Of a stretch of 50,650 bases of DNA, positions 1 to 50,650 are shown in pieces. This DNA comes from a virus. Its lineage: Duplodnaviria > Caudoviricetes. The notes under the pieces are model-generated. The model searched no databases, had not been told where the DNA came from, and saw nothing but the letters and a program-made list of their open reading frames with translations. The stretch is taken from positions 1 through 50,650 of IMG/VR virus record IMGVR_UViG_3300035164_000339. One strand, written 5' to 3'. The position numbers and the translations under genes were made by a program. Numbering within the stretch: the stretch's first letter is position 1; each line of letters starts with the position of its first letter.

Positions 1-138
1 AAATGACCTGTCACCTGACAGCCACTTGTGTTTGTCTCAAATTTCTTAGAATTGTTAAAATATAGCTCTACGTCTGAATCTTGAAAAAATCTTGCTGCAT
101 ATTCGCTTCTCGCTGCGTTCATAATGTCAACTCGATTA
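1..138. repeat. Terminal overlap, copy 1 (circular assembly)
   Basis: Identical to 50513-50650 except C12 vs T50524; implies a 50512-bp circle. Confidence 0.95.
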
Positions 139-590
139 CCACTAACAACTAAAGCTCCTGTTCCCTCATCTGCAATTACGCTATTATTTGAGTCGTGATA
201 CAGTTGTAAATCATCGCCTGTTCCGATTTTTATTCTGTTATTACCAGAACCAGTTGAATCAGATAAATCAAGATTTCCTGTTGTTACTATATCTTGCGAT
301 CCAAAATCAGGAGAAATCTTCGATCCAGCTATCGCTGCGTTAGAAGCTACTTTTGCATTGACAATAACTCCATTATCAATAGTAAAAGTTTCACCGCTAT
401 TGCTAACAGTAATATCTCCCTTATCTCCATCATCTATACCACCACCGCCTGTTATTTCAGTAACATTTCCATTATCTCTTTTGGTAAATAATTTACCATT
501 ATCTGTTCTTATAGCTATCTCGCCAGTAACAAGATCACTTGCACTTGGATCGCTACCAGAACCTCTTTTTAGTCTTATTTGATTTGACAT
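1..590 (-). CDS. 5' part of the long tail fibre gene; continues across the junction into 48214..50512 (about 962 aa in total)
   Basis: ATG at 590 with GGAGGT RBS; open frame MSNQIRLKRGSGSDPSASDLVTGEIA... in frame with the ATG at 122 (=50634); missed by the ORF track. Confidence 0.85.
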   Translation of the reverse strand, partial: MSNQIRLKRGSGSDPSASDLVTGEIAIRTDNGKLFTKRDNGNVTEITGGGGIDDGDKGDITVSNSGETFTIDNGVIVNAKVASNAAIAGSKISPDFGSQDIVTTGNLDLSDSTGSGNNRIKIGTGDDLQLYHDSNNSVIADEGTGALVVSGNRVDIMNAARSEYAARFFQDSDVELYFNNSKKFETNTSGCQVTGH

Positions 591-611
591 AAGCTATTAC
601 CTCCAAAAGAT

Positions 612-1919
612 TTAATAGCTACCACCATCTATATTGAAACTTGATACACTTTCGTTTTCAAGGAATGTAACAAGGTCAGATAGGGCAACCTGTTTCATAG
701 TTCCGGCATCATTACAAACGAATCTATCTGCTGCTGCAAGAGTCGTTGATGTGGCTGATGTATTACCATCTATAATATTCAGTTCTGTAGTCGTTATGGT
801 TGCTCCGTCAAGAATTTGACATTCAGTACCAGTTAAGTCAGCTAATGCAGAGGCCGTTCCAGAACTCATTGTTGCTAATTCTGTTAACTGGTCGCTATGT
901 GGCTCAACGTCTGTGCCAATAACTAAACCTAAGTTTGATCTTGCATTACTAGCTGAAGTTGCACCAGTTCCACCATCGCCAATAGCAAGTGTTCCTGTAA
1001 TCGAACTAGCAGAGAGATCAACAGCAATTTCAGTAGATTCAATAACAAGTCCTCCGTTGGACTTAAGATCTACAGATATTGTATTTCCTGATTTTTGCAA
1101 ACCATCTGCTGTAGTAATTTGACCAGCACCAGAAAACTGAGCAAAGGTAAGATTATTAGTTCCTGTAACCGCGCTTCCTTTATTACTTGTACAAACAAAA
1201 CCGTTATCAGCGTTAACAGTTCCCTGCTCAATAAATGTGAACATACCAGCAGCATCAGAACCAGCAGCTAAATCTACTGCCCTTGCTGGAGAAGAACCGA
1301 CTACATAAATACCATTCTGACTTGCTGTACTCTGATCTTTTACCAATACTCGATCATTAGTTGATAACGTAACACCATCTATCGTATCTCCATTATTAAG
1401 AGCAGTAGATATTGTAATGTTTGCTGTTGTTGCTGCTACGCACGAATCTTTAACATCAAGTCCTTGACTTGTAGCCTCAACAAAACCACGAGTTGCAGCA
1501 TCTTGTGTATTAACCGGGTCAGCTAAGTTTGTAATTGTTTGAGAATTAAGACTTACACTAGCTGTTGGTGCAGCCATTTGATCTAATCTATTTGTTCTAA
1601 CACCTGTATCGAAATCGCTTATTTTAGTATGTGCGATAGAAGGAATATCGTCTGAAACTAATGCTCTAAACGTAGGTGCTGCTGCACTTCCAGAAGTCGG
1701 GCCACTAAGTATAGTATTAGCTGTTCTTGTTGTGTCCTTATCCCAAAAAGCTCCCTTACCAAAAGCTTTATTAATAGTAGTAGCAGAACCACCTGCTCCA
1801 CCAGTTCCTATACCGATATAACCTATCTCATTACCTTCAGCAAAAGCTATTTCAGCATTTGCAAGTGTTGTTGGTGCTGACGATCCTGTAGATCTTTTGA
1901 CCCTAATTGTGTTTGCCAC
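612..1919 (-). CDS. Tail fibre / virion structural protein
   Basis: 435 aa, T/S/A/G-rich; N-terminal IRVKRS..AP..L..AE motif shared with the neighbouring fibre; RVLVKDQ..ASQNGIY motif; ends IDGGSY. Confidence 0.75.
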   Translation of the reverse strand: MANTIRVKRSTGSSAPTTLANAEIAFAEGNEIGYIGIGTGGAGGSATTINKAFGKGAFWDKDTTRTANTILSGPTSGSAAAPTFRALVSDDIPSIAHTKISDFDTGVRTNRLDQMAAPTASVSLNSQTITNLADPVNTQDAATRGFVEATSQGLDVKDSCVAATTANITISTALNNGDTIDGVTLSTNDRVLVKDQSTASQNGIYVVGSSPARAVDLAAGSDAAGMFTFIEQGTVNADNGFVCTSNKGSAVTGTNNLTFAQFSGAGQITTADGLQKSGNTISVDLKSNGGLVIESTEIAVDLSASSITGTLAIGDGGTGATSASNARSNLGLVIGTDVEPHSDQLTELATMSSGTASALADLTGTECQILDGATITTTELNIIDGNTSATSTTLAAADRFVCNDAGTMKQVALSDLVTFLENESVSSFNIDGGSY

Positions 1920-2158
1920 TAAAACGAACCTCCATCGACTAAGTTTTCTACAGTACGAGTAGCATCTGCTTTAAATGTACCACTTGCTGAGGAAAAATAC
2001 ACTACTGAGTTATTAACTTTAGCAGAATCATCAAGAGTTGCTCCACTTGTTGTAAAAGCTGGCCCTGCTGGCCCTCTAGTTGCAACAGTTACAACAGTTG
2101 CGTCACCTTCATTTACTGTAACAGTATTTTTGGTAGTGGTGATGTTTACTGATGTCAT
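1919..2158 (-). CDS. Small virion/fibre-associated protein
   Basis: 79 aa, GPAGPA and C-terminal DGGSF; coupled to neighbours. Confidence 0.65.
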   Translation of the reverse strand: MTSVNITTTKNTVTVNEGDATVVTVATRGPAGPAFTTSGATLDDSAKVNNSVVYFSSASGTFKADATRTVENLVDGGSF

Positions 2159-2496
2159 GCTGTGTAACCTTCGCTTACATTTATGTTTCCTTCTAAATAA
2201 TACTCTTTTAAACCATTAGAATCAGTAAGTAATACATCATATTTTAATATTGATGGCCCAAAAGTAGCAGTTTGGGTATCAGTTAGAGCGATATCAATTG
2301 TTCCAGTAGCTCTGTTTGTATAGGTAACACCAAAATCTGCATATTTGGTAGTTCTAGTTTCTTCCCACACTTGAGCGGCCACAGTATATCCAGTTAAATT
2401 TATTGCATCATTATTAGAATCTTTAAAAACAAGCTGAATGTTATGGTCAGACCTTCTTTGTACGGTCATATTATATGTTGCTGGTGAAATTGCCAT
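2155..2496 (-). CDS. BppU-like/Ig-fold tail fibre adaptor
   Basis: INLTGYTVAAQV...YDVLL...YYLEG pattern typical of baseplate upper/adaptor domains. Confidence 0.6.
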   Translation of the reverse strand: MAISPATYNMTVQRRSDHNIQLVFKDSNNDAINLTGYTVAAQVWEETRTTKYADFGVTYTNRATGTIDIALTDTQTATFGPSILKYDVLLTDSNGLKEYYLEGNINVSEGYTA

Positions 2497-2756
2497 TAGC
2501 TATAAGGAGAAGTACCAAGAATTGAAGTATTCCATTGAGCTTTTAATTGATCTGTTGTTGTTGCTGCTTCTATAGCACTATCAGCAGGGGCATCTCTTAA
2601 TGCTTGTTTTTTTGCAACGATAGCCGTTGTATCTGCACCTGTTTCTTGCGCTCTATTAAATTCAACATCAAGATCAGGAAATTTCAAAGATCTTGCACCT
2701 CTAATGTTGTTTCTATGTAATTCTTTGGCTTTCGCCATGTCTACTCCAAATCCCAT
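2496..2756 (-). CDS. Tail fibre assembly-like protein
   Basis: KQALRDAP...W motif typical of phage fibre chaperones; follows a fibre gene. Confidence 0.6.
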   Translation of the reverse strand: MGFGVDMAKAKELHRNNIRGARSLKFPDLDVEFNRAQETGADTTAIVAKKQALRDAPADSAIEAATTTDQLKAQWNTSILGTSPYS

Positions 2757-2762
2757 AATTAA

Positions 2763-2963
2763 TTAAGGTGTGTAAGTCCAAGCATTACGAAAACTTCGAT
2801 CTGTTGGAATCGTAGTTGTATCTACAATATAACTTGTTTTACCATCAGGTACATCTTTAGCTTGTATTTGTTCAACAGTCAAATCACATTTATCAGAAGG
2901 ACAAATAATAGCAATACTTCCATCATCTTCAATATAAATAATTCTTTTATCTGAATTAGCCAT
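2763..2963 (-). CDS. Small fibre-associated protein (likely start MANSDK)
   Basis: KDVP.G..Y.IVD...IP.DR.FRNAW motif; ATG at 2963. Confidence 0.65.
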   Translation of the reverse strand: MANSDKRIIYIEDDGSIAIICPSDKCDLTVEQIQAKDVPDGKTSYIVDTTTIPTDRSFRNAWTYTP

Positions 2964-2995
2964 AATTTTTTTCTTTAAGTATATCTTAACTATAA

Positions 2996-4081
2996 TTAAT
3001 CGCCAAGAACAATAGCACAAAAAGTTTTAGGATCACTAGCTGACTGAACGCTAACATTACTGTTGCATATTCGGAAACCACTTGTATCGTACTGTCGGTT
3101 ATTAGCTTGTATTAAAGGTCTACCGGCTGTAGATAGTGCATTATTATTTGATTCCGTGGTCAATGCAACTGAATAATTACTATTTGCAACAGCACCACTT
3201 TCAAGGTTTACAGTATATTGTCCAGCAGCGTGATCCGTAATACTTGTAACATTGTAATCATCTCTTATCGAAACTGTTCCAGTTCCATTAAAGTTTACCC
3301 AAGCCTTTGCTCTTCCTTGGTGAATTTGAACGGCTGTTGAACCATTATTTCCAGATGTATCTTGGACATTTGTTGTTCTGGTGTTAGTTAAGCTTAAAGT
3401 TGTAGCATTAATTGTTGTAGCTGTTAATGACGTTAGACCGCTAATAGTTGTCGCAGCAGCACCTAAGTTTATAGAGGTGCTTCCAATAGTAACCGAACCT
3501 CCACTAAGCTGACTTGTTGGAATTGTTGAAGCACTTGTTAATATGGTTCCAGATTCATTTGGTAAAGTAATTGTTCTATTGCTAGTAATAGTTCCACTAG
3601 ATTGCAATGCAACATAATGAGAAGAATCAGAATCAAAAAATCTTGCTGGTCTTGCTCCTATAAAATCAATTCCATTATTTGAAAATTTCAAAGAAAGATT
3701 ACCAGCACCTCCAAAACCAACTATGTTTGCAGCGTCTTGATAAAAGCCAGTACCACTCGATCCAAAGTGTAATGATGGTGCATTAGCTACTCCGGTTGCA
3801 CATTGCAAAACACCTGTCATTGTACCTCCAGTTGCTGGAAGTAAACCTAAATTTGCTTGATCAATATTTCCAATATTAGTAAAAGCTGTATTACTACTAT
3901 TTCTTATTTTTAGTATTTTGGAAGTTGTATTTAAAAATTGCATACCAGCAACACATTGACTTGTTGCTAGATCTGTTGATTTTGAATTACTTGACTGAAT
4001 TGCACCAAAAACATTATTAAGGTCAGTTCTTACATTTGCTCCTGAGTTATTTTCAATTGTGTAATTTGCAACATCAGCCAT
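2996..4081 (-). CDS. Tail fibre / receptor-binding protein
   Basis: Directly after J; N-terminal GANVRTDLNN anchor; C-terminal AKAWVNFNGTG domain. Confidence 0.75.
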   Translation of the reverse strand: MADVANYTIENNSGANVRTDLNNVFGAIQSSNSKSTDLATSQCVAGMQFLNTTSKILKIRNSSNTAFTNIGNIDQANLGLLPATGGTMTGVLQCATGVANAPSLHFGSSGTGFYQDAANIVGFGGAGNLSLKFSNNGIDFIGARPARFFDSDSSHYVALQSSGTITSNRTITLPNESGTILTSASTIPTSQLSGGSVTIGSTSINLGAAATTISGLTSLTATTINATTLSLTNTRTTNVQDTSGNNGSTAVQIHQGRAKAWVNFNGTGTVSIRDDYNVTSITDHAAGQYTVNLESGAVANSNYSVALTTESNNNALSTAGRPLIQANNRQYDTSGFRICNSNVSVQSASDPKTFCAIVLGD

Positions 4082-4105
4082 AGTTAAATACTATTTTTAC
4101 TAAGT

Positions 4106-7100
4106 TTAACCTCCTTTACCGAAACCAACAGCAGTAAAAGTAAAGTTCCTATCAATACTAGCATTACTTGAATTTTTAAAGTGAACTGTAAATCCTGTTC
4201 CGCTTACATTTGTTACTTCAAAATAATCTCCTGTAGCCATATTTTGTGGGTTAACTGCAACTGCTGGTAAGAAATTATTGAGATTGCCTAATGCTGACGT
4301 TCCGACAAAGAACGGATTGGTAAAGGTAACATTTTTAGCTCCTGATCCTGATGCTATAACAGCACTTTGTTCTGTTCTTGATTTTAGACTAGCTACATAT
4401 CCTAACTGTTGTAGGTTTATATTCTGTGCAGTATCAGCAGTTTCAAGTATTGCTCTAAATTGAAATCCTCTACCTTTAAAAATACCATTTGCAACATCAT
4501 TAAAATCTGAATAAGAACTCATATCAGTAGAAGTTCGTACAGCCAATCTTGCGTTTGCATCATTCGCCACGCTACCGTCAAAATCTGTCCAAGTATCTAT
4601 CAAGTCTGTTCTGTTATCAAAAAGATCTCCTGTATAAAAACCAACTCCTTGAAAGTGTCTTGTTACAGAAAGAGAGAAAATGCCTCCCAAATCTAAAGTA
4701 TCAACAAAGTCATAAGTTCCTGTGGAGTTTGATACTGGATTAGTAAGTATTAAACCACCTTTAGCACTACTAAATTGAACATTAGATTTTGTACCATTAA
4801 ACGGAGTTGAGTCAGTATCCTCTCTATCTGTTTTTACAGTTATTTCGTCAACTATTTCAACTGTAGATAAACTTACTTTTGCTTCTGTCTGACTAAATCT
4901 CCCACCATCATCTTGGAATTTTACTAAATAAGTTCCAGCAAGTGCTGGACATATTGCCTCAGTAGCAGATCCAGCTACAGCCTCAATAACATCTTGTGCT
5001 GCTTGGAAAGAAGCTGAATTAAAAGCTAAATTAGAATGTCTTACATATACCCGACCACCATGCAAAACATCTATCGCAGTTGATTGATTAAATCTTAATC
5101 TTACGAATTGTTCATTAACAGGCTCAATAGTTAAATTCTGTACATTATCCGGTAAAGCTGTTTTACCAACAGCAGTAAAAGTTACCTCTGTTGCATTTGG
5201 AGATAATACTAATGCGGCATTATAAGAAAAAACTTGAAATGTATATAATCCTACTGGAGTATCTAATAACTCAAAGTCTGATGCAAAAACAACTTGAGAT
5301 ACATAGTTACCATCTTCAAACTTGTAATTAACAAGATATTGAGTAACTCCAATTACAGGTTGCCAATCTACTATTAATTTACTTCGTGCAATATTATTTA
5401 TAACTACTGTTTGTTCAGAAACAGTTAACGAACTAGGAGGAGGAGCTACTTGGTTTAATAAAGATATTGTTCTTGTAGGTAATTCGTCACCATTTTCTAT
5501 AAAATCATATTTACCGGGTACATATGTTAAAGCAGTAATTTGATAATTAACATCATTTTTTTCTTCTACTTGTATCACTCTAAATAATTGTGTTTGTAAA
5601 GTATTGCTTGATATAACAAATGGTGTATTTACATTTGGTGCTACAGAGAGCGCAGAATCTAAAGTCAAAACACCTGATGATGCTGCTGTTATAGTTTTTG
5701 TCTCAACTACTCCAGTTGGCATCAAAACTGAAATTGTAGGTTTATTAGTAACGTTTGGGCCAGAATTAATATTTCCATCACTATCAAGTGTTGTTAAAAT
5801 AGTTTGTGACTCTGCGTCAATAGTAATACTTGTTGTAGTTGCAGCAACTACTCTTCCACCTCTTCTAGTTCCTGTCCTAACAGGATCATTTATTTCAATT
5901 ACAGAACCCGGCCTAACTAAAATACCTGAGTCTATAGATGTGTTAAATGTACAAACTTCAGACTCATGTTCCTCAGAGAACATTATTGATCGACCTAATC
6001 TTGCAGCTTGATTTCGAGATGTACAAGCAAATGCTTTTATTTTCTTTATAACTGTTCCAAGCTTTTGTCTTCTTGCAACATCAGCCACACTTTGTGAATC
6101 CCCAACAGTTTCAAAATCTATTTCTTTAGAATCCATATTGAAATAACTTACAGATATTATTGAATGTCGCTGTTTAAGACTGCTTCCTGAGTAACTAAAT
6201 CCATCCTCACTTACATTAGCTAAGTTAAACAAATAACTAGGATCAGTCTCTTTATCTTGCGCGATACTAACTGCTCCAGCAGACCATATAGGCATACATC
6301 TCATGCAACCAGCTAAATCGTTAATAGCGTCAAAAGCTTCTTTAGGACTTTGAATATTGACGTTACAACTAAATCTGGCCTCTGTACCACCTTGTCCGTC
6401 ATCTACCTCCTTATTTGAATATATACTTGCAGCTACAAAACTAAATAAATCTAAATTACTCTCACTTATATGATCACCCAGGCCATATCTTGAGTTAGTT
6501 AAAAGATCTAACAATATCATCGCTGGACATGAAGTCCAGACCGCAGCGCCCATAACTCCATTAAATATATAACCATCAGGATAAATTATTCGACCTGTCT
6601 GTAAATCAACTTGTGGAGTACCAGAATTATTTGCACCGGCTGCTGGAATTTTTACTTTTATTCCCCTAACTCTATATTTACGAGTTGGAATTCTATTAAA
6701 CTGCTTACTATCTAACCTTAACGCTACATATGCACTATTAGGATACGAATCAGTTCTATCAATTACCGTTTGAAAACTAGTAAATTGAAAAGCATTAATT
6801 AAATTTGAATTACTACTGTCTATCGTATTTCTTATGACTCTTATATCAAAAGTAGTGTAGCCAGCAGTAAGTTCTATTCGGTGATCTCTTGCATATGCAT
6901 CAGCAGTTCTACCAGTTACAGAAGAATCAATTTTAGTAACATAAGAACCGTTATCATGTCTGATTTGTATTTTATATGAGACTGTATCTCCAACAATGTC
7001 TCCATTATCTTTAATTTCTTGTATTTGAGGCCATGTCAAAGTAACAATGACAGCATCAAATCCAGTAGTAGTAACCTGTCTATTAACCGATCCAACAATA

Positions 7101-7519
7101 CCTTGAGTTTCTGTTCCATCACTATTTACAACTGTTACAGCAACTGAAGTTGGAGATCGCGTTTCAGAAGCTATTCCGCTTAAAGCAGCTTGGTTTGAAG
7201 TACCAAAACGCGATTTAAATGTTACATCTTGAAAATTAAAATCAGTATTATTAGGACTAGAACTACTAGCTGATTGATCTAAAATTGGAGTATCGTCAAG
7301 GAATACGTCTTTGAGGCTTGCGTTTTGATATGCATCAGTTCCTTTTGTAAGTCCTTCTTTTGATGCGCTTGCAAAACCCTCTATTTCACCTTCCGATATT
7401 AGATCTTGTATTGTAGCAAAGCTTCTACTATGTAAAGTATCAGGCGCACGGTACGGAGGTGGGGGTTGCTTTGGGCTACCTCCTCCAGCACCTTTAATAA
7501 TTTTAATTTCATCTGTCAT
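4106..7519 (-). CDS. Tail tip / central fibre protein, lambda gpJ-like
   Basis: 1137 aa; DLISEGEIEG, YPNSAY, RVRGIKVKIP, ACTSRNQAARLG motifs; FN3-like repeats. Confidence 0.92.
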   Translation of the reverse strand: MTDEIKIIKGAGGGSPKQPPPPYRAPDTLHSRSFATIQDLISEGEIEGFASASKEGLTKGTDAYQNASLKDVFLDDTPILDQSASSSSPNNTDFNFQDVTFKSRFGTSNQAALSGIASETRSPTSVAVTVVNSDGTETQGIVGSVNRQVTTTGFDAVIVTLTWPQIQEIKDNGDIVGDTVSYKIQIRHDNGSYVTKIDSSVTGRTADAYARDHRIELTAGYTTFDIRVIRNTIDSSNSNLINAFQFTSFQTVIDRTDSYPNSAYVALRLDSKQFNRIPTRKYRVRGIKVKIPAAGANNSGTPQVDLQTGRIIYPDGYIFNGVMGAAVWTSCPAMILLDLLTNSRYGLGDHISESNLDLFSFVAASIYSNKEVDDGQGGTEARFSCNVNIQSPKEAFDAINDLAGCMRCMPIWSAGAVSIAQDKETDPSYLFNLANVSEDGFSYSGSSLKQRHSIISVSYFNMDSKEIDFETVGDSQSVADVARRQKLGTVIKKIKAFACTSRNQAARLGRSIMFSEEHESEVCTFNTSIDSGILVRPGSVIEINDPVRTGTRRGGRVVAATTTSITIDAESQTILTTLDSDGNINSGPNVTNKPTISVLMPTGVVETKTITAASSGVLTLDSALSVAPNVNTPFVISSNTLQTQLFRVIQVEEKNDVNYQITALTYVPGKYDFIENGDELPTRTISLLNQVAPPPSSLTVSEQTVVINNIARSKLIVDWQPVIGVTQYLVNYKFEDGNYVSQVVFASDFELLDTPVGLYTFQVFSYNAALVLSPNATEVTFTAVGKTALPDNVQNLTIEPVNEQFVRLRFNQSTAIDVLHGGRVYVRHSNLAFNSASFQAAQDVIEAVAGSATEAICPALAGTYLVKFQDDGGRFSQTEAKVSLSTVEIVDEITVKTDREDTDSTPFNGTKSNVQFSSAKGGLILTNPVSNSTGTYDFVDTLDLGGIFSLSVTRHFQGVGFYTGDLFDNRTDLIDTWTDFDGSVANDANARLAVRTSTDMSSYSDFNDVANGIFKGRGFQFRAILETADTAQNINLQQLGYVASLKSRTEQSAVIASGSGAKNVTFTNPFFVGTSALGNLNNFLPAVAVNPQNMATGDYFEVTNVSGTGFTVHFKNSSNASIDRNFTFTAVGFGKGG

Positions 7520-8106
7520 CCTTCTATTTGATTAGTGTCAATGGCTGCTGAAATAACCACAGATCCTGTAATTATTTCTCCATATACGATTGGAATGGGA
7601 GTTCCAGCACGGCTAGTATTTTGCACCCCTGCAAAATTAAACGATAATTTAGGATCCTCCTCTGATTCAAATCTTTGAGGTTCTGGAGTAGGAAATAATA
7701 GTTGAGATACACCTCCAAGAACAAGAGCAAACCCAATTTTTTTTGTAAAAGAAAATAATCCAGCATTTTTTGCAAAAGCTTGACCAAAAAAACCAGCACC
7801 ACCAGCAAAAGCAAATCCAATAAGAACAGCGCCTAATAAAATCTGTCCAAGACCACGACCAGCACCAGAAATAACAGGTATAAAATGAATATCTTCTTTA
7901 CCGATTGGATAAACAATTTCTTCTTTATTTATTGCATAATCACCTACTTTTATTTGATAATATTTTGGATTCATGTATTGTTGCAACTGAGGAAAATTAT
8001 TAATTAAAAAACTCACAGCTTGTGATACGTTTGCCACTTTAACCTCGAACTCTTTATGTCCGACATATTCTGCTAGTTGTCCATAAAGCTTTATTTTACG
8101 AAGCAT
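7516..8106 (-). CDS. Tail assembly protein, lambda gpI-like
   Basis: IKLYGQL N-terminus, IHFIPVISGAG, hydrophobic middle, PIPIVYGE..TGSVVIS. Confidence 0.9.
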   Translation of the reverse strand: MLRKIKLYGQLAEYVGHKEFEVKVANVSQAVSFLINNFPQLQQYMNPKYYQIKVGDYAINKEEIVYPIGKEDIHFIPVISGAGRGLGQILLGAVLIGFAFAGGAGFFGQAFAKNAGLFSFTKKIGFALVLGGVSQLLFPTPEPQRFESEEDPKLSFNFAGVQNTSRAGTPIPIVYGEIITGSVVISAAIDTNQIEG

Positions 8107-8797
8107 AACGTAACCTCTTTCCAGTACATTTTAATAGCCATTCAGAGTAAGGTTCTCTACAAGATAGTCTATCGGTTAAATGATGCAAAACATCCCCATC
8201 TAAGAAAATTGCTACATGATTTAAACCAGATGCCATAATTGACATAAATAATAAATCACCATTTTGTAGTTTTTCATCAGAACGTAATTCTCTAAATCCT
8301 GTTCTCCAAGCACATCTTTCAAACATAGGATTTTGTATAAATTCTTCTGGAGTTGTAGGTCTTTCCCAATCTCTTAAAATAATATTTTTTTCTTCTTTAT
8401 ACCAATCTCTCACTAATGACCAACAATCTGTAATACCCCAAACCCATTGTCTACCTAAAATCGGCGCTTTGTATCCAGAAGGTTCTAGATACGCCCATTC
8501 TTCTGTTTGTGGATTGACTATATACCAAGGAAGATTGCTATCTTCACAGCTAACTTTATCTGCTTGGCTAGGTGTTGGTGGATTAATAGGATGGCTATGA
8601 AAAACAGCAACAATTTCACCTTTATTATCTGCTTTAACGTAATCTTCTGGATCTAAAATGAAACATTGATGATCTGTCATAGAAAGATTACGGCAAGGAT
8701 AATATCTTTCTTTACCTTTTATATTTATTAACAGGCCAACCGCTTCTTTAGGATCTTGCTGTTTAGCGTGAAGCAACGCATCGTCTTTCCAATTCAT
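8096..8797 (-). CDS. Tail tip protein, lambda gpK-like (JAB + NlpC/P60)
   Basis: HSHP...PSQAD JAB motif, WGITDCWSL and HVAIF..HH; ATG 8797 overlaps the gpL stop. Confidence 0.92.
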   Translation of the reverse strand: MNWKDDALLHAKQQDPKEAVGLLINIKGKERYYPCRNLSMTDHQCFILDPEDYVKADNKGEIVAVFHSHPINPPTPSQADKVSCEDSNLPWYIVNPQTEEWAYLEPSGYKAPILGRQWVWGITDCWSLVRDWYKEEKNIILRDWERPTTPEEFIQNPMFERCAWRTGFRELRSDEKLQNGDLLFMSIMASGLNHVAIFLDGDVLHHLTDRLSCREPYSEWLLKCTGKRLRYAS

Positions 8798-9546
8798 GCT
8801 ACAAACGTACCTATTGCTGGAAACTCTGCTCTTGTGCATTGTCTACCGGGTATATTTATTCCAGCTAAATCAGTAGGGCCAGCTAACTCAAATTCAACTA
8901 TCTCTCTAGTTTCAGTTGCTTTTCTGTCTATCTTATAGACTTCTCTTGGACACTCAACATTTGGATCAGGAGTACCATATGGATTTGTATTACCTGTAAA
9001 ATTAACAGCATCAATATACTTTGCAAATGTTCTGATTCTTGTAAAAGTTGCACCAGTTAAATCATTACCAACAGTCGTTTCATTAACAGTCAATAAAATT
9101 GCAGATATTAAACCAGTAGCGTTACTTACTATTAATTTTGGTCTTGGAATTTGTCCGCGTTGATAAGCAAAACCAGTAGCTTGTATTGGAAATCTTAAAT
9201 ATTCATTACCATCCCAAACTATTCTGCCACTAGCATTCATATTGCTTCCAGAATGAAATCTATAAATTGTGCTTGCACCATGCAATACACTTGATAACTG
9301 TAAAGTAAATAATTCAATAATTGCACTAGGATTTATTGGTTGTAAATCACTAAAGGTTGCACTAAAAGATACATATCGAACATTATTATCGTATACAGTT
9401 TCATTCATTAAAGAAGTCCATTTTGGCTCAGAACTTCCAGTTGTTCCGGCAACAGTAACTTTAAATAAAAAACCTGTATTTGAAGACGTAGGAGAAATAA
9501 TATCTCCAACACTTAAACTCGTACTAGCAGTCCAAGTAGTTGCCAT
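8794..9546 (-). CDS. Minor tail protein, lambda gpL-like
   Basis: IIELF, FPIQATGF, PRPKLIVSN, RIRTFAKYIDAVNF, VEFELA motifs. Confidence 0.88.
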   Translation of the reverse strand: MATTWTASTSLSVGDIISPTSSNTGFLFKVTVAGTTGSSEPKWTSLMNETVYDNNVRYVSFSATFSDLQPINPSAIIELFTLQLSSVLHGASTIYRFHSGSNMNASGRIVWDGNEYLRFPIQATGFAYQRGQIPRPKLIVSNATGLISAILLTVNETTVGNDLTGATFTRIRTFAKYIDAVNFTGNTNPYGTPDPNVECPREVYKIDRKATETREIVEFELAGPTDLAGINIPGRQCTRAEFPAIGTFVA

Positions 9547-9896
9547 TATGTTGCTGGTTCAAAAACTTGCACAAAAGATGCTTGTATTGTCGCTCTATTT
9601 GGAAATTCTATACTTTTATCCCAACTAGGACATTTAAATTGCATTGCGCTTGGTTCATTAGGTGGCGTGTATGTAAAGCTTGCGTTATCAACTGCTCTTG
9701 CATCTAAAAAAGTTTCAATAGTATCACTATCTGTTTCTGTAATATTTTTCCAAACTAATCTAAAAGTTTTTGGATTTTGATTCAAACCAAATGTAATCCT
9801 ATGTTCATAGCCATCTTGAAATTTAACCGTCCTTGTATTTGGCTTTGATGTTTTTCTTACTGGAAAACTTGGTTCAATGTTTGGAAAAGTTGCCAT
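9546..9896 (-). CDS. Minor tail protein, lambda gpM-like
   Basis: VKFQDGYEHR..GLN, FTYTPP, FVQVFEP. Confidence 0.88.
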   Translation of the reverse strand: MATFPNIEPSFPVRKTSKPNTRTVKFQDGYEHRITFGLNQNPKTFRLVWKNITETDSDTIETFLDARAVDNASFTYTPPNEPSAMQFKCPSWDKSIEFPNRATIQASFVQVFEPAT

Positions 9897-11902
9897 TATG
9901 CAAGAATACCCCCCGGTCTTTTTTGTTGTATTAATTCAGATTGTATTGCTGCTGCTATAACTTCTCCAAGCTGACGGCCTCCATCACCATCACCTTCAAC
10001 AGAGCTACCAGAAGCATCAACATTTACAGTTATATTACCAGCGCCACCACCCTGTGCAATAACACCTAACTTACCACCACGACCACGTTTCAAAGGCATG
10101 ACCGCCTCCGGGCCGGCCTCGCCCATGATGCCTAAATTAGATCCTCCATATTTAAAATATGTGGGTGAATTAACAACGCCTCCTTTGCGATAAGGAACAA
10201 CACCATTAGCTGCAAATGCATTTCCGTTTGCACTAAATAAACCTTCTATAAATCCTGTAAATGGTTTCATTATCGCTTGTCTAATTGCAATTCTTGCCAT
10301 ATCAGCCAAAATTGATCTAGTTAAATCAGCAAAGTTTAATTTACCTGTCATCACAAAATTAACTAATGCATCTTCCATTTTTTGAAAAGCATTATTAACC
10401 GCTCCAGCAGTTTCTTCTGCAAAACTTTTAATTGTGTCGTAATATTTTTTTGCGCCTTGAGCTATCCCACCTAATTCTTTATCGCCTGTGTTTGTTCCAT
10501 CTCCTGTTCCGCCCCCTGCTCCATCTGCTGTTCCGTCATCTGTTGGATTTTCATTATAAAAATTAGTTAAATTAAGCAAAGCTCTATTTCTTTGTTGCAA
10601 AGCACGATCTAATGTTTTACCAGACTGACCTCTTCTTATCATCAATGTTACTTTGTCATTTGCTTTTCTAAATGTATCTTCTAAATTTTGTCTTTGGTTT
10701 TCTTTACCGATTCCCATAAATTTTTTAAAAGCAGTTATAGCTTTATTTATATCTTCGACAATCGCAGAAAATGTTTTTTGAAATCCAGCACCAATAGGCA
10801 ATAGTAAAGAACCAATATTATCTTTTAATTCTGATATAGCTGTTGTTAATCTATCCCCAGCAGCTTCTGGGCCTTTTGCAAGAATTTTTGCATTTTCGCC
10901 ATAAGTTGCAAATAATTTCTTTGCAAACTTCATAAAGTCATTAAGCGTGACCTTACCTTGCTCTAATGCCTTATCTAACATTGCTGGAGTCATGTCCATA
11001 GAATCAGCAAACAAAGTAAATGCGCCAGGTAAGCGTTCACCGAGTTGTTGTCTGAGTTCCTCGGCCGATACTTTACCTTTTGAGAACACCTGACTTGTCG
11101 CTCGCATGGCAGCCTTCATGTCTTCCAAGTTTCCACCAGTACCTCTAATACCAGCAGCAATAGCAGCAAATACTTCTTCAGCATCAGCAACTGATTGTCC
11201 AGCACCAACAACTGAGGCAGTTAATGAGGTAAATTGTCTTGTTATTACATCCTGTGGTATCGCTAATTCTCTAGATGTCTTTAATAAGAATTTTTGTGCA
11301 TTATTGTATTTACCAGTATCGTTTATAACTAGCCTCAATGCTTTTCTTTGTAGACCTAGAGCCGCAGAATATTGTGCTAGTTCAGATATTTGCTGTCTAA
11401 CCATTCCAACTTGTGCGCCAATTGCAGCACCGACAGCAGCACCAGCAGGGCCGCCAACCTTTAGACCAATTGCGCCACCAACTGCACCTTCTGGGCCTCC
11501 AAAGATACCACCAGCAGCTATAGCTCCAGCGCCTTTAGCAAGACCTTTTAATCTACCTTTTAACCCACCAGCACCACCTCCACCAGAGGCTTGCTTCATC
11601 TTTTGATCCAATAAAGCAATATCTTTGGTTAACTGTTTAAATTCATTACCAGTAACGTCTGCCATATTACGCAAACCTTGCAAAGCAGTTTTCTGTGCTT
11701 GCATACTGTTAATACTATTTCCAGTTGCTTTATTAACAGCTAATAATTGGGTTTTTACCTTTTGTAATTGCTTATCACTTAAACTTCCAAAATTCTTTTT
11801 TAATACACCAGCCTCTCTTCCTAATCTTTTAAAAGCTTTAGCTACTTGTGCATCACCACCAGCTTGAAATTTTATACCAACTACTGTTACCGACTCAGCC
11901 AT
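9896..11902 (-). CDS. Tape measure protein
   Basis: 668 aa, Ala/Gly-rich; SQVFSKGKVSAEELRQQLGERLPG domain; MGEAGPEAVMPL; ends QKRPGGIL. Confidence 0.93.
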   Translation of the reverse strand: MAESVTVVGIKFQAGGDAQVAKAFKRLGREAGVLKKNFGSLSDKQLQKVKTQLLAVNKATGNSINSMQAQKTALQGLRNMADVTGNEFKQLTKDIALLDQKMKQASGGGGAGGLKGRLKGLAKGAGAIAAGGIFGGPEGAVGGAIGLKVGGPAGAAVGAAIGAQVGMVRQQISELAQYSAALGLQRKALRLVINDTGKYNNAQKFLLKTSRELAIPQDVITRQFTSLTASVVGAGQSVADAEEVFAAIAAGIRGTGGNLEDMKAAMRATSQVFSKGKVSAEELRQQLGERLPGAFTLFADSMDMTPAMLDKALEQGKVTLNDFMKFAKKLFATYGENAKILAKGPEAAGDRLTTAISELKDNIGSLLLPIGAGFQKTFSAIVEDINKAITAFKKFMGIGKENQRQNLEDTFRKANDKVTLMIRRGQSGKTLDRALQQRNRALLNLTNFYNENPTDDGTADGAGGGTGDGTNTGDKELGGIAQGAKKYYDTIKSFAEETAGAVNNAFQKMEDALVNFVMTGKLNFADLTRSILADMARIAIRQAIMKPFTGFIEGLFSANGNAFAANGVVPYRKGGVVNSPTYFKYGGSNLGIMGEAGPEAVMPLKRGRGGKLGVIAQGGGAGNITVNVDASGSSVEGDGDGGRQLGEVIAAAIQSELIQQKRPGGILA

Positions 11903-11903
11903 A

Positions 11904-12251
11904 TTATTTAGTTTCCTTATTTAATTCTTTCAAGGCAGTAGCTTCCATAATTTGGATCTCTTCTAAGATTTTAGACCTTTCTGTAATATTGTAAAGGTCA
12001 AACAGACCTCCTTGCATAAGAAGTATCTCATACTTTAATCCTACTAAACCACCAAAAGAAGTACTCCATTGTGTCTGCATATTACAGAAAATCATTAATG
12101 CATCCCAATTATCATCTAAAACTTCAAAATCTTTTTCTTTCTTCTTTTCTTGCGGCAGTTCTATGCCAAATGCTTTTGCATCATCTTGGGTTTGGTCAAT
12201 TACCTCCTTTCCAGAGCCTAACCAATAAAGAACTGCCTCTTTTAGTTTTTT
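11904..12251 (-). CDS. -1 frame extension of the tail assembly chaperone (gpGT-like)
   Basis: -1 frame open from the slippery site (LKEAVLYWLGSG...NWDALMIFCNMQTQW...GLKYE) to the stop at 11904. Confidence 0.8.
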   Translation of the reverse strand, partial: KKLKEAVLYWLGSGKEVIDQTQDDAKAFGIELPQEKKKEKDFEVLDDNWDALMIFCNMQTQWSTSFGGLVGLKYEILLMQGGLFDLYNITERSKILEEIQIMEATALKELNKETK

Positions 12252-12577
12252 ACTTTTTCGTCTATAAGAGATGCGGTGTATGAGTTAGAAACTGCCTTTA
12301 ACCAGTAAGAATCCTCCATCATATCTTTTAGATTTTGGTTATTAAAGGGTATATCTTCACCATCTTCTTCTTTCATCTGCTCCCATCCTACAAGCATCAT
12401 TTTCATCATTTCAAATTCTGTTTTTTCCTCAACTGCTTTTTGATACTCGCTTACTTTTAGTCTTTTAAAAACAGCAATAAACTCACTTTCATCAAAAACT
12501 CCAGCATCAGTAGCACTTGGTTCACGAACAACAACAGGCCATTTAAATGTTTTGTTCTTTTTTCTTACAAAAGCCAT
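12242..12577 (-). CDS. Tail assembly chaperone (gpG-like)
   Basis: Between tail tube and tape measure; ends VKN* on a slippery heptamer. Confidence 0.85.
   Translation of the reverse strand: MAFVRKKNKTFKWPVVVREPSATDAGVFDESEFIAVFKRLKVSEYQKAVEEKTEFEMMKMMLVGWEQMKEEDGEDIPFNNQNLKDMMEDSYWLKAVSNSYTASLIDEKVKN
12245..12251 (-). other. -1 ribosomal frameshift heptamer A AAA AAC
   Basis: X XXY YYZ pattern immediately before the gpG stop; -1 frame open. Confidence 0.8.
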
Positions 12578-12629
12578 AAAGTGTAGAAATAAATATACTT
12601 CTACACTTTAGCGGCAAAGTCAACATTCG

Positions 12630-13565
12630 TTAAGTGTAGATAATCGAGAACTCATCGTTACCAGATGTACTTGGTACTAGTGTGTATGGTATTTCTAAAC
12701 TTGCTATACCATCAATATCCCCATAATTGACATCACCTATATCAACTTTAGAAGATGTAAATTGAACAATGTTTCCAGCAGCAGTTCCGTGAGTGAACTG
12801 TAAATTACCTAGAGAAGTATCAGTTAAAGCGGCAGCAAAAAAGTCTTTCTGTGAAAGTGTTGGTGCTTCAATAGTTACAGTTCCAGAAGCCTGTCTATCT
12901 ACTAGAAGAACCTGTTTTGTACCTCCAACAAGCTCTTGATAAATCAATTCATTGCCTAGATCAAAAGTTACAGATTGCAATGCACCAGCATATGACAATA
13001 ACTGGAAGCTTGATGTATTACCATTTTTAAAGATAAGAGGTTCATCCTGTGCGCCGTATGAAACTGTTGGAAGCGCGCTATCATCAGGAGCTACATATAT
13101 GCCCTGCATAGTAAAGTTTAGAACTGGAATTTGACCTACCTCGGCTGATAATTCTACAGTTCCTCTTGCCCCGGTCACTTTATGCCTTACACCATCTATG
13201 TTGTAGTGAATAGTAACGCTTGAAAAAGAACTTGAAACTGGTGCGTAAGTAACTCGTGTATTTGCCACAACAGTCTCTGACATACCACACGCCTTGAGGG
13301 CATCTCCATATCTAGGCGCTGTCCCGGCTGTTCCCGATCCGCATAGTTCTACCGCAAATGTACATTCGACTCTTGTATTTGCTAGAAGCTGCTCCGATGC
13401 TCCTAAATATGGTCTGATAAGTTCTCTACTTACAACATCACTTGATTGTGGTGTTATAGAAAGATCTCTTACGAGAACAGCGTCAGCAGCAACTATAGTC
13501 GGATCAGTTCCGTAGCTACTTTCGGCCTCGATTAGAATTACTCTTTTTCTTGTCAGCAATGCCAT
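12630..13565 (-). CDS. Major tail tube protein
   Basis: 311 aa; ESSYGTDP N-terminus; position between tail terminator and chaperone. Confidence 0.85.
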   Translation of the reverse strand: MALLTRKRVILIEAESSYGTDPTIVAADAVLVRDLSITPQSSDVVSRELIRPYLGASEQLLANTRVECTFAVELCGSGTAGTAPRYGDALKACGMSETVVANTRVTYAPVSSSFSSVTIHYNIDGVRHKVTGARGTVELSAEVGQIPVLNFTMQGIYVAPDDSALPTVSYGAQDEPLIFKNGNTSSFQLLSYAGALQSVTFDLGNELIYQELVGGTKQVLLVDRQASGTVTIEAPTLSQKDFFAAALTDTSLGNLQFTHGTAAGNIVQFTSSKVDIGDVNYGDIDGIASLEIPYTLVPSTSGNDEFSIIYT

Positions 13566-13680
13566 CAGTTTTTACCTCAATTGATGTCTCAGGTGGATTT
13601 GTTTGTTGGATAAGTGTAAGCTCTCCTGTCTCTGGATCAAGAAGGAAAGTTCCACCCTCGCCTTGGTGTTCATTACTCAT
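13516..13680 (-). CDS. Small hypothetical protein (54 aa)
   Basis: Read by hand: MSNEHQGEGGTFLLDPETGELTLIQQT...; fills the gap in the operon. Confidence 0.55.
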   Translation of the reverse strand: MSNEHQGEGGTFLLDPETGELTLIQQTNPPETSIEVKTDGIADKKKSNSNRGRK

Positions 13681-13721
13681 AATAATCGGTCGGGGTTGTT
13701 AGGGTTCATGTTACAAAAGAA

Positions 13722-14150
13722 TTATGTAGTTAAACTGTTATATGTAGTTCGATATGAAATATCAAACTCGCAACCTATCACCCCTGCTGGTTGATCAGCT
13801 TCTAATATTTCAAAACTAGTTGTCGATGGTCTTACGTCAGTAGCTAATCCACCAACAGATGGGTCAGTTAAAACTTTAGTATGTAAACTTTCTATGGTAG
13901 GGTCTGCAACTTGATCTGGGATTGTACCTCTTACTACAACAGATATTCTTATTTTAAATTCCCAATTAACTTTATTATTAAAAGCCTGTGTGTCTTCTGG
14001 TGTATCGCTAATCGGCTCTATAATAAGCGCTGGAGTTTCTGATCTTGTTAAAGCCTCGGCTCTAGATCTATAAATCCTAGTGCCTACTCCAACAGTATTA
14101 GCAAGACTTGTTGTAATAGCTGCTAATATGCGCTCTCTTTTTGTTGCCAT
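13722..14150 (-). CDS. Tail terminator (gpU-like)
   Basis: RERILAAI...RIYRSR...PAL...YRT pattern and position. Confidence 0.75.
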   Translation of the reverse strand: MATKRERILAAITTSLANTVGVGTRIYRSRAEALTRSETPALIIEPISDTPEDTQAFNNKVNWEFKIRISVVVRGTIPDQVADPTIESLHTKVLTDPSVGGLATDVRPSTTSFEILEADQPAGVIGCEFDISYRTTYNSLTT

Positions 14151-14151
14151 A

Positions 14152-14430
14152 TCAAACCTTCAATAAAGATATTTTACTTAATGTACCATCATCAATTTTT
14201 CTTACATTTCTAACTTTATATTTAACACTACTTATTGTTATTTCTGTATCAAATGCCAAAGTTCCAAGATCACTAGTTTTAACTGTTAATTCATAATCAG
14301 TAGTTAAAACTACTCCATCAGCTATAAGTTCATCTGGTTGCTCAAAAATACCTTTATAGATAACGCCATCATATATAACTTCATCAGAGAAATCTGAAAA
14401 GAATGTATTTATATCTTCTGTAAAAGCCAT
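14152..14430 (-). CDS. Head closure / head-tail joining protein (gpFII-like)
   Basis: 92-aa beta-rich protein ending DDG...L; position. Confidence 0.7.
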   Translation of the reverse strand: MAFTEDINTFFSDFSDEVIYDGVIYKGIFEQPDELIADGVVLTTDYELTVKTSDLGTLAFDTEITISSVKYKVRNVRKIDDGTLSKISLLKV

Positions 14431-14433
14431 GAG

Positions 14434-14459
14434 AAAAAAAAAGCCCTCAAAAGAGGGCT
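14434..14459 (-). terminator. Intrinsic terminator after the head genes
   Basis: AGCCCTC-N4-GAGGGCT stem followed by a T run on the minus strand. Confidence 0.8.
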
Positions 14460-14467
14460 ATATATAT

Positions 14468-14851
14468 TTAACCGTACTTTTTAAGACCAACTAAGTTGAT
14501 ACTAAAAGTAAATGTTGGAGATGATCCACCGATTGTTTGAACAATCTTGATGTAACGCTTGCATTCGTCTTTATTAATTGCAAGTGTTTGCATTGAAGCA
14601 GATCCTGTTACCTGAGTAAAAGTAGCGCCAGATAAATCTGTATATGTACCACTTGAGGCATCAGATTCAGTAATTTTAATATCTAATGTTGGACTAGAAC
14701 CGCCACCAGCAGCACTATCCAAAATCAGCATTACATCTCCATCATATTGGAGAAGATCTATTGCACTAGATGTAGCTGTGCTTGTTACAGCAGCAGTAGC
14801 AACACCAGCAACAACAGTAAGTTTTTCTAAGTTCTGTTGAATAACAGACAT
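14468..14851 (-). CDS. Putative capsid decoration/cement protein
   Basis: 127 aa beta-rich, IDL..Y, KRYIK motifs; downstream of capsid. Confidence 0.6.
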   Translation of the reverse strand: MSVIQQNLEKLTVVAGVATAAVTSTATSSAIDLLQYDGDVMLILDSAAGGGSSPTLDIKITESDASSGTYTDLSGATFTQVTGSASMQTLAINKDECKRYIKIVQTIGGSSPTFTFSINLVGLKKYG

Positions 14852-14867
14852 TTTAAGATTCCTCCTG

Positions 14868-15185
14868 TTAAGAAATATACGCCTCTAATTCTGCAATTAG
14901 AGTAGTTTTGTTTTGTCTCTTATCGAGTTCTAACCCAAGAGTGCGACCATAAGCTTCTAGTTGCGCTTTAGTCATTTGAGAAAAGTCAACTTCGTCACTA
15001 TCGGAAGACTCTGGCTCGACAACTGGTTCTTTACTGGCAATAGGAGCCTCACAAACCTCTACAGCTAGTTCAGCTTTTTCTACTGCTATTAAATAACTAC
15101 CAGCTTGCTCTGTAACATCAACGATAGTGCCAGCACTCGTAGGAGTGCCAGCTATCATTGTTGCTCTTAGCAATTTAACCTTCAT
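14868..15185 (-). CDS. Head-associated protein with C-terminal Rho-N/HeH-like helical motif
   Basis: MTKAQLEAYGRTLGLELDKRQNKTTLIAEL. Confidence 0.6.
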   Translation of the reverse strand: MKVKLLRATMIAGTPTSAGTIVDVTEQAGSYLIAVEKAELAVEVCEAPIASKEPVVEPESSDSDEVDFSQMTKAQLEAYGRTLGLELDKRQNKTTLIAELEAYIS

Positions 15186-15186
15186 A

Positions 15187-17937
15187 CTATGTTCCGAAAG
15201 AGAACGCAGTTGGTTGTTTCACGGCGAAATCTACGTCTTGTAACGCGATTATTCTTACACTACCGCTTGTTGCGTTTGCGTATGGATCTACTGTTAGATC
15301 TAAACCAGACCACATACCAATTACAAACTGTGAGAAGTCTCCGAAGAGTACATCATTGTTTGCAAGCTGGTTAGAAACAATAGCTGGATAGCCGTTAATT
15401 TCGTTGTTCTCAAATACAAACTGTCCTGTGTTTGTAGCCTTTTCTGTTGACTTCAAAGCACCTCTAGCAGAAGCGTTTATTAGGTAGAACATATTAGCTA
15501 CATCAGCGTTTGCTGCTGCAACATCTGTCTCAAGCGCAATATATTCGGCAAATGTACCAAATGTAGTGATTGTTGATGTACCTACGCCAGTTGTATCTTT
15601 GATACCTAATGGCTCGTTAGAACTTCCAGAGCCGTAAATTGCTGCGTTATCTAACTTAGTAGCAATAACCTTCGCAATATCATCTCTAATCATTGCCTCA
15701 ACGTCTATAGATGACTGAAGAAGTAATCTGCGAGAGTAGTCAACAAATGCACCAATTGTCTTAGGTGTCATGTTGACCTGATCAAAAGCTTGCTGACTTT
15801 CTGTTGGAGCGCCAGACTCACCCACGAAATACGCAGTCGATGTAGATGTCATCCTGGGTATTGATACATTACCAGACAATCCAGTAAGCATTGTTGGGTT
15901 GGTTGCCATCACAGCCATTCTCTTTCTGAGAATGTCAATGAATGATCCAGCAAGTAGTTCTGTAGCAACTAAGTTACCACCAGCAGTTGCTGTACCTACA
16001 GTTAAGTCTCTTCTTAAAACTTCGTTAGGAACAAGAATTCCATTTGCTGGCTTCTCATACTTCTTAGAAGCTGCATCAGAAACTTCTCTCTCGAAAGCTG
16101 CTGCTTCTTGTGCAGCGCGATCTGTTGGGTTTGCTAGAGCGTTTAATGCTCTTAAGAAAGAGAAACGCTTTACTTCTTTTTGGTCTAAGCCAACATCGTT
16201 TTGTGTCATGTCTGTTGAACGAATGGGTGTATTACGAACCTCTGCCTTGTTTTTAACAAGATCGAGGATTGCTGCTTTAGCTTCTTCGGGAGTTTTATTT
16301 CCCTTAATTAGTGTGTCAGCAAGCTCTTCTGCTCCATACTTTCCAAACTCACGACATAACGAAGTGATTGATGCTGTACGAGCATTATTTTCATCAATAG
16401 CACGTTGAATTTCGGCTTTGATGTCGATATCAACGGATTTCTCCGCCTCAACCGCAGTTTCTTTAGTTGATTCTTCCATAGTACGAACCGAGGGTGATGC
16501 GGATACTTCCGCAGAATTTATCTCCTCTTGAGGAGACTTATCTTCTATATTAATACTATTACCTTGTGAGGGTTCTATCAAACTTCTTCCTATTCCAATT
16601 GTGGGATCCGCCGGGACAGTTACAACTGATAATTCGTGGACAGACCAGTTAGTTGCGCGCATCCCATCTTCCATTTCTTCCATATCATTTATCTGATAAC
16701 CAAAAGAAATACCGCGTAAAATACCATCTTTAACGTCTTCTAAGACCTCAGAAGCAAATTTATTGCGTGAAAAGCGAATTTTAGCGTATCCGCGCTTGGT
16801 TGTAGGATCAATTTCCGCACTTTCCACTACCCCTATGGGTTTGTTCATATCGTGATTAAACAAGACAGCACCGCCATCGTTTAGTCGAGATAAATCTGCT
16901 GCGCCCTCATCGTGGCTTAACACTTCGTTACCAAAATACCTTTTAACAGGATATTCAGAGCTAAATGGAAACTCAAATGTTCTGGATTTCACATTTTTGA
17001 AGTCCGTAACTTCTTTACGCTCAAATTTATCTCCAACATCAATCGCTCTAATATCGGCAATTTTTGTAAGTGCCGAAAATCGATGCCCTGCATAAATATC
17101 AGTAGACTCACCATCTCTGTAAACCTGTATCAAAGCAGCAGGGTCATCTGGTGTGCCATTAATTACGAAAGAACTGCTAGGAACATCTATTTTTCCATCG
17201 CGTACAATTCTTGTAATTTTTCCCCTAGCTCGACCTCCACTAGCGTTCCAAGATACAAAGTCACCTGTTTTTAAAGCATCTGGCTCTGCTCTTTCTACCT
17301 TTTGAATTTCTTCAGTCATAGTTTTTTCATTGGTGGCTGGTTCAAATTTAATTGGATCGAATTCGTTTTCTTCGAGCCAATCTAAAGCCTGAGATGATGA
17401 ATACTGAGTCAGTCTAAATCGAATTGATTGTAGTTCTGCTCCCTCTTCATTATCCTTTATACCAAAAATATAGTCTATACCCTCGCCTCTTTCATCATTT
17501 GACCTTCTAAATGTATCAAATTGGTCAGAATTAACGATTGTTGCTGCGTGTTCATTTGGATATGGTCTTGCCATTTCGATAACTTCTGCCCTTTCTCTTG
17601 CTTTTTTAATTGCAGCAGCTTTTCCTCGACTCCAGCTAAATCCAGCATCTCCTCCCCAGGCCGCCCATGACACTCTTCCTTTTGACGGATATCCTTTTTC
17701 TCCTTTTCTAAAACCCTCTGCTTTTTTATCGACTTCATGGCGGCTAAAAAAACTAAACATACGGACTACAACGTCTGCGGATAGTTCTCTACCACTAATT
17801 ATTTGACTAGCTCTTACTGCCGCTACTTGCGTACCACCAGCCTGACCTTCCTCTTTCCACGCTTTGTACCTTTTAGCTTCTGTAACCATTCCTTGAGTTG
17901 GTTTGAGGTTGATCTCTGTGCCACTAACATTTGCCAT
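15187..17937 (-). CDS. Polyprotein: extra N-terminal domains + HK97 prohead protease + scaffold + major capsid protein
   Basis: LFNHD, ISFGY, ELSVVTVPAD (protease); FSFLRA, GGNLVATE, FGDFSQ (HK97-fold capsid). Confidence 0.92.
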   Translation of the reverse strand: MANVSGTEINLKPTQGMVTEAKRYKAWKEEGQAGGTQVAAVRASQIISGRELSADVVVRMFSFFSRHEVDKKAEGFRKGEKGYPSKGRVSWAAWGGDAGFSWSRGKAAAIKKARERAEVIEMARPYPNEHAATIVNSDQFDTFRRSNDERGEGIDYIFGIKDNEEGAELQSIRFRLTQYSSSQALDWLEENEFDPIKFEPATNEKTMTEEIQKVERAEPDALKTGDFVSWNASGGRARGKITRIVRDGKIDVPSSSFVINGTPDDPAALIQVYRDGESTDIYAGHRFSALTKIADIRAIDVGDKFERKEVTDFKNVKSRTFEFPFSSEYPVKRYFGNEVLSHDEGAADLSRLNDGGAVLFNHDMNKPIGVVESAEIDPTTKRGYAKIRFSRNKFASEVLEDVKDGILRGISFGYQINDMEEMEDGMRATNWSVHELSVVTVPADPTIGIGRSLIEPSQGNSINIEDKSPQEEINSAEVSASPSVRTMEESTKETAVEAEKSVDIDIKAEIQRAIDENNARTASITSLCREFGKYGAEELADTLIKGNKTPEEAKAAILDLVKNKAEVRNTPIRSTDMTQNDVGLDQKEVKRFSFLRALNALANPTDRAAQEAAAFEREVSDAASKKYEKPANGILVPNEVLRRDLTVGTATAGGNLVATELLAGSFIDILRKRMAVMATNPTMLTGLSGNVSIPRMTSTSTAYFVGESGAPTESQQAFDQVNMTPKTIGAFVDYSRRLLLQSSIDVEAMIRDDIAKVIATKLDNAAIYGSGSSNEPLGIKDTTGVGTSTITTFGTFAEYIALETDVAAANADVANMFYLINASARGALKSTEKATNTGQFVFENNEINGYPAIVSNQLANNDVLFGDFSQFVIGMWSGLDLTVDPYANATSGSVRIIALQDVDFAVKQPTAFSFGT

Positions 17938-17939
17938 AG

Positions 17940-19493
17940 TTAACTAGACTTTTTACGTTTTCTAGATCTTGCTGGTTGTTCTGGTTGTGGGATATCAAGA
18001 GATAACTGACCCATCTCCACTTCGAGATCTAGATCTTTATCTAATGTTACACCTAATGACTTAGCAACCTCTTGCTCCCTTGCTATCTCAGAAACAATAT
18101 CATCGTAATCACCACCATTAGTCTGTGCTATAACTTGTGATTTTGTCATGTAACCAGCCTGTTCAGCTTCGCGATAAGCTCGGATCTCCTTCAAAGGATC
18201 AACATAGTGTTGTGCTGGTGGAGTCCATCTTGGCTTGCAATAGCGTTTGGAATTAGATGCGTAATCAGGGAAATCAATAACTCCTGATAAAACCGCAAGA
18301 TCTAACCACTCTTTAAATACTCGGTAGTGAAAATTATCAATTATATATTTCTGACAAAACTTCCAATGTTCTCTATCTTCCAACAAACTTAATCTTGAGC
18401 TTGAATAGTTAGTTTCCGAAAAGTCTTTACTAATTGTTTCAAAGCTGCACCCAATTCCGGTTGCAAAACGCCTAATTTTGTTTTTTACAAACATCTCATA
18501 TTGCTGACTTGGATAATCAATGTCAGGAACAGTAACAGATTCGTTAGGCATAAGATAACGAAAAGTACCAGGCTCAAAGGATTGTATGCGCTGATGGTTT
18601 TCGACATCGTCACCAATTAACTCTCCTTGGTCATTCTGTATAAATCCCATTATACTTGCACCGGCTCTTGCTCTAATAACAGCAGCCTCTTCGTAACCTT
18701 GTAATTGGTGCATATCAGCCATAACACTATGAAACCAAGGCACACCTCTGTTTTGGCCGGGTCTTTCTGGTAAGAATAGGTGAATAATATCTTCTGCTGG
18801 TATAAAGATATGCAGCTTTCGGTTTGCAGAATAATCGAGATAGTATGCATCACCGGGATGTTTAGTAAGTATTGCATAGCGTAAGGCTCTACCCCATTCA
18901 TCAACTTCTACACCATTACGCCACTCATTGTTTTTATTAAGTGTTTTACCATCATATTCCTCATCTAATAAATCACTTTCTATTATTTGTAAAGCAAGTG
19001 GCACTTCTGAATTGCCAAATGGTTTTCTAACAATTCTAAAAATAGCCTCACCTGATTCACATAATGCACCAGCAGCAAGCCATTCAAATTGATGAAAACT
19101 ATATTTACCAGCGCAATCACAACTATCTGCCTGTGTCCATTCTGACCACGCCTCTTCAATAATATTATTAACTCTTTGATCTCTTTTGCCACCTCGTTGC
19201 TGTACAACAAGAGACTGAAATTTCATACCTGTACCAACAATATTTATTTGTGTAGTACGTTTTGCTTGTCTAGCATAAGGATTGTTTCTTACTAATTCTC
19301 TTGATCTATCTCTTAGCTTACGCAAACTATTCCGTATTTCGGCATCGGCGCTCAACTGGCTACTCATCCAATCAGAAGTAAGCCTAGAAACTAATGCTCC
19401 TTGATATGCGCGTAAATTTTTTAAAGGATTAGCATTTCTGCCAAAACCTAAAACACGTTTTACCGCTGTGCTTATGTTTGATCTGATTCCCAT
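17940..19493 (-). CDS. Portal protein, lambda family
   Basis: LRDRSRELVRNN, NGVEVDEWGR, RPGQNRGVPW, NYSSSR, VDPLKE. Confidence 0.95.
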   Translation of the reverse strand: MGIRSNISTAVKRVLGFGRNANPLKNLRAYQGALVSRLTSDWMSSQLSADAEIRNSLRKLRDRSRELVRNNPYARQAKRTTQINIVGTGMKFQSLVVQQRGGKRDQRVNNIIEEAWSEWTQADSCDCAGKYSFHQFEWLAAGALCESGEAIFRIVRKPFGNSEVPLALQIIESDLLDEEYDGKTLNKNNEWRNGVEVDEWGRALRYAILTKHPGDAYYLDYSANRKLHIFIPAEDIIHLFLPERPGQNRGVPWFHSVMADMHQLQGYEEAAVIRARAGASIMGFIQNDQGELIGDDVENHQRIQSFEPGTFRYLMPNESVTVPDIDYPSQQYEMFVKNKIRRFATGIGCSFETISKDFSETNYSSSRLSLLEDREHWKFCQKYIIDNFHYRVFKEWLDLAVLSGVIDFPDYASNSKRYCKPRWTPPAQHYVDPLKEIRAYREAEQAGYMTKSQVIAQTNGGDYDDIVSEIAREQEVAKSLGVTLDKDLDLEVEMGQLSLDIPQPEQPARSRKRKKSS

Positions 19494-20077
19494 TAGATTG
19501 CTCCGTTAAAACGTACAAATGTAGCTCTTGGATTGCCAAGACCATTAGCAATCATTTCTGCTTGTTTTTCCCTAACAAGCTCTGCTTTATATCTACTCTC
19601 AAGCATGAGTAACTCTTTTAATTCATATTTCTTTGCAGATCTTGTTCCAATCTTATATTCCTGTACAACACCACCACTAATAATTGTTCTTATAGCTGTT
19701 TGTATAGTTTCTAAATCTTTTTCAACTTGACTTCTTCCATCATAATTATTTGCAACACCAGAATATTCAAGTGATTTTAATACCTCGAATGATCCTGTAT
19801 ATATTGTTTGTTTTTCATTACCAGACTTATTAGCAACTGCTTGATAGAACCAATCACCAGCAGTAAAAGTTGCTGTTACATTGCTTGCAATAGTGAACTG
19901 AAAGCCATCATTAAAAGCAGAACTATTTATTGTTGCTCCTACTGGCGCTGTATTTGTTCGCAAGTAATAAATAACAGACCAATCTGGACTGCTAATACTA
20001 TTACCAAAGACATCTTGACTAGCTGGTATGCGCCATTGCACATAATCTCCGGCTCTAATAGTTGATGGAAAAGTCAC
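19493..20077 (-). CDS. Head-tail joining gpW-like protein with an N-terminal extension
   Basis: C-terminal EYKIGTRS...L..L...Y pattern; between TerL and portal. Confidence 0.7.
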   Translation of the reverse strand: MTFPSTIRAGDYVQWRIPASQDVFGNSISSPDWSVIYYLRTNTAPVGATINSSAFNDGFQFTIASNVTATFTAGDWFYQAVANKSGNEKQTIYTGSFEVLKSLEYSGVANNYDGRSQVEKDLETIQTAIRTIISGGVVQEYKIGTRSAKKYELKELLMLESRYKAELVREKQAEMIANGLGNPRATFVRFNGAI

Positions 20078-20084
20078 GTTTTAA

Positions 20085-21953
20085 TTACCAATTAGAGATA
20101 AAATTAGGCTTTTTAGCCGATTTAGTTTGATTTAATCTTATCTTAGCCTCCTTTAGAGGCTTTTTCTCTTCAAATCTCTTAGCAAATTGATCATATATAG
20201 TTTTTCTGTCATATTTTTGCAATAATCTTTGAAAACTAGCGTATGCATAGACCATTTCATCTAATGCTTCGTTAGCTTGGTTCTTTTTCTTAACCCAAAC
20301 ACGTTCTTGATACCCATTTTTGTGTTTTAATATTTGTCTTTCTGCTGTTAATTCTTCAAAGTAAGCCTGAGTTGTTGTTGGATAAAAATGTATATATCCA
20401 TGACCTACTTCTGCATCTTTTAGCTTGTTATGTAACGTAGTTTTGATAATATCAACACCAACTGGATATAAACCTAGTCCTCTCTTAAGAACTTTACCTC
20501 GAAAGTTAATATCTACCCTAGAAATCTTTCCTAATGGTGGTTTGCCCTTAATACCAATACCTTTTATACCTATCAAACCTAATTGTTCTCTTTCTCTAAC
20601 GTACTGATAAGTTTCTTGAGTGTAATGACCACCAGTATCGATAGCTGCTGTATCTATTTTTAATTCTTTACCATCTTCATTTTTATATTTACTTTGCAAG
20701 ACCTCATCAAGCTGCGCCCAGAGATCCGCTCTGGCTGGTGAGCCATATATAACTTTTCTATCAATAAGATACATTTCTTCATTACGACCAAAACCTATAA
20801 CTGACATACTTAATCTGTCATCCTGTACGTCAATACCTAACGTAAGTATTAGAACTTCCCTTGGTGGTATGCCTTCTTTGTATGTTTCTTCTGCTGCACG
20901 TTTTGATAATCCTTCTGCACTAGCTTTTGTATGATATTCATCTTCGTACACTTCTCCACAAGTTACGTTTACAAAAGTTTTTAGCTGTTCTTGGTCATCC
21001 TTACAAGCAAGAAACTCTTCCATTAAATTTTCCCAGCTTGCATTCGGTGAGTAAGAATATGCAGCCCATATATGAAAACCAACGTGCTTACCGTTAGATG
21101 GTGCAGTAGCTCGCCATTCGCCACGTTCTACCATCCATCTTTTTTTTGTATGAGGAATATGATGATTACATTTTTCGCATTTGTATATTGTTGTACTTGG
21201 ATCATTTTCAAAACACTCAAAATTTGCCCATCTTAGATACTGCATATGATTGCATTTTGGGCATGGTACATAATATCGCCGTTGATCCGTTTGATTAAAT
21301 AATTTTTCTATGCGACTAAAGTCTTTAACCGTTGGCGTTGACCCTGCAACTATTTTTCTGTTTGCAAAAAATTCTGTACGCTTTATTCCAAGCTTTATTT
21401 GATCACCTTCAGTTCCGGCAGAGGCTGGATAGCCATCTGTCTCATCAAACAGCACTATACGTCTAGATACTCTTCTAAATCCTCTAGGTGAGTTAGCACC
21501 TACAAGAGTTAAATTACCACCGGGAAATAATTTCTGTAAAAGTGTATTTTGACCATCTTTTGCTTTTGCGTCACTTACTAATCCTTGTAAACATTTTGTA
21601 TCACGAAGCATTGGCGCAATCTCTTCTTTTGAGTAACCTGTAGCATCTTCAATAGTTGGTTGTACGATCATTATTGGACAAGGATCGTTGTGAATGTGGT
21701 AAGCAATAATGTGATTAAGAATTTTAGAATATCCAACCCTTGCAGATTTCATAACTGATATTTGTTCAATATTAGGATCAGTAACTGCATCCATAATCCC
21801 TTTTTGATATGGCAATGTGCGCCACCTACCACCCTCTGCTGAACTTTCTACGGAAAGATATGCAAATTGATCGGCCCACGCACTAAGCGTTAATTTTTTA
21901 GGTGGTAAGAATGCTGCGTATGCTTTTTTTTCTAAATCGAAAATACTTGTCAT
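20085..21953 (-). CDS. Terminase large subunit, lambda GpA family
   Basis: KSARVGYS Walker A, LFDETDGYP, GSTPT, YYVPCPKC, GIDVQDDR, IDTGG, NEALD. Confidence 0.95.
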   Translation of the reverse strand: MTSIFDLEKKAYAAFLPPKKLTLSAWADQFAYLSVESSAEGGRWRTLPYQKGIMDAVTDPNIEQISVMKSARVGYSKILNHIIAYHIHNDPCPIMIVQPTIEDATGYSKEEIAPMLRDTKCLQGLVSDAKAKDGQNTLLQKLFPGGNLTLVGANSPRGFRRVSRRIVLFDETDGYPASAGTEGDQIKLGIKRTEFFANRKIVAGSTPTVKDFSRIEKLFNQTDQRRYYVPCPKCNHMQYLRWANFECFENDPSTTIYKCEKCNHHIPHTKKRWMVERGEWRATAPSNGKHVGFHIWAAYSYSPNASWENLMEEFLACKDDQEQLKTFVNVTCGEVYEDEYHTKASAEGLSKRAAEETYKEGIPPREVLILTLGIDVQDDRLSMSVIGFGRNEEMYLIDRKVIYGSPARADLWAQLDEVLQSKYKNEDGKELKIDTAAIDTGGHYTQETYQYVREREQLGLIGIKGIGIKGKPPLGKISRVDINFRGKVLKRGLGLYPVGVDIIKTTLHNKLKDAEVGHGYIHFYPTTTQAYFEELTAERQILKHKNGYQERVWVKKKNQANEALDEMVYAYASFQRLLQKYDRKTIYDQFAKRFEEKKPLKEAKIRLNQTKSAKKPNFISNW

Positions 21954-22591
21954 CCTAGTTGCCAATTATGTAAAAGTTCTAATTGATTAGATGGATACGG
22001 AGTTTCATCTAATACATTTTGAATTTTATTAAGTCTTGCTTTTGAATAAAATGGTTGATTTTTATACCATTCAATCATGTTTTTACTTCTTTTATCTTGA
22101 TTACATGAACGACAAGAAGGTACGATATTCGCCAAACAATGACTGCCATTATTTTTCTTGGGAATAACGTGATCTATTTCTAAACTATTTTGGTGACTTC
22201 TATCTAATATTTCTAATTTAATACCGCAATACGCACATTTATTATTAAATGTATTAACTCTAGCAATAATATTTTTGTGGAAAATTTTTTCTGCATGATT
22301 CAAACTGTCTTTAAATTTTTGTCTTCTACTTGCCTCTCGACTATATATTCTGCCTTCTAAAGTTTGATTCCAATTAATAGCTTTATTTTTATAATAATTT
22401 TTATTTTTTAAATAGTGTTTATGAGTTTGTATTTTTTTACAACAAACACATTTACCATTCTTTCTATCAGTAGGTTTGCATCTAACTGATTTGCCAGTAT
22501 TTCTATATTGATGATTATTACGACAAAGATCACCTAAATAATCGCCATGTTGAAATTCTCTATTATTTAACCAATTTATTATTTCACTCAT
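21950..22591 (-). CDS. HNH endonuclease
   Basis: CAYCG...IDHVIP...GSH...NIVPSCRSCN; N-terminal Cys/His cluster. Confidence 0.9.
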   Translation of the reverse strand: MSEIINWLNNREFQHGDYLGDLCRNNHQYRNTGKSVRCKPTDRKNGKCVCCKKIQTHKHYLKNKNYYKNKAINWNQTLEGRIYSREASRRQKFKDSLNHAEKIFHKNIIARVNTFNNKCAYCGIKLEILDRSHQNSLEIDHVIPKKNNGSHCLANIVPSCRSCNQDKRSKNMIEWYKNQPFYSKARLNKIQNVLDETPYPSNQLELLHNWQLG

Positions 22592-23076
22592 GCAACAGAT
22601 AATTCTTCTAAAGCTTCTCTAACAATGTCGTCAATACAACTAACTGCGCTGTTATCTAAATCAGGCAATCTTTGCTGCGCCTTTGATGCAACACCTAACA
22701 TTTTATTTCTTGTATTAGTAATAATCTTTTGCCAAGTATTGTTTACTTCTTCTACTGGAACAAGACTTTTTTCTTTTTCTTTACGCTCAAGCTCTAATAA
22801 CTCTGCTTTTAAATGCTCTGTTCTAGCCTTACTTTCGCCATACTCTGGATATTCAGTTTCAGATTGTGAAGATTTATATGTTTTATGTTCAATTTTTTTA
22901 ATTAATTTAGGCTCACTTCTTTTAGCCCACTCATCTTTCATCGTATCTGAGTTAATAACAATCTTGCCTTGATTATCTTTAATAGCCGTTAGTCTGCCTT
23001 GTTTTATAGCCATATATACAGCTTGGATAGTAACTCCCATCTCCTCTGCTGCTTGTTTTCTGGTGATTAATGCCAT
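22588..23076 (-). CDS. Terminase small subunit (Nu1-like)
   Basis: N-terminal HTH (RKQAAEEMGVTIQAV), KARTEHLKAEL.ELE...LVP coiled coil; first gene of the packaging operon. Confidence 0.88.
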   Translation of the reverse strand: MALITRKQAAEEMGVTIQAVYMAIKQGRLTAIKDNQGKIVINSDTMKDEWAKRSEPKLIKKIEHKTYKSSQSETEYPEYGESKARTEHLKAELLELERKEKEKSLVPVEEVNNTWQKIITNTRNKMLGVASKAQQRLPDLDNSAVSCIDDIVREALEELSVA

Positions 23077-23082
23077 AGAACT

Positions 23083-23263
23083 GTAAATGTTTTTATTTAC
23101 AATAGCGTAAATGTAAATATATGGTATAATACCGCATTTTTACTAGGGTTTGAGTAAATACCACACATCTAATATAGCGCAAATGTAAATACTGTAAATT
23201 TTTTGTGCCTACATATATTTTGCGATCTGAAAAACATCGCAGCGAGACAAGAAAAAAGAACCT
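23083..23263 (-). other. Candidate cos/packaging site
   Basis: Minus strand AGGTTCT (cf. lambda cosQ GGGTCCT) at 23257-23263, GCGAT/ATCGC inverted repeat at 23222-23240, TAGCGYAAATGTAAATA direct repeats at 23103 and 23175; upstream of TerS. Confidence 0.5.
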
Positions 23264-23649
23264 AATTAATTATACTTAGCAAAAAATGTATAACGCTTAA
23301 ATATTTTTAAGGCCGCTAATAATTTTTATAAAATATTATTTTAGCCGGCATATTTTGCGGCGAATTGTTTATATTTTTATGTGTTATTTTTGCGGCTATT
23401 GTTAACAATTAATGCCGCTAATTATTAGCATATAATTAACAATTAAGGCCGCTATTTTTGGCGCTAAGATATAAACAAATAAATAATATAAAAATATCTT
23501 TATAAGTTGCTAGTTTATGGCCGTTTAAGGCCGTTAAAAATTGTTTTATGGCCTAACATATCTAACAACAAAAAAGGCCGCCTTATAGCGTCATTACGGC
23601 CACTTATAGACATTATTTAATTATATTTATTATTGCTAATAATAGGCAT

Positions 23650-23699
23650 AAAAAAAGCGCTATAAAGCGCAAAAAAAAGGCGGCTAATTATGCCGCCTT
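23650..23699 (-). terminator. Tandem intrinsic terminators
   Basis: GGCGGC/GCCGCC hairpin + T8, then GCGCT/AGCGC hairpin + T7 (minus strand). Confidence 0.8.
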
Positions 23700-23706
23700 A
23701 AATTAT

Positions 23707-23868
23707 TTAATTAATCGGCCGGCGCGTATTACGGCGCTTAATTTCTTTAAGGCATTTTATTATTAGTTGGTTATCATCGCTATTTTTAACGATTGATTTT
23801 AAATAATTAATACTAACTTCTTTTAAATCTTGATTTGTTAGCGGTAAGATTTTAGGGTTAAAAGTCAT
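23707..23868 (-). CDS. Hypothetical protein (53 aa)
   Basis: Read by hand: MTFNPKILPLTNQDLKEVSINYLK...; ends just before the terminators. Confidence 0.6.
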   Translation of the reverse strand: MTFNPKILPLTNQDLKEVSINYLKSIVKNSDDNQLIIKCLKEIKRRNTRRPIN

Positions 23869-23889
23869 AACAAAAAATAAAAATAAGGT

Positions 23890-24936
23890 TTAATAAATTA
23901 ATTCAATAGAGCCGCCGCCGATATGTTGGCGGCCTATCTTATCAGCTACAAAAAAGGCGCTTAAAATGTCGCCGCCGGCGCTTTTTTTTGCTTTAAGAAT
24001 GCCGGCGCATTTTTGCGGATCCGCCGGCCTATAATCCGAGTTATCAAAACTGCGCGCCGGTAGGTCAACGCGGCGGCCGGTATTGTCCGAGATAATAACG
24101 CGGCGCGGTATCCGGTCGGCCTTATCTAAGGTAACCGGAACCGCCAAACGATAGCCGGCATTAATCGCGCTTATTGCATCGGCCGCGCCGGTCGGCCTAT
24201 CGGCTACTAATGACGCGGTAACGTCAACGCCTAACGCCTTTAATCGGTTTAAATAGCTTAACGGCGCTTTACTGTATTCATACCAGATAATTGAATCATT
24301 CTTAAAAATTTCAGATATTACGCGCGGTTTATCTGAATAAATAATATTTAACCCATAGTAAGAATTTATATTATTTATTTCATTAACTGATAAGTTAATT
24401 TTTTTAAAATGTATGTTATTTTCGTCAGTTCCCTTTAATCGAACACTAAGAGCGCCGCCGGCCTTTTTATAGTGATGCGCTATTGAATAAATAAGGCCGC
24501 GCGCGTAGGCGGTCGGCCTATCGATAGCCGCCAAAGTACGGCGGCCGCGCGCATATTGAACCGCCTTAAAAATGTTAGACCGTCCGGAGAATACCAAACA
24601 AGAGCGGCGACAGCCGGCCGAACTATAAGCGCAACCGGTATAGTTTTTTAATTTATTAGTTAAATTAAATTTTTTTGATAATTCCGATAATTCCGCGATG
24701 TATTGGCGGTTTATAGTGTCGGCCGCGTTATCTGAATTAATAACGGCGCTTATCTGCTTATCTGGTAGATGGTGCAGAATGACCGCCGGCGGCATCGCGG
24801 CGCTTAAATTTTTTGATATTTTGGCGTTACTTGTTGCGCCGGTCATTAATCCGCTAATACTTAGCGAATAATCATTAAAAAGCTTTTTAATGTCGTTAGG
24901 CGTATTTAAGCGCCTTTTAATAGAATTAGAGTACAT
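23890..24936 (-). CDS. Gp88-like protein (Cys-cluster, radical-SAM-like)
   Basis: NAKISK, C-x6-C-x3-C (CAYSSAGCRRSC), SGR, VRLKGTDE, YEYSK, DNSDYRPADP match the remembered phage GP88 family pattern. Confidence 0.65.
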   Translation of the reverse strand: MYSNSIKRRLNTPNDIKKLFNDYSLSISGLMTGATSNAKISKNLSAAMPPAVILHHLPDKQISAVINSDNAADTINRQYIAELSELSKKFNLTNKLKNYTGCAYSSAGCRRSCLVFSGRSNIFKAVQYARGRRTLAAIDRPTAYARGLIYSIAHHYKKAGGALSVRLKGTDENNIHFKKINLSVNEINNINSYYGLNIIYSDKPRVISEIFKNDSIIWYEYSKAPLSYLNRLKALGVDVTASLVADRPTGAADAISAINAGYRLAVPVTLDKADRIPRRVIISDNTGRRVDLPARSFDNSDYRPADPQKCAGILKAKKSAGGDILSAFFVADKIGRQHIGGGSIELIY

Positions 24937-24942
24937 AAAAAT

Positions 24943-24964
24943 AAAAAAGGCGCATTTAAGCGCC
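24943..24964 (-). terminator. Hairpin/terminator
   Basis: GGCGC-N6-GCGCC + T6 on the minus strand. Confidence 0.55.
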
Positions 24965-24983
24965 GTTAAGGTGTAATAAAAAA

Positions 24984-25379
24984 TTAAGTTGTTAATTGAT
25001 AAGGTTTATCCCATCGGCCGATATTTATATCTAAAAAGTAGGCCGTATGAAAATAATCGGTCATAATGTCCGACTTATCGAACCATAAAGCGCCTTTCAT
25101 AGCTTTTTTTAGATCCTCATAAAAATTAAAGATATCGATGTTAATATCTTTATATTTTTCATTAGTTGGCCGGTAGGCGTTAGCTTGATAATAACCGCTA
25201 CTTCTTAGACTACTAACGGCGGCGGCCGCGCCTAATAAATCGAGGCGGCCGGCGCTGACGTTAGCACATAACGTCATATGATTCTTAATTGAAATAGTTC
25301 CCTTAAGGCCGTATTTTTTAAAAACCGCCTTAATGGCCGGCGCTAGTGTTTTTTTATCTTCTTGAGAAATAAAAGCCAT
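24984..25379 (-). CDS. Conserved marine phage early protein (DxxTDYF motif, LPD29-like)
   Basis: MAFISQE.KK.LAPAIK..KKYG.KGTI and WFDKSDIMTDYFH...INIGRWDKPY. Confidence 0.65.
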   Translation of the reverse strand: MAFISQEDKKTLAPAIKAVFKKYGLKGTISIKNHMTLCANVSAGRLDLLGAAAAVSSLRSSGYYQANAYRPTNEKYKDINIDIFNFYEDLKKAMKGALWFDKSDIMTDYFHTAYFLDINIGRWDKPYQLTT

Positions 25380-25381
25380 GT

Positions 25382-25573
25382 TTAAAAGTTCCTTTTAATA
25401 AAGTTGATAATTGTTAGATATTCGCCGGTAGTAGGCGCGCCGACCGCGTCAACGTGGCTAAACTCTTTTAAATCGTTAACCTTTTGATATAAAAGATTTA
25501 AAACAGCCATCTTAGAGCGGCTAGACATACGCGGCGCTTTTTTTTGTTGGTTTAATGTGTAACTTAAAGACAT
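25382..25573 (-). CDS. Hypothetical protein
   Basis: 63-aa ORF directly behind a promoter. Confidence 0.6.
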   Translation of the reverse strand: MSLSYTLNQQKKAPRMSSRSKMAVLNLLYQKVNDLKEFSHVDAVGAPTTGEYLTIINFIKRNF

Positions 25574-25604
25574 TTAAAAAATAAATTGTAAAGTGTACTT
25601 ATTA

Positions 25605-25663
25605 ACAATAAAGGCGCGCTTTTTATATGTCGCGCCTATATATGACACTTTTATTATTGGCCG
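25605..25663 (-). promoter_or_regulatory. Sigma70-type early promoter with upstream GCCAAT-N7-GTGTCA element
   Basis: GCGACA-17-TATTGT; upstream GGCCAATAATAAAAGTGTCA. Confidence 0.6.
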
Positions 25664-25686
25664 GGTCGGGGAGTCTATAAGAGCGC

Positions 25687-25710
25687 AAAAAAAAAGCGCT
25701 TATTAAGCGC
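25687..25710 (-). terminator. Intrinsic terminator
   Basis: GCGCTT/AAGCGC hairpin + T9 on the minus strand. Confidence 0.7.
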
Positions 25711-25731
25711 CTTTTATATGTTGTTTAGTGT

Positions 25732-25875
25732 TTAGCTATCTTGTAATACTGTATTAATTGCCTCTATGCGCTCTAATTGGTAGGTGTTTAAAGTGTTAAA
25801 AATGTTTAAACCAGTTGAAGCGATAAGGCCGAAAATGACTGTAAAACAAGCAAGTTTTAAGAAATTAGTTGACAT
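25732..25875 (-). CDS. Small membrane protein (47 aa)
   Basis: Read by hand: MSTNFLKLACFTVIFGLIASTGLNIFNTLNTYQLERIEAINTVLQDS; own promoter and terminator. Confidence 0.65.
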   Translation of the reverse strand: MSTNFLKLACFTVIFGLIASTGLNIFNTLNTYQLERIEAINTVLQDS

Positions 25876-25897
25876 GGTGTAATGTGTAACTATTTAT

Positions 25898-25955
25898 ATA
25901 ATTACATTTTTATTTTTAAATGTCGCGTCTTAGTGGACACTTTTTAACCCGGCAC
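25898..25955 (-). promoter_or_regulatory. Early promoter with GTGCC-N10-GTGTC element
   Basis: GTGCCGGGTTAAAAAGTGTCCAC, then GCGACA-17-AATTAT. Confidence 0.5.
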
Positions 25956-26409
25956 ATATATTAGTTATGCTTTTGAATCCTTCGGCTAGTGTCGGCGGCG
26001 CTTTTTTTAACTCTTTATAAATAGCGGTTAATACATTAAACGGAACCACGCGCGCGCGCTCTTTATTTCGCTTATAAATAACGCTAAATGGATAATTAAA
26101 GTAATAAGCGCTTATATCTGTATATTTAGCGAAATTTTTAATAATCTTAGCGCGGTATTCTTTTTTAAAATGTGTACTATCTAAAATAATATTTTTATCG
26201 GCCTTTATAGCGTCTTTAATGCGATCATATAAGACCGCCTCTATATCTTGCCAATTTCCTTGTATATGTTCCGCGCCGTATAACTCGGCGCGCATTTTAT
26301 CAGTCGATAAAATAACCGCGTTTTGATGTTTGGCGGCTATTTTTGGCGCGGCGGTAGTCTTACCGGACGCGGGCGCGCCTATAAGCATAATAATTTTATT
26401 CATTATCAA
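25930..26409 (-). CDS. P-loop kinase (AAA_33 / polynucleotide kinase-like)
   Basis: GAPASGKT Walker A, STD..R, IILDSTH, RN..R.R.VP, PP...EGF. Confidence 0.85.
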   Translation of the reverse strand: MIMNKIIMLIGAPASGKTTAAPKIAAKHQNAVILSTDKMRAELYGAEHIQGNWQDIEAVLYDRIKDAIKADKNIILDSTHFKKEYRAKIIKNFAKYTDISAYYFNYPFSVIYKRNKERARVVPFNVLTAIYKELKKAPPTLAEGFKSITNICAGLKSVH

Positions 26410-26599
26410 AACTATCTATAAATTGATTTAATTTTTTATAAACTTTTAAAATATCATTATCGGTTAATTTATGGCCGGCTATTATTTCGCCGATTAAATG
26501 CGCGGCTAATTCTTTTAAATTTTTATCGCTAGTATTATTTTTCATAAAAAATAATAAGCTTAAATTTATAAGCGCGTCTTTTTTTGTTTCTTTTTTCAT
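26396..26599 (-). CDS. Hypothetical protein
   Basis: ORF in the minus-strand early operon. Confidence 0.6.
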   Translation of the reverse strand: MKKETKKDALINLSLLFFMKNNTSDKNLKELAAHLIGEIIAGHKLTDNDILKVYKKLNQFIDSFDNE

Positions 26600-26603
26600 T
26601 TGT

Positions 26604-26927
26604 TTAAACCTCACTTTTAAAAACTTGATAAGGCGCGCCGCCTTTTATCGCGTCATATTCGCGAATTGATAAGGCGCTTATATTTGTATGTTGTTGAAAT
26701 TTTGCGAGCGCGCCGGCGTTATATCCAAAAATACTAAAATAAACTTGTTTATCAAAATCAAAATTTATTTTTTTTCTATTAATTATTAATTGGTAGTTAA
26801 TGCCTTTATTTGTTTCTACATTAAATATATAAAAATAATTATCTTGATACTCATTAAAATAATTATCAAGTATTAACCTAAGTTGATTAATTGAGGCGTA
26901 ACAATAGCCGACTTTTTTTAATTCCAT
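26604..26927 (-). CDS. Hypothetical protein
   Basis: 107-aa ORF behind a TATAAT promoter. Confidence 0.65.
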   Translation of the reverse strand: MELKKVGYCYASINQLRLILDNYFNEYQDNYFYIFNVETNKGINYQLIINRKKINFDFDKQVYFSIFGYNAGALAKFQQHTNISALSIREYDAIKGGAPYQVFKSEV

Positions 26928-26965
26928 AGTTTAAAAAAAAGATAATTTTTCATTTTTAATTTTGC

Positions 26966-27020
26966 ATTATATCGGCCTTAATTTCGCGGCATAATATGCC
27001 GCTTTTTTAATTGGCCGGGT
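26966..27020 (-). promoter_or_regulatory. Early promoter
   Basis: TATAAT at 26971-26966; GCGGCATA/TATGCCGC palindrome; CCCGGCCAAT shared with the 25660 promoter. Confidence 0.5.
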
Positions 27021-27163
27021 AGACAATAAAATATATATAAAAAGTAATTTTAGAGCGGCGCATATTTTGCGGCCGGTTAAAAAATATTTTTAATTTTAGA
27101 AATTATCAAAAAATTATTATTTATTTTTTGATGCAAAAAAATATTTTTAAAACCATTATTTAT

Positions 27164-27186
27164 TTATTGAGAATTATTCTCAATAA
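27164..27186. promoter_or_regulatory. Perfect 11-1-11 palindrome, Fur-box-like
   Basis: TTATTGAGAAT-T-ATTCTCAATAA; core TGAGAAT-N-ATTCTCA fits the 7-1-7 Fur consensus. Confidence 0.6.
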
Positions 27187-27360
27187 GCATTAATTGAGTT
27201 TTTAAAAATTCTAAAATTAAATTTTTTAACCATATAACAAAAATTGTATGTAAAATCGCCGAGATCCCTTGCTATGACTACGTTTTTGGCATTTTTTGTG
27301 TGATTTTTTGTGTGTGAGAAAACCCGAAAAAGCCTGTGATACCAAGGGCTTATAACCATT

Positions 27361-27510
27361 ACCTTGCAAGAACAGCACCTTTTTTGACCCTAAACCGAAA
27401 AGTCGCCGTAATTTAGCGCACTATATACCAATACCTTGCAAGAACTGCACCACCTAAACCGATATACCGCAAGAACTTTGTGTGATATAGACCAGACCCT
27501 TGCAAGAACT
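27361..27510 (+). repeat. Cluster of four GCAAGAAC direct repeats
   Basis: Copies at 27366, 27438, 27469, 27502; three are CCTTGCAAGAAC; TAAACCGA occurs twice between them. Confidence 0.9.
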
Positions 27511-28260
27511 TCATCGTTTTGGATATGGTTTAATATATTTTTCTATTTTGCTTTTATAATATTTTTTTTCTTTTTTATTTCCTAAAAAATAGAAATATCT
27601 TTTTTTTGATGCTTGAGGTACAAATTTTGCATTTGGATAGCATCGTAAAATATCTTCTTTTTTTTCGCTACCTACCTTTTGACGCATAGATCTATTTGTA
27701 AAAAGTTTGCCATTTATCTCAACGCCAAAACGATCATTATCGCGGCTATTAACATTAGGATTATTTTCACGCATTGAGCCAATGTAGTAAAAATTACACG
27801 CTTGATATATTGTTCCGATCTCTCCAGCGTGTTCATCTACTGTTGCTGTTACAACCTTGTACTCCTCTGGAAGCATCTTCATAGAGCTTGTAATAAGCTT
27901 AGATGCACTATGTGGATGCGACCAATGCACACAAGCACCGCGCGATAAAAGAATTATTTTTCCGGTATAATCGTATTTATCCCATGTACCAAGGTTCTCG
28001 CTGTATTCGGTGCTGTAGACCACAGCGCCGCCAAGGTTGCCATCGAAATAAATCCCGAAACAATATTTGACCATAGCTGGCATACATTGAAGCCACTCAT
28101 ATCTTTTTATAAGATTTGATGCTGTCCTGTAATCTATCGGTTTGACGATAGATTTTTTAATGTCTATATCAATGTCTTTCCACCACTCCCCGAATAGGTT
28201 CCAAGCATCCTCTTTTGCCATCTTGTCTTTGATGCGTTTTTGATGCGCTATATCAGACAT
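27511..28260 (-). CDS. Mom-like (GNAT-fold) DNA modification protein
   Basis: VKPID...A...I, FGIYFDG.L.G.VVY, LLSRGAC, SASKLI, D...GEIGTIYQACNFYYIG, KKRYFYFL resemble the Mu Mom family. Confidence 0.75.
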   Translation of the reverse strand: MSDIAHQKRIKDKMAKEDAWNLFGEWWKDIDIDIKKSIVKPIDYRTASNLIKRYEWLQCMPAMVKYCFGIYFDGNLGGAVVYSTEYSENLGTWDKYDYTGKIILLSRGACVHWSHPHSASKLITSSMKMLPEEYKVVTATVDEHAGEIGTIYQACNFYYIGSMRENNPNVNSRDNDRFGVEINGKLFTNRSMRQKVGSEKKEDILRCYPNAKFVPQASKKRYFYFLGNKKEKKYYKSKIEKYIKPYPKR

Positions 28261-28411
28261 CGTTTTTTGGAGTAATGTAGCCTTCGTACTTCAAGTCAAG
28301 GTCTAATGATTCTCTTTGATATTGTGTTTCATTAATATGACCAGCTAATAAGTCATCATCAAGCGCGGCTTTTTTTACTTGATATTCGTAATACTTTCCT
28401 TTTGGCATCAT
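28253..28411 (-). CDS. Hypothetical protein (52 aa)
   Basis: Read by hand: MMPKGKYYEYQVKK...; overlaps neighbours in the operon. Confidence 0.55.
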   Translation of the reverse strand: MMPKGKYYEYQVKKAALDDDLLAGHINETQYQRESLDLDLKYEGYITPKNDV

Positions 28412-28587
28412 TTTATATAACCTTTTTTTATTAAAGGATATTTTTTTATAAGTCTCTCTGGATTGTCACAGAATCGCCTTATAAAATCGACCTTATGTCG
28501 GTCAAGTTTTTCATTCTTGAAGGCAATATCGAGATACGCCTCCAAGTTTTTTTGTTGCCAAGCTGGCATTTTTTTATTTTCTGTCAT
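28408..28587 (-). CDS. Hypothetical protein (59 aa)
   Basis: Read by hand: MTENKKMPAWQQKNLE...; ATGA coupling at both ends, GGAG RBS. Confidence 0.6.
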   Translation of the reverse strand: MTENKKMPAWQQKNLEAYLDIAFKNEKLDRHKVDFIRRFCDNPERLIKKYPLIKKGYIK

Positions 28588-29033
28588 AACAACTCCTTAA
28601 ATCTTTTGTCGCCTCTATCTTTAATTAACTTGTTGCGATCATCAACAGGAATACCTTTATCAGCAATCATTGCCTTAAACACACAAAAAGGAATATCTTT
28701 TGCCGGTGTATTAGTTGATCGGAAATGTTCAATATCAGCAAGCATCTCTAATTCATACTTGGCTTCACGATTATGTCGCGTTAATAAAAAAATATCGAAA
28801 GCAATTTTATCAATTTTAGAAACATTATCTCGAATATAGTTTCTTATATCAAAACCATAATCTGAAAGTGCTTCTCGATGATTTAACTGATCTTTATATG
28901 ACAACTCCCCGAACCTTGAACTAGATACAATATCTAAATGTATCTGTAACCTTGCAATGTTTGCATTGGTGATTGATTGTAGATCTTCTAGTTGTTTTTT
29001 AAGATCTCTTATGTTGGTTTGAATGTTGGTCAT
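28584..29033 (-). CDS. Hypothetical protein
   Basis: 149-aa ORF, GGAGG RBS, coupled. Confidence 0.7.
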   Translation of the reverse strand: MTNIQTNIRDLKKQLEDLQSITNANIARLQIHLDIVSSSRFGELSYKDQLNHREALSDYGFDIRNYIRDNVSKIDKIAFDIFLLTRHNREAKYELEMLADIEHFRSTNTPAKDIPFCVFKAMIADKGIPVDDRNKLIKDRGDKRFKELL

Positions 29034-29215
29034 AATGCCTCCTTTTTTTTTAATTTAAATTGTGGAGATACAAATTGATCTCCGATTGTAGCTGATTCTA
29101 TTTTTTCAAAAACTGATTGTTGTTTATCAGTTAACTCAAAGTCCATGTCTCTGAGTATGTCATAGAGTTTGATGAATTCATATTTCTCATCAAAAGTAAT
29201 AGGAACATTAATCAT
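29030..29215 (-). CDS. Hypothetical protein
   Basis: Coupled ORF in the operon. Confidence 0.65.
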   Translation of the reverse strand: MINVPITFDEKYEFIKLYDILRDMDFELTDKQQSVFEKIESATIGDQFVSPQFKLKKKEAL

Positions 29216-29495
29216 TTGAAAAGCCTCTTTGTAACTGGATTGACCATTTTTTTAATGATGAAAGCTCAACTCCACATGAGTACATTTCAAAATCGCCATA
29301 AACGTCAGATTTCTCTAAAGAAACCATAACTTTAGTTGCATCATCTAAATTTACATAAAAATCGTGAATACGAAATTCTTCATTATGTTCATTCATAAGT
29401 AATGCACCCTTAAGTTCATTAAGTGATAATGATGAATCTTTTCCTATTTGCATTGCTCTAACTCCTGTAATGATTGTTCTATATTTTGGCGACAT
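29208..29495 (-). CDS. Hypothetical protein
   Basis: ORF in the operon. Confidence 0.6.
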   Translation of the reverse strand: MSPKYRTIITGVRAMQIGKDSSLSLNELKGALLMNEHNEEFRIHDFYVNLDDATKVMVSLEKSDVYGDFEMYSCGVELSSLKKWSIQLQRGFSND

Positions 29496-29635
29496 TTTGT
29501 TTTAAATGATTCGGGGAGTGTCTGGCCAATAGCTTCAGCTATATCTATACATTCTTGTGCTTTCTCTTCTGTTGAGGCAGTAAGAGCTAAACGTATAGCA
29601 AGAATGTATGCCTCGTAATCGTTAGTTGGTTTCAT
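29444..29635 (-). CDS. Hypothetical protein
   Basis: DYEAY.LA.RLALTA...E.A..C pattern seen in small cyanophage proteins. Confidence 0.6.
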   Translation of the reverse strand: MKPTNDYEAYILAIRLALTASTEEKAQECIDIAEAIGQTLPESFKTKCRQNIEQSLQELEQCK

Positions 29636-29795
29636 TTATAACCTCAACTGTTTTTACCCTAGAATCGCCAGCTTTTGTACTACTAGGATCAAGATAATCC
29701 TCATAAGTACATTGAACAGCTTCTTGTTCAGAATTTGCTTCAACAACATAAGTTTCAATGTACTCTTGAATCATTTTTACTTTATAAAATTTCAT
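29622..29795 (-). CDS. Hypothetical protein (57 aa)
   Basis: Read by hand: MKFYKVKMIQEYIETYVVEANSEQEA...; GGAGG upstream. Confidence 0.6.
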   Translation of the reverse strand: MKFYKVKMIQEYIETYVVEANSEQEAVQCTYEDYLDPSSTKAGDSRVKTVEVINETN

Positions 29796-29805
29796 CACCA
29801 TCCTC

Positions 29806-30063
29806 CTAGTTATATAAACCTGTATCTGATTCTCTTTGCCAAGGTGCTTTCTCTGGCAAGTTAGCTAGTAAATCTTCTAGCTCATCAATCTTAAGTTGAA
29901 ACTTGTTAATAGTCTTTTCTGTTTTTGCTCTCCTCTGTCTCTTTTTAAGACCCATAAGAACAATTTTGATCTCTTCTATTGTAAGACGTAGATCAAAGGC
30001 AGCTTCGCAACCTTCCATAATTTCGACAGTTGCGCCGCATCCTGATACATAAGAATTTGACAT
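29806..30063 (-). CDS. Hypothetical protein
   Basis: 85-aa ORF with tandem TTACACC leader. Confidence 0.65.
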   Translation of the reverse strand: MSNSYVSGCGATVEIMEGCEAAFDLRLTIEEIKIVLMGLKKRQRRAKTEKTINKFQLKIDELEDLLANLPEKAPWQRESDTGLYN

Positions 30064-30102
30064 TTGGTGTAAGGTGTAATGTTTACAATTTAAATATTAC
30101 TA

Positions 30103-30888
30103 CTAACCTTTGAGCGCAACAGCCCAAAGTGGACACCTTGTAGATTGTCCTAGTTGTTTTTGTATAGATCTGCTATTTATTTTTACTACTATTCCGTCTG
30201 TTGGTAAGAAAGTAAAATAATTAGATTCAAAGAATCTACCATCTAGCCAATCATTATGACATTTTTTTATCTCGTCATAGGTATTAGCTTCTACATAAGG
30301 AACAACACGAAAATCTAGCTTAGTAAGCTCCTTAAGATTATCCTTGTGATCATTCTGACTATTTAATATTTGAAACGCTACAAAACTTAGCAAGTGGCAC
30401 TCTGGTTGTATTCTACGAAGCTGTGCAGCGGCTATCCTTTGTGACTTAGGTGCGTGTTCATTGAATGCATATAACTCTCCTCTAACAGTAAATTTTCCAT
30501 ACCTTGGAACTGTTAAAGGGATGTCAGGGACTTCTAATGCATATCTTGTTACATCTCTACCAGATCTTGTATATGCTCTTTGTAGTTCGCCTGATTGGTA
30601 TACAAGAGCAAGTGCAACGCCATCTATTTTTGGTTCTATTACAAGTGGTGTATTTTTACGAATTCCACGATACCATTCTTCTAAACGGCAATTATCTAAA
30701 GATAATAAACTATCCCCTCCAAAGGGTTTGCCAAACACTTTATGATTAGGATTTACACTATGCAATTTATTACAAAGTTCGTCAAAGAGATCATCAGACA
30801 TAATAGGTTTTCCTATGTAGTACGCTCGACTCGCCCTAACTATCTCTGCGGCGAGTTTTTCTTCGAGGGGAAAATTGATGTCGGTCAT
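30103..30888 (-). CDS. NAD+-dependent DNA ligase-like protein, adenylation domain only
   Basis: AYY.G.P.MSD..FD (Ia), LLSLDN, EPKIDG, TRSGRDVT, VRGE, DGIVVK, WAVALK; stops before the OB fold. Confidence 0.85.
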   Translation of the reverse strand: MTDINFPLEEKLAAEIVRASRAYYIGKPIMSDDLFDELCNKLHSVNPNHKVFGKPFGGDSLLSLDNCRLEEWYRGIRKNTPLVIEPKIDGVALALVYQSGELQRAYTRSGRDVTRYALEVPDIPLTVPRYGKFTVRGELYAFNEHAPKSQRIAAAQLRRIQPECHLLSFVAFQILNSQNDHKDNLKELTKLDFRVVPYVEANTYDEIKKCHNDWLDGRFFESNYFTFLPTDGIVVKINSRSIQKQLGQSTRCPLWAVALKG

Positions 30889-30928
30889 AAGGTGTAAAAT
30901 AAAGTATATGTAAATCAGTTTACATATA

Positions 30929-31663
30929 TCATCTAATCTTTGCAAGTGATTTTCTTAATTCACTTTTAAAAATGTAAGGCATATCTTTATCAAGATGTCT
31001 TTTAGTTTGATCAAAAAATTCAAATTTTCTAGCAACTTGTGGTCTTCTTTTTGCAAGTGTAAATAGTAAACCAATATTACCTCCCTTTACACGATAAATA
31101 CCATCGGCTAAATTATTCGTTGGCCTTTTACCATTAGATGGAACTGCAAAATATCTATATTGATTACCTGTAATTTTTCCACTACCTTTTGACTTAATTA
31201 GGCCAGCTTTAACTTTGGAATATTGCGAAGCTTTCATACCTGTGCCATATTTATTAGGCTCAACGGCATCACTTTTTAAAACTGGAATAGGATATCTGTT
31301 GCTTAAACCAAGGCCAGAATAATTTCTAAGCCAATAACTAAATTTAGTTTCATATGCCGGTGCTAATCCACCAGCAACTCTTTTTTCAACTGGTGCTAAA
31401 TATTTTCTTGGGCTATTACCTTTTCCTCTAATGCTTTTTATAAAGAAAAACATTGAGTCTTCATTTTCTACTTTGTATAGAACAGAGCTTAAGGTTAACG
31501 GTACAGGGTTCTCAAAAATTCTAGACATATATGGCATCATCTTTTTTTTATTCAAAAAACCAAATTTATAAAGTGATTTTTTCTGCGCTTCTGGAAGTGC
31601 CGCTAATTCTATTCCCTTAAGTTTATTAGTAAACTTACTTGCATCAAATTTTATTGAAAGCAT
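30929..31663 (-). CDS. Basic protein resembling a tail-completion/neck (gpZ or HK97 gp10-like) protein
   Basis: FENPVP.TLSS (cf. FDRPTPFT), YLAP, NKYG, GIYR motifs. Confidence 0.5.
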   Translation of the reverse strand: MLSIKFDASKFTNKLKGIELAALPEAQKKSLYKFGFLNKKKMMPYMSRIFENPVPLTLSSVLYKVENEDSMFFFIKSIRGKGNSPRKYLAPVEKRVAGGLAPAYETKFSYWLRNYSGLGLSNRYPIPVLKSDAVEPNKYGTGMKASQYSKVKAGLIKSKGSGKITGNQYRYFAVPSNGKRPTNNLADGIYRVKGGNIGLLFTLAKRRPQVARKFEFFDQTKRHLDKDMPYIFKSELRKSLAKIR

Positions 31664-31676
31664 AAACTATAACCCT

Positions 31677-31960
31677 GCAAGAACTGCTTGTATTATCGCA
31701 CTAAACCATAATGGCGCAAGAACGCGATGAGACTGCACCCTACCATGCCCTACCTACCATACCGGTTCTAACACTTTCCTTTTTTTTACGTTTTTATCCG
31801 CTATATAGCCATATATGCCCCTATAACGCTCTTTATATATAAAAATATATAATATATATAAAAAGGTAGGGTAAGTATAGACACGGCTGAAATAAGTTGG
31901 GCTGCGGTCATTTTCAACGTGTCCATACCTCGGCTAGGTAGGTACACAGGTCTAGACACG
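31677..31960. other. Candidate replication origin
   Basis: Two GCAAGAAC, CCTACC x3 facing GGTAGG x2 across a TA-only tract (about 31833-31864), TAGACACG x2; directly downstream of the primase-helicase. Confidence 0.5.
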
Positions 31961-34105
31961 TTCCAAGTCTCGAATGTAGACCCATTTGCGACCAGCCCTA
32001 CCTCCTCTACGCCGTTTTTCAAAGCCTAATTCTTTTAAAATATTGGCGCATTGCATTTGATCATATCTATTTTGTCGTTCTACAGGTTTTTCTATTGCCT
32101 CAGTTAGAACAAGTTCTGTGGTTAGTTCTCTGCCATTATTTCTTTGAACATAATCTTGAATAACAGTTTTCCAAGGGTTATCGATTATATATTGTTTGTT
32201 TTCCTCATTAACAGTAATTTGATTTTCTTTGCTTAATAATAAATTTTCTCCTTTGCCATGATCATATAAAGCACAGGCGGCACTCCATATAGCATCCCTT
32301 TGATCAAGTAATGCTTCACAATCTATTGGATTGTCTATCGTTTTTGTCGTAACTACGCACCAAAAGCGGCGATTCCCTGTTTCATCAACTAGAAATCCAT
32401 CTTGACGATTACTAGTTCCCACAATAATTCCTCTACGTTTAAATTTTTCTGCAACTTTGCCATATGGAACACGATAAACATCAGTTGATTGTGAAAGAAA
32501 AGATTTTATATCTCCAGCCATTTTTTTGTTTGTGATCGCTTCCAATTCAGCCCATTCCATAATCCATGCGGAACTAAGGACTTGAAGCGAATCTTTCCCA
32601 TTTATGTCTCGTAATGCATCGCTAAAAAACTCCCCTCCAAGAACTGACCAAAATGTAGATTTTCTTGCGCCTTGATCTCCAATAATTACACAAGCATTAT
32701 CAAATTTACAGCCTTCATCGTATGCTCTTGCTACTGCGGCAATAAGAGTTTTGCGTAGCATTTCATCATATAGAGTTGGTTTATCAAACTTTTCATCTTC
32801 TGGTCTTAAATATTTAGTAGCTAATCTATCTATGTAAGCTGGTGCTACATTTTTACTTACATGATCTAAATAATCAGTTACTGGATTATATTCATTTTGC
32901 CTTGCGACTTGAACTACTACGTCAAAAGCAACGTCTTTACTTACTCGCTTGTTTTGCCTTGCAAGTTCTAAATAATATCTTTCAATTGATCTTTTACCCT
33001 CACATATTTTTGCATTCTCGCCAGTTCCAAGTTGTATTTGCTGAGTATATACATTATATCTAAATGCATTAGGACTTTCTTTCGGTATGCTTTCAAGTTC
33101 TGCTAATAATTCATTAGCATCAATTTTTTGCATTTTATCTATAGTTATTGTTACTTCTTCTTTTGGATTTTCTGGATTAAAGGTTTTTATTACTTTTGGA
33201 ATAATAAATCCATTTTCTTTTGCAAAATACCAAAAAGATCCAGCATTTATCTGTGAACCGCCAGAATAAGCAACTTGTTCTATACCTCCCCATTCTGGAG
33301 AATGAGTTTTCATCATTTGTACAGCATCTGCCGCAGATTTCCCTGCATCTTCGCAAGCTTTTATAAGACCCCATAAAATATTTCGATACATATGGTAAGT
33401 GTTTGTATTAGGTTTTCTTGGTGGTATGCAGAATAATGCTTTTTCAACAACTTCTATTGGTGCTTTTTCAAACTCATCGAAAGAAACAGAATTTTTAACA
33501 CGTTCATGTTGTTTTAATGTTGGCAAACAAGATTCAATCTCTTTGTAAGAATATTTTTTATTTGAGTTATGAATAATTTTTGTCATACCGCCTTGCTTTC
33601 CATTATCTTTCATATGAAAAGTTCCAGCTAAACGCATAACTCTTGAAGGATTTTTTAAAGCTCTATCGGCATCTGCATGATCTAATAATCTTTCTTGAAT
33701 AGGTTTCCAAGTTTTAGGGTCTATAACTTTTTTAAGTACCCAATAGTTATGTATAGATTTACCTCCAGTATCTATTTGAAGGGTAGGTTCGGGGAGTCCT
33801 AATTCTTTGTAGGCATTAATTTGTTCTTCCTTTGGTCTATCATCCCATTCACAAAAAAACGCTCGGCAAGCAGTTATTTCACTATCGGTATCGCCGCCAT
33901 CATTAACAACTATATAAACACCACGACCTTCTGATTGCATTCTATGAATCCATTCTCCATCAGCATGAGATTTCTTTCCATGATCTGTAGCTTTTAGTGG
34001 ATGCCCTTTTGGAAAAAAGGATCTAAGCCTAACTGTTTTTATATCTTTTCCGAGGATGTCAAGAAAGGATCGCCATTCATTGCGATCTAAATTTAAAGCA
34101 AGCAT
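31952..34105 (-). CDS. RepB-type primase / PriCT-2 / VirE (VapE) helicase
   Basis: FFCEWDD, TGGKSIHNYW, NPSRVMRLAG; GDQGARKST, EWAELE, DETGNRRFW. Confidence 0.9.
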   Translation of the reverse strand: MLALNLDRNEWRSFLDILGKDIKTVRLRSFFPKGHPLKATDHGKKSHADGEWIHRMQSEGRGVYIVVNDGGDTDSEITACRAFFCEWDDRPKEEQINAYKELGLPEPTLQIDTGGKSIHNYWVLKKVIDPKTWKPIQERLLDHADADRALKNPSRVMRLAGTFHMKDNGKQGGMTKIIHNSNKKYSYKEIESCLPTLKQHERVKNSVSFDEFEKAPIEVVEKALFCIPPRKPNTNTYHMYRNILWGLIKACEDAGKSAADAVQMMKTHSPEWGGIEQVAYSGGSQINAGSFWYFAKENGFIIPKVIKTFNPENPKEEVTITIDKMQKIDANELLAELESIPKESPNAFRYNVYTQQIQLGTGENAKICEGKRSIERYYLELARQNKRVSKDVAFDVVVQVARQNEYNPVTDYLDHVSKNVAPAYIDRLATKYLRPEDEKFDKPTLYDEMLRKTLIAAVARAYDEGCKFDNACVIIGDQGARKSTFWSVLGGEFFSDALRDINGKDSLQVLSSAWIMEWAELEAITNKKMAGDIKSFLSQSTDVYRVPYGKVAEKFKRRGIIVGTSNRQDGFLVDETGNRRFWCVVTTKTIDNPIDCEALLDQRDAIWSAACALYDHGKGENLLLSKENQITVNEENKQYIIDNPWKTVIQDYVQRNNGRELTTELVLTEAIEKPVERQNRYDQMQCANILKELGFEKRRRGGRAGRKWVYIRDLERV

Positions 34106-34132
34106 AAGTGTAAGGGATAAAAAAAAGCCTTG

Positions 34133-34531
34133 TTAGACTTTTAAAATTTGCAAGGCATCTTTAACGGTACGAGCAACGCCGACAATGCCGCCAGAACTCT
34201 TTACCTTTTGAAGCCAATTTTGTTGTACATCTGTCAGTTTGCCACGTTCTGTTTTAATTTCAATAGAAACAAACTGAGCAACTTCTTGTCCTATCATCTC
34301 AGGAGTAATCTTGACAGTCTTAAAACCAATAAGGTCAGAACTACCCTTTGCCAATCCAAACTGAACCCATCTGCCTGTTCTAGGATCTGGAAGTTTTCCA
34401 GTTTCGTTGCGAAATAAGCGCAAATCAGATCGTTGTCCAAGAGCTAATCGAATTTCTTGTTGAATTTTTGTCTCTGAATTAGACAAAGTTGAGATTATAA
34501 AATCTAATAATAAAATAGCAGAGTTTTTCAT
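34133..34531 (-). CDS. VRR-NUC domain nuclease (true start may be near 34486)
   Basis: E..IQ..IR, LFRNETG, GSSDLIG, IEIKT..G....Q..W. Confidence 0.85.
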   Translation of the reverse strand: MKNSAILLLDFIISTLSNSETKIQQEIRLALGQRSDLRLFRNETGKLPDPRTGRWVQFGLAKGSSDLIGFKTVKITPEMIGQEVAQFVSIEIKTERGKLTDVQQNWLQKVKSSGGIVGVARTVKDALQILKV

Positions 34532-34536
34532 AATTA

Positions 34537-35169
34537 TTAAAATCCTTTTGATTTTGGTTTAATTTGTTTTTTTACTCTTAAAAGATCTAACTTTTTGCAT
34601 TTACCATTCATCTTGACTGTTTTTAATGCTTTATTTGTAGCTTCATAACTTGATTTTACAAAAGCTAATTCATCAGAAATACTTTTTTTGAATTCATCAC
34701 GCTCCATTAACATTGAATAAATTGTAGGATTTTGTTTTGAATGTGTATCTAAAAGTTCTTTTACAAAAGATAATTCTTTTATTCTTTCTTCATCTTTTAT
34801 ATTTTTAAAAGTTTCATTAAAACGATCTATAAAACCTTCAATGCAATATAATTTTGGTTCATCTGGTTTTTTTATTGTGTAATCAATTGATCCATCTTTT
34901 CTCATATATGACTTAACAATTCCTATTCCTCCAAGTTTTTCATATTGATTATTTTGATGATGATATTCATCAGAATAATTACTAATAAGCCAAAAATGAT
35001 CTACTTTAGTTAAATTTTTTGTAAAAGATTTTTGTATTGGAGTTTTATAATCCCAAGGAGTAACAGTAGCTTTAGAAATACAAGTCCATGTATTTTTGTG
35101 TCGAGAATTAGTCTCCCAGCCCATCCAAACTACTAATTGACCTCTAAGATCTGCTAAATTTTTTCTCAT
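34537..35169 (-). CDS. Hypothetical protein
   Basis: 210-aa ORF coupled to the helicase stop. Confidence 0.7.
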   Translation of the reverse strand: MRKNLADLRGQLVVWMGWETNSRHKNTWTCISKATVTPWDYKTPIQKSFTKNLTKVDHFWLISNYSDEYHHQNNQYEKLGGIGIVKSYMRKDGSIDYTIKKPDEPKLYCIEGFIDRFNETFKNIKDEERIKELSFVKELLDTHSKQNPTIYSMLMERDEFKKSISDELAFVKSSYEATNKALKTVKMNGKCKKLDLLRVKKQIKPKSKGF

Positions 35170-37304
35170 CTTTTTTTATTCCTTAACTGCCATTGATAGT
35201 ATCCCCAACCTTTTTTGTATCCATGTTTTATGGCTACTGCCTCAAATTCTTCTACAGTTTTGCAATCTCTTAACTCTCCTTTTTTCTGCATTGTGTCTAT
35301 GAATTTCTTAGCACAAACATTTCTGTAAATCCAATCTGCGTTGTAACTAACTCTAAAACTTGCATCACGACAGATCTTAATAAATTTTTCTATCAAGAAC
35401 TTATCTGGTTTTATATCTCTTATTTGCTGTCTTACTTTTAGTGCTTGCTTAAAATTTATTGTTGGTAATGGATTACTACCTGTTTTATAAGAAGGCTCAT
35501 ATTCTTCTATACCCTTATCTGTAAGTAGAACCAATGTATAACCTTTATGAATATATCCATCATTTTGTCTGGTTCTTTTTAAATATAATTTATCTGTAGC
35601 AAAAACAAATTCTGGATGTTGCAAATTAACATAGGGTTGAAATCTTTTTCCAAGAAATACTATTTTATTTAAAATCTGCTTATTTTCTTTTATATCTGTT
35701 AATTCGCCAAAGCTAACACCTTCTTTAACTATTTCTGGATTTGCATAGCTATAGTTCATTTCTTTATATCTATCTGGTATAGGAGGAACGGTATAAGGAT
35801 ATGTACGACCAAGTTTTTTACCTTTATCTACAAATCCAACAACAATTCCATATCTCTGATTATTCATACCTTCATAAAAAACAACATTGTCTCCAACGTT
35901 TACTTCTTTATCTGCTTTCTTATCAAACTTATTACTTGTAAGCCAATTTTTATCTGTTTTAAATATTATCTTAGATTTACGATTTATTTTATTAAATTCT
36001 CTTGTTATCTTATCGTTAAATTGTTTGCTGGCATAGATAGAATCTTTATAGTTGTTTTTTAAAGTTTGTGGTTCTTTTTCTTTGTTTAGTAGTTCTAGTT
36101 CTCCTTCTTCTGTTAGTAATAGCCTCTCCTTAGTTTCTGCTTTGTAACCACATACTGGACATACTGGTTGTGGTTTGTAGGTAGCAAAACATTGCTTGCA
36201 AGTTTCTACGCCTACTGCCTTAACACCTTTTCTTGTTGTTTTTGTTATTGGATTAAGATCCCATTGTCTTTCATCATCAACAAATCCATGAGTTCTGGTG
36301 CTGTTGACATGATCTAATATTATTGCTGTTTTATTTGCTTGCGGCCTAAGAATCCTTCCTACTTGTTGTAGATATAAAGCAAGAGATTGTGTCGGACGAA
36401 GAAGAATAGCGGCTGCAACTACTGGAACATCAGTTCCTTCGCTGATTACATCCACAGAAGTTAATACTTGTACAGAACCATTAGCCAAACCTTTTATTGC
36501 TTCATCACGTTCTGTTGTTTTCATCTCGCCATGAACAATTGCTGCTTTATAACCAGCTTCGAGAAATTTATTTTTAACATCTTCTGCGTGTTTTATAGAA
36601 ACACAGAATGCAATAGCTGGTAAACCATCAGCGTGTTTTTTATATTGTTCTACTGCATCGCCAATGATAGATGTCTTATTCATCTCTTCTACTAGTTCTC
36701 CCTTTGCATAATCTCCTCTTTTAGTTGTTATTTTGTCTAAATTAACCTTAAAAGGCGGTGCATATACCTTATATGGCGCTAAATAACCTTGTTCAATAAG
36801 AGTTGCAGTACCCGGCCCTAAAATCATATCGTCAAAATAATCTCCAAGACCTTTTCCATCTAATCTCTCTGGTGTTGCAGTACAACCTATTTTGTAAGTG
36901 TTTTTATAGTGGTTTATAATTTTCTGCCAAGTGCCAGCGGCTGCGTGATGCGCTTCATCAATTATTAGATAATCTGGTTTGTAATCAATAGTTTCTAATC
37001 TTCTAACTAAAGTTTGTACTGATGCAACTTGTATATTAGTTTCTTGACCTTTATAACCTGATGCGATGATGCCATGATAAACATCTACATATTCTAATTT
37101 GTCAGAAGCTTGATCAACTAACTCTTTTCTATGTACAAGTATTAATACATTTTTCTTATTAGATTCTAGTGCTTTAGATATTTCTGCAAAGACAACAGTC
37201 TTACCTGATCCTGTAGGCATTACAAGAAGAGGAGATTTGTTGCCTTGTTTAAAGGACGACCTCAAATCAGATATTGCTTTTGTTTGATAATCCCTGAGTT
37301 GCAT
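35166..37304 (-). CDS. Superfamily 2 DEAH helicase with Zn finger and C-terminal insertion
   Basis: LRDYQ, PTGSGKT, DEAHH, TATP.RLDG, QQVGRILR, CKQC..CPVC, GYKKGW; ATG 37304. Confidence 0.92.
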   Translation of the reverse strand: MQLRDYQTKAISDLRSSFKQGNKSPLLVMPTGSGKTVVFAEISKALESNKKNVLILVHRKELVDQASDKLEYVDVYHGIIASGYKGQETNIQVASVQTLVRRLETIDYKPDYLIIDEAHHAAAGTWQKIINHYKNTYKIGCTATPERLDGKGLGDYFDDMILGPGTATLIEQGYLAPYKVYAPPFKVNLDKITTKRGDYAKGELVEEMNKTSIIGDAVEQYKKHADGLPAIAFCVSIKHAEDVKNKFLEAGYKAAIVHGEMKTTERDEAIKGLANGSVQVLTSVDVISEGTDVPVVAAAILLRPTQSLALYLQQVGRILRPQANKTAIILDHVNSTRTHGFVDDERQWDLNPITKTTRKGVKAVGVETCKQCFATYKPQPVCPVCGYKAETKERLLLTEEGELELLNKEKEPQTLKNNYKDSIYASKQFNDKITREFNKINRKSKIIFKTDKNWLTSNKFDKKADKEVNVGDNVVFYEGMNNQRYGIVVGFVDKGKKLGRTYPYTVPPIPDRYKEMNYSYANPEIVKEGVSFGELTDIKENKQILNKIVFLGKRFQPYVNLQHPEFVFATDKLYLKRTRQNDGYIHKGYTLVLLTDKGIEEYEPSYKTGSNPLPTINFKQALKVRQQIRDIKPDKFLIEKFIKICRDASFRVSYNADWIYRNVCAKKFIDTMQKKGELRDCKTVEEFEAVAIKHGYKKGWGYYQWQLRNKKR

Positions 37305-37308
37305 TATG

Positions 37309-37354
37309 TTGACAATTGTTATCAAATGATATATGATGTTATATAAGAAGTCAA
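37309..37354. promoter_or_regulatory. Overlapping divergent sigma70 promoters
   Basis: Plus: TTGACA(37309)-17-TATGAT; minus: TTGACT(37354)-17-TATCAT. Confidence 0.8.
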
Positions 37355-37361
37355 GTTTTTT

Positions 37362-37520
37362 ATGGAAAACGATTACAGTCAAGAAATTGCAAACAGTCCT
37401 ACGACTCGTTGTTTTTTCTCATCTATAGAAGAAGTTTTAAAAGAATATCAAGCAGAAGGTCTTACAAGACAAGAAGCTGTTAAAAGATTTTGCAAAGAAA
37501 ATAACGAGGCAAAAAAATGA
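37362..37520 (+). CDS. Hypothetical protein (52 aa)
   Basis: Read by hand: MENDYSQEIANSPTTRCFF...; ATGA coupling to the next gene. Confidence 0.6.
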   Translation: MENDYSQEIANSPTTRCFFSSIEEVLKEYQAEGLTRQEAVKRFCKENNEAKK

Positions 37521-37816
37521 ACGAGGAACAACGAGAAAAACTGGCACAAGTTTTACTAGAAGAATCTCTTACTTGTGCTGATAGAAATGATTTAGAAGAT
37601 GCAAAAGATCTTATGCAAAGATCTGTAGCAATCAAGTGGAATCACACTATACAAAAAATTCTTAATGGCGACAAAGAGCTACTTAAAGAAACAACAAGAA
37701 AACAATTTAATGGAAATAGAACTGACATGATCATCTCTAGATGCATTATGAATGAAGTTGTTACTAATAAAGAATGGCTTAAAAAAAATAATCTAGGTGT
37801 GGAGTGGTACGAGTAA
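37517..37816 (+). CDS. Hypothetical protein
   Basis: Coupled ORF. Confidence 0.7.
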   Translation: MNEEQREKLAQVLLEESLTCADRNDLEDAKDLMQRSVAIKWNHTIQKILNGDKELLKETTRKQFNGNRTDMIISRCIMNEVVTNKEWLKKNNLGVEWYE

Positions 37817-38067
37817 TGTCATTTACAAAATCAGAATTAGTAGATCGTTTATTACTTCATGTAAGAACAGATAATTACAAAGGTTTTTGCTCTGCTGTGG
37901 ATAGTGGTTATCAAAGATTTGGAGAAATAGAATTATACAAAATAATGACTAGCGACTTGCTAAAACAAATTTGTGATTGCGATGAGCTTGATACTTTCCT
38001 CAGTTGGGGAGACAAGCTACATGATGATGGCTTTAACAATTGGAAGGATAGGATAGACAATGTATAA
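37816..38067 (+). CDS. Hypothetical protein
   Basis: TAATG-coupled ORF. Confidence 0.65.
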   Translation: MSFTKSELVDRLLLHVRTDNYKGFCSAVDSGYQRFGEIELYKIMTSDLLKQICDCDELDTFLSWGDKLHDDGFNNWKDRIDNV

Positions 38068-38890
38068 ACCAGAAATTATTACTAACGCCGAATATCACGG
38101 CAGAAAAACACATTTATCTTCTACTAACATCCGCACGTTTAAGAAGAACAGAAAACAGTTTGAGTATAGTTTGACTCATGATTTAGTAAAACAAACTAAA
38201 GCAATGGCAGATGGTACTGCTGTTCATGCATTCTTTTTAGAACGAGATAAGTTTGATACTGACTTTGTTATTAAACCAGCAGATATGCGACTTAATACAA
38301 AAGCTGGTAAAGAATGGGCGCAAGAACACCAAAGTAAAATTATTATTGATTCTGAGCTTGGCAACAATCTGTATGAAATGGAGAAATCTTTCATGGATAG
38401 CCCAGCAAAATTAATCTACGATATCAAAGGACAAACAGAATTAAGCTATTTTTGGGATGATTTAGGCACAATTAAGGGTAAATGTAGGCCAGATTGGATA
38501 TCTAATGATGGAGAAATTGTTGTTGATTTAAAAACTACAACAGATGCAAGTCCTAGAGGATTTCAAAAGTCTATTGCAAACTGGGGCTACCATCTACAGC
38601 TTGGTTGGTATTTAAGAGGATTACAGAAACTTGGCTTAGATACATATGATTTTATTTTTATTGCAATAGAAAAGACACCACCTTTTTGTGTTGGAGTTTA
38701 TAGAGCAGATCGAGACATGATTAACTTTGCAATGAAAGAACTAGATCAACTTATGCCAGAAATACAAACTGCAATGGTGTCTAATGAGTTTCCAGACTAT
38801 ACACCAGAAATAACTTCTATTGGTCTTCCACCTTGGATGATCGATAAGAAAGAACAACAACCAGAACACGAGGAGGTAGAACTTTACTAA
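38060..38890 (+). CDS. RecE / exonuclease VIII-like PD-(D/E)XK nuclease
   Basis: EYH...LSS, GTAVH, KCRPDW, VDLKTT, YHLQ..WY, IEK.PP. Confidence 0.88.
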   Translation: MYKPEIITNAEYHGRKTHLSSTNIRTFKKNRKQFEYSLTHDLVKQTKAMADGTAVHAFFLERDKFDTDFVIKPADMRLNTKAGKEWAQEHQSKIIIDSELGNNLYEMEKSFMDSPAKLIYDIKGQTELSYFWDDLGTIKGKCRPDWISNDGEIVVDLKTTTDASPRGFQKSIANWGYHLQLGWYLRGLQKLGLDTYDFIFIAIEKTPPFCVGVYRADRDMINFAMKELDQLMPEIQTAMVSNEFPDYTPEITSIGLPPWMIDKKEQQPEHEEVELY

Positions 38891-39501
38891 TGACTTCAGA
38901 AATCACAACACAATCACTAGAAGGCGAATCTTCTATCTACAAGAACACAGATTCTTTTGAGTTTGCACAAAGGCAAGCAAAAAGTTTATGCGAATCTAAT
39001 TTAGTTCCTATTAGCTATCGAGGACAAAAAGGATTACCTAATTGTTTGGTGGCATTGGAAATGAGTAAAAGAATGAATCTTAGCCCTTTAACTGTTATGC
39101 AAAATTTAAATATTATTCATGGTACACCTACATGGTCAGCACAATTTATATGTAGTCAAATTATGGGCTGCGGTAGATTTGAAAACTTTGATTATCTTGT
39201 CAAAGGAGAAGGCGAAACACTTGAAGTGCAATGTATTGCAAAAAGGATAGCAGATCAAAAGTTAATAAAAGGCACAGCGGTATCTATGAAGATGGCTAGG
39301 TTAGAAGGCTGGACTAAAAACCCGAAATATACATCAATGCCGGAATTAATGTTGAAGAACCGCGCCGCAACATTTTTTGGCAGACAATATATTCCTGACC
39401 TATTGTTAGGAGTACAGACCAGCGAAGAGGTTGTAGACATACAACCTTTAGACGTTACACCTGAGACAGTAAAGGAGACTTTAGATGACCACGGAATGTA
39501 A
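38890..39501 (+). CDS. RecT-like single-strand annealing protein
   Basis: LVP..Y.G, NC.VALE, P..VMQN, P.W.A, MPELML..RA..FFGR; follows RecE. Confidence 0.75.
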   Translation: MTSEITTQSLEGESSIYKNTDSFEFAQRQAKSLCESNLVPISYRGQKGLPNCLVALEMSKRMNLSPLTVMQNLNIIHGTPTWSAQFICSQIMGCGRFENFDYLVKGEGETLEVQCIAKRIADQKLIKGTAVSMKMARLEGWTKNPKYTSMPELMLKNRAATFFGRQYIPDLLLGVQTSEEVVDIQPLDVTPETVKETLDDHGM

Positions 39502-39685
39502 TGATCAGTTTTTAACACCGGCTGAACTAGCTAAACGATGGCGAGTTCATGTCAATTCTGTTGCACGATGGAGGATGGAGGGCAAACCCCCTGATTACAT
39601 CATGATCAACGGAAAAATCCTCTATAAGTTAGCTGATATAGAGGCTCTCGAATTAGCTAAACGTCAATCTAATCCAATTACTTAA
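39485..39685 (+). CDS. Excisionase/AlpA-like HTH protein
   Basis: LTPAELAKRW.V...VARWR..G.PP.Y..I.GKILY...DI. Confidence 0.8.
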   Translation: MTTECNDQFLTPAELAKRWRVHVNSVARWRMEGKPPDYIMINGKILYKLADIEALELAKRQSNPIT

Positions 39686-39687
39686 TT

Positions 39688-40068
39688 ATGGAATTTAAAG
39701 TAAACCTTGCACTTTTTAAAGCCACAGAAGATAGCCTTAAGGCTAGATATGGCGATAAGTATGACCCTAGCAAAAAGTATCCACAATACAATGGAACTAT
39801 GCAAGTAACGCAAATGGACATTGTAAAAATGGTTAATTATTTGCAGAAAGCAGAACCAGAAGTTACTGACTACCATCCAGAAGGCGCTGTTACTGTAAGA
39901 GCTAGTGCTTATATTAATACATCTAAGAGTGGCCTACAGTATCTATCTATTAATCTAGAGCCAGACTACAAAACACTAAAGGCTATAGAAGAAAAAGAAT
40001 CCGGTGTTACAAGTTCTACTCCAGCACCTAGAACTGTAGATCCAACAGAGGATATTATTCCTTTCTAA
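39688..40068 (+). CDS. Single-stranded DNA-binding protein-like
   Basis: PQYNG, SKSG..YLSI, acidic tail EDIIPF. Confidence 0.7.
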   Translation: MEFKVNLALFKATEDSLKARYGDKYDPSKKYPQYNGTMQVTQMDIVKMVNYLQKAEPEVTDYHPEGAVTVRASAYINTSKSGLQYLSINLEPDYKTLKAIEEKESGVTSSTPAPRTVDPTEDIIPF

Positions 40069-40074
40069 ACATAT

Positions 40075-40097
40075 AGGGGCATTTAGCCCCTTTTTTT
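40075..40097 (+). terminator. Intrinsic terminator
   Basis: AGGGGC-N5-GCCCCT + T run. Confidence 0.8.
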
Positions 40098-40150
40098 AAA
40101 CTTTATTATCATTTAAGCTAAAATAAATGTATAAATCTTGTAATTACACC

Positions 40151-40537
40151 ATGTCCGCTTTTTATAAAAGCATAAGTCTAGATCAAATAATTCATGTCGA
40201 TAAGATTAATGAATTAACACCAGATCAACAAACAGTTCTTAGAGATGAACTAAGGATTGCTGTTGATGAAATGAATTTTATGGAGAGAAGGGTAAAAAAA
40301 GAAGCACCTTCTATAGAAAACAATACTTGGCTGCATAAGGTTAATAAAAAGATAAATATTTGCAATCAATTCATCAGAATATTAGATATGCAGCAAGAAC
40401 AAAAGACTTCTTACAAGAACAAATATGAGGAAACACTTTCTAATTTATTAGTTAAGAAATTAGGAAAAAGTACATATGAGGCAATACAGCAAAAGGCGCA
40501 TATGTTAACAATAAGTGAGTTAATGGAGCAAAACTAA
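40151..40537 (+). CDS. Hypothetical protein
   Basis: ATG 40151 after a TTACACC leader. Confidence 0.7.
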   Translation: MSAFYKSISLDQIIHVDKINELTPDQQTVLRDELRIAVDEMNFMERRVKKEAPSIENNTWLHKVNKKINICNQFIRILDMQQEQKTSYKNKYEETLSNLLVKKLGKSTYEAIQQKAHMLTISELMEQN

Positions 40538-40800
40538 TGTCTACTGAAGACGAAAAAATATTAGAAAAATTAAAAGCAAACAAAATAGATAAATTAGAAG
40601 AAAAATTAGATCATAATATTAGAGGTTATGATCATTTGATTGAATATAAAGATGATCATAAATGTGGTTTAAGAAGTGATTGGGTTGACGAAAATATACA
40701 GATTGTAATTGATCAACACAACATAGAAATTGAAAAAGTAAAAAAAATGACGATAGCAGATTTTAGTCAAAACGAAATTAAACAGGTTACAGAAACCTGA
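40537..40800 (+). CDS. Hypothetical protein
   Basis: Coupled ORF. Confidence 0.65.
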   Translation: MSTEDEKILEKLKANKIDKLEEKLDHNIRGYDHLIEYKDDHKCGLRSDWVDENIQIVIDQHNIEIEKVKKMTIADFSQNEIKQVTET

Positions 40801-40847
40801 TATATCCACTCCCTCGCAAGAACATTAACCAAACCCACGCAAGAACA

Positions 40848-41072
40848 ATGAAATCAAACAACTTTCCCGACAAAGAAATGCTAGATATGCCACCTGACAT
40901 GGAGGGCGTTACTAGAGCAGAAAAAGACAGTAAAACTAGAAAATATAGGTTTATTGTCAATAACGTTGGCAATTGCCCTATGAAGCTAACAACCTATGCA
41001 GAAAACAAAAAGAAAGCTATTAAGTATGTAGAAGCAAGATGGAAAGATTGTAAATGGGAGATAGTTGAGTAA
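40848..41072 (+). CDS. Hypothetical protein
   Basis: Preceded by two GCAAGAAC copies. Confidence 0.65.
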   Translation: MKSNNFPDKEMLDMPPDMEGVTRAEKDSKTRKYRFIVNNVGNCPMKLTTYAENKKKAIKYVEARWKDCKWEIVE

Positions 41073-41482
41073 TGAAAATTGATTTAAATGATCGAGAATG
41101 GCGACACATTAAAGTTGGATTACTTCAATCAATTTCTAATGCTGATAAATGTTCTAAATGTAAATTTGACGATAATCCTTTAATAAAAGAACTTTTAAAA
41201 CTTCATGACAAAATTGCTGTAGCAATGGAAAAGGAAAAAGAAAAACCAAAAAGCGATCCTTTTGATCCTTATAAAAGAAGATACTACGCAAGCAAAGGTT
41301 TTTATCAGCAATTAACTGCTGCCGATATGATGGGTTTAAAATCAGAATCTTCTCTAGTTAAATACAGAAAAAATGGAGTATTAAAAGAAAACATACATTG
41401 GATACGAACAGTTGGTCGAGGAATTTCATATAAGCCAGAACTTTGTAAATTAGCAATACAAAAAGCAAAATTGGGTTACTAA
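41072..41482 (+). CDS. Hypothetical protein with a possible C-terminal HTH
   Basis: AADMMGLKSESSLVKYRKNGVLKENIHW. Confidence 0.6.
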   Translation: MKIDLNDREWRHIKVGLLQSISNADKCSKCKFDDNPLIKELLKLHDKIAVAMEKEKEKPKSDPFDPYKRRYYASKGFYQQLTAADMMGLKSESSLVKYRKNGVLKENIHWIRTVGRGISYKPELCKLAIQKAKLGY

Positions 41483-41568
41483 TGAAAACAAAAGAAAAAA
41501 TAGAAGCCGCGCAGAAGCGCATTAAAGAATTAAAAATATTAATTAAGTGTTGGGAAAAGAAATAAATC

Positions 41569-41754
41569 TTGTATATCACACATTTAGTCTGCAAAGGACA
41601 AATCGGAGTCAACCCGATATATTATGGACTTACAGCAAAATTTAGACCTTGGTATTTTGATGGACAAAAAGTTTATGCCGGTAGATTATTCGAGACAGAA
41701 TCAGAGGCAAAAGAAGCAGCAAAACAACTTAGGAGAGCTTGTATGTTGCGGTAA
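41569..41754 (+). CDS. Hypothetical protein
   Basis: PWYFDG..VYAGR.FETE.EA...A pattern. Confidence 0.55.
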   Translation: MYITHLVCKGQIGVNPIYYGLTAKFRPWYFDGQKVYAGRLFETESEAKEAAKQLRRACMLR

Positions 41755-41847
41755 TCATGTGTTTAGGGTTATAAATGGACAAAGACAATGGATTAGCAAA
41801 CCACCAGATGATTGGGAAACTATTGACGGCAGAGTTTGGACTAAGTA

Positions 41848-42162
41848 GTGGCATCTCTTAGGTATCATGCTGGACGCATGGTGCTATATGAAGAGAAACC
41901 TAATGTTTGGCGTGTAAAAATAAAAACAAAAACAGGTAAGTTAAATTTACCTTTAACTGCTAAAGAATTAGAACCAGCCCTTATAGAAGCAGAATATTTA
42001 TATGCAGATGCTAGGTGTATGAGCAGAGATCATCCATTATGTATAGATTGTATACATCATTTAGTTATTAAGGCTGAATGCGGTCTAGGAATGCCAGAAG
42101 GCAAAGCTACAGGAGGTATGTGGGCTAAAGATTGCGCTTATTTTTGGGAGAGGAAGATTTAG
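41848..42162 (+). CDS. Hypothetical Cys-rich protein
   Basis: CIDCIH...CGLG.PE...A.DC..F. Confidence 0.65.
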   Translation: MASLRYHAGRMVLYEEKPNVWRVKIKTKTGKLNLPLTAKELEPALIEAEYLYADARCMSRDHPLCIDCIHHLVIKAECGLGMPEGKATGGMWAKDCAYFWERKI

Positions 42163-42397
42163 CGTTAATTTTGTCTATATGATCGCCAGCTTGTTGAATA
42201 ATTTTTACAAGACGATAATTTTCTTTTGATAAAGCACTTATAAGATCTGGCACTTCATCAGGATCAATGTAATTAACTATTGATCTAAGCACTATCTCAA
42301 TATGCAATTCTTCCTCATAGGATACGTCAGCCATAACCCAAGGCTCTACTTTTTTCCTTTTTTTAGCTTGGTTACTGAACCAACCAGACCAAGGCAT
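42125..42397 (-). CDS. Small helical protein, possibly NblA-like
   Basis: VSYEEEL....LR.I....D...V..L..ALSKENYRL pattern; start uncertain (42397-42457). Confidence 0.45.
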   Translation of the reverse strand: MPWSGWFSNQAKKRKKVEPWVMADVSYEEELHIEIVLRSIVNYIDPDEVPDLISALSKENYRLVKIIQQAGDHIDKINAKSSSPKNKRNL

Positions 42398-42422
42398 TTG
42401 TAGTCTCATGCCTTTACGATAG

Positions 42423-42620
42423 CTAGGATGCTCTGAGATAGCCAGCTTTTCGATCATTTATTATTCTTTCTGGTGTTTGAACAGTATGCCATTTATGTTC
42501 ACAAACCATACATAATCTTCTTCTAACAATTGTTTTTTTTGAATTTCTTTGTGAGTCAATAACTTTTTGTCTTGTTACTTTTTGGCATTTAGGACATTTT
42601 ACAAAAGTCAATCGATGCAT
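42423..42620 (-). CDS. NrdR-N-like zinc-ribbon protein
   Basis: CPKC...KVIDS.....RRRLC..C..KW.T. Confidence 0.7.
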   Translation of the reverse strand: MHRLTFVKCPKCQKVTRQKVIDSQRNSKKTIVRRRLCMVCEHKWHTVQTPERIINDRKAGYLRAS

Positions 42621-42677
42621 TTCTGGATTTTTAAGGATTTTTAATTTAACATATGAATAGTTACACCCATCACCAAA

Positions 42678-42740
42678 ATGCCAGGTCACTACGGAACAGG
42701 AACTAAGAAAAAGAAGAAGAAAAAAGGCGGTAAAAAGTAG
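42678..42740 (+). CDS. Lysine-rich micropeptide (20 aa)
   Basis: MPGHYGTGTKKKKKKKGGKK; TTACACC leader upstream. Confidence 0.5.
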   Translation: MPGHYGTGTKKKKKKKGGKK

Positions 42741-42902
42741 TTATCTACCGGGAAATAGCGCTCTTTCTAAAGCATCGCAAAGCCTGTCGTCAACCGTATT
42801 ATCAGTCTTCTTAACCATTGCTCGTACTATATCTAGTGCGAGTTTTTTTATTGCTGACCCACGAAGGAAGGCAAATAAAATTGGTTCAATAATTTTAAGC
42901 AT
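42741..42902 (-). CDS. Small amphipathic protein (53 aa), holin-like candidate
   Basis: Read by hand: MLKIIEPILFAFLRGSAIKKLALDIVRAMVKKTDNTVDD...; TDN.VDD motif common in cyanophage small proteins. Confidence 0.6.
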   Translation of the reverse strand: MLKIIEPILFAFLRGSAIKKLALDIVRAMVKKTDNTVDDRLCDALERALFPGR

Positions 42903-42910
42903 AATTTTTA

Positions 42911-43058
42911 AGATAAAGAAAGATCGGGAGATTGGTCAGTCGAACTCTTAAGACTGCCCTGCCTTACTCTCATCAAGCCCAACCCGAACTTGATATTATC
43001 AAGAGGTATAGCTTTCAGATCCGCTTTGCAAGAGATCGTCAGGCTTCCCGACTTATCT
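42911..43058 (-). ncRNA. Structured RNA / 5' leader of unknown family
   Basis: Closing helix UCGGGA/UCCCGA, nested GCCU/AGGC, hairpins GAUCU/GGAUC (GCAA loop), CAGUC/GACUG and CUUGAU/AUCAAG; TATAGT -10 just upstream. Confidence 0.55.
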
Positions 43059-43103
43059 AAATATTACTATAAATTAGAAAAAAAATCTAAACGGAAAACT
43101 AGT

Positions 43104-43161
43104 GTGCCAATTAAATTAGTGTCACACTAAAATCCTATTCTTGATTAGTTGCCTTTATAAT
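43104..43161 (+). promoter_or_regulatory. Early promoter with GTGCC-N10-GTGTC element
   Basis: GTGCCAATTAAATTAGTGTCACAC; TATAAT at 43156. Confidence 0.6.
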
Positions 43162-43212
43162 AAGGATAGCCGGTAGAGGTATCGGCTAATTGCACATTGA
43201 CTCTTGAATATT

Positions 43213-43590
43213 ATGATTAAGTTCACTAAGCTCCAATCTGAGCTTCTTGCTGATCGCCCACCTGATTGTATAGCTGATTGCTTAAGTCAGACTTACGATT
43301 GGGATTTCGATTTTATCGATGAAAAAGCTTCCGATTTATCTAGAGATTTAGAATTTCGACAAGAAATTAAAGACGATCTAGATAAATACGATCTGGAAAT
43401 CTTGGCTGATATGATTAACGGCAACACGATTATGCAAGGTTTAGCTGATGCCGCCGAGTTCGAGGAGATTACCAAAAAAGAATTTGGTAATTATAAACGA
43501 GCTTTTAAAAGCGTTATTAAAAAGCTAAATAAGATCGGTGAAGGACATGAAAGTTATCCGATTGAGGATAACTGGATGTTGTACTACTAA
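43213..43590 (+). CDS. Acidic hypothetical protein
   Basis: D/E-rich ORF behind the early-type promoter; followed by GCCCTC-TTCG-GAGGGC hairpin. Confidence 0.7.
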   Translation: MIKFTKLQSELLADRPPDCIADCLSQTYDWDFDFIDEKASDLSRDLEFRQEIKDDLDKYDLEILADMINGNTIMQGLADAAEFEEITKKEFGNYKRAFKSVIKKLNKIGEGHESYPIEDNWMLYY

Positions 43591-43640
43591 ACTAATCGCC
43601 CTCTTCGGAGGGCATTACACATTATACATTGCACTTTATT

Positions 43641-44087
43641 ATGGAATTTAATTTCAACGATGGCGGTAGAGCCAAAGCTGGTTACAAAGGACTCACAGGA
43701 GACTGTGTAGCCAGAGCGATAGCAATTGCAGCAGAGCTACCTTACAAAGAAGTCTATGATCGACTTGCAGAAGGTAACGCTACTCAAAGAATTACTAAGC
43801 GCATGAAGAAATCAAGGCGTGGTGTTAGAACTGCTAGAAACGGAATTAATACTAAACGCAAATGGTTTCAAGACTATATGCAAAGTTTAGGATTTAAATC
43901 TGTTGCTACGATGGGTATTGGAACTGGTTGCAAAGTCCATCTAAAAGCAGATGAGTTACCTAAAGGTAGAATTATCTGTAATCTAAGCAGACATTATTGC
44001 GCTGTTATAGATGGCGTTATAAACGACACCTATGATCCTAGTAGAGGAGAAACAAGATGCGTTTATAGTTACTGGATAAAACAGTAA
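43641..44087 (+). CDS. Conserved phage protein, putative Cys-His-Asp (papain-like) hydrolase
   Basis: GDCVARAIAIA ... HYCAVIDG..NDTYD. Confidence 0.6.
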   Translation: MEFNFNDGGRAKAGYKGLTGDCVARAIAIAAELPYKEVYDRLAEGNATQRITKRMKKSRRGVRTARNGINTKRKWFQDYMQSLGFKSVATMGIGTGCKVHLKADELPKGRIICNLSRHYCAVIDGVINDTYDPSRGETRCVYSYWIKQ

Positions 44088-44093
44088 TGTTAC

Positions 44094-44120
44094 AGCCCCC
44101 CATGCAGGGGGCTTTTTTTT
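44094..44120 (+). terminator. Intrinsic terminator
   Basis: AGCCCCC-N6-GGGGGCT + T run. Confidence 0.85.
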
Positions 44121-44136
44121 GTGTTAGTGTATCGGC

Positions 44137-44226
44137 GTGTGTGAGAACTTGTGAGTGACTAGTGGAAACTAGGCAACACTAGATATTCGCAAGAACTAGA
44201 CCTCTAGCAATAGGGGTCTTTTTTTT
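44137..44226 (+). ncRNA. Yfr2 (Cyano-1)-like small RNA
   Basis: 5' GTGTGTGAG; long G-U-containing stem with apical GGAAACT-A-GGCAACA; own terminator hairpin with GCAA loop + T run; extended -10 TGnTAGTGT; about 90 nt. Confidence 0.65.
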
Positions 44227-44455
44227 ATCTTCTTGGTTTTATTTCTACAACTGCTAGTTCTACTTCTTTGAGGCGATGAAACACTTCTTTCATATCGTCA
44301 TGCATATCATCAATTTTCGTACTAAGCAATTCGATCGCTGTGGTGTTTCGCACAAGATCATCACGCGATTGTCTACCGCGATAAGATATAGAACCAACCG
44401 ATACAAAACAAGCTGTTAACAATGCACCACCAGTAGCTGCTATTACTTCAATCAC
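44225..44455 (-). CDS. Small membrane-anchored coiled-coil protein (holin/hemolysin-like candidate)
   Basis: N-terminal hydrophobic segment, then LSTKIDDMHDDMKEVFHRL; GTG start. Confidence 0.55.
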   Translation of the reverse strand: MIEVIAATGGALLTACFVSVGSISYRGRQSRDDLVRNTTAIELLSTKIDDMHDDMKEVFHRLKEVELAVVEIKPRR

Positions 44456-44497
44456 TTTACGAGTCCTTGATCTATGCCTATTATACAGAAAAACCCT

Positions 44498-44857
44498 ATG
44501 GCAGAACAGAAAAAGAAAAATCCTTTCCAAAAGTTAAAAGAAGGATTAGATGATAAAGAAGAACAACTAGCAATTATTAGTCTCTTTGTCCGACTTGGCG
44601 TTGTCGTTTGGAGCGGTTTTATCGTTACATTAAACTACATAACCATACCCGGCTATAGCTCTGATCCTAAAGATATAACTTTCCCGGCCAGTTTATTAAC
44701 AGGTGCGCTTGCTACTTTTGGCCTTGAAGGATCTAAAAAACGTAGTGAGAAAGACACTCAAGTTGCAGAAAACGCTGGTATGGTTCAGACTATAAGGGTA
44801 GAAACACCTATCAAAATAGAAGGTGCTGAAGTAATCGACCCTAAATCAAAAAAATGA
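44498..44857 (+). CDS. Two-TM membrane protein
   Basis: VRLGVVVWSGFIVTLNY ... DITFPASLLTGALATFG. Confidence 0.7.
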   Translation: MAEQKKKNPFQKLKEGLDDKEEQLAIISLFVRLGVVVWSGFIVTLNYITIPGYSSDPKDITFPASLLTGALATFGLEGSKKRSEKDTQVAENAGMVQTIRVETPIKIEGAEVIDPKSKK

Positions 44858-45360
44858 AAAAGCTTCTTCCGTTTATCTTTGCACTAACGGCAGCAACTCC
44901 AAGCTACGCAGATCTTTCGCATAGCATCACGGCCTCTACAAAACTTACTGTCGGAGGCGCAAGTACGACTTCTTCGAGACTAGGTAACAGCTATAGCATT
45001 AGCGGTTCTGGGGTAGATACAAGTTACACTACCGCAGCAGGGCAATCAGTTAGTGATGGATTAGGATCATTAAATGTTTCAAGCGGTGTAGCATCTGCTC
45101 CAGCTATTACAGTTACCCAGAAAACAGCCGGGAACAGCTTCACATTTAGTCAGTCATATAATCAAGGTGATGCAATACCGGGTAGTGCTGTTACAACTGG
45201 TACTAATCCAAATTTTTCTGACAATGTTTCAAGTATTGCTGGCGGTACAGCTGGAGATCTTGCCGGAACAGTTACATCAGCCGGTGCGGTTACACTAACA
45301 GCCGGAGGACACAATACTGAGGCGCTTGGTCAAATAACCTCTACATTAGTAGTTGATTAG
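44854..45360 (+). CDS. Exported S/T/G-rich beta protein
   Basis: Signal peptide MKKLLPFIFALTAATPSYA. Confidence 0.7.
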   Translation: MKKLLPFIFALTAATPSYADLSHSITASTKLTVGGASTTSSRLGNSYSISGSGVDTSYTTAAGQSVSDGLGSLNVSSGVASAPAITVTQKTAGNSFTFSQSYNQGDAIPGSAVTTGTNPNFSDNVSSIAGGTAGDLAGTVTSAGAVTLTAGGHNTEALGQITSTLVVD

Positions 45361-45368
45361 GTGAGGTT

Positions 45369-45797
45369 ATGTATAGGTATGCGATTCTGCTAAGTCTTCT
45401 TAGCGCACCTGTATATGCTAATAGTGTAATTCCTAATTTTAATCAAGGTGTGCTTACTCAAAGGTCGGAAACTAAGAGTACTGTCGTTGAGGATATAAAA
45501 AGTTTTGACATAAACAATGGGTATCAACTAACAGTAGGTGGCGAGAACGTAAAAAGTTCAACAGGTAATGTAGCTCCAGAAGGTTGGACAAAATTAAATA
45601 CAACAATACAAGGAACAGGAACTACTTATGTTTCCCCTAATCTAGATAACAAGCCTACGTTTTCTATTGTTAATGAAGGTGAGAGCTTTCAATACTACGA
45701 AAGTCTTGAAGCGCCAGGTATTACCAATTACACCCATATAATTAGGACTACCCAGATAGAAAATGTAACTGACACGACCAGTACGTTTAGCCAATGA
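45369..45797 (+). CDS. Exported protein
   Basis: Signal peptide ..APVYA; VIPNFNQG; ends TSTFSQ. Confidence 0.7.
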   Translation: MYRYAILLSLLSAPVYANSVIPNFNQGVLTQRSETKSTVVEDIKSFDINNGYQLTVGGENVKSSTGNVAPEGWTKLNTTIQGTGTTYVSPNLDNKPTFSIVNEGESFQYYESLEAPGITNYTHIIRTTQIENVTDTTSTFSQ

Positions 45798-46447
45798 GGA
45801 GATATCTATGTTTAGTTCTTTTACTTAATAATCCTGTTTTTGCAAATTCTGTAAATACGACTAGCAATTCGTCCGGAAGCGTTGTCAACCAGGCCGTCCA
45901 AGTGGTTCCTTCTAGGAATTTTAATTACCAGATGAATACTATTCAATGTCAAGGAGCTACCCTTAATATCTCACCATTTGTCTCTACAACGTATGGATTT
46001 GCAACTCCATATGAAACGCATTTTGATAGACCAGTATATTCAAGGCGTGATACTGAAGGAGATTTTGATGATGAAAATCAACCTATTGGAGATGGAGATG
46101 TTGATGCTGGTTATAGAGGCGAAATACTATATTTTGAACAAGTAAGAACAGGACAAAAACAAGCTAACGTATCTATTAATGGAGGAATAACGGCTACTTT
46201 TAGTATCCCATTAGATCGAGAACCTATAAGACAATGCCGCAAAGCAATGAAAAAACAAAACGAGTTATATGAGGCATCATTAGCAGCAAAGCGTCTTAAC
46301 TTTGAAATGAGCCGTGCAAAAACTTGCGTAGATAACTACAAGAATGGAATAAGGTTTAAAGAAGGTACACCTATGGCAAAATTATGCGAAGATGTAGAAA
46401 TGCTGGAATTTGAATCACATACGCATAAAATTGAGAAAAAGCCATAA
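45794..46447 (+). CDS. Exported protein, possible outer-membrane channel-like subunit
   Basis: Signal peptide; CQGATL..SPF, GITATFSIPLD then helical coiled coil; paired Cys. Confidence 0.65.
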   Translation: MRRYLCLVLLLNNPVFANSVNTTSNSSGSVVNQAVQVVPSRNFNYQMNTIQCQGATLNISPFVSTTYGFATPYETHFDRPVYSRRDTEGDFDDENQPIGDGDVDAGYRGEILYFEQVRTGQKQANVSINGGITATFSIPLDREPIRQCRKAMKKQNELYEASLAAKRLNFEMSRAKTCVDNYKNGIRFKEGTPMAKLCEDVEMLEFESHTHKIEKKP

Positions 46448-46500
46448 AAATGCCCCTTCAGAATCGGCTGTAAGGGGCTTGTAAAAAAGTCTGCTTATGT

Positions 46501-47193
46501 TTATACCTTGTTAATTTTGCTTTTCATAGGTTTTTTGCCAGAAAACTTTGTACCCTTTTTACCTATAGCTTTTTTGACTTTACCTATAACTTGCTTGAAT
46601 ACAGGTTTAAGTATTCTGTTAAGTATTGGCGTTAATGTTGCAGCCGTAGTTGCTACTACTGTTATTGCAAATGTTGTCGATACTGTATTAATGCTTGGAA
46701 GATATTTTTCAACTATTGTTGTAGGTTCATACTGCACTACGCATTCTTTTGTTTCTTCTACCCATTGAAATCCAACAACTTTTTCAGTACCTTTCGCGTT
46801 TAAATCTCCTATTCTTGGATTGTTTTTTTTTGGATCTGGACATGGCGGTTTTTCTGGAGGTACATTAGGAACTTCTGGTTGTTCTACGTCACTTTCTGGA
46901 GGCTCTACATTAGTTGGAGGTTTTTGTTCTTCTACAAGTAAAATCTTTTTTTTATCGTATTGCAAAGGCACATAAGATGGTAAAGGACATATTAATTTAT
47001 TACCGCTCGGATCATCTACAAATAACTGACTATTTTTTGTGCCATCATCTCTAAGTGTTACACAAGGCATTGTAAGTGCTGGAGGTAACGTCCTAGTTAC
47101 ATGGATTGTATTTGGTAATGATTGCTCTACAGGTATTTCTATTATTGGTATACGCGGTATTGCTGTATTAGGTATTTGATTAATCGTAGGCAT
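46501..47193 (-). CDS. Pro-rich protein with a C-terminal TM anchor
   Basis: Pro-rich linker, Cys pairs, hydrophobic TTFAITVVATTAATL, basic tail. Confidence 0.7.
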   Translation of the reverse strand: MPTINQIPNTAIPRIPIIEIPVEQSLPNTIHVTRTLPPALTMPCVTLRDDGTKNSQLFVDDPSGNKLICPLPSYVPLQYDKKKILLVEEQKPPTNVEPPESDVEQPEVPNVPPEKPPCPDPKKNNPRIGDLNAKGTEKVVGFQWVEETKECVVQYEPTTIVEKYLPSINTVSTTFAITVVATTAATLTPILNRILKPVFKQVIGKVKKAIGKKGTKFSGKKPMKSKINKV

Positions 47194-47347
47194 TTCTTGG
47201 TAAATATACTTCTACAAAAGAATGACATTTAGGACAAGAAAGATTAGTTATCATGCTATATTCACCAGACCTTTGTGGATAATCCTCACCATCTAAACTG
47301 TGATCGCCACCCCAAATAAGTTGAGTTTTGCAATGCCAACAATTCAC
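47180..47347 (-). CDS. Small zinc-ribbon protein (55 aa)
   Basis: Read by hand: GTG start, NCWHCKTQLIWGGD...NLSCPKC. Confidence 0.65.
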   Translation of the reverse strand: MNCWHCKTQLIWGGDHSLDGEDYPQRSGEYSMITNLSCPKCHSFVEVYLPRNAYD

Positions 47348-47577
47348 TATAGTCTAGGTTGTTGTGGCAATGCCATTGATGGGCCTGTCATCTTTGGAAG
47401 ATTATCATCCAGAACTTTAGGCATCATACCGCTAACACCCCCAAGAACTTTATCCATCATTTGTTTTTGAAATTTCTCTCCAGTTACATACTTGTAACCA
47501 AAAAACGCCGAGATTAAAGTGCTGACTATGAGTACAAATGAGGCTATACTCAAAATATTAGAAATTTTTTGGAACAT
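47347..47577 (-). CDS. Small single-TM protein
   Basis: MFQKISNILSIASFVLIVSTLISAFFGYKY. Confidence 0.65.
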   Translation of the reverse strand: MFQKISNILSIASFVLIVSTLISAFFGYKYVTGEKFQKQMMDKVLGGVSGMMPKVLDDNLPKMTGPSMALPQQPRL

Positions 47578-47609
47578 GATTAAAGAAGCGTTAATAAAGG
47601 CTTTAGCAC

Positions 47610-47843
47610 CTATTTCTCTGATGGTGCTTTTTCTGATTCTTGGGTTAGCTCCACTGTACCTGTTGGCTGGTTTAATGACTCGTTCTTTTTCAACAACAAC
47701 TCCCCAAACTGAATACCGCCCTGTAAAACGTTAATATTAACTTCTGATTCATCGTAAACTTTTTTTGCATGATCTCTTGTTTTAACTTGTTTATCAAGTT
47801 CTTCTTTCCATTCAAGGATTTGTTTTTCAGTAATAGCTTCCAT
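47610..47843 (-). CDS. Small coiled-coil protein
   Basis: LQGGIQ motif, downstream of the fibre genes. Confidence 0.6.
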   Translation of the reverse strand: MEAITEKQILEWKEELDKQVKTRDHAKKVYDESEVNINVLQGGIQFGELLLKKNESLNQPTGTVELTQESEKAPSEK

Positions 47844-47869
47844 AAGATTATTGTTTTATTAATTATATA

Positions 47870-48214
47870 TTAGCTATCGGCAAAGACAACAGCACAAAAA
47901 ATTACAGGGTCATAAGCTGCCTGTGCCATAACATTACTATTAATTATTCTAAAACCACTTGAAGTATATCCACTTGAACCTGTCATTCTAATCATTTCTC
48001 TTGCTGCACCTGATGTTTGGTGGTTAGTTGAAGATTTGAAAGCTAAAGCAACCGCATAATTACTATCTGACATATTGGTTGAGAAGTTACAGGTATAGTC
48101 TCCAGATCCATGATCTGTAATACTACTGATGTTGTAACTATCACGAATACTAACTGTTCCCTGTCCGTTGAAGTTTACCCAACCACTACAAGCATTTTCT
48201 CCAAAATAAGCCAT
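47870..48214 (-). CDS. Stand-alone fibre-tip domain protein
   Basis: WVNFNG.GTVSIRD.YN..SITDH, paralogous to the C-terminus of 2996..4081. Confidence 0.75.
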   Translation of the reverse strand: MAYFGENACSGWVNFNGQGTVSIRDSYNISSITDHGSGDYTCNFSTNMSDSNYAVALAFKSSTNHQTSGAAREMIRMTGSSGYTSSGFRIINSNVMAQAAYDPVIFCAVVFADS

Positions 48215-50650
48215 TATGATACCTCCGTTAAATTAAATTTATATTTTTTGCCATTTCGTCTGTTAATCAAGAAAAGCGATTCCGCACCTTCTTGAATTGT
48301 ATAACTTCCCCAAGTTCCATCAACATCATTTGATCCACCTTCGTTAGATAAGTTAAGGTCATTAGTGTAAATGTTTCTTATTCTGTTAGATGATCCACCT
48401 AAATCAAGAGAGTTATTTGGCCCTGGTATAAAATGTCCACTAGAGGTTATAAACCAATTATCAGTTCCGTTACTACGTCTAAATATGATTCCATTACTAC
48501 CACCCTGTATATACATATAATTATTATGACCTTGTATTTTTGTTGCTTCTCCTGTCCAACTGCCGTGTGAAAACCTAATATCACTACCACCATTAATAGT
48601 TGCAGCACCAGCACCGCCAGAAAATCCAACATCTCCTGAGAATGTACCACCTGTTGATGCTACTCCAGCAGTTGCACCATCAGCTACGTTTAAAAATGAT
48701 CTAACAGCAGCAGCATCACCATGTCTAATATAGTTATCGTTACCTGTTTCTACCATTATTTTCGTAACACCAGAACTTACATCATTAGCTGTTGTATTAA
48801 AATAATTAGCAAAAATATAACCAGAAGAATGTCTTTGAACAATAGTGCTATTGGAAGCACTTACACTTGCATTAGCACCATCTAATGTGTCTGCATCAAG
48901 CCCACTTCCAGATCCATCAACCGTTTTAATTAATGTAAGAATCTCACTAGCAGATTGGTCGGCAGTCGCACCAGATTCTATACCATCAAGTTTTGAACCA
49001 TCAGAAGCTACATCTCTGCCATCTACTGTTCCTGATACAGCAATATTGCCTTCAAAAGTTGCATTATCGACAAATTCAATAGAAGTATTCCGCACTCTAA
49101 CCATAGTTCCGCTATCACTTCCTCTAAGATCAATTCCATCACTACCGCCTTGTATATATAATCTATTACCATGATGTTGTATTTTACAGCTTTCACCTGT
49201 CCAGCTTCCACTTGTAAATCTAATATCACTATTAGCTCCAATAGTAGCTGCACCAGCACCGCCAGAAAATGTGATGTCTCCACTTGCTGTATCTGCTGCA
49301 TCTGACCTTAAGAAACTAGAACCTTGAACACCGTCTAAAGTATCAGCATCAAGCCCATTACCAGAACCTTCATCTGCGGTGGTTAAAACTCTAGATAAAG
49401 AACTAAGTGAAGTTGCACCAGCATATATATCACCAAGAACATTGAAAGTGAGAGTTCCTGACTCAGTATTAGATGCAGATTTTTTAACTACCAATCCCAA
49501 CCCAGCAGTTGGTAATTCACTATCAAAAATATTACATTCTAAGGTAGCACCTTGATTGTTAGCAGTATCAAAATCAATACCGGGGTAGTTTGGACTAGAC
49601 GTATCAGTACTCAATAATTTTAGTTTTGCATCAGCTTTTGAAATTGTTAAATCTCCAGTTGAAGTAATAGCTCCAGCACCATCAATTTTAAATACTTCAG
49701 CCTCGCTAGATTGATTATTTCTAAAAACACTAAATATAGAAGTACCTGCTCCAGTACCTCCAGAAGTTAATTTAAGGCAGTTTCCACCAGTAGTTCCGTT
49801 ATTAGTTATTACGGTAGTTGTTGCATTATCAGTACTTCTAGTAAGAGTCGTAGCTCCTGTTACGTCAATACCAGAACCGAAGTCTACATTTCCAGAAAAA
49901 TTACCAGTAACGGAAAAGAAATTAGCAAAACGCTTACTTGATGTTCCTAATCCATAAGTGTTATTAGCGTCAGGTGACAAACGACCTATTATAGTTGCTC
50001 CATCACTTGTAGTCTTAAACTTTTCGTTACCTTGGTAGAACAAGGCAGTTTTTCCGTTGTTATTAAGCTGAATACCAACTCTAGCTGAATCAGCTTTTAT
50101 AATTAAAGCACCTGTATCATTAACGATATACGAGTCCGATCCATCATGGTAAAGGGATAAATCCCCATCTGCTCCGAGTCTTATTCTGTCATCATTTGCA
50201 CCAGAACTATCTCCAAGTAATAGTCTTCCAGATATAGTCACTCCGTTTGAATCTGTGTGAAGCTTTTTAGAATTATCATAAAATAGCTCAACGCCTTGAT
50301 TTGCTTTTACGCTAAGTCCCTGTTGATCTCTTCTAGGGTTTAGTTCAATAACAGGTGTTCCACCTTCACTATTAACACCTTGTATTTTTATATTAGTATT
50401 AGCAACGGTATTTTGAATGATATTTTGTCCTGAGTCGTGAAGAATTTGTAAGTCATCATCATTACCACATTGTAAAAATTCGCCATCTCCAACAGCAACT
50501 CGATCAGCCACCAAATGACCTGTTACCTGACAGCCACTTGTGTTTGTCTCAAATTTCTTAGAATTGTTAAAATATAGCTCTACGTCTGAATCTTGAAAAA
50601 ATCTTGCTGCATATTCGCTTCTCGCTGCGTTCATAATGTCAACTCGATTA
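48214..50650 (-). CDS. 3' part of the long tail fibre gene (starts at 590 across the junction)
   Basis: G..DDLQ..HD and VELYF/Y.N.KK repeats, GLDADTLDG x2, C-terminal DGTWGSYTIQEG..LFLIN...GKKYKFNL. Confidence 0.88.
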   Translation of the reverse strand, partial: NRVDIMNAARSEYAARFFQDSDVELYFNNSKKFETNTSGCQVTGHLVADRVAVGDGEFLQCGNDDDLQILHDSGQNIIQNTVANTNIKIQGVNSEGGTPVIELNPRRDQQGLSVKANQGVELFYDNSKKLHTDSNGVTISGRLLLGDSSGANDDRIRLGADGDLSLYHDGSDSYIVNDTGALIIKADSARVGIQLNNNGKTALFYQGNEKFKTTSDGATIIGRLSPDANNTYGLGTSSKRFANFFSVTGNFSGNVDFGSGIDVTGATTLTRSTDNATTTVITNNGTTGGNCLKLTSGGTGAGTSIFSVFRNNQSSEAEVFKIDGAGAITSTGDLTISKADAKLKLLSTDTSSPNYPGIDFDTANNQGATLECNIFDSELPTAGLGLVVKKSASNTESGTLTFNVLGDIYAGATSLSSLSRVLTTADEGSGNGLDADTLDGVQGSSFLRSDAADTASGDITFSGGAGAATIGANSDIRFTSGSWTGESCKIQHHGNRLYIQGGSDGIDLRGSDSGTMVRVRNTSIEFVDNATFEGNIAVSGTVDGRDVASDGSKLDGIESGATADQSASEILTLIKTVDGSGSGLDADTLDGANASVSASNSTIVQRHSSGYIFANYFNTTANDVSSGVTKIMVETGNDNYIRHGDAAAVRSFLNVADGATAGVASTGGTFSGDVGFSGGAGAATINGGSDIRFSHGSWTGEATKIQGHNNYMYIQGGSNGIIFRRSNGTDNWFITSSGHFIPGPNNSLDLGGSSNRIRNIYTNDLNLSNEGGSNDVDGTWGSYTIQEGAESLFLINRRNGKKYKFNLTEVS
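50513..50650. repeat. Terminal overlap, copy 2
   Basis: 137/138 identical to 1-138. Confidence 0.95.

Follow-up and report, generated by a model that had tools for sequence, protein, structure and literature searches.

The lambdoid phages LLS and MD8 are described as carrying many co-oriented Chi sites that are concentrated at the genome's right end, and the same account explains this concentration by the entry of RecBCD at that end only (PMC12315714). The window analysed here, a stretch of 50,650 nucleotides, is with high confidence the complete, circularly assembled genome (50.65 kb) of a marine siphophage whose cos system is of the lambda type. The right-end 3.8 kb consists of alternating G/C-only and A/T-only runs, and dozens of relatives keep this pattern.

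The cos end, the right-terminal module and its control region

The physical end of the genome had been predicted near 23.2 kb, and contig termini put a 13-nt cohesive end, cosN, at 23225-23237 (minus strand ATGTTTTTCAGAT). Forty-six of the 79 related TerS loci begin no more than 1 nt from the homologous place, and the cassette-side contigs L182, L186, L189 and L199 terminate with the identical 13 nt. The complete relative G001 has its own 13-mer at both contig ends, and a Logan contig spans cosN, so the joined form of the ends exists too. The minus-strand heptamer AGGTTCT (23257-23263), 19 nt upstream of the cut, is presumably the counterpart of lambda cosQ, which it resembles; relatives both AT-rich and GC-rich keep it as GGTTCT or GGGTCC(T/C) at an unchanged distance. 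A cosB-like region with repeated TTTACA motifs (23077-23224, minus strand) separates the cut site from TerS; from its position it is a putative TerS-binding region, and it is 89% identical to that of the relative L001, compared with 76% for TerS. The small terminase subunit TerS (22588-23076, minus strand) matched PHROG 57 (E 1.9e-23) and, weakly, Pfam Phage_Nu1 (E 0.068), and TerL matched records annotated as lambda-type large terminases. The order of cassette, cosQ-like heptamer, cut site, TerS-binding region and TerS is as in lambda; given this order and the cos end at 23225-23237, the cassette would be the genome's right end, packaged last and ejected first by lambda's known polarity.

With high confidence, 23238-27075 is a right-terminal accessory module, a single minus-strand block of eight small genes encoding a GP88-family protein, a PNK-like kinase and six proteins without known function. 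The eight open reading frames (47-348 aa), all on the minus strand, agree with the earlier count of about eight small genes. The first cassette gene encodes 107 aa (26604-26927) and is mosaic: relatives that share about 90% identity in the neighbouring genes range from 59 to 96% here. It is followed by a 72-aa frame (26396-26614, kept in 12 related loci) and a 159-aa P-loop kinase (25930-26409; PF13671 AAA_33, E 2.3e-21; PHROG 505 polynucleotide kinase, E 6.5e-23) that comprises the PNK-like kinase domain only. Next are a 47-aa hydrophobic frame (25732-25875), a 63-aa frame (25382-25573, kept in 19 related loci) and a 131-aa protein of PHROG 10415 (24984-25379), whose homologues in 79 loci (30-53% identity) are encoded by ordinary DNA. 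The 348-aa GP88-family protein (23890-24936; PF17338, E 1.7e-6; PHROG 1617), whose gene is the last large one ahead of cos here and in distant relatives, has 248 homologues and invariant Cys102/109/113, and a PDB fold search with its AF2 model (pLDDT 83) returned nothing below E 0.3. The final gene before cos, of 53 aa (23707-23868), is kept in L001, L179 and L188 and matched no family in the Pfam or PHROG searches. Beyond it, a minus-strand non-coding terminal leader (23264-23706) carries direct repeats of the AAGGCCGCTAAT type (4 copies) and two terminator-like hairpins. The cassette had been predicted to hold its own promoters and terminators; the terminators were supported, with 15 terminator-like hairpins compared to 6.8 ± 2.9 in shuffles, and the promoters were not, as 20 promoter-like sites are not above chance (20.9 ± 4.6). 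Among relatives the interior of the cassette is mosaic in both gene content and identity.

Upstream of the cassette is an untranslated, conserved and non-blocky control region (27076-27510, minus strand), nine sequences of which, including that of L182, which has no Mom there, align with 84% mean column identity. The Fur-like palindrome, four repeats and Mom-like neighbouring gene of the original prediction are all present. The palindrome, TTGAGAAT-T-ATTCTCAA (27167-27183), has 17 nt in a 7-1-7 arrangement, is taken here to be Fur-box-like, and overlaps the strongest match to a sigma-70-like promoter (27183-27155 on the minus strand). The inner cassette border is marked by four co-oriented GTTCTTGC(A/G) repeats (27366-27509, minus strand), and this four-copy cluster was found in all 10 relatives that reach the border. 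The genome as a whole has 11 copies of GTTCTTGC where 1.63 ± 1.19 would be expected; every one is on the minus strand, which has its 3' end at the right end, and they lie 4.1-21 kb from there. The sites are tandem with 31-33-nt spacing and a TATA-like element downstream, and two of them lie 13-52 nt upstream of a gene start, a layout that fits a role as promoter or regulator elements no less well than one as Chi. The next gene encodes a 249-aa Mom-family protein (27511-28260, minus strand; PF25680, E 3.2e-23, 82.9 bits with the cut-off at 27.1; PHROG 1384, E 2.1e-25). With high confidence, the cassette sits between a control region with repeats, a palindromic putative operator and a promoter-like site on one side and cosQ/cosN on the other.

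Blocky composition and its borders

An abrupt switch to G/C-only and A/T-only runs beside the cosQ-like site had been predicted, and sliding-window observed/expected (o/e) analysis bore it out. Between 23265 and 27075, strong (S) and weak (W) bases alternate at 0.42-0.80 of the expected frequency. In 500-nt windows the S-W transition o/e was 0.56-0.80 for each of the nine that cover 23001-27500 and 0.85-1.15 for the other 92 of the genome, which confirmed the anomaly in the cassette and showed every other window to be ordinary; 200-nt windows fell below 0.78 only at 23151-25800, 25901-27250, 31651-31950 and 10101-10300. The blocky DNA begins about 25 nt from the AGGTTCT heptamer, ends near 27075, and takes in the non-coding leader as well as the genes. 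The clusters are rich in CpG and GpC steps and poor in GGG/CCC. CG odds were 2.22 in the cassette and 0.68 in the rest of the genome, GC odds were 2.41 and 1.30, and all eight mixed dinucleotides had odds of 0.50-0.71 as opposed to 0.88-1.12 in the rest. The cassette has next to no strand skew and no longer shows the period-3 signal.

All 35 of the blocky loci found were this right-end module in the same place. None of the 79 viral loci with homologues of the 131-aa protein contained a 500-nt window below 0.8, and none of 96 control TerS/Mom loci contained a 400-nt window below 0.75. The borders are steps. Among codons with two S bases in the first two positions, the third base was S at frequencies of 0.64-1.0 in seven of the eight cassette genes (the eighth has only six such codons), compared with 0.04-0.38 in all non-cassette genes, including TerS (0.17) and Mom (0.31), and there was no gradient.

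A bias that acts on DNA

The third codon base in the cassette takes the class of both of its neighbours, across codon borders. In SS-prefixed codons it was S in 116 of 121 cases before S and in 37 of 82 before W (p 6e-17); the corresponding counts were 44/65 and 10/67 for WS codons, and 48/138 and 34/283 for WW codons. This effect of the next base is absent in the rest of the genome (0.20 versus 0.15 and less) and recurs in four divergent cassette groups. Because the third base depends on the next codon, codon choice at the tRNA level is excluded, and the force behind the clustering works on DNA, not on codons or tRNAs.

Sequence comparison further indicates that the clustering is maintained, at substitution equilibrium in 24 relatives, that it is not a relic, and that the force still acts. 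In 24 GP88 genes with 74-95% amino acid identity, four-fold sites have turned over, with three or four bases in many columns; GCN codons were still 81% S, and CGN and GGN codons were still C-rich. Parsimony counts were 54 S>W, 46 W>S, 35 S>S and 19 W>W.

Explanations for the clustering

According to the original prediction, the leader had shed the S-A-S contexts of Mom, or restriction/BREX sites, and would remain unmodified or invisible until early proteins act. Such contexts are indeed 2.6-fold rarer in the cassette (SAS plus STS, 30.4 versus 77.8 per kb outside), CAG/CTG is 6-fold depleted, mixed-class palindromes are rarer (GATC 0.75 versus 4.11 and TGCA 1.0 versus 5.5 per kb), and Mom adjoins the cassette in nine of the 10 close relatives that reach that far. 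However, the contexts are not lost, and their depletion follows from the S/W clustering: SWS is as frequent as expected under first-order clustering (o/e 1.05), WSW is scarce too, and GAC/GTC stays near its usual level, at 0.81-0.88 of control density. The Mom-type motif SASNY is likewise sparser inside (18.8 versus 37.9 per kb) but not absent, with 75 sites remaining. Invisibility to restriction is contradicted by 6-bp palindromic sites, which are enriched 2.3-fold (122, compared with a mean of 52 and a range of 37-82 in 56 control stretches of equal length); 4-bp palindromic sites numbered 437 versus 234 in controls, and 40 of the 64 hexamer palindromes were missing, compared with 42.9 in controls. 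The expected co-occurrence with Mom failed too, as L182 has the cassette and repeat region without Mom at that place, and 17 loci with Mom homologues (57-83% identity) in other contexts all lack blocky DNA; the complete relative G001 shares the cos architecture, and its end is not blocky. This reading, very improbable on these data, was rejected: the blocky cassette is not a device that conceals DNA from modifying or restriction enzymes.

A doubtful alternative is that selection favours some physical property of the duplex at this end, the first to enter and the last to be packaged. CpG/GpC-rich blocks would raise stacking stability at a fixed, mutation-limited base composition, and stable clamps spaced at about 13 bp might guard against fraying, unwinding or end-dependent enzymes until the genome has circularised. 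With the nearest-neighbour table, mean stacking energy in the cassette was -1.267 kcal/mol per step compared with -1.238 in mononucleotide shuffles (z -14.2; -2.1 to -6.5 in eight control stretches). Enrichment is strongest for GC and CG, the two steps of highest stability, and much weaker for GG/CC; counts of S-block pairs have maxima at about 13, 27 and 40 nt; the pattern is strand-symmetric over coding and non-coding DNA; and GC-rich relatives raise GC in the homologous module. Yet each step gains only about 2%, there is no avoidance of TA, the weakest step (odds 1.15), G001 does without the pattern, a step exactly at the operon border is not predicted, and we know of no process that reads duplex stability over 3.8 kb. 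That border would suit selection linked to expression of one transcription unit, whether for hairpin-rich stable RNA, for many pause or terminator signals needing antitermination, or for low translation, since the blocky span is the operon just downstream of the conserved operator/promoter region and its start is some 80-100 nt downstream of the strongest promoter match and the palindrome. Besides the excess of terminator-like hairpins, the sense strand has an RNA folding z of -1.22 ± 0.16 (-0.55 and -0.75 in two controls), but this excess is small and the antisense value nearly equal (-0.92; paired p 0.09). The leader past two terminators is as blocky as the genes, strand-symmetric composition is unusual under selection on RNA, and tRNA-level choice is excluded as above, so that this explanation is unlikely. 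Under a foreign origin, which is decidedly unlikely, the module would have come from a pool with a genome-wide blocky signature, for example a satellite or a different phage lineage, by exchange at the conserved cos and control regions. The cassette is closer to L001 (85.7% identity) than are the neighbouring TerS (76%) and TerL (72.7%), its content is mosaic, GP88 genes have a GC content of about 0.65-0.76 regardless of backbone GC (0.475-0.637), and most cassette contigs are short. Against this, a limited search turned up no replicon that is blocky throughout, blocky DNA is absent from about 2.4 Mb of other viral loci, blocky loci are confined to the one module and place, substitutions are at equilibrium and not decaying, and read depth in the probable source run is flat (13-18) from the flanks through the cassette.

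The best explanation, put forward tentatively, is that the segment from the right cos end to the first co-oriented octamer cluster possibly has its own recombination/repair regime. In lambda-type phages the right end would be the one place where end-dependent helicase-nucleases and recombination gain access. Degradation, exchange and resynthesis, with sister or co-infecting genomes as the source, would affect the DNA distal to the first polar site to be recognised, and the terminal unit would thereby acquire its own regime of substitution and repair correction with sharp borders. The mosaic interior and the closer similarity of the cassette to L001 may be signs of such exchange. Also in favour of this explanation are the mapped cos end, the step-like borders, the strand-biased GTTCTTGC copies, the precedent of LLS and MD8 and the islands of the relatives described below. 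The link from repair or recombination to S/W clustering is purely conjectural, and to our knowledge no repair or recombination bias is documented for such clustering with CpG/GpC gain and GGG/CCC loss. A process initiated at the end should yield a gradient, which was not seen across genes, and the end of G001, with the same cos design, is neither blocky nor raised in GC; both observations count against an end regime.

In GC-rich relatives the GP88 module is a discrete compositional island too, packed with Chi-like co-oriented octamers. Distant GP88 homologues (33-39% identity) are located in GC islands of 2-4 kb; GC of the GP88 gene exceeded that of distant flanks by a mean of 15.4 points, the excess being above 8 points in 34 of 39 loci; for homologues of the 131-aa protein, the control, the figure was 1.4 points, with 2 of 46 loci above 8. 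In five loci with the same cos architecture at their tails, GP88 is the final gene before cos. The octamer CCTGGCCG has 27 matches in L259 where 2.04 are expected; one strand carries 26 of them, and 25 fall in the final 3.7 kb. Octamer counts in L253 were 27:1 inside the island and 1:0 outside. It also counts against an end regime that no oriented motif was prominent inside the blocky cassette itself (best z below 3; AAGCGCC 9:4), and that the phage described here differs from the published Chi-rich class in having its own RecE-like and RecT genes, that class being described as one without a Rec module.

Genome ends and the borders of the cassette

The record is a single contig of 50,650 bases, all of which is covered by the window. 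A minus-strand ORF that runs off position 1 resumes in phase at 50650 (phase computed by hand), and therefore the contig is a circular assembly with an arbitrary cut and its ends are not physical ends. This ORF, of about 1008 aa, appears to span the junction (1-590 and 48214-50650). The minus strand encodes a helicase (35166-37382), a VRR-NUC protein, a VapE-like primase/helicase, a protein with a ligase adenylation domain and a Mom-family protein (27511-28260), followed by the eight ORFs of the cassette (23265-27075), the small terminase subunit TerS (22588-23076), an HNH protein, the large subunit TerL (20085-21965), the portal, and head and tail proteins. A plus-strand block (37517-46447) contains a RecE-like PDDEXK exonuclease (DUF3799, E 4.9e-33) adjoining a RecT-like protein (PHROG 561, E 2.2e-54). 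The 280-aa ligase-related protein (30103-30945) consisted solely of an NAD-dependent DNA ligase adenylation domain (PF01653, E 3.5e-24). The HNH endonuclease gene (21950-22591; PF01844, E 1.3e-10), which lies between TerS and TerL, looks like a recently inserted homing-type gene: it was missing from two related loci (L001 and L180), and 21949 was fused directly to 22588 in three contigs of metagenome run X5. TerL matched 846 phage records in a tblastn search, the best of them, a 'large subunit terminase', at 46.6% identity over 91% of the query, and the matches included a record annotated 'terminase large subunit gpA' beside 'gpNu1', which identifies it as a terminase of the lambda gpA type.

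Among the 79 viral contigs with a TerS relative, 46 began within 1 nt of one homologous position, which lies 161-168 nt upstream of TerS and corresponds to 23237 in the window. On the cassette side, four metagenome contigs (L182, L186, L189 and L199) stopped 13 nt past this shared start and a fifth (L190) exactly at it. The complete 52,363-bp genome of a relative, G001, carried its own 13-mer at both ends of one contig, and the ends of GC-rich relatives had the same layout, with a GGGTCC-type heptamer, about 19 nt and a 13-mer. Because G001 and the GC-rich phages also end there, the shared ends do not reflect assemblies that broke at DNA of unusual composition. The site is a cos with a 13-nt cohesive end beside TerS, and the genome end that the original prediction had placed near the cassette was thus located from both sides. 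Filling-in of a 5' overhang would explain why the 13-mer is present at both ends, so the overhang is probably 5'. In lambda the TerS side is packaged first; given the lambda-like order of the cos elements and TerS, the cassette side would be packaged last and ejected first. Contig ends shared among metagenomes can thus map cos sites to the base.

Run depths and bridging were taken from Logan contigs. A 3726-nt contig (21540-25265) from the likely source run, X1, spanned both cos and the border of the cassette with zero differences, and depth was flat over the cassette in the same run. Therefore the two ends also occur joined and the cassette is present at the same copy number as the genome, which rules out a copy-number anomaly or a separate molecule.

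Several repeats were observed on either side of the cut. Between the cut site and TerS, the sequence (23077-23224) contained several TTTACA motifs, which are candidate TerS binding sites, and was 89% identical to L001 compared with 76% for TerS itself. The non-coding leader from the last gene to cos (23297-23691) contained four copies of a direct-repeat family of the AAGGCCGCTAAT type, and the last 216 nt before the end held three minus-strand copies of TAGCGGC. At the same place, the GC-rich locus L253 had another repeated 9-mer, GCTGATATC, in about five copies. The direct repeats of the leader may serve as an array of sites bound by a protein of the right end. Tandem arrays also lay near the right end or the border of a GC island in relatives, namely about nine copies of the GC-rich GGGACTCGG some 1.8 kb from the right end of G001, and about ten copies of a 26-nt unit in L236 (7124-7380).

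At its inner border the cassette adjoins an untranslated 435-nt control region (27076-27510) with a mean column identity of 84% across nine sequences, and the atypical DNA begins directly downstream of it. This region contains four GTTCTTGC(A/G) repeats, a 17-nt palindrome over the best promoter-like match, and an A/T-rich stretch, in agreement with the prediction that repeats and a palindrome close the cassette. In the bin at 27408-27674, summed contig depth was 110-216 (runs X1, X3 and X4) vs 0.7-17 in neighbouring bins; therefore the 3' part of the Mom gene and the last repeats are common to far more abundant genomes in the same samples.

The octamer GTTCTTGC was found in 11 copies vs 1.63 ± 1.19 expected, a number attained in none of 100 shuffles, and all copies were on the minus strand (11:0). 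They lie 4.1-21 kb from the right end (27366-44196), within the right-hand 41% of the linear map. The sites were paired or clustered, with a TATA-like element downstream and a tandem spacing of 31-33 nt, and two of them were just upstream of the gene at 30929-31663. The octamer could be a Chi-like polar site or a phage-specific promoter or regulator site; given the tandem spacing and the downstream TATA-like element, the second reading fits equally well.

S/W clustering within the cassette

The original prediction of an abrupt change to blocks of G/C (S) and A/T (W) bases was confirmed by the frequency of alternation between S and W, which was 0.56-0.80 of expected in nine 500-nt windows (23001-27500) and 0.85-1.15 in the remaining 92. 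CpG and GpC odds were 2.22 and 2.41, vs 0.68 and 1.30 elsewhere, and all of the mixed dinucleotides dropped to 0.50-0.71. The lengths of S runs were bimodal, with singletons and 4-12-nt blocks; the blocks were built of GCG/CGC, GGC/GCC and CGG/CCG, which were 4-7-fold up, while GGG/CCC was reduced (2.8 vs 7.3 per kb). GCGC, CGCG, GGCC and CCGG were 7-19-fold up. Strand skews disappeared, and the 3-nt coding periodicity of S and W was gone throughout 23265-27075. Comparable DNA was found in none of the other viral loci searched (0 of 79 and 0 of 96, about 2.4 Mb), and loci with distant homologues of the cassette protein GP88 had a few windows at 0.70-0.78 in 14 of 55 cases. A small intergenic patch of similar character (31651-31950), upstream of the gene at 30929-31663 and holding two GTTCTTGC copies, was flagged likewise in the related contigs L177, L182 and L186.

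Blocks of at least 4 nt of G/C showed spacing peaks near 13, 27 and 40 nt. Helical phasing of 10-11 bp was not seen, since the spacing was about 13 nt and the spectral peaks were broad. Inverted 4-mer S blocks at 11-14 nt outnumbered direct ones (36 vs 18, among 278 pairs), but the structure excess was weak, which argues against dense hairpins, whether in RNA or in DNA, as the principal cause. The three matches in Rfam were all far under gathering scores, and the cassette contained no convincing oriented motif of the Chi type.

Codon usage indicated that the bias acts on DNA. A/T-ending codons for Ala, Gly, Arg and Pro were replaced in the cassette by GCC/GCG, GGC, CGC and CCG, and those for Lys, Asn, Phe, Tyr, Ile, Asp and Glu were retained. 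Amino-acid use was also shifted, with I, K, N and Y up and G, E, T and V down. In codons beginning with SS, the fraction with S at the third position was 0.64-1.0 per gene in seven cassette genes vs 0.04-0.38 in all others; third-position S changed stepwise at both borders of the cassette and no gradient from the genome end was seen. The third base also varied with the base that opens the following codon. It was S in 116 of 121 SS codons before an S-starting codon vs 37 of 82 before W, in 44 of 65 vs 10 of 67 WS codons, and in 48 of 138 vs 34 of 283 WW codons. Third positions between G/C neighbours were 96% G/C in the cassette vs 20% elsewhere in the genome. This dependence recurred in four divergent cassette lineages and was not found in the rest of the genome. 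Codon choice at the level of tRNA was rejected, because it would not make the third base depend on the codon that follows.

The bias was also local and maintained. Of the metagenome loci with a relative of GP88, 35 of 36 were S/W-clustered, the exception being a match of 26% identity, and homologues of the neighbouring 131-aa protein (30-53% identity) were in DNA of ordinary composition. In an alignment of 24 full-length GP88 ORFs, with columns containing gaps or N skipped, four-fold sites had turned over yet were still S-biased, and parsimony gave 54 S>W and 46 W>S changes. The balanced substitutions and the maintained bias therefore indicate an equilibrium state rather than a fading import, and rule out a decaying relic of a GC-rich donor.

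The GP88 module in other phages

Only two of the cassette proteins were recognisable in Pfam or PHROGs, a kinase domain (AAA_33, PNK-like) and GP88 (348 aa, PF17338), and neither database gave a match to a known anti-defence family. An AF2 model of GP88 (pLDDT 83, pTM 0.86) matched nothing in the PDB below E 0.3 with Foldseek, and the ESM Atlas returned GP88 clusters only. The deposited phages searched, from which the source record may have been withheld, contained no near-identical or protein-level match to the region or to GP88. A scan of genome contigs with GP88 for a host or prophage found only a fragment with 31% identity in an archaeal MAG, and a 56%-identical homologue of GP88, P0109, had no locus among the viral contigs. 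Word searches of the open-access literature found nothing describing such a cassette, which is no proof of absence; the supplementary phage panel of PMC12315714 might list relatives.

More distant homologues of GP88 (33-39% identity) were found at 55 loci in phages of 38-67% GC, and wherever the tails of these loci were readable no further gene lay between it and a cos site of this type. The distant genes lay in discrete GC islands of 2-4 kb. GC of the GP88 gene exceeded that of the distant flanks by a mean of 15.4 points, and the excess passed 8 points at 34 of the 39 loci used; these came from 51 listed loci, with 12 omitted for having less than 1.5 kb of distant flank and the partial matches L265-L268 not listed. 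The 131-aa control family exceeded its flanks by 1.4 points, as calculated from 46 of 79 loci hand-picked for having flanks. Terminal islands of 65-79% GC, vs 45-63% in the flanks, were located in L253 (7700-11619) and L259 (7000-11342), and also in L216, L220, L225, L231, L235 and L236. Thus, throughout the group, the GP88 module at the right end forms a compositional island, and the S/W-clustered form is the version found in the AT-rich clade, where its GC3 was 0.355 vs 0.203 in the rest of the genome. G001, which has no GP88, had no compositional anomaly.

The islands of the GC-rich phages also contained an oriented octamer. In L259, CCTGGCCG had 27 matches vs 2.04 expected; 26 of them shared a strand, and 25 lay within the final 3.7 kb. 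In L253 it was distributed 27:1 between the strands inside the island and 1:0 outside, and its copies, as read by eye from the sequence, were in more than one reading frame and also in tandem in non-coding DNA. Such islands, with their co-oriented octamers, resemble the Chi-rich right ends of phages LLS and MD8.

Terminal islands of this kind break assemblies, and most contigs with a cassette were 1-5 kb. These islands can also mislead composition-based prediction of hosts or of gene origin.

Possible causes and comparison with known systems

The identity and position of the module are secure, but its cause is not. The genome replicates as one molecule, and a 3.8-kb unit with its own equilibrium neighbour rules therefore calls for a cause that acts locally. 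This unit is the first DNA end to be exposed, and distant relatives also have a compositional island there. One possible though still doubtful cause is that the free right end has a local DNA-metabolic regime, bounded by the polar repeat array. This is favoured because it would account for the unit-like borders, the strand symmetry and the like treatment of coding and non-coding DNA, for the mosaicism and the higher similarity of cassettes between lineages, and for the increase in GC3 and the likeness to right ends rich in Chi. Against it stand the lack of a gradient, the absence of the anomaly from G001 and the Rec genes that the phage itself carries, and we know of no enzyme bias that yields such an S/W pattern. 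In favour of the main rival, selection for duplex stability, which appears less likely, the stacking z-score of the cassette was -14.2, compared with -2.1 to -6.5 in controls. Expression-linked selection, a foreign gene pool and a leading segment hidden from modification or restriction all rank after it. If end-initiated recombination or repair is the cause, the module would be a clean natural case of a virus whose substitution regime depends on position, possibly through biased gene conversion; if it is selection, DNA beyond coding and known sites would have been shaped for the entry or survival of the leading end.

The last of these readings, in which the cassette has lost Mom and restriction contexts, was part of the original prediction and failed. 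The predicted Mom-like neighbour is indeed a member of that family (PF25680, 82.9 bits vs a cut-off of 27.1, E 3.2e-23, profile positions 3-202 of 202). It adjoined the cassette in nine of the ten relatives that reached that far, but L182 had no Mom gene there, and Mom homologues of 57-83% identity were found in other modules of other phages without S/W-clustered DNA. SWS triplets were at first-order expectation (observed/expected 1.05) and WSW was depleted too; SASNY sites were halved with 75 left, and the density of GAC/GTC was nearly normal. A restriction-site-poor segment, as claimed for T7 and T5, was contradicted by an enrichment of palindromic sites, with 122 hexamers vs a control mean of 52.4 (range 37-82) and 437 tetramers vs 233.9. 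The number of distinct hexamers was 1013 vs 1228-1520, and 40 hexamer palindromes were absent vs 42.9 in controls.

A broader and improbable proposal is that the GP88 module of cos siphophages is a DNA-level device for one exposed free end. GC-rich members would carry dozens of co-oriented Chi-like octamers in several frames, and the AT-rich marine clade would keep 3.8 kb CpG/GpC-clamped and S/W-clustered, closed at about 8% of the genome by polar repeats and a palindromic operator, as a T5-style first-step leader that enters, survives and is expressed before the rest.

The arrangement resembles a lambda-type cos right end in having a lambda-type TerL, TerS by the cut site, defined ends with a 13-nt overlap at both, a conserved heptamer upstream of the cut, and accessory genes of atypical composition with terminator hairpins between a regulatory region and cos. 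The overhang is 13 nt here and 12 nt in lambda. Like morons, the cassette has atypical composition, its own terminators, and presence or absence among relatives, though promoters within it were not above chance. It differs from the lambda-type right end in its neighbour-dependent S/W clustering at equilibrium, which is not merely a different GC content, and in that the module, with GP88, is kept in AT-rich and GC-rich phages alike. The gene next to the cassette clearly belongs to the Mom family, known from phage Mu, but its position is not tied to the cassette and the composition of the cassette shows no specific avoidance of the Mu motif.

In LLS and MD8, Chi sites face an enzyme coming in at the right end and are concentrated there, in a Chi-rich class without a Rec module (PMC12315714, Genome Res 2025). 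GTTCTTGC is likewise an over-represented octamer co-oriented toward the right end, in the orientation that would be read as Chi by such an enzyme, and the CCTGGCCG-type octamers of the GC-rich relatives (26:1 and 27:1) are concentrated in the terminal island. Unlike LLS and MD8, this phage has RecE-like and RecT genes, and 4.1 kb separate its end from the first GTTCTTGC site, which would leave the cassette itself unprotected. The spacing of 31-33 nt resembles protein-binding or promoter arrays. The anti-defence leading regions of conjugative plasmids (PMC11541004) share the idea that the first-entering DNA bears the first-needed genes, but those regions enter single-stranded.

The T5 first-step-transfer region was the remaining comparison. 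The Pfam and PHROG matches of the eight cassette ORFs included no annotation as A1, A2 or dmp, and the cohesive ends of this phage differ from the 10-kb terminal repeats of T5 (bioRxiv 10.1101/866236). The T5 region makes up 7.9% of the genome, with small, poorly conserved genes, and is closed by untranslated direct repeats and a palindrome that are better conserved than the adjacent genes. The terminal segment described here shares all of these features: it spans 3.8-4.3 kb, or about 8%, of the 50.65-kb genome, with distances to the end of 3.9 kb for the palindrome and 4.1-4.3 kb for the repeats.

Follow-up and report, generated by a model that had tools for sequence, protein, structure and literature searches.

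A cassette at the cos-proximal end of a marine siphophage in which bases follow the strong or weak class of their neighbours

Why would a few kilobases of a phage genome sort their bases into runs of strong (S: G or C) and weak (W: A or T) pairs, and what keeps them in that order? The locus that raises this question lies in a window of 50,650 nt, the whole 50.65-kb genome of a marine, lambda/HK97-like cos siphophage that encodes TerS, TerL, a portal, a protease-capsid fusion, a tape measure and a J-like tail protein. A preliminary description of 23265-27250 had reported a block composition for which neither an ordinary GC shift nor horizontal transfer accounts, and had attributed it to selection on the DNA itself. 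Our analysis confirms the observation and partly supports the interpretation: the effect is exerted at the level of DNA, and selection is its likely agent, with biased repair as an alternative.

The island spans 3986 nt, and its GC content is not raised (0.342 vs 0.357). Junctions between S and W classes number 1097 against 1794 expected (ratio 0.61), with ratios of 1.03 and 1.00 in the left and right flanks. SWS trinucleotides are reduced to 121 from 307 expected and WSW to 318 from 590, while CG and GC dinucleotides are enriched 2.2-2.4-fold. The period-3 signal of codons is absent (power 0.82, against 6.55 for the ordinary sequence in the same loci), and GC skew, negative in the flanks, is about zero. 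The pattern does span genes and intergenic DNA, as had been claimed, since the island's spacers (0.51-0.65) are as blocky as its genes; ORF-free DNA elsewhere in this genome has a pooled ratio of 0.97, and across 80 loci of terminase relatives a single 250-nt window, confined to one locus, drops under 0.75. The transition at the inner edge is abrupt, the sliding ratio being back at 0.91 from 27251, which coincides with the edge of the cassette, and blockiness shows no gradient with distance from the chromosome end. No oriented or dominant word was seen across the island, nor a sharp helical periodicity, only a broad hump at 10-16 bp. RNA structure and avoidance of Mom sites were also considered as causes of the pattern, and neither was supported.

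The hand counts behind the preliminary description were accurate. GC is 0.282 in 23281-23880, where SWS occurs 5 times against 34 expected, and the S-only palindromes are indeed abundant (GGCC 34, GCGC 63, CCGG 28, CGCG 43, where base composition predicts 3.4 of each). Depletion within the longest gene is partial, two- to threefold as stated, with 40 SWS in Gp88 against 112 expected (0.36). The rarity of GA/TC is correct for 23281-23760 (8, against 29 CA/TG, 34 AG/CT and 23 AC/GT) but does not extend to the whole island (247 vs 256, 315 and 279); it is special to the spacer at 23265-23706, which holds 6 against 22-33 of the other junction pairs, and the same spacer has 3-12 against 13-35 in 20 of 20 relatives.

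Third codon positions place the effect in the DNA and not in codon preference. The fraction of S at these sites is 0.76 in the island against 0.16 in the background for Ala, 0.77 against 0.19 for Gly, 0.78 against 0.18 for Arg and 0.68 against 0.13 for Pro, and on the A/T side 75 of 95 Lys codons are AAA and 57 of 87 Leu codons TTA; the background prefers GCA/GCT, GGT/GGA, AGA and CCA, all as first described. In the island, the probability of S at the third position is 0.86 when both flanking bases are S, 0.32 or 0.37 when just one is, and 0.15 when both are W, compared with 0.17-0.22 in the background whatever the context. This class tracks the first base of the next codon as much as the second base of its own, so that the effect crosses codon borders, and it is strand-symmetric. 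Synonymous-codon shuffles (n=500) gave a junction ratio of 0.748 +/- 0.009 against 0.637 observed, which none of the 500 reached. Even amino-acid usage is bent, as junctions between first and second positions stand at 0.725 vs 0.94.

Table 1. Features of the island and its flanks, in window coordinates.
Feature	Position	Strand	Basis or property
Small terminase subunit, flank	22588..23076	-	phrog_57, E 1.9e-23; ordinary composition, junction ratio ~1.0
Inferred cohesive-end (cos) cleavage zone, virion DNA ends	23222..23240	.	contig ends
Cos-proximal non-coding spacer, blockiest stretch	23265..23706	.	junction ratio 0.51, GC 0.28
Two terminator-like hairpins, cassette end	23657..23699	-	consensus scan
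53-aa ORF	23707..23868	-	ORF list
Gp88-family protein, 348 aa	23890..24936	-	PF17338 E 1.7e-6; phrog_1617
131-aa protein	24984..25379	-	phrog_10415
63-aa ORF, no family (Pfam, PHROG)	25382..25573	-	
47-aa ORF, hydrophobic, no family (Pfam, PHROG)	25732..25875	-	
P-loop kinase, 159 aa, polynucleotide kinase-like	25930..26409	-	PF13671 AAA_33 E 2.3e-21; phrog_505
72-aa ORF, no family (Pfam, PHROG)	26396..26614	-	
107-aa ORF, no family (Pfam, PHROG), first cassette gene	26604..26927	-	
AT-rich blocky spacer, inner island edge	26928..27250	.	ratio 0.57, GC 0.21
Promoter-like site, within the preceding spacer	27155-27183	minus	match 10/12
Mom-family DNA modification protein, flank	27511..28260	-	PF25680, E 3.2e-23; ordinary composition

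The island adjoins the cohesive-end site, a position that the preliminary description had missed. Twelve of 80 terminase-side contigs begin exactly at window position 23237, and about 26 further, more distant ones begin at the homologous base; island-side contigs stop at 23222-23253 (L147 at 23222, L148 and L152 at 23225, L165 at 23227). These ends put cos within about 30 nt of the island edge, which makes the island the terminal 4.0 kb, or 7.9%, of the phage chromosome, across cos from the terminase genes. Contigs from two runs (X1 and X2) cross cos with flat read depth over the region, so the island is single-copy, and a long terminal repeat is ruled out.

In content the island is an accessory cassette in which Gp88, a Pnk-like kinase and six small ORFs are accompanied by sites resembling a promoter and terminators (Table 1). 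Gp88 (248 homologues) carries invariant cysteines at residues 102, 109 and 113, and its predicted model (pLDDT 81) matched no PDB fold at E<=0.001. The kinase also matches the NCBIfam Pnkp kinase domain, though weakly and below threshold, the 131-aa protein has homologues in large myophages, and the 107-aa ORF has a 34%-identical relative at the AT-rich end of genome G001. The 53-aa ORF matched nothing in Pfam or PHROG; it lies in a segment polymorphic for indels, 23711-23877 being skipped in the alignments of four of eight long relatives.

All 36 loci whose Gp88 is at least 74% identical share the blocky pattern and the cassette's gene order, and island and flanks have diverged to a similar extent (e.g. 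85-89% vs 86% in L146). A weaker form occurs in L089, a relative with 63% GC (0.79), and in L124, L085 and L130; in L089 the low-ratio windows lie over Gp88 and the gene upstream, not over the cos-adjacent spacer. Five loci with the same gene order have a Gp88 region that is merely GC-rich (L098, L102, L123, L125, L088), and that of G001 is AT-rich. A separate observation, absent from the preliminary description, is that distant phages, too, have compositional islands at their Gp88 regions, with GC enriched by at least 0.07 in 50 of 55 distant loci. We found no locus with the block composition beyond ~4.5 kb, and no donor genome that has it throughout.

What maintains the pattern can be read from substitutions, which we counted on a tree along terminal branches with unanimous sister and outgroup. 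At Gp88 third positions, S>W change proceeds at 0.020 between S neighbours vs 0.134 between W neighbours (p 1.5e-8), and W>S change at 0.083 vs 0.022 (p 0.002). The implied equilibria of 0.81, 0.38, 0.30 and 0.14 agree with observed values of 0.90, 0.33, 0.35 and 0.09. The same context dependence holds at third positions of the other island genes (p 5e-7, 0.003) and in the spacers (p 6.5e-10, 0.007), and is absent at third positions of TerL (p 1.0, 0.53) and of upstream genes on the same contigs, including the Mom-family gene (p 0.43, 0.37). Sites in the island tend to adopt the class of both neighbours, at silent sites and in spacers and on both strands alike; this coupling is near equilibrium, is maintained in place, and is missing from the genes on either side. 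A DNA-level pressure acts on the last 4 kb, and neighbouring genes do not feel it. Run-breaking and run-making changes in Gp88 stand at 155:52 on terminal vs 51:35 on internal branches (p 0.011, a modest contrast that rests on parsimony), compared with 246:182 vs 160:103 in TerL (p 0.43), and this excess of run-breaking changes on terminal branches suggests that fixation is biased. Compared with TerL, changes that are favoured occur ~2.1 times and disfavoured ones 0.32-0.51 times as often, where a single scaled coefficient of ~1.7 predicts 2.08 and 0.38 by our own arithmetic. We infer a weak fixation bias against S/W junctions, of scaled strength ~1.7 per site, and a pattern that is neither mutation bias nor the relic of a donor.

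Our leading explanation, held tentatively and with less than even confidence, is that selection acts on how the duplex of the terminal DNA behaves physically or is handled. The pattern would alternate stable G/C clamps with easily opened A/T stretches, in DNA that, by analogy with lambda, may be packaged last, sit at the portal, leave the capsid first, presumably entering the cell first, and have an end not covered by terminase. We know of no physical mechanism that reads S/W runs. The sharp edge without a gradient, the L089 windows away from the cos spacer and the lack of a sharp helical periodicity weigh against end mechanics, and given the merely GC-rich or AT-rich Gp88 regions of some relatives no universal mechanical need is evident. 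An alternative that we consider unlikely is neighbour-dependent biased repair or gene conversion, with mismatches corrected toward the surrounding class; to our knowledge, no repair system directs S/W correction by context. Exonucleases and recombinases loading at the terminase-free end by cos would make heteroduplex frequent there, the phage encodes a RecE-like exonuclease (38060-38890), and PMC12315714 describes the left end of lambda-type phages as occluded by terminase, whereas RecBCD has access to the right end, the side on which the island adjoins cos. Linkage disequilibrium in Gp88 decays within ~10-30 nt, GC enrichment of the distant Gp88 loci is what GC-biased conversion would produce, and the signature of fixation bias fits conversion as well as selection. 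However, S>W change between W neighbours is about twice the TerL rate (0.134 vs 0.064), so that the bias favours A/T there, unlike known GC-biased conversion; the unraised GC and abrupt inner edge also tell against it, and neither linkage disequilibrium nor four-gamete failures clearly differ from TerL (0.72 vs 0.57, from different contig sets).

Rather unlikely, in our estimation, is that the pattern belongs to the cassette, its composition having been set elsewhere in a Gp88 module that moves among phages of differing GC, or Gp88 or the kinase acting in cis on DNA close by. Gp88 regions depart from their phage in nearly every lineage, the edges match the cassette, the phage Melnitz-3 homologue of the 131-aa protein, outside such a cassette, is not blocky (1.05), and in phages of ~50% GC that have a different terminase type Gp88 by itself forms a GC island, which ties the anomaly to the gene and not to position. 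Yet the divergence in step with the flanks, the conserved gene order, the limited extent of blockiness and the equilibrium in place all argue against this, and domain and fold searches found no deaminase, glycosylase or methylase domain in the cassette and no recognisable enzyme fold in Gp88. Avoidance of restriction or defence motifs in first-injected, still unprotected DNA, known from T5 and T7-like leading regions, is improbable. The position suits it provided that this end is the first to enter, PMC12455610 shows that Type I restriction depends on where in the leading region a motif lies, GA/TC is rare in the terminal spacer, and mixed 4-mer palindromes number 35 vs 100 expected from base composition; under a null that keeps the S/W classes, however, no mixed palindrome is depleted (z -1.6 to +1.5), so avoidance of restriction motifs is not borne out. 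Non-palindromic words with two junctions are depleted as well (0.54), S-only palindromes are raised 8- to 18-fold, palindromic 4-mers total 483 vs 298 expected, and no oriented or dominant word stands out. Similarly improbable is a local mutation bias, in which strained, last-packaged virion DNA would go long unrepaired, isolated G/C within A/T being damaged faster and G/C runs protected. It agrees with the terminal position, the strand symmetry and the S>W maximum between W neighbours, but leaves the 4- to 9-fold rise of W>S change at sites flanked by S, the terminal-vs-internal contrast and the sharp inner edge unaccounted for. Hardly credible is a GC-rich import still decaying toward an AT-rich phage with G/C runs left over. 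Distant Gp88 genes do have 65-76% GC, and the S runs consist of GCGC, CGGC and GCCG, with GGG or CCC nearly missing, a make-up that resembles high-GC bacterial DNA. When tested it was not supported, and substitution counts exclude it along with an ordinary GC shift, as the preliminary description had held for GC shift and transfer: W>S change is raised between S neighbours, equilibria match in three independent site sets, Gp88 third-position totals are 349 S>W vs 314 W>S, and in the 63%-GC phage the same clustering makes W runs the oddity.

Known systems share parts of this picture. In yeast mitochondrial DNA, GC clusters are likewise short G/C patches within very A/T-rich sequence, but they are discrete mobile palindromes tens of bases long, whereas the island's runs mostly encode Ala, Gly, Arg and Pro in conserved proteins and alter base by base. 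Lambdoid phages carry morons or accessory islands at their cos-proximal right end; the cassette is similarly a non-essential block between late or modification genes and cos, with promoter-like and terminator-like sites of its own and a composition that sets it apart from its flanks. It differs in that its GC equals that of the phage, only base order being distinct, and in that ongoing substitution sustains this contrast in place and does not let it fade. T5 (first 7.9-8%) and T7-like phages have leading regions that also form a terminal ~8% with accessory genes, the sequence content in those phages being shaped by what first meets the DNA; they lack particular motifs where the island, in which no particular motif is avoided, has a general deficit of class junctions, and the T5 region is a long terminal repeat where the island is single-copy, with entry order here by analogy. 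GC-biased gene conversion in recombining regions, described also for AT-rich genomes (PMC7846184), resembles the island in its coding-independent fixation bias between classes and in the GC enrichment of distant Gp88 regions, but the island's bias reverses according to context and does not alter total GC. The chi clusters near the open right end of lambdoid phages (PMC12315714) are one oriented octamer in phages without a recombination module; the island's S words are many and have no clear orientation bias, and its phage has the RecE-like exonuclease. What the two share is G/C-rich oligomers at the same map end, including oriented CGGCC(TT) repeats in the island's last 440 nt, the spacer at 23265-23706, where in 17 of 17 relatives the gene-sense strand carries 3-7 copies of CGGCC and the opposite strand 0-2.

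Composition islands in phage genomes are normally read as recent imports; in the island studied here (window 23265-27250), GC content is ordinary (0.342 vs 0.357 for the genome) and the order of the bases is extraordinary. With bases classed as strong (S, G or C) or weak (W, A or T), the class changes 1097 times along the island against 1794 expected, a junction ratio of 0.61, and the ratio is 1.03 in the left flank and 1.00 in the right. The three spacers of the island share the pattern (0.51, 0.57 and 0.65). Symmetrised dinucleotide odds in the island reach 2.22 for CG and 2.41 for GC, compared with 0.67 and 1.29 outside it, while CC/GG stands at only 1.18 and the four junction pairs at 0.55-0.70. 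S runs are either single bases or long: 319 consist of one base, and by our own arithmetic against a geometric distribution there are too few runs of 2-4 and too many of at least 5. GGG/CCC is nearly absent from these runs, and under a null that keeps the S/W pattern 25-28 copies would be expected of GCCC and GGGC, of which the island holds 0 and 1. GC skew is present in the flanks and absent from the island, and the period-3 power of the S/W signal is 0.82 in the island versus 6.55 in ordinary DNA. The preliminary description had reached the same picture by hand, and its counts were exact: 5 S-W-S trinucleotides against 34 expected in 23281-23880, and 8 GA/TC against 29, 34 and 23 for the other junction pairs in 23281-23760.

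The pattern is a neighbour effect at the level of DNA. Across eight island ORFs, the probability that a third codon position is S is 0.86 when both the second position and the next codon's first are S, 0.32 and 0.37 with one S neighbour, and 0.15 with none; in 25 long ORFs elsewhere in the genome it stays at 0.17-0.22 across all four contexts. Codon usage alone does not account for this. Island proteins written in the phage's own usage give a junction ratio of 0.957, and the codon shuffle proposed in the preliminary description as a control failed to reproduce the depletion (0.748 +/- 0.009, minimum 0.721 in 500 synonymous shuffles, vs 0.637 observed). Junctions between first and second codon positions are themselves already sorted (0.725 in the island vs 0.94), and the composition of the island's proteins has therefore been bent.

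Natural variation alone shows that this order is maintained where the island sits, and that the force stops at the island's edges. We built codon alignments and trees for 25 genes encoding Gp88, the PF17338-family protein of the island, and for 30 TerL genes, and scored class changes on terminal branches only where sister and outgroup were unanimous and the classes of the neighbours were stable. At Gp88 third positions, the S>W rate climbs from 0.020 with S on both sides, through 0.089 and 0.099 with one neighbour of each class, to 0.134 with W on both sides, and W>S changes, in the same order, occur at 0.083, 0.054, 0.043 and 0.022 (Fisher p 1.5e-8 and 0.002). The equilibria that these rates imply (0.81, 0.38, 0.30, 0.14) match the frequencies observed in Gp88 (0.90, 0.33, 0.35, 0.09). 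Elsewhere in the island the context effect recurs, both at third positions of genes other than Gp88 (p 5e-7 and 0.003) and at non-coding sites (p 6.5e-10 and 0.007). TerL third positions are flat (S>W 0.062-0.085, W>S 0.039-0.043; p 1.0 and 0.53), as are those of the Mom, ligase and helicase genes that lie just upstream of the island on its own contigs (7 taxa; p 0.43 and 0.37). An import decaying towards the phage's composition would not have implied equilibria equal to present frequencies, nor W>S changes raised between S neighbours, and a phage-wide mutational equilibrium unmasked by weak expression is contradicted by ORF-free DNA outside the island, which pools to a junction ratio of 0.97, and by the flat silent sites of TerL and the upstream genes. 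Because the effect appears in three sets of island sites and the controls are flat, both amelioration and a genome-wide mutational habit are excluded.

The same trees speak to whether the bias lies in mutation or in fixation. Run-breaking changes outnumber run-making ones by 155:52 on terminal branches of the Gp88 tree and by 51:35 on internal branches (p 0.011); the corresponding counts for TerL are 246:182 and 160:103 (p 0.43). Run-breaking variants arise often and are later lost, which is the signature of a fixation bias. By our own arithmetic, favoured changes proceed at ~2.1 times the TerL rate and disfavoured ones at 0.32-0.51 of it, and a single scaled coefficient of ~1.7 predicts 2.08 and 0.38 under the formula that we take to link such a coefficient to relative rates. 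Ordinary GC-biased gene conversion does not fit, because the bias favours A/T in A/T surroundings: S>W changes are quicker between W neighbours (0.134 vs 0.064 in TerL), and GC is no higher in the island than in the genome. A comparison of recombination in Gp88 and TerL, made on a different set of contigs for each, does not settle the question.

The record is as long as the window (50,650 bases) and is a lambda/HK97-like siphophage, whose genes include those for the portal, a protease-capsid fusion, the tape measure and a J-like tail protein, along with helicases, a ligase and an exonuclease of RecE type. Twelve of 80 terminase-relative contigs start exactly at window 23237, ~26 more distant ones start at the homologous base, and island-bearing contigs terminate at 23222-23253. 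These starts and ends are physical chromosome ends, and their overlap of ~16 nt is consistent with a cohesive end. They place cos at the island's edge, which makes the island the last 4.0 kb of the chromosome, at the end lying across cos from the terminase genes. We considered a direct terminal repeat and rejected it. Contigs of two runs, possibly the source sample, bridge the cos site with flat depth; contig-based word depth in these runs lies mostly at 13-19 across the island, with a single 217-nt bin at 26, versus 14-18 in the flanks; and one contig continues without a difference from upstream of 22000 to 25265. Contig bridging and flat depth therefore argue that there is no long terminal repeat. 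By analogy with lambda, we take the island end to be packaged last and ejected first. The right end of lambda-type phages is described as left uncovered by terminase (PMC12315714). By the same analogy, terminase would leave the island end uncovered.

Features of the terminase region, the island cassette and its inner neighbour.
Feature	Position	Strand	Remarks
TerL	20085-21965		
HNH gene	21950-22591		
TerS	22588-23076		
Hairpins after the 53-aa ORF	23657-23699		Two, consensus-level match; then a 440-nt spacer and cos
Gp88 (PF17338), then 53-aa ORF	23890-24936 (Gp88)	minus	Downstream part of the cassette
Hairpin before Gp88	24949-24964	minus	Consensus-level match
Cassette ORFs after the kinase		minus	47, 63 and 131 aa; the 131-aa product is phrog_10415
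Cassette ORFs after the promoter-like site		minus	107 aa, 72 aa, then a P-loop kinase resembling polynucleotide kinase
Promoter-like site	27155-27183	minus	Consensus-level match
Mom-family gene	27511-28260		

Of the features that define a moron, a promoter and terminator of its own are represented in the cassette by consensus-level matches only. Within the cassette, the segment 23711-23877 with the 53-aa ORF is skipped in the alignments of four of the eight long relatives (L146, L148, L152 and L165) and replaced by unalignable sequence in a further locus, L147. On the other side of cos, TerS directly precedes TerL in most relatives, and the intervening HNH gene is missing from L146 and L001, whose alignments break off at 22588 and resume at 21953. 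The gene resembles a free-standing, mobile HNH more than a fixed packaging factor.

The cassette is present at every one of the 36 loci whose Gp88 is at least 74% identical to ours (L001, L143-L177), and all are blocky over the same 3.5-4 kb and ordinary further out. Identity to the window in L146 is 85-89% inside the island and 86% outside; since the two are alike, the island has descended together with the phage and is not evolving faster than its surroundings. In 55 distant loci (33-44% Gp88 identity), the GC content of Gp88 exceeds that of its surroundings in the locus, by at least 0.07 in 50, and the GC-rich regions have sharp edges. The order Gp88, spacer, TerS, TerL is conserved in ten of the 55. 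Among these, L089, L124, L085 and L130/L135 show weaker S/W clustering (ratios 0.78-0.85) with context-dependent third positions in the Gp88 region and none in TerL; in L089, from a 63%-GC phage, the A/T runs are the oddity. The remaining loci of the ten simply have a GC-rich Gp88 region, and in phages of ~50% GC Gp88 alone forms a GC-rich island. A blocky stretch longer than ~4.5 kb occurs in none of the 36 close and 55 distant Gp88 loci or the 80 terminase loci. Five genomes with ~75% TerL identity include one with a very distant Gp88-like gene at the same end and four with none, and the homologue of the 131-aa protein in phage Melnitz-3 is not blocky.

Several of these relatives deserve separate mention. 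G001 (L138, G001:C1:1-3000) is a complete relative of 55.5 kb whose TerL is 75% identical; at the same chromosome end it has a 3-kb stretch of 14-25% GC, not blocky, in a genome of 30-35% GC, and this stretch carries a Gp88-like ORF at 25% identity together with a 107-aa ORF homologue. In the loci L087 (9416-11083) and L100 (9842-11029), from phages of ~50% GC, the GC-rich island (66-71%) consists of the Gp88 gene alone, each edge spans less than 250 nt, and an HNH-like gene lies downstream on the opposite strand; the L087 protein has a Pro/Ala-rich N-terminal extension.

What the terminus holds is an accessory cassette whose base order is kept by a fixation bias that disfavours S/W junctions and is local, symmetric and close to equilibrium. 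Several familiar causes of skewed word usage do not explain it. Restriction-site avoidance fails, as all 8 mixed 4-mer palindromes lie at z -1.6 to +1.5 against the null that keeps the S/W pattern, and palindromic 4-mers in total are raised (483 vs 298 expected). With S-A-S-N-Y presumed to be the Mom target consensus, the island holds 75 SASNY and 46 SASNR, a Y share of 0.62 compared with 0.49 in the remainder of the genome, which does not support Mom-site avoidance. Neither a dominant word nor a clear orientation bias points to a single motif across the island; loss of C preceded by W would leave G..C borders, found in only 69 of 230 runs of at least 2, a share no higher than outside the island. 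Dinucleotide shuffles fold as well as the island RNA or only slightly worse (z -1.4, -1.8 and -0.2), and three Rfam matches all fell far below the gathering score. For helical phasing there is only a broad 10-16-bp hump in the S/W signal, and, for AA/TT, one isolated point at 11.45 bp when related sequences are pooled. We found no description of S/W-block islands in phages, and no paper containing 'PF17338', in the published literature that we searched.

As to the cause, we place first, tentatively, weak selection on how the chromosome end behaves physically or is handled, because the island's edge coincides with cos and the bias acts in both directions. Context-directed repair at the open end is an unlikely alternative, and a cause tied to the cassette itself appears less likely again, even with the sharp inner edge of the island and the oddities of another kind in Gp88 regions of other phages in its favour. 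A wider reading that joins these elements is doubtful, if worth stating: an undescribed constraint on DNA as a polymer would act at the last-packaged, first-ejected end, where bases would be selected or enzymatically corrected toward the S/W class of their neighbours. The outcome would be a 'block copolymer' of stable and meltable runs, which would erase codon periodicity, bend proteins and accompany the widespread Gp88 cassette in different guises from 33% to 63% GC. A cause in how the chromosome end is physically handled would make the island relevant to packaging and ejection; a context-directed repair bias would represent a new evolutionary force in microbes. The island is a clean natural system for non-coding selection on viral DNA sequence: the genomes that carry it supply two internal controls, ocean metagenomes supply dozens of diverged copies, and the strength of the force can be measured. 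Tools based on codon usage or GC will misjudge such regions, where the period-3 signal is absent though the genes are real.

Gp88 itself matches the PF17338 (GP88) profile above the curated threshold (28.5 bits vs a cut-off of 24.4) over residues 69-167 only, and precomputed hits of most of its 248 homologues, which lie mostly on short marine contigs, agree. The predicted model is confident (pLDDT 81). Against the PDB, the sequence search gave E of at least 0.11 and the fold search nothing at E<=0.001; look-alikes in the Atlas belong to DUF7227 (score 0.91), a lead only. NCBIfam and PADLOC hold no family for Gp88 or the small ORFs, and no defence family matches Gp88. In tblastn against cultured phages nothing matched Gp88, species genomes gave only two matches, both in MAG contigs, and viral contigs contained no relative of P0109 or of the kinase. 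A DNA search of the phage collection with the island returned no near or distant match except a 69-nt piece, and the flank none. Across homologues of 36-78% identity, a Cys-x6-Cys-x3-Cys motif (residues 102-113) and the motifs RGRRTLA, GTD and YSK are invariant. Gp88 lies within ~1.1 kb of a contig end in 15 of the 55 distant loci.

The cos-proximal spacer (23265-23706) has features of its own. GA/TC numbers 3-12 there against 13-35 for the other junction pairs in 20/20 relatives, and CGGCC, often as CGGCCTT, occurs 3-7 times on the gene-sense strand and 0-2 times on the other in 17/17 relatives (5:1 in the last 440 nt of the window's phage). All 11 genome copies of CGGCCTT lie inside the island. 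Possible readings of these features are an array of protein-binding sites, a cluster akin to Chi, and the footprint left by a process specific for TC; a test for Chi clusters over the whole island gave no clear orientation bias, the largest imbalance being 9 vs 2 for one 7-mer.

Further repeats lie just outside the island. The gap between TerS and cos (23085-23215) has ordinary composition; inspection by eye shows many copies of the hexamer GTAAAT/ATTTAC there, nearly identical in L001, and these are candidate terminase-binding sites. Beyond the inner edge of the island, a spacer of ordinary composition leads up to the Mom-family gene and contains three 61-nt direct repeats (27317-27513; 61-70% alike), each with the same terminal 12-nt core and conserved in close relatives only. 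Contig depth spikes in the bin 27425-27641 (44-160 vs ~2-17 around it) in four seawater runs. Farther along, on the plus strand, the RecE-like exonuclease gene and a following 203-aa ORF (38060-39501) are likely the phage's recombination module.
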